Of a stretch of 24,253 bases of DNA, positions 1 to 24,253 are shown piece after piece (within the stretch, counting starts at the first letter, position 1; each line of letters starts with the position of its first letter). A program made the position numbers and the translations under genes. Below the pieces are notes generated by a model. That model searched no databases. It was given only the letters and a program-made list of their open reading frames with translations, and was not told where the DNA came from. Source of the DNA: an uncultured archaeon (GTDB lineage Archaea; Hadarchaeota; Hadarchaeia; Hadarchaeales; WYZ-LMO6); NCBI GenBank assembly GCA_938074535.1, contig CALJER010000040.1, positions 1 to 24,253 on the forward strand. Reading direction: 5' to 3'.

Positions 1-1
1 A

Positions 2-682
2 CCGGGGGTGACCAGCAGGGTGCTCACCCCCAGGCAGGCCCTTCGCAGGCTGGAGGAAGTGGTGAAAAAGCATCCCTGGATAAAAGTGGTGGCCGTGGCC
101 GGGCCCGGGGAACCCCTCTTCAACGAGGAGACCTTCGAGACTTTCAGGATGGTGAAAAAGAGGTTCCCGCGCTTGCACCGCTGTCTCAGCACCAACGGTC
201 TTCTCCTCCCAGACAGGATGGGGGACCTAGTGGAGCTGGGGATAGGAACCCTCACGGTGACCATCAACGCCCTGAACCCGGCGGTGGGAAAGAAGATTTA
301 CTCCTGGGTGCTCTACCGGGGGAAGAAGCATCGGGGAGAGGAAGGGGCCAAGCTCCTCATCAGGAACCAGCTCAGGGGGGTGAAGGAAGCCGTGAGAGAG
401 GGAATGGTGGTGAAGGTAAACACGGTCATCATCCCCACCGTGAACGATAAACACGTGGTGGAAGTGGCCAGGAGGATAGGAAAACTGGGCGTTTACAAGC
501 AGAACCTCATCCCCCTCATCCCTCAGTTCAACTTCTCGCACCTCCCCCCTCCCTCCCTCCGCGAAAAGGTCAGGCTGCAGCGCCTCTGCTCCAGATACGT
601 TGCCCAGATGACCCACTGCAGGCAGTGCAGGGCCGACGCGGTGGGAAAACTGGGAAAAGACCTCAGGTGCTACATGGAGTGA
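2..682 (+). CDS. nifB: NifB-type radical SAM protein (stand-alone SAM domain), 5' end outside window
   Basis: Frame is open from base 2 (PGVTSRVL). NifB fingerprint motifs AGPGEP, TVTIN and CRQCRADAVG are present. The HPC and CxxxCxxC motifs would lie upstream of the window. Confidence 0.8.
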   Translation, partial: PGVTSRVLTPRQALRRLEEVVKKHPWIKVVAVAGPGEPLFNEETFETFRMVKKRFPRLHRCLSTNGLLLPDRMGDLVELGIGTLTVTINALNPAVGKKIYSWVLYRGKKHRGEEGAKLLIRNQLRGVKEAVREGMVVKVNTVIIPTVNDKHVVEVARRIGKLGVYKQNLIPLIPQFNFSHLPPPSLREKVRLQRLCSRYVAQMTHCRQCRADAVGKLGKDLRCYME

Positions 683-1611
683 TGCAGGGGTCCGTGCAGG
701 AGAGGCTCAGGCAGTTCGGGGAGCTTTACCAGAGGCAGGGGTACAGGCTGGTGGGGAGGAACTCTGCGGTGAAGACCTGCCTTTGGACCAAGAAGAGCCT
801 GCTGGGAAGGGGGGAGTGCTACAAGTCCAAGTTCTACGGGATCTCTTCCTGGCGCTGCCTCCAGTTCACGCCCTCCCTTTTCCACTGTACCCACCAGTGC
901 CTCTTCTGCTGGAGGAGGGTGGAGGCCACGCTGGACCCCAACGAGGAGCTTCCGCCCGACGACCCCTCGGAGGTGGTGGAAAGAGCTGTCCTGGCCCAAA
1001 GGGAACTCCTGAGCGGCTTCAAGGGCAATCCAGGAGTGGACCTGCGCAGGTGGGAGGAGGCCAGGCACCCCAGGCATGCTGCCATAAGCCTGGCGGGAGA
1101 GCCCACCCTCTATCCCCTGCTGAACCCCCTGCTGGAGGAGTTTCATCGGAGGGGCTTCACCACCTTTCTCGTGAGCAACGGAACCGTGCCGGAGAGGCTG
1201 GAAGGACTGGAGGTGGAGCCCACCCAGCTCTACCTCACTCTCCCCGCCCCGGACGAGAGCACCTACTCCAAGGTGTGCAGACCCAGGATTCCCAACGGAT
1301 GGGAGAGGCTGAACCTCAGTCTGGAGCTCCTTCCCTCCTTCTCCTGCAGGAAGGTGCTGAGGCTGACACTGGTCAGGGAGCTGAACCTGAAAAACCCTGA
1401 GGGTTACGCCAGGCTGATAGAGAAAGCCGGACCGGACTGCGTCGAGCCCAAGGGGTACTTCCCGGTAGGATACTCCAGGCAGAGGCTGGGGCCGGCCCTC
1501 ATGCCCACCCACCGGGAGATAAGGGCTTTCGCGGGGGAGCTGGAGAGGCTCACGGGCTACCGGATTGTAGACGAGGCTCCGGTCAGCTCCGTGGTTCTGA
1601 TGAAAAAATAA
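682..1611 (+). CDS. taw1: 4-demethylwyosine synthase Taw1/TYW1 (radical SAM tRNA-Phe modification)
   Basis: SAVKTCLWT, CYKSKFYGI, CTHQCLFCWR (CxxxCxxC), HAAISLAGEPTLYP, FLVSNG, VEPKGY. The ATG at 682 overlaps the upstream stop (TGATG). Confidence 0.93.
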   Translation: MQGSVQERLRQFGELYQRQGYRLVGRNSAVKTCLWTKKSLLGRGECYKSKFYGISSWRCLQFTPSLFHCTHQCLFCWRRVEATLDPNEELPPDDPSEVVERAVLAQRELLSGFKGNPGVDLRRWEEARHPRHAAISLAGEPTLYPLLNPLLEEFHRRGFTTFLVSNGTVPERLEGLEVEPTQLYLTLPAPDESTYSKVCRPRIPNGWERLNLSLELLPSFSCRKVLRLTLVRELNLKNPEGYARLIEKAGPDCVEPKGYFPVGYSRQRLGPALMPTHREIRAFAGELERLTGYRIVDEAPVSSVVLMKK

Positions 1612-1619
1612 AAAATAAA
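1603..1619 (-). terminator. T-tract terminator candidate for the minus-strand gene ending at 1630
   Basis: AAAAAATAAAAAATAAA on + reads as an oligo-T run on - just after the stop, between convergent genes. Confidence 0.45.
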
Positions 1620-1629
1620 GGGGAGGGGG

Positions 1630-2643
1630 CTATCCTCCCCACTTCTCCCTTATGGTCCTCCTGAACTCCTCCAAGTTCTGCTGCACGTTTTCCCAGACTT
1701 CCTGGAATTCCCCTCTAATCTCCTCCCACCTTTCCCGCCACTGCTGCCACTTCTCAGCATGCTGGGGCTCCCATTCCTGCGCACGTTCCAGGATACGCTC
1801 GGCGTTTCTGAGGTGCATCACAGCCGAAGTCATGATGCCCACCGCTCTCCCCAGCAGGTCCTCCTCGTAGGCATCGAGAGCCAGGGCATTTTCCCTGGAG
1901 GCCAGAGTCATCAGTCTCTTGGCTGCCACCGTTGCGGGCACGTTTTCCGGGGCCCCCTCCAGCATGGCTTCCACTTCCGGGTACTTGTTCTCGAAAAACT
2001 CCCGCAAGTGCTCGAACCTAGTGCGCAGGGTGCTCTCCCCCCTTTGGCGGGCTTCCTGCCAGGCCAGGGACAGATTTTCCTGTACTCTCATCCTCAGGCA
2101 CGCGGTTTCCAGCAGGTTCTCCACCTTCAGGTACTCTTCCCTCACTCTCTCCCTCACTCTCTCCCTCAGATGGAGCATTCCGGCGCTCAGATCTTCCTGG
2201 TCTCCGCTTCCTTCCCAGGAGGTCCTTATCTGCCGAACCTCGTTCCTCCACTCCGCATTCTCCCCAGCGATCTGCTCAGCCAGCCTGAGCCTGATCTCCC
2301 CCACGCCAGGCATCTGCTCCTGCATCCAGGCAATGATTTCCTGCTTGGTCTTCACATCGTAGGGGGCCACCGAGTTCAGCTTATCCACGAACTCCTTCAG
2401 AACGCTCCGGTACTGGAGACCCTTTCCCTTCTCCACCATTCTCTGGTACTCCTGCCACCTCAGCTTCATCTGCTCCGTGTCGCTGAGGCCCCTTATCCTC
2501 TCCCCCACGCGCTTCAGGGAGTAGAGGGGGTGGTCGGGATCCACGTTCGCCACCGAAGCAGCCACAGGCGCCGCCGTGGAGGCACCTATGGCCGCCACCA
2601 GCACCACGGCCGCTACCAAAGGTGCTATTCCCCTACTTTCCAT
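1630..2643 (-). CDS. Exported/membrane-anchored helical protein with class III-like signal peptide and DUF5667-like N-terminal motif
   Basis: Start re-assigned to ATG 2643 because GGAGGTGA lies at 2648-2655. N-terminus is MESRG-IAPLVAAVVLVAA. PDHPLYSLKRVGERI resembles DUF5667. The rest is E/R/Q-rich and helical. Confidence 0.7.
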   Translation of the reverse strand: MESRGIAPLVAAVVLVAAIGASTAAPVAASVANVDPDHPLYSLKRVGERIRGLSDTEQMKLRWQEYQRMVEKGKGLQYRSVLKEFVDKLNSVAPYDVKTKQEIIAWMQEQMPGVGEIRLRLAEQIAGENAEWRNEVRQIRTSWEGSGDQEDLSAGMLHLRERVRERVREEYLKVENLLETACLRMRVQENLSLAWQEARQRGESTLRTRFEHLREFFENKYPEVEAMLEGAPENVPATVAAKRLMTLASRENALALDAYEEDLLGRAVGIMTSAVMHLRNAERILERAQEWEPQHAEKWQQWRERWEEIRGEFQEVWENVQQNLEEFRRTIREKWGG

Positions 2644-2737
2644 TCTTTCACCTCCGATAGTTCCTGTGCCCAAAAGAGTATTTGAAAATTCTCCCGAAAC
2701 GGTCAAGTTAAACCCTGAAAGGAGGAAAATGGTGCCT

Positions 2738-2753
2738 TCTTTTCGAGAAAAGA
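2738..2753. promoter_or_regulatory. Palindrome TCTTTTC-GA-GAAAAGA in a divergent promoter region, candidate operator
   Basis: Perfect 7-bp arms at the centre of the AT-rich 2644-2836 intergenic region between divergent genes, one of which is a wHTH regulator. Confidence 0.4.
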
Positions 2754-2836
2754 CCCATTTTAAAACTTCTAACCGTTCAAAATCCTCTTTTCCTTCTTTC
2801 CTCAAAATTTTTAAGTTCTCCCTTCCCCCTTCTACG

Positions 2837-3259
2837 ATGACGCTGAGGGAAATGCTGGGCCTCATCCTGCTCACCCTCTTGCTCCAGCTCACCATAGCCA
2901 CCGTCCTCGTCCTCCTCACCCCGGGGGAATCCCTGGAGGTTTCCTCCCTCCTGCTGGCCGTGGGCACCATGGTGGCCGTGGCAGGCTCCATGGCCACCGT
3001 GCTGGCTTTTCTCTTCAGAAAATACGCTAGGGAGAGAACCATGAAGGTGGCCATGATGGGGCTGAGCGAGGACGAGAGAAAGGTTTTTGAAGAAATCCTC
3101 AGGTGCAGGGAGATAAGGCAGGATGACCTGAGGAGGAGGATGGATCTCTCCAAAGCCAAGCTGAGCGCGCTGGTGAACAACCTGGAGAGGAAGGGCATGA
3201 TCCTCAAGCTGAGATACCACAGGACCAACCTCCTTAGGCCCACCAAGGAGTTTTCCTGA
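2837..3259 (+). CDS. Membrane-anchored winged-helix transcriptional regulator (COG2512-like)
   Basis: ATG 2837. Two hydrophobic helices, then LSEDERKV...IRQDDLRRRMDLSKAKLSALVNNLERKGMI...RTN, a typical wHTH. Confidence 0.8.
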   Translation: MTLREMLGLILLTLLLQLTIATVLVLLTPGESLEVSSLLLAVGTMVAVAGSMATVLAFLFRKYARERTMKVAMMGLSEDERKVFEEILRCREIRQDDLRRRMDLSKAKLSALVNNLERKGMILKLRYHRTNLLRPTKEFS

Positions 3260-3858
3260 TGTCCGAGCCACACCTGAGGATAAAGGAGGAAACGCTGGAG
3301 AGGCTGAGAAAGCACTTCGACAGGGAAATGGAGGTGAGGGAAAGGCTGCTCCATCTCTCAAGGGAGGTGGTGAGGCTCTCCGCCAGGTCCATCTTCGCCC
3401 TCCACAGGGGGGATGAAAAACGGGCGGAGGAGCTGATGGGAAGGGCCAAGAAGATCTTGGGGGAGATGGTCGGCCTGTGCGGGGAGAACCCCTCCCTGCA
3501 GGTCTCGGGAACGGTGAGAAACGCCCAGCAGGAGTATGGGGAGGCCTTTCTCGTGAGAACCCTCTTGAAGGAGAGAAGGCTGCCCGAGCCGGAGGAGGTG
3601 GGGATACCCTACGAGCCCTACCTCATGGGGCTGGCCGATGCCCCGGGTGAGCTGAGGAGGGCGGTCCTGGATCACCTCCGGAAGGGGGAGATCAGGCCTG
3701 CCGAGGAGCTCTTTTCCCTTATGGAGAGAATTTACGAGCTCCTTGCGGAGTTCGACTATCCCGATGCGGTCCTTCCCGGGATGAAGAGGAAGCAGGACGT
3801 GGTGAGGGGGCTCGTCGAGAGGACCAGGGGGGAGCTCACTCTCTCGCTGGGAAGATAG
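3259..3858 (+). CDS. Translin/TRAX-family RNA-binding protein (COG2178)
   Basis: RERLLHLSREVVRLS, AQQEYGEA, YLMGLADAPGELRR, KRKQDVVR. TGATG overlap with the upstream gene. Confidence 0.88.
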   Translation: MSEPHLRIKEETLERLRKHFDREMEVRERLLHLSREVVRLSARSIFALHRGDEKRAEELMGRAKKILGEMVGLCGENPSLQVSGTVRNAQQEYGEAFLVRTLLKERRLPEPEEVGIPYEPYLMGLADAPGELRRAVLDHLRKGEIRPAEELFSLMERIYELLAEFDYPDAVLPGMKRKQDVVRGLVERTRGELTLSLGR

Positions 3859-3919
3859 TTAAAAAAGTGCTTTGGCATGGATTAAAAAGCAAGAGGGAAA
3901 AATCGGGAAGCTCTCGGCT

Positions 3920-4126
3920 TCAGGTCACCACGACTACCATTCTCAGATTGTCGGCGGAAACCGTCTTCTTTCCCTCGGCCTTGGCGGCCTTGATGGCCCC
4001 CTTCGCCACTTCCAGAAGGATCTTGTTCACGGCGTCGGCTACGTCGCCGGAAACACGGTCGGCGCCCGCGTCCTTGAAGAGTCGGATGATGGTAGCCTTG
4101 GGCAGCTTGGTCTTGGCATCTCCCAT
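3920..4126 (-). CDS. Archaeal histone-fold protein (variant)
   Basis: ATG 4126 with GGAGGTGA at 4131-4138. LPKATIIRLFKDAGADRVS...GKKTV matches the HMf-like fold. Confidence 0.88.
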   Translation of the reverse strand: MGDAKTKLPKATIIRLFKDAGADRVSGDVADAVNKILLEVAKGAIKAAKAEGKKTVSADNLRMVVVVT

Positions 4127-4166
4127 TTCCTCACCTCCTTCCTTTTTTTTGACCAAAAATACCCCG

Positions 4167-4174
4167 TTTATAAA
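4167..4174 (-). promoter_or_regulatory. TATA box (TTTATAAA) upstream of the histone gene
   Basis: Consensus archaeal TATA about 40 bp upstream of ATG 4126, leaving room for an SD-containing leader. Confidence 0.55.
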
Positions 4175-4175
4175 C

Positions 4176-5027
4176 TTAAAAATCCTCCGCCTCTTGCCCC
4201 TTTTCCAGTTTTTCCGCTTCCTCCGCCGGCATTTCGTAGCTGAACTCCCTGGTGGGGAACTTCCCCTCCTTCACCTCCCTGAGAAACTCCGAGACCGCCC
4301 TTCTCATCTCCTCCCCCAAGTTCGCGTACCTCTTCACGAACTTGGGCACACGATCCGAGAGCCCCAGCATGTCGTGGAGGACCAGCACCTGCCCGTCGCA
4401 GTAGGGCCCAGCCCCTATCCCTATGGTCGGTATCTTCAGGTTCTCGGTGACGAGCTTGGCCACCTGCCAGGGTATTCCCTCGAGCACCAGGCTGAAGACC
4501 CCCAGCCTCTCCAGCTCCTTGGCCTCCCGCAGGAGGGATTTGGCTGCCTCGGCCGTTTTGGCCCTCACCCTGTACCCTCCGAACTGGTGGATCCACTGGG
4601 GGGTAAGGCCCAAGTGCCCCATCACCGGGATGCCCGCGTCCAGCATGGCTTTGATCCTCCCCGCGACAGAGGCTCCTCCCTCCACCTTCACGGCCTCCGC
4701 CCCCGCTTTGATGAACCTCCCCGCGTTGAGGACCCCTTCCGAATCGCTGGGCTGGTAGGAGAGGAAAGGCATGTCGCCCACCACCAGGGCCCTCTTCGCC
4801 CCCCTGGCCACCGCCCTGGTATGGTGCAACATCTCCTCCATGGTGACGGGAAGGGTGCTCGAGTATCCAAGCAAGACATTCCCCACCGAATCCCCCACCA
4901 GGATGATTTCCACGCCTGCCTCGTCCAGGAGACGGGCGGAGGGGTAGTCGTAGGCTGTAAGCATGCAAATCTTCTCTCCCCTGGCCTTCATCTCGGCCAG
5001 GGTGGTGGTGGTGATTTTGTTTTCCAC
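4176..5027 (-). CDS. panB: 3-methyl-2-oxobutanoate hydroxymethyltransferase
   Basis: MLTAYD, ILVGDS, VVGDMPF, AVKVEGG, VMGHLGLTPQ, TIGIGAG, DGQVLVLHDMLG. Confidence 0.96.
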   Translation of the reverse strand: MENKITTTTLAEMKARGEKICMLTAYDYPSARLLDEAGVEIILVGDSVGNVLLGYSSTLPVTMEEMLHHTRAVARGAKRALVVGDMPFLSYQPSDSEGVLNAGRFIKAGAEAVKVEGGASVAGRIKAMLDAGIPVMGHLGLTPQWIHQFGGYRVRAKTAEAAKSLLREAKELERLGVFSLVLEGIPWQVAKLVTENLKIPTIGIGAGPYCDGQVLVLHDMLGLSDRVPKFVKRYANLGEEMRRAVSEFLREVKEGKFPTREFSYEMPAEEAEKLEKGQEAEDF

Positions 5028-5045
5028 TACACCCCCTTTTCCGCC

Positions 5046-5825
5046 TCACTTAAATAGGTCCTCCCCCTTCTCCGAGAGTTCCACCAGCCGCCGGCACATC
5101 AGCCTGAGACTCTCCCTCAGATTCCTCCCGTTGTCGAAGCCTTCCACCTTCTTCCTGAGCTCCTCCCTCGGCAGGCCCTTCATCCTCCTGCACTCCTCCA
5201 CCATCAGGGGGAGGGCGCGTGCCACGTTGTCCACCACCGTGATGGTGGCAGCCCTGGCGGTCCTGGACAGGGGATTGAGGTCCACCGCCACCACCCTCTT
5301 CCCCAGGGCGCGGAGGGCTTCGGTCCTGTCACCGTCCTCCAGCGGCACCAGAACCACATCGGCGGAGAAAATCCCCTTTCTGTCCACCCTTCTCCTGTCG
5401 CTCTGAACCTCCGGTATCCTCACGGCATCCTCCTCCTTCACCCCCAGCACCTCCCTCCCTCCGTGCTTCTTCAGGTGCTCGGCTATCAGAGCCTCCCTTC
5501 CCGGAAGACGGTGAAAGAGGTTTACCTCTATCTTGGCCCCCGTGACCTCAGAGAGTTCGACCACGGCTTCCGGAACCAGAGCGGCGGTGTTTCCGTTCAC
5601 GGAAATCACCGGGTGAGAGGCAAGCAGGAGGGCCGCGGCCGCGGCTTCTATGGCTTCCCTGGCGAACTCCGTGGTCCTCTCCCCCAAGAGGTAGTCGAAG
5701 GCCTCCCCCCTTCCGTGGGCCGCAAGCCCTTCTGGGACCACCATCCCGGCTCTCATTCCCTCCGCGAGCCTCTTCCGAATCCGGAGGGACTCGGCCCGGG
5801 GATGGTTGGGAGAAATTTCGTCCAT
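5046..5825 (-). CDS. pps: Archaeal 4-phosphopantoate-beta-alanine ligase (phosphopantothenate synthetase, COG1701)
   Basis: HPRAESL, AHGRGEAFDYLLGE, ISVNGN, VPLEDGDR, VDLNPLSRT. Start taken as ATG 5825. Confidence 0.93.
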   Translation of the reverse strand: MDEISPNHPRAESLRIRKRLAEGMRAGMVVPEGLAAHGRGEAFDYLLGERTTEFAREAIEAAAAALLLASHPVISVNGNTAALVPEAVVELSEVTGAKIEVNLFHRLPGREALIAEHLKKHGGREVLGVKEEDAVRIPEVQSDRRRVDRKGIFSADVVLVPLEDGDRTEALRALGKRVVAVDLNPLSRTARAATITVVDNVARALPLMVEECRRMKGLPREELRKKVEGFDNGRNLRESLRLMCRRLVELSEKGEDLFK

Positions 5826-5870
5826 CGCCCTCTCCGAAAGGCTTTTTGATGGATAAAACCATTTCCCTTG

Positions 5871-6572
5871 ATGAGAATTCACCCCCTGCCCATCCTCGCC
5901 CTCCTGGCTTCCATAGGGTCTCTCCTGCTGGTGGGCCTAGATGTGGGGGGGACCACTCCGTGGATGGTCTTCATCTCCGCCGCTTCCTGCCTTGTGGCGC
6001 TTTCCGTCTTTGCCCTCTACCTCACCTCACCTGCCCGCCGGCCCCTGGAGGTACCCGTGGAGGACTTCTCCCTCTGGGTGGACGCGGGTGAGCCCGCCAG
6101 GGAGCTTCAGAGGCTGGGTCCCTCGGACCTCCCCCTTGCCCTCATGGTGCTGAGGGCAGACCTGGGTTCCATCGTCTCCAACTCGGAACTCCTCACCTCC
6201 AGGCTCTCCATAGCCCTCAGCAGGCCGGAACTCCAGGATCTGGCCAAGTTCAAGCTGGACTCCCGCTCAAGAGAGGTTTCGGCCCTCCTGAGGGGGGTCC
6301 TGACAACCCTCTCAGGCCAGGCTTCACAGGAGGCCCTGCGTGAGCTGGTTTCCTCGCTGGAGAGGGCGGCCAACGCGGCGGAAGCCATCCTCAGGGACCT
6401 GGAAGGGATTTCCCTCGCCAAGCGCGGGGTGGGTGAGGCGCACCTCCTTCCCCTCCGGAGGGCCCTGGACAGAATGGTCAGGGATCTGAAGGAGCTCAAG
6501 TCGAACACCGAAAGCTATCTGCGCCTCTTCCTCCTCACCTCCACCCCTAGGGGCGCAGCGGCCTCATCCTGA
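5871..6572 (+). CDS. Hypothetical membrane protein (2 N-terminal TM helices plus helical cytoplasmic domain)
   Basis: Two hydrophobic segments, then an L/R/E-rich amphipathic region. Fills the gap between pps and the GTPase. Confidence 0.7.
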   Translation: MRIHPLPILALLASIGSLLLVGLDVGGTTPWMVFISAASCLVALSVFALYLTSPARRPLEVPVEDFSLWVDAGEPARELQRLGPSDLPLALMVLRADLGSIVSNSELLTSRLSIALSRPELQDLAKFKLDSRSREVSALLRGVLTTLSGQASQEALRELVSSLERAANAAEAILRDLEGISLAKRGVGEAHLLPLRRALDRMVRDLKELKSNTESYLRLFLLTSTPRGAAASS

Positions 6573-6588
6573 GCGTGGGGGATCCCCG

Positions 6589-7830
6589 TTGGTGAAGAAA
6601 CACGTAAACCTGCTCTTCATGGGGCACGTGGACCACGGGAAATCCACCCTGGTGGGCAGAACCCTCTTCGACCTGGGGCTGGTCTCGGAGAAGGACCTCC
6701 CTTCCGAGGCGGGGAGCTTCAAGTTCGCCTGGCTGATGGACCGCCTCAGGGAGGAGAGGGAAAGGGGGGTGACCATAGAAATCTCCTACCAAAAGATAGA
6801 GACGCCCAACACCATCCTCACCATTATCGACGCTCCGGGACACCGCGACTTCGTGAAGAACATGATCACCGGCGCCAGCCAGGCTGAGGCGGCGGTGCTG
6901 GTGGTGGCCGCCGACGATGGGGTGATGCCGCAGACCAAAGAGCACGCCGCCCTCGCCTTCACCCTTGGCGTGAACCAGCTCGTGGTGGCCATCAACAAGA
7001 TGGACCTGGTGGGCTTCGACGAAAAGGCCTACCTCAAGCTCAAGCAGGAAGTTTCCTCCCTTTTGAAAAGCCTGGGGTACCCGAGTGCAGACTTCCACTA
7101 CGTCCCGGTCTCAGCCTGGCAGGGGGAGAACCTCGTGAAACCGAGTCCCAAAATGCCGTGGTACCGTGGCCCCACCCTTCTGGAGGCTTTGGACTCCCTG
7201 GAGGAGGGGGAGAAGCCCGTGGACAAGCCCCTGCGCATCCCCCTCCAGAACGTGTTTTCCATCACCGGAGCGGGAACGGTTCCCATAGGAAAAGTGGAGA
7301 CGGGAGTCCTCAGGGTGGGCGACACCGTGGTCTTCGAGCCCTCTGGGAAAAAGGGGGAGGTGAGGTCCATAGAGATGCACCACCAGTCCGTGGAGAGGGC
7401 CCTCCCGGGGGACAACATAGGCTTCAACGTGAGGGGAGTTTCCAAGGACGAGATAAAGAGAGGGGATGTGGCTGGCCATCCCGACCATCCCCCGACCGTG
7501 GCCCAGAGGTTCACCGCCAAGGTGGTCGTCCTCAACGTCCCCTACCAGCTCAAGCCAGGCTTCACCCCTACCTTCCACTGCCACACCGCCAGCGTTCCTG
7601 GCAGGGTTGTCTCCGTGCTCAAGAGGGTGGATCCCAGGAGCGGGGAGACGGTGGAGGAAAATCCTGAAGGACTTAAAAAGGGTGAGGTGGGAGTAGTAGA
7701 GGTGGAGCCTCTGAAGCCCCTGGTGATAGAGAGAGCAGGGGAGATTCCGCACCTCTCCAGGTTCGCCATGAGGCATGGAGGGCAGACCGTGGGGGCGGGC
7801 GTGTGTGTGGAGGTGGTGAAAAGGGAATGA
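6589..7830 (+). CDS. Elongation factor 1-alpha family GTPase (divergent, probable paralog)
   Basis: G1 GHVDHGKS, G2 ERGVTI, G3 DAPGH, G4 NKMD, G5 SAW; KNMITGASQA, SIEMHH, PGDNIGFNV. Start is TTG 6589 or GTG 6592. Confidence 0.9.
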   Translation: MVKKHVNLLFMGHVDHGKSTLVGRTLFDLGLVSEKDLPSEAGSFKFAWLMDRLREERERGVTIEISYQKIETPNTILTIIDAPGHRDFVKNMITGASQAEAAVLVVAADDGVMPQTKEHAALAFTLGVNQLVVAINKMDLVGFDEKAYLKLKQEVSSLLKSLGYPSADFHYVPVSAWQGENLVKPSPKMPWYRGPTLLEALDSLEEGEKPVDKPLRIPLQNVFSITGAGTVPIGKVETGVLRVGDTVVFEPSGKKGEVRSIEMHHQSVERALPGDNIGFNVRGVSKDEIKRGDVAGHPDHPPTVAQRFTAKVVVLNVPYQLKPGFTPTFHCHTASVPGRVVSVLKRVDPRSGETVEENPEGLKKGEVGVVEVEPLKPLVIERAGEIPHLSRFAMRHGGQTVGAGVCVEVVKRE

Positions 7831-9257
7831 AAGACCTCTGTTTTCTCCCCGTGACCGAACTCTCCTCCAGGATCAGGGAGGGGTCCCTTTCCCCCGTGGA
7901 GCTGGTAGAAGCCTTTCTGGAGAGGATAAAAAAGCTCAACCCGAGGGTGAACGCCTACTGCCTGGTCCTGGAGGAGGAGGCCAGGAAGAGGGCGGAGGAG
8001 GCGGAAAAAGCCTTGAAAAAGGGGGGGAAGCTAGGACCCCTCCACGGGGTGCCCATCGCCATCAAAGATCTCACGCCCATGCGGGGGGTGAGAACCACTT
8101 TTGGCTCCAGGCTTTTCGAGCACTTCGTTCCCGAGAGGGATGCTGTAGTGGTGGAAAGGCTGAAGGAAGCTGGGGCCGTTCCGCTGGGGAAGACCAACAC
8201 CCCAGAGTTCGGCTGGATGGGTAACACCGTGAACGCTCTCTTCGGGGCCACCCGCAACCCCTGGAACCTGGAGAGGACGGCGGGTGGATCCAGCGGAGGA
8301 TCGGCGGCCGCCGTGGCATCCGGGATGGCGCCCTTCGCGGAGGGAAGCGATGGCGGAGGCTCCATCAGGATACCCTGCAGCGCCTGCGGCGTCTTCGGCC
8401 TGAAGCCCACCTCGGGTCTCGTCCCCATGGACCTCATGGTGGAGCTCGGGCTGGGACCTTTTGGTCACGTCTCCCCCTTCATGACCCACGGACCCATTGC
8501 CAGAACGGTGAGGGATGCCGCCCTTCTCCTCTCCGTTATGGTGGGGCTCCACGAGCTGGATCCCTTCAGCCTCCCCCCTCCGGAGGAGGACTACACGGAG
8601 CTGGAGGGAGAGGTGAAAGGGCTGAGGGTGGCCTACAGCCCCAACCTGGGCTACTTCTCAGTGGACAAAAGGGTGAGGAAGACCGTGGAGGAAGCGGCAT
8701 GGTCCTTCCGGGAGCTGGGGGCGGAGGTGGTGGAGAAGAACCCTTCTCTCCCCCCGAAGGAGGAGATAGAGGGGGCCTTCCAAACCCTGTGGGTGGTGGC
8801 TTTCAGCTCCGGGCTGGGAGACCTCTCACCGGAGGAGAGGGAGAAGCTGACGCCTGAGGTTCAGGCCCTCTCCGAGCTGGGAAAGGGAATCTCCGCCGTG
8901 GAGTACAAGCGTGCGGAGATGACGAGGGGGAGGGTCTGGCTGGGCATGCAGGAGCTCTTCAGGGAGTTCGACCTCCTCCTTACCCCCACGCTTGCCGTCC
9001 CGCCCTTCCCCGTAGACCTGCTGGGTCCCGCGGAAATCGACGGCGAGGAGGTGAGCCCGCTGGTGGGCTGGATTCTCACCTATCCTTTCAACCTCACGGG
9101 ACACCCAGCCGCCTCCGTGCCCTGCGGGTGGGTGGAGGGGCTTCCGGTGGGCATGCAGGTGGTGGGCAGGCGCTTCTCGGAGAAGCTCATCCTGCGCGCC
9201 TGCCTGGCTTTCGAGGGTCTTCGTCCCTGGGCCCACCGCCGGCCCCCCCTCGACTAG
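7827..9257 (+). CDS. Amidase-signature family enzyme
   Basis: GVPIAIKD, GKTNTPEFG, NPWN, GGSSGGSAAAVA, GSDGGGSIRIP (Lys-cisSer-Ser triad). ATGA overlap with the GTPase stop. Confidence 0.92.
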   Translation: MKDLCFLPVTELSSRIREGSLSPVELVEAFLERIKKLNPRVNAYCLVLEEEARKRAEEAEKALKKGGKLGPLHGVPIAIKDLTPMRGVRTTFGSRLFEHFVPERDAVVVERLKEAGAVPLGKTNTPEFGWMGNTVNALFGATRNPWNLERTAGGSSGGSAAAVASGMAPFAEGSDGGGSIRIPCSACGVFGLKPTSGLVPMDLMVELGLGPFGHVSPFMTHGPIARTVRDAALLLSVMVGLHELDPFSLPPPEEDYTELEGEVKGLRVAYSPNLGYFSVDKRVRKTVEEAAWSFRELGAEVVEKNPSLPPKEEIEGAFQTLWVVAFSSGLGDLSPEEREKLTPEVQALSELGKGISAVEYKRAEMTRGRVWLGMQELFREFDLLLTPTLAVPPFPVDLLGPAEIDGEEVSPLVGWILTYPFNLTGHPAASVPCGWVEGLPVGMQVVGRRFSEKLILRACLAFEGLRPWAHRRPPLD

Positions 9258-9298
9258 AAAAAGCTTTTTGAGAACGGGAGAAAGTTAAAAGGGCTTTT

Positions 9299-10027
9299 TT
9301 GGGAAGCTTCGCCTCAAGGCTGCGGGAGAAGGCGGAAAGGGCGGACTCGAGGATAATCCTGGCTTTTGATCCTGCGGGGGAATACCGCGAGGTGGATAGG
9401 GCCAGGGAACTGCTCTCCCGACTCTCGGACAAGGTGGCCGGAATAAAACTTGGTCTCCCCTCCCTCCTCGCCTACGGTCCGGGGGGAGTGAGGAGGCTCA
9501 TGGAGGGAATAGAGGGGCCTTTCATCTGCGACCTGAAGATGGCCGACATAGGGTACGTGAACAGGCTGGTGGCGGGGGAGGTTTTCGGGCTGGGGTTCGA
9601 GGCGCTCATCGCCCACGCCTTCATCGGGATCAGGGAGGGGCTGGGAGAGGTGGTGGAGCTGGCGAGGGAAAGGGGGAAGGGGGTGCTGGCGGTGTGCGCG
9701 ATGAGCCACAGGGGGGCGGAGGAGTACCTGAACAGGCACTACTTGGAGCTGGCGGAGGCCTCCCTCTCCGCCGGTGCGGACGGTCTCGTCCTCCCCGCCA
9801 CCTTCCCGGAGCTCCTGAAGGAGGCCAGGAGAAGGCACCCCGAGGCCCTCATCCTCTCCCCCGGCGTGGGAGTGCAGGGCTCACCCTTCGGCTCCGCCCT
9901 CAGGGCTGGAGCCGACTTCGAGATAGTGGGAAGGGCCCTGGTCTTCTCTCCCTCACCCAGGGAGAGGGCGGAGGAGATAAGAAGGGAGATGGGAGGATGG
10001 AAAGGAGAACGCTCGCCCAGGCGCTGA
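9299..10027 (+). CDS. pyrF: Orotidine 5'-phosphate decarboxylase
   Basis: IILAFD, GIKLG, CDLKMADIG, SPGVGVQG, IVGRA. The TTG start is uncertain. Confidence 0.92.
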   Translation: MGSFASRLREKAERADSRIILAFDPAGEYREVDRARELLSRLSDKVAGIKLGLPSLLAYGPGGVRRLMEGIEGPFICDLKMADIGYVNRLVAGEVFGLGFEALIAHAFIGIREGLGEVVELARERGKGVLAVCAMSHRGAEEYLNRHYLELAEASLSAGADGLVLPATFPELLKEARRRHPEALILSPGVGVQGSPFGSALRAGADFEIVGRALVFSPSPRERAEEIRREMGGWKGERSPRR

Positions 10028-10605
10028 TGGACTGCGGATGCGTCAGGGTGGGTCGCTACAAGCTGAGCTCCGGAGGGTTCAGCCCCTACTACATAGACCT
10101 GCGCATGGTCCCCTCCTTCCCCCAGCTCTTCAGGAGGGTGGTGAGGGCCTACCTGGTCCTTCTCGAGAGGGAGGAGGTGGAGTTCGAGAGGGTGCTGGGC
10201 GTACCCACCGCAGGCATACCCCTTGGGGTGATGTTGGCCCACGAGCTGGGCAAGCCCTTCCTCTACCTCCGCACGGAGAGCAAGGAGCACGGAACGGAGC
10301 GTCTGCTGGAGGGGGAGCTGGGAAAGGGGGAGAGGGTTTTGCTGGTGGACGATGTGGCCACCACGGGGGGAAGCCTGAGGAGGGCCGCGGGAGTGGTGAG
10401 GGGAGAGGGTGGGAGGGTGGAGGCGGCCGCGGTGCTGGTGGACCGGGAACAGGGGGCCAGGGAGCTCCTGGAGAAGGAAGGGGTGAGGCTCTTCTCCGTG
10501 ATGACTGCCAGGGAACTCCTCCAAGAGCTTTATACCTGCGGGAGGATTACGGAACAGAGCTACAGGGAGATCGTGGAGTACATGGAGGGAAGGACGCATG
10601 TTTAA
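9997..10605 (+). CDS. pyrE: Orotate phosphoribosyltransferase
   Basis: ATG 9997 after [34 protein letters not shown] (PRPP loop), VDREQG. Confidence 0.94.
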
Positions 10606-11503
10606 GGGAAGAGATGTGCTCTCCATTTTGGACTTCTCCACCTCCGACCTGGAGCGGCTCTTCAGGAAGGCCTCCACCATCAGGCCCGGGAACGTGCTGA
10701 AGGGGAAGATCCTGGCCACGGCTTTCTTCGAGCCCAGCACCCGCACGAGGCTGAGCTTCGAGACCGCCATCCTGAAGCTGGGGGGCAGCGTGATAGGCGT
10801 GGGTGGAGAGGAGGCCACTTCTCTGGCCAAGGGAGAAAACCTGGCGGACACTGTTAGGATGCTGGACGCCTACGCGGACGTGATCGTGATAAGGCACCCG
10901 CTGGAGGGTGCGGCCAAGCTGGCGGCAGAGGTGGCGGAGGTCCCCGTGATCAACGGTGGCGACGGGAAGCAGCACCACCCCACCCAGGCCATGGTGGACC
11001 TCTACACCATAAGGAAGGAGGTGGGGAGGATAGAGGGCCTGAGGGTGGCTGCAGTGGGCGACCTCAGGTACGGCAGGGCGGCCACTTCCTTCCTCTACGG
11101 GATATGCAAGTTCGGGGTGGAGAAGCTCTTCCTGGTTTCACCCTCCCCCCTCAGGCCCAGGGAGGAGGTTCTGGAGTTCCTGAAGGCCTCCGGGGTGGAG
11201 TACGAGCTCACCTCCGACCTGGAGAAAGTGATGGGGGAGGTGGAGGTGCTGTACATCACCAGAATCCAGAAGGAAAGGTTCCCCGACCCCTCGGAGTTCG
11301 AGAAGGTGAGGGGGAGCTACAGGCTCACGCCCGAACTGGTGGAGAAAATGAAAGAGGGGGCCATCATTCTGCACCCCCTCCCCAAGGTGGAGGAGATAGA
11401 CCTGAGGGTGGACGAGAGCAGGCATGCCCGCTACTTCCAGCAGGCCACCTACGCCGTTCCCGTGAGGATGGCCCTGCTTTCGCTCCTCCTGGGGGGAAGG
11501 TGA
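10598..11503 (+). CDS. pyrB: Aspartate carbamoyltransferase catalytic subunit
   Basis: [31 protein letters not shown]. Confidence 0.96.
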
Positions 11504-11979
11504 TGCCCGGTAACTCTCAGGAGCTGGTGGTCAGGAAGATAGAGAGGGGAACGGTGATAGATCACATCCCCGTAGGTCAGGCGCTGAACGTGATAAAGAT
11601 CCTGGGGGTGGGGGGGGAGAAGCACACGGTGGCCGTGGTGATGAACGTGGCAAGCAAGAAGTACGGGAGAAAGGACATTGTGAAGGTGGAGGGGAAGGAA
11701 CTCTCCACGGTGGAGGTGAACCGGATAGCCCTCGTGGCTCCCGAGGCCACCATCAACGTGATCCAGGACTACAAGGTGGTGAGAAAAAACAGGGTGAAGC
11801 TCCCTGAACGCATTCAGGGTATAGTGAGGTGCACCAACCCCAGCTGTATCACCAACAAGCCCAGGGAGCCCGTAACCCCTACCTTCAGGGTTCTCTCACG
11901 CTCACCCCTCCTCCTCCTGTGCGAGTACTGCGGGAGCAGGATTTCACAGGAGGATGTGGTAAAACAGTACGCGGGGTAG
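11503..11979 (+). CDS. pyrI: Aspartate carbamoyltransferase regulatory subunit
   Basis: ATG 11503 (TGATG overlap). GTVIDHI, KDIVKVE, CTNPSCIT and CEYC zinc site. Confidence 0.95.
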   Translation: MPGNSQELVVRKIERGTVIDHIPVGQALNVIKILGVGGEKHTVAVVMNVASKKYGRKDIVKVEGKELSTVEVNRIALVAPEATINVIQDYKVVRKNRVKLPERIQGIVRCTNPSCITNKPREPVTPTFRVLSRSPLLLLCEYCGSRISQEDVVKQYAG

Positions 11980-11982
11980 AGC

Positions 11983-12801
11983 TTGAGGTTCGAGGAGCTG
12001 GGGATGTATCCCGCCAGGGTGGAAAAGGCGGTGCGCGAGAGCCCTGCGGTGGTTTCCCTCCACCTCCGCTCTCCCCTCCCAAGGGAGCCCTCGCCCGGAC
12101 AGTTCGTCATGGTGTGGCTGCCTGGTAAGGAGGAAGTACCCATGAGCGTCTCCGGGTGGGACGGGGCGAGGCTCAGGATCTCAGTGGCCAAGATGGGTGA
12201 GACCACCTCCGAGCTTCAGAGGGTGAAGAAGGGGGAGTACCTAGGGGTGAAGGGCCCCCTGGGCAGGGGTTTTGAGCTGGGGAGGGGCCCGTACCTGCTG
12301 GTGGGCGGGGGCACGGGAATGGCCCCCCTGATTTTCGCCTGCCGGAGGCTAAGGGAGAGGGGGGAGAGGGTGAAGGTGCTGGTGGGGGCCAGAACCAGCT
12401 CGGAGCTCCTCTTCGTCACGGAGGCCAGGAGGACGGGGGCGGAGGTGGAGGTGACCACGGAGGACGGCTCCAGCGGGGAGGGTGGGATGGTAACGGACCT
12501 GCTCGAGCGGGAGCTCCCAAAAAGGCCGTGGAAGGTCCTTGCATGCGGTCCTGAAGAGATGCTGGTGAGGGTGGTGGAGGAGTGCGTGAAGAGGGGGAGG
12601 AAGGTTCAGGTCTCGCTGGAGAGGTACATGAGATGCGGCCTTGGCGTGTGCGGTTCGTGCGTGCTTGACCCCGTGGGATGGAGGGTGTGTACGGAGGGAC
12701 CGGTGTTCGAGGGAAGGCTCCTGCTGCGCACCGACTTCGGGAAGTTCGTAAGGGACCCCACCGGACGCAGGCTCCCCCTTCCCCCCGGACGGCGAGGCTA
12801 G
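11983..12801 (+). CDS. pyrK: Dihydroorotate dehydrogenase electron transfer subunit
   Basis: PGQFVMVW, GPLGRGF, GGGTGMAP, ACGPEEM, MRCGLGVCGSC...VCTEGPVF ([2Fe-2S] site). Confidence 0.93.
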   Translation: MRFEELGMYPARVEKAVRESPAVVSLHLRSPLPREPSPGQFVMVWLPGKEEVPMSVSGWDGARLRISVAKMGETTSELQRVKKGEYLGVKGPLGRGFELGRGPYLLVGGGTGMAPLIFACRRLRERGERVKVLVGARTSSELLFVTEARRTGAEVEVTTEDGSSGEGGMVTDLLERELPKRPWKVLACGPEEMLVRVVEECVKRGRKVQVSLERYMRCGLGVCGSCVLDPVGWRVCTEGPVFEGRLLLRTDFGKFVRDPTGRRLPLPPGRRG

Positions 12802-12857
12802 GGCTCCCCCCTTTCTCCCTCTCCGGGGGAAGTGGAGTTCCCTCTGCCAGAGCTTCA

Positions 12858-12880
12858 CCCCCAGGGAGAGACCCTGGGGG
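12858..12880. repeat. Inverted repeat CCCCCAGGG-AGAGA-CCCTGGGGG
   Basis: Perfect 9-bp GC-rich stem with a 5-nt loop, downstream of pyrK. Confidence 0.6.
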
Positions 12881-12956
12881 AGGTGGAGGAGGAGGCCCCC
12901 GGTGGGGGAATGGGAGAAGATCCCCCCCTCCTTCCTGGCGAGGATGCGTGAAAATT

Positions 12957-13736
12957 ATGAGGGTGGCGGTGTGCGTTAAAGTGGTCCCCGACCCCGAGGG
13001 TCCTCCCTCCTCCTTCCTCCTGTCCCCGGAAGGGAGGGTGGTTCCGGTGGGGATTCCCCCCGTCCTCAACCCCTTCGACGAGAACGCCCTAGAGCTAGCC
13101 CTCCGCCTGAAGGACAAACACGGGGAAACCTGGATCACGGTAGTGAGTGCGGGCCAAAGCTTCCCCTCCCCGTGCTCGGAAAAGCGCTGGCGGCGGGGGC
13201 GGACGAGCTGGTGCTCCTGGAGGACGAGGCCTTCGAGGAGCTGGATCCCCCCTCCACGGCCCTCCTCCCCTCCCTCGCCCTGCGGAGGCTGGGGGGGCCT
13301 GGTTCTCACCGGGCGCCAAGCCTCGGACTGGAGCTGGGGACTCACCGGGCTCATGCTGGCCGAGAGGCTTGGCCTCCCCGCCATCAGCCTGGTGTGCGAG
13401 CTGAAGGCAGAGGGCGGAGGGGCCGTGGCAAAGCGCCTTTCCCCCGGGGGTCTGGAGGCGGTGAGGGTTCCCCTCCAGGCCCTTTTTACGGTCACCGGCG
13501 GGGCAGGGGAGCCGAGGGGAATCTCCCTGACGGACCTGAGGGAGGCCATGAAGAAACCAGTGGAGCTCTGGAGGGCGAAGGACCTGGGGGTGGAGGCCTC
13601 CTCCCTCAGGAGGAGAAAGAAGGTGGAGCTGAAGCCCGTGGAGTTCAGGAGGAGGGGAGAGGTGATAGAGGGGAAAACACCGGAGGAAGCGGGAGAAAAG
13701 CTGGCTTCAAAGCTGCTGGAGGAGGGTATTGTTTAG
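12957..13736 (+). pseudogene. etfB: Electron transfer flavoprotein beta subunit with two compensating frameshifts
   Basis: MRVAVCVKVVPD...NPFDENALELALRLK in the main frame; VLGKALAAGADELVLLED...STA in another frame (13172-13297); LVLTGRQASD...LAERLGLP...EPR back in the main frame. Confidence 0.8.
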
Positions 13737-13791
13737 CCCGAGCTCCCGCAAAATCCATATAAACACCAAGGATTAGCTTCAACTGGATTGG

Positions 13792-14022
13792 ATGCCCGCT
13801 AAGGAAAACCTCCAGGGTTGGAAGGCAGTGTTCAACCTGTGCTACGGAGTCGTCGTGGTCTTCGTCTTCGCCATTCTCTTGGGTGCGCTGGGCGAGATAG
13901 CCTACAGCTGGGGAAACATAGTGGACAAGGTGGGTCAGACCGGAGCAGCCATTTTGGGTGGCATGACGGCCATAGCCTTGGCCATCATCCTGGCATCCCT
14001 TCTGAAGTCGATAAAGGAGTGA
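13792..14022 (+). CDS. Small membrane protein (76 aa, 2 TM)
   Basis: Two hydrophobic helices. TATA-like ATATAAA about 30 bp upstream and a T-rich tract right after the stop. Confidence 0.7.
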   Translation: MPAKENLQGWKAVFNLCYGVVVVFVFAILLGALGEIAYSWGNIVDKVGQTGAAILGGMTAIALAIILASLLKSIKE

Positions 14023-14036
14023 ACCTCATCCCAACC

Positions 14037-14052
14037 TTCTTTTTTCCCTTTT
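14037..14052 (+). terminator. T-rich terminator candidate
   Basis: TTCTTTTTTCCCTTTT after the stop at 14022. Confidence 0.4.
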
Positions 14053-14070
14053 CCTAAAGGAAAGGATAGC

Positions 14071-15315
14071 TTGGAGCTCACCGTAAAGGGAAGGTTTTTC
14101 GCTCCGGGAGGCCTGAGGGAGGGAAGCATCAGAATCTCACGTGGGAGAATAGAGGAGGTGGGGGAGGAGGTCGCGCCGGGGGGAGAGGTGCTGGACTTCC
14201 GGGAAGAAGGAAAGGTAATCCTCCCGGGCCTGATCGACATGCACGTGCACCTGAGGGACTTTGAGCTCTCCTACAAAGAGGACTTCAGGACGGGGACCAG
14301 GGCGGCGGCCAGGGGAGGATATACTGTCGTGGTGGACATGCCCAACACCCTCCCCAGGGTCAACAGGATTTCGGTGCTGAGGAAAAGGGAGGAGCTGGGC
14401 AGGAGGAGGGCAGCGGTGGATTTCGGTCTCTACTTCGGGGTGCCGGAGGAAAAGGGGGAACTCCGGAAAGAGGTGGGAAAGCGGTGCCTGGGTATCAAGG
14501 TTTACCTCCCGGAAGAGGGGGAAAAAGAAACGTTGGAGGAAACCCTTCGCTTCGCGAGCAGGGAAAGGCTGCTGGTGATAACCCACGCCGAGGACCCTGC
14601 TTTCTTCAGGGGAAAGGAGAGACCCCCCGAGGCGGAGGTGATGGGGATAAGGAGGATGGCCGAACTCTCCCTCCGGCACCGCTTCAGGCTTCACCTCACC
14701 CACCTCTCCTCTTCCGCAGGGCTCAGGGAGCTGGAGAGATGGAAGAGAAGAGTGCGACTCTCGGCGGACACGTGCCCCCACTACCTCCTCCTCACCCGCC
14801 GAAGGGATCCCCTCTTCAAGGTCTTTCCCCCGCTCCGCACGGAAAGGGACAGAACAGCCCTCCTCTCGGGACTTAGGGAGGGAAAGATAGAGGTAGTGAC
14901 TTCCGATCACGCACCCCACCTGCGAGCGGAGAAGAGGGACCCGGACGGACCGGGGGGTTTTCCCGGGCTGGAGACCGAACTACCCCTCCTTCTTACCCTG
15001 GTCAGAAGAGGTGAGCTCGAACTGGAGGGGGTGGTGAAAGCATGCAGCGAGGTCCCCGCCTCCCTGCTCGGTCTCCCCGCCGGGAGGATAGAGAAGGGAT
15101 ACGTGGGCAACCTCACCGTGGTGGACTTGAAGAAGAGCTTCAAGATAGATCCTCTGGAGTTCGAGAGCAAGGCCAAATACAGCCCCTTCCAGGGAAGGAG
15201 GGTGGTGGGTAGTCCGGTCTGCACCATCGTGAGGGGAAGGCCGGTGTTTTTAGACGGGGAAGTGGTGGAGGGTTTGGGGGGAATGAATGTCAAGGCTTAC
15301 GGTGAAGCTGGGTAA
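14071..15315 (+). CDS. pyrC: Dihydroorotase
   Basis: PGLIDMHVHLRD, DMPNT, HAED, TCPHYL, PPLR, SDHAPH, SKAKYSPF. Confidence 0.93.
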   Translation: MELTVKGRFFAPGGLREGSIRISRGRIEEVGEEVAPGGEVLDFREEGKVILPGLIDMHVHLRDFELSYKEDFRTGTRAAARGGYTVVVDMPNTLPRVNRISVLRKREELGRRRAAVDFGLYFGVPEEKGELRKEVGKRCLGIKVYLPEEGEKETLEETLRFASRERLLVITHAEDPAFFRGKERPPEAEVMGIRRMAELSLRHRFRLHLTHLSSSAGLRELERWKRRVRLSADTCPHYLLLTRRRDPLFKVFPPLRTERDRTALLSGLREGKIEVVTSDHAPHLRAEKRDPDGPGGFPGLETELPLLLTLVRRGELELEGVVKACSEVPASLLGLPAGRIEKGYVGNLTVVDLKKSFKIDPLEFESKAKYSPFQGRRVVGSPVCTIVRGRPVFLDGEVVEGLGGMNVKAYGEAG

Positions 15316-16192
15316 ACTGCGCCTGTCCAATCCCACCATCCTCGCCTCAGGCCTTCTTTCCACGGGATCCCTCCTCTGCAGGGCCCTCAGGGAAGGGGCG
15401 GGAGGGGTGGTGACGAAGAGCCTTACCCTAGAGAGAAGGGAGGGGTACAGCACTCCCGTGGTGGTGGGGGTGAAGGACGGACTGGTGAACGCCGTGGGAC
15501 TGACCAACCCCGGAGGTGAGGAGTACCTGAGGGAGGAACTGCCTCTGGCCAAAAAAGGTGGTGGTCCCGTGATCGTGAGCGTGGCTGGGGGAAAGGGAGA
15601 AGAGTTTGCGGAGGTTGCCTCCAAGGCCGAGGAGGCCGGAGCGGACGCTGTGGAGCTCAACCTCTCCTGCCCGCACGTCAGGGGCCACGGCTTGGAGATA
15701 GGCAGGGACCCGAAGCTCGTCCGGGAGGTGGTGAGGAGGACCAAAGAGGTTCTCTCCATCCCCCTCTTTGTGAAGCTGGGCCTCTCGGATCGAATCGTGG
15801 TCTCCGCCCTTTCCGCCGAACGGGAGGGTGCGGACGGAGTGGTGGCCATCAACACCCTGCCCGCCATGGTGGTGGACGTGTATGCTAGGAGAGCCATTCT
15901 CTCAAACGTGACGGGGGGTCTTTCCGGTCCGGCCATCCGTCCCGTTGCCCTGCGCTGCGTGTACGAGCTCTACCAGAACCTCTCTGTGCCCGTGATAGGA
16001 TGCGGAGGGGTGGAGGACTGGGAGAGTGCGGCAGAGTTCATTTTGGCAGGGGCCAGAGCGGTGCAGGTGGGGTCGGCAGTGGCCACCAGGGGATTGAGGG
16101 TCTTCTCCGAAATCTGCAAGGGGCTCTCGAATTATTTAAAAAGGGAGGGAATCCAAAACGTAGATAATTTGGTGGGGAGGCTGGAAGGATGA
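15287..16192 (+). CDS. pyrD: Dihydroorotate dehydrogenase catalytic subunit (family 1B)
   Basis: [43 protein letters not shown]. Confidence 0.95.
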
Positions 16193-17799
16193 AGTACGTC
16201 ATGGTAACGGGAGGGGTGATGAGCGGGCTGGGAAAGGGACTCACCACGGCCAGCCTGGGAAAGCTCCTGCAGGCCAGGGGGCTGAAGGTCACGGCGATCA
16301 AAATAGACCCCTACCTCAACATGGACGCGGGAACCATGAATCCCTTCGAACACGGTGAAATTTTCGTCACGGAGGATGGGGGCGAAATAGACCTAGACAT
16401 GGGGCACTACGAGAGGTTCCTTGACATCAACCTCACGAAGGACCACAACATCACCACCGGGCAAGTGTACTACGAGGTGATCTCCAAGGAAAGAAGGGGG
16501 GAGTACTTGGGTCGCACCGTTCAAATCATTCCCCACGTGGTGGACGAGATAAAGAGGAGGATAAGAGGGGCTGCCCTGAAGAGTGGGGCCGATATCTGCA
16601 TGGTGGAGATAGGGGGAACGGTGGGAGACATGGAGAGCATGCCCTTCCTAGAGGCGGCGAGGCAGATGAGGCTGGAGGAAGGACCCACCAACACCCTTTT
16701 CATCCACGTCACGCTGGTTCCCTCCTCTGGACCCGTGGGGGAGCAAAAAACCAAGCCCACCCAGCACAGCGTAAAGGAACTCAGACAGCTGGGCATCTCT
16801 CCTGACATCATCGTCTGCCGCTCAGATACCCCCCTCACCACTGAGGCCAGACGCAAGATTTCTCTCTTCTGCAACGTTTGGGAGAACGAGGTCATCAGCG
16901 CAGTGGATGTGGAGAACATATACGAACTCCCCCTGGTGCTGGAGCGTGAGAACCTCAGTTCGCTGGTCCTCCAGAAACTGGGTCTGAGGTCTATGGACAT
17001 AGACCTGGGAGACTGGATAGAGATGGTTTCACGGATGGCAAACGCGAGCAAACATGTGAGGGTAGGGCTCGTGGGGAAGTACATAAGGTTCACCGACACC
17101 TACCTCAGCATCTACGAGGCCCTGAGGCATGCCGCCGCCAAAAACGACGTGAAGCTGGAGGTGAAGTGGATAAGTGCGGAGCGGCTGGAGAGGACGACCG
17201 AGGCCCTTCTGAAGGAACTCTCCGAATGCCATGGAGTGATCATCCCAGGAGGCTTCGGGCCCAGGGGGGCGGAGGGTAAGATCCTCGCCATAAAGTGGGC
17301 GAGGGAAAAGCTGGTGCCTTTCTTGGGGCTGTGCTTCGGCTTCCAGCTAGCGGTGGTGGAGTTCTCCAGGAATGTGGCCGGCTTGGAAGGAGCCAACAGC
17401 ACCGAGATAGACCCTTTCACTCCTCACCCCGTGATCGACCTGCTTCCGGAGCAAAGGGGGTTGAAGGATCTAGGAGGCACTATGAGGCTGGGAGCCCAGG
17501 AAATCGTGATAGAAAAGGGTACGAAGGCCTTCCAAATCTATCAGAGGGAAAGAGTCTACGAAAGGCACCGCCACCGGTACGAGGTGAACCCCGAGTACCT
17601 TCCTCTCCTAACGGGAAAGAACCTCCTTTTCTCCGGGAAGAGTCCGGAAGGCAGGAGGATGGAAATCTTGGAACTCTCCGATCACCCCTTCTTCATAGCC
17701 ACCCAGTTCCACCCCGAGTTCAAATCCCGTCCCACTCGTCCTTCTCCCATTTTCGACGCCTTCATCAAGGCTGCCCTCTGCCAGGCCCTCCGCAGCTGA
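16189..17799 (+). CDS. pyrG: CTP synthase
   Basis: [36 protein letters not shown] (catalytic Cys), [13 protein letters not shown]. Confidence 0.97.
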
Positions 17800-17850
17800 T
17801 CCCACACTTCCCCCTCTACCGCCCTTCAAATCCCTCCTCCTCTAAGCACA

Positions 17851-17990
17851 TACTATATACGATTCTTCTCGATTCCTTCTTCATATTCTCTACAATATAC
17901 GATTAGTTATATAATTACTTAATAGTATACGACTAATTATACAATTATGGGAGGAGTCTTCGAAAAGTATATATTTTTGAATATACAAAA
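17851..17990. repeat. AT-rich region with TATAC(G/A)A direct repeats
   Basis: TATACGA at 17856, 17896, 17926; TATACAA at 17938, 17982. A 22-bp direct repeat 17896-17917 / 17926-17947 is 19/22 identical. Confidence 0.75.
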
Positions 17991-18001
17991 AAATAGATAG
18001 G

Positions 18002-18481
18002 ATGTGGAAATTCCTAGTACAGGAAAAACCCGCCGACATAGTGTTGGTTCTGCGACGAGGTGAAACTTACCCCTCTCTGGTGGCGAAGGAGGTGGGCACC
18101 ACCTTCGCCCACGCCTTCAATGTACTGTCGAGGCTGGAGGAAATGGGCGTGGTGACCTCGGAGGAGAGGGGAAGGATCAGATGGGTAAAGCTCACCGAAA
18201 GGGGGGAGGAGCTGGCCACCCTTCTGGAGAAATTGCGGGGATTGGTGGTGGTAATGGATGCCTACGTGGAGCTGGAAAGGGTGTATTCAAAGGAGGTGAA
18301 GAGCAAGCTCAGGGAGGAGGTGAAAGTGGAAGAGGTGATGAAGAAGCTGGAGGAGCTGCGGGGGAAGGTAAAGGCCCTGGCCGAGAGGGAGGACGAGGTG
18401 GGGAGGAGGGCGAGGAAGTTCCAGGAGAGGGTGGAAGAGGTAGAAAGAGAGGCGAGGGGAATTGTGGTGGGTGAGGGATGA
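18002..18481 (+). CDS. Winged-helix (MarR-like) DNA-binding protein with C-terminal coiled coil
   Basis: TYPSLVAKEVGTTFAHAFNVLSRLEEMGVV...GRIRWVKLTERG, then an E/K/R-rich helical tail. Confidence 0.82.
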   Translation: MWKFLVQEKPADIVLVLRRGETYPSLVAKEVGTTFAHAFNVLSRLEEMGVVTSEERGRIRWVKLTERGEELATLLEKLRGLVVVMDAYVELERVYSKEVKSKLREEVKVEEVMKKLEELRGKVKALAEREDEVGRRARKFQERVEEVEREARGIVVGEG

Positions 18482-18709
18482 GATACTCATGAAGGGTAAC
18501 CTACCGAAGAAACTCCTTCCAGAAAAACGAGGAAGAAGGGCCGATGCACCCGGATGGACTGGGCCAGTTACCTTTCAAAGGGTACTCTGGAGAAGGACGG
18601 AAAAAGGGGCGAGGAAAGGGGAAACCCTTTGAAGACTCCCTCAGATACTCATGAAAGGGGATTAAAAGGAGGAGTTACTCATCATAAAGGAAGAATAACC
18701 CATCAAAGG
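18482..18709. repeat. Array of about 6 degenerate GWWACYCWTSAA(A)GG motifs
   Basis: Copies at 18482, 18567, 18621, 18644, 18674, 18695. AGATACTCATGAA is exact at 18481 and 18643. Confidence 0.6.
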
Positions 18710-18717
18710 TGAAGAAG

Positions 18718-19074
18718 ATGGAGACGGGTGCTGAAAGGCTCCTGGAGCTGGCGTACGGTAACCATCCCAAAAGTGTCCTGCTGAAGCCGGAGGGGAGGAA
18801 GGTGCTAAGGATCCTGAGGGAGGGGGCGAGGGGGATGGAGGAGCTGATGAAGGAACTGGGCCTAGACCCACTCTCGGCGGCCCACCGGAAGCACTTCTAC
18901 CTCCTGCTGAGGCCCCTCAGGGAGAAAGGCATGATTTCCACCAGGAGAGCGGGGGGGAAGACCCTCTATCACCTTAGTTACGACGGGTTTTCCCAGTACC
19001 TCCGGGAACTGCGCAAGGAGGCTGAGTTCTGGCTCAAGGAGGCAGGGGGGGAGGGGAAGGAAAAAGCGCCCTGA
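18718..19074 (+). CDS. Winged-helix domain protein
   Basis: GRKVLRILREG...MEELMKELG...FYLLLRPLREKGMISTRR...LYHLS. Start is ATG 18718 (AGGTGA upstream) or GTG 18709. Confidence 0.75.
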   Translation: METGAERLLELAYGNHPKSVLLKPEGRKVLRILREGARGMEELMKELGLDPLSAAHRKHFYLLLRPLREKGMISTRRAGGKTLYHLSYDGFSQYLRELRKEAEFWLKEAGGEGKEKAP

Positions 19075-19135
19075 GCTTCCGAAAACATTTTACGCTCTGC
19101 CAACGGAGAGAAAAGATCCGGGGAGGTAAGAGCGC

Positions 19136-19339
19136 ATGACCAAGAAAACCGGGCAGAAAGCCCTGAAGGCCAGACAGCTGGCGAGGGAGGCTAAGCTCGC
19201 TAAGTACAAGCGGCTTCTGGCCGAGAGCGGGGAAAACCTCGAACTTCCCAAAGCCAGTCCTGAGGAGGAAAGGAAAAAAGAGGAAGAGCTTCGGAGCATC
19301 TACCAGGAGATCTTGGCGAAAAAAGGGAAGAAGGAATAG
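19136..19339 (+). CDS. Small highly charged hypothetical protein (67 aa)
   Basis: GGGAGGT SD upstream; K/E/R-rich helical sequence. Confidence 0.65.
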   Translation: MTKKTGQKALKARQLAREAKLAKYKRLLAESGENLELPKASPEEERKKEEELRSIYQEILAKKGKKE

Positions 19340-19540
19340 CCCGGTCTTCATCCTCCACCCTTGTCGCTCCTACATTTCTGGAGTGTTTTGCGCGGAGGCG
19401 CGGATAAGTACGAAGGTTGTGGGTCAGGGCCCACTATCAAAGCTTCGCTCGAAAGGAGTTCCCAGTTCGGGCAATTTTCTATCCCGCCAAAGCCTTCAGC
19501 CACCTTGCACAACGGAGGTAAACAAATCGGTGGGAAATAG

Positions 19541-20734
19541 ATGGAAATAATTTTCACGATTCTCTTTATACTGACGGTGGTTTGGGTCGTTGGACTACTT
19601 TTTGAAAAATTCGGCCAACCTCTAATTTTAGGGGAGCTCCTAGCGGGGCTGGTCATCGGACCTCCCGTCTTGGGCATCGTGGGAGAGAGGGGGGTCAAGG
19701 AAGGTCTCATGGGGAATCCCGTCTTTGAATGGACTCCAGCCCTCGACACCCTTGCCAAGCTGGGAATGTTTTTCCTGATGTTCTATGCAGGGTTAATAAC
19801 CGATCCAAAAAAGTTAGGGAAAAGAGTAAAGAGCTTTTTTGGAGTGGGGATAGCGGGTACCTTCGTACCTCTGCTTTTCGGATGGCTCGTCACTTGGTTT
19901 TTTACACACAATTTTTGGACAGCGCTCATCATGGGACTCGCCCTCTCAGGCACCTCTCTCGCCGTCAAGGCGAGAATACTCGACGACTTGGGCATCCTCC
20001 AATCCAAAGTTGGGTACACCATGATGGGCGGAGCGGTGGTAGATAACATTCTCACGTTCATCATCCTCGCCGTGGCCATCCAAGCAATAACGGTGGGGGT
20101 GGTGAGGCCTTTGGATTTGTTGTATACGGTGGCACTAGTAGTGGCCTTCTTCGGAATCGCGCTCTTCATCGGTTACCGGGTGTATCCAATAGTCGGGAAG
20201 TTCTTCGCCCACTCAGGGGCGAGGGGGTTTACTTTTGCACTGATCATGGGTCTCCTCATCGCGGGTGTTGGACAAGCGATGGGGCTGCACTTCATCATCG
20301 GTGCCTACCTGGCGGGCTTGTTCGTGCGAGAGGAGTTCGTTGGTGGAGCATTTCGAGATTTGAGCCAGCGCTTCCAAACTCTTAGCCATGGTTTTCTGGG
20401 ACCCATATTTATCGTAAGCCTGGCCTTTCACGTGAGCTTTGGGGTGTTTGAAACTCACACCTTCTTCTTGATAGCACTCCTCATAGCGGCGATGGCTGGG
20501 AAGGTGATGGGAGCGGCCGGAGGAGCATATCTTACCGGGTTGAAGAAAAGAGAAGCGCTTACCGTTGGCATAGGGATGAACGGGAGGGGGATGGTAGATC
20601 TCATCTTGGCGATGGTCGGTCTTGAAATCGGAACTCTTGCCGATGCTCACGTGTCCCTGCTCGTTTTCACGGCTTTTGTGACCACTCTCGTGACCCCACC
20701 AGCGTTAAAGTACATGCTCCGAAAATCTTCCTAG
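19541..20734 (+). CDS. Cation:proton antiporter (CPA2/KefB-like membrane domain)
   Basis: QPLILGELLAGLVIGP, LMFYAGL, ALSGTSLAV, AVVDNI, IIGAYLAGL, GMNGRG; many TM helices. Confidence 0.9.
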   Translation: MEIIFTILFILTVVWVVGLLFEKFGQPLILGELLAGLVIGPPVLGIVGERGVKEGLMGNPVFEWTPALDTLAKLGMFFLMFYAGLITDPKKLGKRVKSFFGVGIAGTFVPLLFGWLVTWFFTHNFWTALIMGLALSGTSLAVKARILDDLGILQSKVGYTMMGGAVVDNILTFIILAVAIQAITVGVVRPLDLLYTVALVVAFFGIALFIGYRVYPIVGKFFAHSGARGFTFALIMGLLIAGVGQAMGLHFIIGAYLAGLFVREEFVGGAFRDLSQRFQTLSHGFLGPIFIVSLAFHVSFGVFETHTFFLIALLIAAMAGKVMGAAGGAYLTGLKKREALTVGIGMNGRGMVDLILAMVGLEIGTLADAHVSLLVFTAFVTTLVTPPALKYMLRKSS

Positions 20735-20949
20735 CTCGAAAATCTTCCCCTTTAACCCTCCCCTCCGGCTGGCTTTTTAGAGGAGTTTTGTTCTGCGATT
20801 TTGTGGCCTGGAAGGTGAGCGGCTCCCCGTGATAAGCAACAACGCGTTCCCCTCTCACCCAGGTTTCTGGTTCAAAAATGAAACTAATGTCCGCTAAAAA
20901 GTTTATAACTCGCGTGCAAGAAAGTTTAATAACGAAGGTCGAGGAAAAT

Positions 20950-22108
20950 ATGGGGGAAGACTATTAGAAAAAGCGTTGTAATTCTGGTCGCTCTTTTGGC
21001 TCTTGTTCTTTGTTTTACGTTTTTAAACTATGGGGAAAAGACAAGTCAACCCACGAGGCCCTCCTTTCAAGAAAGGCTGGACGACTTCTGGGGAGATTAT
21101 CCTGAGCTCGGTGAAGAGAATGTAGTTTATACCGTCCTTCCAGTAGATCTTGAGTACGTCGGCGAAATCTTTCCTCTGGGACATCTCAGTCCACCCGGGC
21201 ATCCCATCCCTACTCCACACACTTACTGGGAACTGGCTAGGGAAGACCTTGGGGCCCCGGTTTCAGGTTTCTCAAAGCCGGTTAAAGCGCCAGCTGATGG
21301 GGTAATCACCAGGATTGTATTTACATATTGGAGTGGTTTTCCGGATTACACAGTGTACATCAGACACACCAATAATTTCACGACAAGATTTAATCACCTC
21401 TCTGAAATAAGTCAGCAGATACTTGATAAGATTGGCTCACCGCTGAAAGAAGGCTGGGATGGCAACAGGGTATACGTCCCGGTTAAGGCTGGTGACGTGA
21501 TCGGAAAAACCTCTAGAGGCTATGGACAAAGCGCCGCTCTCGACATGGGGGCCTACGCTAGGAACGTGTTTCATTACATCAACCCCGAAAAATACCCCGT
21601 GCCGGAGCAGCAGGCGGTTTCCCCCCTGAGGTATTTTGAGCCCTCTCTCAGAGAAGCGGTTCTTCAAAAGATCAAGAGAACGGCTGAGCCCCGTGACGGC
21701 GAGTTCGATTTTGATGTAAGGGGAACGCTGGCGGGAAACTGGTTCTTAGAAGGAAAAGACGGATACAGTGAGGAGGGCGGAGCTGCCTATTATCTCTCTT
21801 TTGCTTACGATGCTTACGACCCGCGGTATCTGAGGGTAAGTTTAGGCTTAACTTTGGGCGGTTATTTGGCCAGGGTAAAAGGAAACGCCCCCGACTTCAA
21901 AAGCGTGGGGGTGAACAGCGGTAGAATCGTTTATAAACTGATCAGCGTTGGTGAAGGAAGCGAATTCTCAGGGGGGCCTATGCCAGACACCGTGGTCTCT
22001 ACCCTCCTGGTGGAGATGATAAACGAGGAGAAGATCAAGGTCGAACTCTTCGAGGGCGAGGTCGATAACCCCTCTTTCACCGCGAATGCAAAGTTTTTCA
22101 CGAGATAA
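20950..22108 (+). CDS. Exported protein with peptidase M23-like domain; natural start displaced by a +1 G-tract frameshift (in-frame fallback TTG 20996)
   Basis: PVKAPADGVI, FNHL, VKAGDVIG are M23-like. ATG 20950 with GAGG upstream is one base out of frame with KTIRKSVVILVALLALVL. Confidence 0.6.
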
Positions 22109-22826
22109 CTACCCTCGGCACGTGCGGTATTTCCACCCCGCCCGAAGTGAGGTTGAAGAGCGGTGCTCCACCTTCCTTCGCCAACCACCCCAGCAGCTCC
22201 CCACAGATCTTCAGCTTCTCCCTCTTCCTCCCCCTCTCCTTCTTCCCTGAGTACCTTCCCACTTCTTCTCCCAGGTCCATTCCCGCCAAGTAGATTTTCC
22301 TAGCCCCCAGCCCCCAAGCCAAGAAAGCGGCACGGTCACCGTCCGTGAAGCCACCGAAGTTCAGGAGGTTCCCTGTGGGCCTCAACTGGGTGGTCCCCAG
22401 TAGCCTCTCGGGTTTTTTTCCCCTCAGGAACTCCCTAACCCTGGGGTAGTTGTCACCATGCACATGAACCACCAACCAGGAACCTCTCCTCCAAGCCTCC
22501 TCCTGGTCCTCCACCCTCCCGTCTAGGTCGGTGACCACCACCTCAGGTACCCTTAGCTTCATCACCGCGGAGGTGGCTCCGTCGGCGGAGAGAAGCGTCA
22601 TCCGCAGCCTTCCGGTCCTCTCCAGTCTGCGCAGGTCCTCCTCAAGGGAGGGGCCTGCCCCCAGGACCAGGCACTCCCTCCCCTCCACCATCCTCCTGAG
22701 CCCTTTCAGCTCCGGGGGTGGGAAGAGGTTGGAAAGGAGCCTGACTGCCCTTTCGTCCTCCTCGCGGTCGAGCCCAAGCCTCTCCGCTATCCTGAGGTAC
22801 CAGGGCTCCCACATCTCCCAGCGCAT
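22098..22826 (-). CDS. mptE: 6-hydroxymethyl-7,8-dihydropterin pyrophosphokinase (DUF115/MptE)
   Basis: VLGAGPSL, SADGAT, VVTDLDG, VHVHGDN, NFGGFTDGDRA, LAGMD. Confidence 0.9.
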   Translation of the reverse strand: MRWEMWEPWYLRIAERLGLDREEDERAVRLLSNLFPPPELKGLRRMVEGRECLVLGAGPSLEEDLRRLERTGRLRMTLLSADGATSAVMKLRVPEVVVTDLDGRVEDQEEAWRRGSWLVVHVHGDNYPRVREFLRGKKPERLLGTTQLRPTGNLLNFGGFTDGDRAAFLAWGLGARKIYLAGMDLGEEVGRYSGKKERGRKREKLKICGELLGWLAKEGGAPLFNLTSGGVEIPHVPRVVIS

Positions 22827-22830
22827 CCCT

Positions 22831-23022
22831 TCACTTCCTGGGCTTACAAATTCCGCAGACGCAGACCACCTCTACGTGGTCCCCGAAGAGGTCGCGTACG
22901 GTGGTCCCCAGGTAGTGGGTGCAGTTGAAGCAAACGGGCAGACCGCAGTAACGGCATTCCCTCCAGGTCTTCTCCTTGTCCTTCTCTTTCAGTTCCCTCC
23001 CGCAGCAGGAACACTTGGGCAT
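22831..23022 (-). CDS. Small Cys-rich double zinc-finger protein
   Basis: Four CxxC pairs (CSCC, CRYC, CFNC, CGIC). GAGGTGA SD upstream; fits tightly between the CBS gene and mptE. Confidence 0.8.
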   Translation of the reverse strand: MPKCSCCGRELKEKDKEKTWRECRYCGLPVCFNCTHYLGTTVRDLFGDHVEVVCVCGICKPRK

Positions 23023-23030
23023 TCTTCACC

Positions 23031-23417
23031 TCAGAAGTCCAGGGGGGCCCTGGAGAGGACCCTCGTCAGATCGGAGGAGGTGAAGATACCGATCAGCTTC
23101 CCCTTGGAGGTGACCAGAAGCCTTCTCACCTTCATCTCCGACATGATCCTGGCGCATTCCTTCACCGTGTAGTTCTCGTCCACCATCACCAGGGGTCTGG
23201 AGGAATAATCTTTGAGCTTGGCCTTTCTCAAATCCACCCCCTTCGCCAGCACCTTGGAGAGGAGGTCCCTTTCCGTGAAGATACCGTAGGGATGTCCGTT
23301 GAGGGTCACCAGCACGCTCCCTATCCTCTTTCTCCCCATCAACCTACAGGCCTCCAGGACGCTCTTCCCGCCGTCCATTTTCACCAGCTTCCGGTTGGCC
23401 ACTTCCCCTATCTTCAT
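23031..23417 (-). CDS. CBS domain pair protein
   Basis: ATG 23417. SVLEACRLM...IGSVLV...GIFTERDL and VRRLLV...GIFTSSDL. Confidence 0.9.
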   Translation of the reverse strand: MKIGEVANRKLVKMDGGKSVLEACRLMGRKRIGSVLVTLNGHPYGIFTERDLLSKVLAKGVDLRKAKLKDYSSRPLVMVDENYTVKECARIMSEMKVRRLLVTSKGKLIGIFTSSDLTRVLSRAPLDF

Positions 23418-23437
23418 CCGAGAAAAAAGGGAGGGAG

Positions 23438-23450
23438 GGGTTATAAACCC
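23438..23450. promoter_or_regulatory. Shared bidirectional TATA element GGGTTATAAACCC
   Basis: The TTATAAA core (23441-23447) lies about 24-26 bp from both divergent ATGs (23417 minus, 23473 plus). Confidence 0.55.
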
Positions 23451-23472
23451 GCCTTTCGGAGAGAACGGAGAG

Positions 23473-24075
23473 ATGTCGCCAGAGAGATGGAGGAAGCTGG
23501 CGCTGTGCGGGTTGATAGCTCCACCCCTCGCCTTCACCTGTATCCTCCTCTCCATCCACCTCTCCCCCACCTTCAGCTGGACCGAGAACGCCCTCAGCGA
23601 CTTGGGGGTGGGGGAAGCGGCGTCTCTCTTCAACTTCGGCTTGATGGCAGCCGGTCTCCTGCTTCTCCTCTTCTCCCTTGCCTCCCTTTTCCTAACCAGG
23701 AAAAAACCCTTCGGTCTTCTCACCTCCTCCCTTTTGGTGCTCGATTCCCTGGCCCTCTTTGGCATCGGCCTCTTCCCCGAGAGCTACGGAAACCTGCATC
23801 TCTGGGTGTCCGTGCTCTTCTTCCTCCTCTTCCCCTTCATAGCCCTCTCCTTCTCCCTCCTCTTCTGGAAGAGGAACATGAGAACGGCTTCCCTCCTCTC
23901 CCTTCTCCTCTTCTTCCTTTCCTGGACGCCCTGGACGCGCCGGTGGGGGGGCTTGGCCATCCCAGAGACCCTCTCCTCCTCCGTGGCTTCTGCGTACGTA
24001 ATGGTGCTGGCGGCCTTCCTTTACCTGGGCAGGCCACCTTACGACTCCCTTCAGGAGGGCTCAGGGGAAAGGTGA
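23473..24075 (+). CDS. DUF998-like integral membrane protein
   Basis: FSWTENALSDLG, FNFGL, IGLFPE, LH, AIPE; several TM helices. Confidence 0.78.
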   Translation: MSPERWRKLALCGLIAPPLAFTCILLSIHLSPTFSWTENALSDLGVGEAASLFNFGLMAAGLLLLLFSLASLFLTRKKPFGLLTSSLLVLDSLALFGIGLFPESYGNLHLWVSVLFFLLFPFIALSFSLLFWKRNMRTASLLSLLLFFLSWTPWTRRWGGLAIPETLSSSVASAYVMVLAAFLYLGRPPYDSLQEGSGER

Positions 24076-24084
24076 GGCGAGCGG

Positions 24085-24253
24085 ATGGAGGTCGTGAGGG
24101 TAAGCGCACCAGGAGCCGTTTTCCTCTTTGGAGAGCACTCCGTGGTGTACGGGTACCCCTCCCTTAACGCCTCCGTGAGCGGGAGGGTGAGGGTGGAGAT
24201 GAAGCGGGGAAAAGATCGAAGGCTTGAGATCAGGTCCAGGGAGCTGGGAAGGG
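24085..24253 (+). CDS. mvk: Mevalonate kinase (GHMP family), 3' end outside window
   Basis: Not in the ORF track. Translates as MEVVRVSAPGAVFLFGEHSVVYGYPSL, matching SAPGKxxLFGEHxVVYG. Confidence 0.82.
   Translation, partial: MEVVRVSAPGAVFLFGEHSVVYGYPSLNASVSGRVRVEMKRGKDRRLEIRSRELGR

Follow-up and report, generated by a model that had tools for sequence, protein, structure and literature searches.

Repressors of the ArsR/SmtB family (SmtB, CzrA, Rv0081, SqrR, HlyU) are small proteins with a helix-helix-HTH-wing-helix topology and imperfect palindromes over their own promoters. Those of the PadR/LmrR family have a long C-terminal helix, and PadR operators take the form ATGT-N8-ACAT. The Sso10a proteins consist of a winged helix joined to a coiled coil. 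In the ParR/parC system of plasmid R1, iterated sites span the promoter of the binder's operon and occur once per replicon; ParR, a ribbon-helix-helix protein, depends on the ParM NTPase encoded in its own operon. In Sulfolobus solfataricus, Ss-LrpB acts cooperatively on several regularly spaced palindromic boxes 5' of its own gene, with ∼100 bp wrapped around three dimers, giving a concentration-dependent autoregulatory switch (PMC2995911). AspA of plasmid pNOB8 recognises a palindrome 5' of its own gene and then spreads (PMC5120986).

The locus described here has three genes, p1, p2 and p3, and is on balance probably a pair of linked but separable self-regulating transcription units, found in Hadarchaeia only. 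Hadarchaeia are uncultured archaea with small genomes (∼1.2 Mb); to our knowledge, regulation in this class has not been studied before. The module is offered as a testable protein–DNA system: an unclassified winged-helix family, a presumptive six-site operator and a small protein that is probably co-transcribed.

The locus and its genes

The genome is 1,206,154 bp in size, and the window (the whole stretch of DNA analysed, 24,253 nt) comes from a contig of an uncultured, heat-loving member of the Hadarchaeales. The three genes are co-oriented, with a separate motif cluster 5' of p1 and of p2:

18002..18481, + strand: p1, 159 aa, winged helix with a helical tail
18718..19074, + strand: p2, 118 aa, winged helix of ArsR/SmtB-PadR topology, no Pfam family
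19136..19339, + strand: p3, 67 aa, small charged protein

The initial annotation had described three co-oriented genes, the first encoding a winged helix with a coiled coil and the last a small charged protein, at a junction with an AT-richer block. All of this stands: the three ORFs were found, the p1 model is a winged helix with a long helical tail, p3 has a conserved basic N-terminal part, and the G+C content falls from 0.56-0.63 before 17500 to 0.46 at 17501-18000 and 0.48-0.53 at 19501-21500. The array that it placed before each winged-helix gene holds in part: a motif cluster lies at both, but these are not tandem arrays, and Tandem Repeats Finder gives just two weak two-copy rows at the locus. 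In the ORF list p2 begins at GTG 18709; its start is placed here at ATG 18718, because the database gene call has 118 aa and because GGTGA (18708-18712), a Shine-Dalgarno-like element, is kept in the orthologues.

All three proteins stay below the curated cut-offs of Pfam and NCBIfam. The searched literature, where papers on Hadesarchaea regulators were judged by title and abstract, gave no description of p1, p2, p3 or the intervening block. A PHROGs search of the window gave hits just near the 0.01 limit, hence no sign of a virus, and a tRNA scan gave nothing. Among sequencing runs, no RNA run was listed as containing the locus; one DNA run contains it and may be the origin of this very sequence. 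Downstream of p1 lie p2, p3 and a Na+/H+ exchanger gene. A pyr gene cluster lies upstream of p1 in this genome; p1 as a pyrimidine regulator was dropped as a candidate, since p1 is not beside pyr genes in family f3.

Winged-helix proteins p1 and p2, and the small protein p3

A Foldseek comparison, suggested with the first description of the locus, was run for p1 and p2, and both match winged-helix folds. The p1 model (pLDDT 91.5) has a winged helix at approximately residues 1-65, followed by three long helices (66-99, 109-127 and 132-152). Its Foldseek matches are SqrR, AF1382, AspA and Sso10a-2 (PDB 4hw0). Among solved structures, AF_1382 of Archaeoglobus fulgidus (PDB 2qvo, 3o3k, 3ov8) is nearest to the p1 head, and its 2qvo entry is also a profile match (E 8e-15, residues 3-90). 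AF_1382 has 95 aa and is without the tail of p1; its depositors named the molecule 'Uncharacterized protein', and among the papers listed for AF1382 and for AF0843 none is about the protein.

Like p1, p2 is modelled as a winged helix (pLDDT 82.9), with the topology a1-a2-a3-aR-b1-b2-a5. The model matches 33 PDB chains at E<=1e-3, which are ArsR/SmtB and PadR/LmrR repressors and include Rv0081, SmtB, CzrA and HlyU. The ArsR/SmtB topology is common to p2 and the p1 head, and p2 would further resemble that family in its small size and in the imperfect palindromes over its own promoter, if it binds them. In contrast with ArsR/SmtB proteins, p2 lies below all curated cut-offs (13.1 bits for Pfam HTH_5, cut-off 22; 22.9 bits for NCBIfam HTH_metalloreg, cut-off 55), has no conserved cysteine, belongs to a tiny family and is preceded by six phased sites, not one or two. 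Of the residues considered for a metal- or ligand-sensing site (a3N cysteines, or His, Asp and Glu on a5), no Cys is invariant, while H16, E101 and E103 are, and H59 is nearly so. The motif LAYGNHPK, after helix 1, is also invariant in p2, and we know of no ArsR/SmtB protein that carries it. LmrR is among the top Foldseek matches of p2 (TM ∼0.55-0.6), and both have the long C-terminal helix; however, p2 has no match to Pfam PadR at E<=0.1, and the sites of the block, TTAC-N9/10-GTAA, are unlike PadR operators.

A search of 1.84 billion proteins gives 46 representatives of the p2 family at E<=1e-3. This family is marked by the YGNHPK motif; its distant members are found in Parvarchaeota and also as tandem or nuclease-fused forms. 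An Atlas feature search with p2 reached a cluster of the AF_0843 family (Pfam PF27297) at 0.90, which is taken as a lead only; the same search with p3 gave a best score of 0.75 and no lead. The N-terminal 60 residues of p3 are basic and conserved, and in other families p3 has an extra acidic tail of 30-70 residues.

Between this genome and family f3, p1 identity is only 33-41%. For p2 it is 63-73% (51% at locus L020), equal to that of CTP synthase (66-70%). An hhalign comparison of p1 with p2 gives a probability of 0.2%, so the two are not recognisable paralogues.

The control region of p1

The sequence before p1 holds the following features:

17856..17990, unstranded: p1 control region, a motif cluster with the inverted repeat 17904-17917/17934-17947
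17857, 17897 and 17927: three copies of ATACGAYT
17856, 17896, 17926, 17938 and 17982: TATAC
17925 and 17967: GTATA
17968..17978, + strand: TATA-box-like element TATATATTTTT, 34 nt before the p1 ATG

Seven copies of TATAC/GTATA fall within 17856-17986, compared with 245 in the entire genome, making the p1 promoter the genome's densest 160-nt window for this motif; the next densest has three. Shuffles of the local region, which is 73% A+T, reached seven copies in one of 2000 cases (0.0005). Of 30 upstream regions of p1 orthologues, 27 contain the motif, often in just one to three copies. The cluster is weak elsewhere, with zero to four copies in the p1 upstream regions of other genomes; on the G024 contig this region has two and is not the densest window. 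Archaeal TATA boxes usually stand at about the distance from the start that separates TATATATTTTT from the p1 ATG, which implies that the p1 mRNA is probably leaderless, or nearly so.

The six-dyad block before p2

A conserved non-coding block fills the gap between p1 and p2. A repeat search before p2 finds a 19-mer in three copies (18481, 18643 and 18673); six dyads are resolved by alignment with orthologous loci, with the consensus TTACYC-N5/6-GRGTAA:

18481..18714, + strand: conserved non-coding block with six dyads and the putative p2 promoter
18481..18501, unstranded: dyad A, starts on the final base of the p1 stop codon; PWM 17.2 bits, 15.5 without family f1
18566..18587, unstranded: dyad B, the most strongly conserved of the six (0.87 column identity)
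18622..18642, unstranded: dyad C, degenerate here, placed from alignment columns only; below the PWM threshold in this genome
18643..18663, unstranded: dyad D, abuts the TATA box; PWM 13.1 bits
18660..18669, + strand: TATA-box-like element of p2-p3, GATTAAAAGG here and TTTAAATA in most relatives
18673..18694, unstranded: dyad E, over the presumed transcription start; PWM 14.5 bits
18694..18714, unstranded: dyad F, in the presumed 5' leader; PWM 16.2 bits, 16.1 without family f1

The block is found across the order Hadarchaeales and was aligned over 20 loci from several families, where its length is 234-240 nt (234 nt here). Centre-to-centre spacings in all 20 loci are 84-86 (A-B), 56-58 (B-C), 19-20 (C-D), 30-31 (D-E) and 21 (E-F), so that each dyad keeps its spacing within 1 bp. 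Column identity is 0.68-0.87 in the dyads and 0.50-0.59 in the spacers; in dyads A and C the left halves drift and the right halves are kept. Fixed spacing with drifting spacers amounts to a natural experiment on the constraint that acts on operator architecture. The TTAAA of the TATA-like element is invariant in 20/20 loci, and the element is a candidate promoter of p2-p3. Three dyads bracket this box, the presumed transcript start and the ribosome-binding site; the right half of dyad F is itself the GGTGA element.

In a PWM scan with a threshold of 12 bits, genome G000 has 50 dyads, compared with 24-49 in five shuffles, and five distinct sites lie within the block. With family f1 left out of the PWM, three distinct sites are found in the block, which is still the densest cluster. 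The same holds on the 1.03-Mb contig of G024, scanned with its own genus left out: the block holds three of the 53 sites, and the next densest cluster has two, a small margin (three sites to two) once a genome's own relatives are removed. No second cluster was found in the two genomes scanned, and at the level of sequence no regulon for the dyads is visible. Six sites in 234 bp without another target in the genome are more than simple autorepression requires.

The arrangement recalls that of Ss-LrpB, with regularly spaced palindromic sites upstream of the binder's own gene. Ss-LrpB differs from p2 in having an Lrp/AsnC fold with a RAM domain, three boxes rather than six, and other targets in the genome.

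Linkage and distribution

Among 65 genomes of the class, p1 is present in 47 and p2 in 38, with a single match each. Synteny in relatives had been named as a check on the locus, and it is retained: 33 of the 35 genomes that hold both p1 and p2 have them side by side (26 tandem, seven divergent), and of the other two genomes one has them split over contig ends and one on different contigs. The units thus remain neighbours through an inversion. At 22 of 24 p2 loci p3 follows; the exceptions are a contig end and L032.

The block travels with p2-p3 and not with p1. In tandem loci it begins at the p1 stop codon, and in four loci with divergent p1 it lies upstream of p2. It is absent from five p1 loci that have no p2 within 1.5 kb; at a sixth such locus the block region runs off the contig end. 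A BLAST search that used a single block as query located it, once per genome, in 19 of the 65 genomes, in the p1-p2 gap or directly 5' of p2, with one exception, G044, where a block fragment follows p1 and p2 was not found. With its fixed spacing, the block can serve as a simple marker for the module. Twelve genomes that keep p1 are missing p2-p3, including G042 (90% complete).

Two proposed self-regulating units and the alternatives

The genes, their folds and the site arrays, with the conservation, co-occurrence and single occurrence of these arrays in the genome, are direct results of the analysis. Which protein binds which sites, that binding represses, where the transcripts start (predicted near 18000 and near 18692) and anything that p3 does are what we infer from them in the favoured reading, as follows. 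In the first unit, p1 would be a dimer of winged helices with coiled-coil-like helical tails. Because the p1 TATA box lies among TATAC/GTATA-type sites, p1 most likely acts as repressor of its own transcript, which is probably leaderless. The second unit would be a p2-p3 operon behind a rigid control block of ∼238 nt, in which p2, expected to be a dimer, would bind the six dyads. The dyads are assigned to p2 by co-occurrence only, and p1, p3 or another factor could be their binder. Dyads D, E and F are separated by ∼3 and 2 helical turns; p2 bound to them would sit over the upstream end of the TATA box, over the transcript start and over the ribosome-binding site, and would shut off p2-p3. Dyads A, B and C, with spacings of 85, 57 and 19 bp, may support a cooperative assembly, probably one that bends or loops the DNA, which would explain why spacing stays fixed within 1 bp while the spacers drift. 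p3, which has a basic helix and in most families also ends in an acidic tail, could be the product that this unit controls, or it could modulate p2. That the units are constantly neighbours suggests cross-talk between p1 and p2, in the form of a two-step switch. Such a switch was among the functions first proposed, and it finds support in the promoter-embedded site cluster of each gene and in units that stay adjacent through inversion.

The adjacency of p1 and p2 in 33 of 35 genomes, tandem and divergent, and the start of the block at the p1 stop codon in tandem loci would also suit a cascade, in which p1 binds the six-dyad block as master of p2-p3 and p2 acts elsewhere or on p1. This is unlikely: the block is absent at the five p1 loci lacking p2, the p1 promoter motifs differ from the TTAC dyads, and TATAC/GTATA persists in three to four copies in genomes with p1 alone (L028, L029, L031 and L033).

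It is rather improbable that p2, with p3 as adaptor, builds a fixed complex on the six phased dyads as a chromosome-organising or centromere-like platform, an anchoring or segregation site whose autoregulation would be a by-product, as for ParR/parC or AspA. The single site cluster per genome, judged by sequence, the absence of a regulon, the dyad spacing kept within 1 bp across the order and the conservation of p2 at the level of CTP synthase are all in keeping with such a platform. As in parC, iterated candidate sites lie at the operon's own DNA-binding gene once per genome, a likeness of sequence arrangement; unlike ParR/parC, no partner NTPase gene stands beside p2-p3. Like AspA, the centromere-binding protein of pNOB8, p1 has a palindrome upstream of its own gene, and its winged helix is similar to that protein (Foldseek E 5e-4, 28-30% identity over ∼80 residues; profile E 0.0087). 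However, this similarity is at the generic winged-helix level, no stronger than that to ordinary ArsR repressors; p1 has ∼95 extra helical residues and is not followed by parB/parA. Neither here nor in the 10 relatives examined does the locus adjoin a gene for ParA, ParB, SegA or another NTPase, which agrees with the earlier remark that no ATPase is visible and leaves the proposed partition or organising locus unsupported. The absence of p2-p3 from 12 genomes with p1 means that the pair is dispensable. A variant, just as doubtful, makes the block a single-copy assembly site where p2, perhaps with p3, builds a Hadarchaeia-specific chromosome landmark without an adjacent NTPase, with p1 as second component; if true, the particle would serve anchoring, organisation or segregation. 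There p3 would act through its basic helix and acidic tail, and p1 would be an AspA/Sso10a relative.

The near-constant length of the block, its several hairpin-capable palindromes and the folding of the window's copy (z ∼-3.4 on both strands relative to mononucleotide shuffles) could point to a cis-acting RNA, either a long leader or a small RNA, instead of protein-binding DNA. This is very unlikely, as the aligned blocks share no consensus structure and show next to no covariation, whichever strand is folded (consensus fold energy -2.6 kcal/mol on the + strand, -5.8 on the - strand), the block contains a conserved TATA-like element 49 nt upstream of the p2 start, and the drift of the left halves of A and C breaks the hairpins. 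Rfam gave nothing for the window at the gathering threshold and no match even at E<=0.01 for loci L002 and L032. Nor does the block hold a conserved ORF: stops occur in every frame in most loci.

An Orc1-independent origin with p1 or p2 as initiator, after the manner of WhiP/oriC3, was also proposed at first, and the winged-helix genes beside dyad arrays and the 73% A+T of the 160 nt before p1 would fit; it is scarcely credible, because both Orc1/Cdc6 genes lie on other contigs (C43 and C23) and not on C40, the dyads have no A+T-rich unwinding stretch between them, with neither the A-B nor the B-C spacer rich in A+T in this genome, and p2-p3 with its array is absent from 12 genomes holding p1. 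Within 1.5 kb of this genome's orc1/cdc6 genes the only repeats are coding and purine-rich, with no clear ORB type among them; the canonical origins are thus unmapped here, a caveat to the rejection. With no origin or segregation signal found, the locus can be struck from the candidates for non-canonical origins in archaea. In the relative G024 the cumulative GC skew of the 1.03-Mb contig reaches its minimum at ∼780 kb, between orc1/cdc6 genes at 751 and 803 kb; the module lies at 143-145 kb on flat skew with no extremum, ∼640 kb from the minimum and ∼610-660 kb from the orc1/cdc6 genes.

Gene layout and distribution

Three co-oriented genes, p1 to p3, lie downstream of a pyrimidine gene cluster ending in pyrD and pyrG in the Hadarchaeales genome (G000; 1.2 Mb in 53 contigs) whose contig C40 forms the window; the nearest database relatives of the window's proteins bear the name Candidatus Hadarchaeales. 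This arrangement and the junction with AT-richer DNA, both described in the initial annotation, are borne out: upstream of p1, G+C drops to 0.46 from a level of about 0.6, and in the stretch after p3 it is 0.48–0.53. None of the three proteins reaches curated Pfam or NCBIfam cut-offs.

Features of the locus
17857, 17897 and 17927: ATACGA[CT]T, three copies upstream of p1
17904–17917 and 17934–17947: inverted repeat upstream of p1
17968–17978: TATA-like run, 34 nt ahead of the p1 ATG
18002–18481, co-oriented with p2 and p3: p1, winged helix with helical tail (ORF scan)
18481–18714: non-coding block with dyads A to F
18708–18712: Shine-Dalgarno-like GGTGA, the right half of dyad F
18718 (ATG), co-oriented with p1 and p3: start of p2, ArsR/PadR-fold winged helix, 118 aa (database gene call and conserved GGTGA)
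19136–19339, co-oriented with p1 and p2: p3, small charged protein (ORF scan)

The p2 start is placed at this ATG, and not at the listed GTG at 18709, because the database gene call gives 118 aa and GGTGA is kept in orthologues at the ribosome-binding position.

The genes proved syntenic in relatives, a check the initial annotation had proposed. Within the Hadarchaeia class set, p1 occurs in 47/65 genomes (22/25 high-quality) and p2 in 38/65 (19/25 high-quality), with one match each. Both are present in 35 genomes, in tandem in 26 (gaps 243–382 nt) and divergent in 7 (gaps 331–500 nt); one of the other two has them split over two contig ends, the other on different contigs. Twelve genomes hold p1 without p2, and three (two incomplete genomes and one fragment) p2 without p1. 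p3 comes after p2 in 22 of the 24 p2-holding loci, the exceptions being a contig end and locus L032. An MptE-like gene follows slightly downstream of p3 in the window and in 5/10 relatives examined; upstream of p1, family f3 carries a class II aminoacyl-tRNA synthetase, a membrane transporter and, in some loci, an aminotransferase. Since these chromosomal neighbours recur, the module (p1, block and p2-p3) is stable in position and belongs to the core chromosome, not to a mobile element.

In L032 (positions 2760–3300, genome G007), p3 gives way to about 500 nt of G+C-rich sequence containing hairpin-like segments, in which no p3 match, no recognised ORF in three forward frames and, at E<=0.01, no match to Rfam were found. 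In another class genome, with p1 and without p2-p3 (G042, L083:6113–8170), p1 is followed by an unassigned 150-aa ORF and, farther on, by an AbiEii-type nucleotidyltransferase gene.

A six-site block ahead of p2

The block in the p1-p2 gap, 234–240 nt long, can be aligned across the order and holds six imperfect TTACYC-N5/6-GRGTAA dyads at fixed spacing.

Centre-to-centre spacing of the dyads (each range in 20/20 loci)
A to B: 84–86 bp
B to C: 56–58 bp
C to D: 19–20 bp
D to E: 30–31 bp
E to F: 21 bp

Column identity is 0.68–0.87 in the sites versus 0.50–0.59 in the variable spacers. Dyad D lies directly beside a TATA-like element with an invariant TTAAA core (20/20 loci), and dyad E sits at the predicted p2-p3 transcription start. 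Two other readings of the block fail: as coding sequence it is interrupted by stops in each of the six frames in the majority of loci, and as structured RNA it yields no consensus fold (-2.6 kcal/mol on one strand, -5.8 on the other), almost no covariation and no Rfam match.

The block accompanies p2. In four divergent p1/p2 loci it sits entirely upstream of p2; where p1 has no p2 nearby it is missing in five loci, and in the sixth the contig ends inside it. BLAST with one block, of limited sensitivity in that it missed families f1 and f5, whose block shows by alignment, matched 19/65 class genomes, once per genome. All matches lie in the p1-p2 gap or immediately upstream of p2, except in genome G044, where a fragment follows p1 and p2 was not found. 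A half-site PWM run as a dyad, which included the window's own sites, gave 50 places above 12 bits in G000, where each of five shuffles gave 24–49; of the 50, the block contains five distinct sites. When the PWM was built anew on 13 loci from other families, the densest cluster was still the block, with three distinct sites. On the 1.03-Mb contig of a relative (G024), scored with a PWM that excludes the genus of that genome, the block holds 3/53 sites, the next best cluster two. Since the block is the densest cluster in both, no regulon for its dyads is seen in G000 or on the G024 contig, by a modest margin.

The site cluster ahead of p1

Seven TATAC/GTATA copies occur within 160 nt upstream of p1, against 245 in the whole genome and three in the next densest window; shuffles of the local A+T-rich sequence matched seven in 1/2000 cases. 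The TATA-like run is flanked by the inverted repeat and a GTATAT-N8-ATATAC pair. The motif is present in 27/30 orthologous p1 upstream regions, mostly in 1–4 copies, and the G024 contig has two copies upstream of p1, which is not the densest region there. The cluster is thus real in G000, its size peculiar to that genome. Of the earlier proposal that each winged-helix gene stands behind its own array, the motif cluster before p1 and the six dyads before p2 stand, the former at this size in G000 only.

Protein folds and families

p1 is modelled (pLDDT 91.5) as a winged helix with three long helices behind it. A profile comparison links the head to AF_1382 of Archaeoglobus (PDB 2qvo, E 8e-15); by fold, p1 matches SqrR, AF1382, Sso10a-2 and AspA, the centromere binder of pNOB8, each with E about 2e-4 to 1e-3. 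The p2 model (pLDDT 82.9) shows the ArsR/SmtB topology, its last helix being long, and has fold matches to Rv0081, SmtB and LmrR/PadR. The two are not recognisable as paralogues (hhalign probability 0.2%). Between G000 and f3, p2 is 63–73% identical (51% at one locus), p1 33–41% and p3 45–59%; CTP synthase over the same distance is 66–70%.

Few proteins belong to the p2 family: of 46 profile matches at E<=1e-3 among 1.84 billion representatives, 15 reach E<=1e-10 and 4 reach E<=1e-30. A LAYGNHPK motif past helix 1 is invariant among 26 homologues, and YGxHP recurs in distant members. Among the latter, four proteins (P0072, P0078, P0081, P0087) carry tandem-duplicated p2-type domains of acidic composition; the N-terminal segment of P0072 has a weak VRR-NUC nuclease-like match (E 7e-4, below cut-off). 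A distant relative keeping YGTHPK occurs in 27 loci of Parvarchaeota/ARMAN-type records (67–80% identity among members, one record identical to the query). Six of these loci were read. There, a 174-aa gene that by eye resembles a PduO-type cobalamin adenosyltransferase begins within the gene of the p2 relative, and an adjoining gene resembles, also by eye, ribosomal protein L10e/uL16; neither p3 after the relative nor a TTAC dyad array upstream of it was seen in the six.

p3 has a conserved basic N-terminus of 60 residues, to which other families add a variable acidic tail of 30–70. Its profile matched 159 proteins; among the best 120, all organism-bearing source names are Hadarchaea or Hadarchaeum, and none states a function.

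Possible functions

The best-supported reading is of two self-repressing winged-helix units held adjacent, in which a cooperative, phase-locked operator of six sites precedes p2-p3. The p1 unit would repress itself, and the p2-p3 unit would do so through cooperative, helically phased binding to the six dyads; binding, transcript starts and repression at both are inferences. The nearest functional precedent is Ss-LrpB with its own control region, where cooperative binding to spaced boxes leaves about 100 bp wrapped on three dimers in an activation/repression switch (PMC2995911). The two-step switch once suggested keeps its two adjacent units, each with a promoter site cluster; self-repression of both is putative.

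Simple autorepression leaves six fixed-spacing sites without another target and the CTP-synthase-like constraint of p2 unexplained, and so there is room for a complex at the p2 block with a structural role on the chromosome, which we consider improbable. For partition, p1 shares with AspA a palindrome before its own gene; AspA binds its palindrome, spreads and acts via ParB and ParA (PMC5120986), and the spreading and these partners are features of AspA only. The initial annotation saw no ATPase, rightly: no ParA-, SegA- or ParM-kind NTPase is adjacent in the window or ten relatives. An Orc1-independent origin, also suggested, finds no support: both Orc1/Cdc6 genes of G000 lie on contigs other than C40, and on the G024 contig cumulative GC skew reaches its lowest point at about 780 kb, between orc1/cdc6 genes at 751 and 803 kb, and is flat at the module (143–145 kb). 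On that contig (C1, L086–L137) the module is about 610–660 kb from these genes and the skew minimum, about half of the 1.3-Mb genome, and so may lie near the terminus in this one genome, which is not closed.

Neighbouring genes

Between p3 and the MptE-like gene, the lower-G+C (0.48–0.53) stretch 19541–22108 encodes a Na+/H+ exchanger as well as a protein of 370 aa that partially matches M23 peptidase; in relatives other genes take this place (GPR1/FUN34/YaaH, DUF998), which makes it a variable insertion point. A Translin-family gene lies between two long ORFs without a match to Pfam at E<=1e-6 (1630–3354, minus strand, 574 aa; 3867–5057, plus strand, 396 aa). The window's pyrG query matches only 32/65 class genomes, and 1/14 of genus g8. 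The long co-oriented pyrimidine biosynthesis cluster (9299–17799) comprises, by Pfam, OMP decarboxylase, aspartate carbamoyltransferase, the DHOD-B Fe-S subunit, an amidohydrolase that is probably dihydroorotase, pyrD and pyrG.
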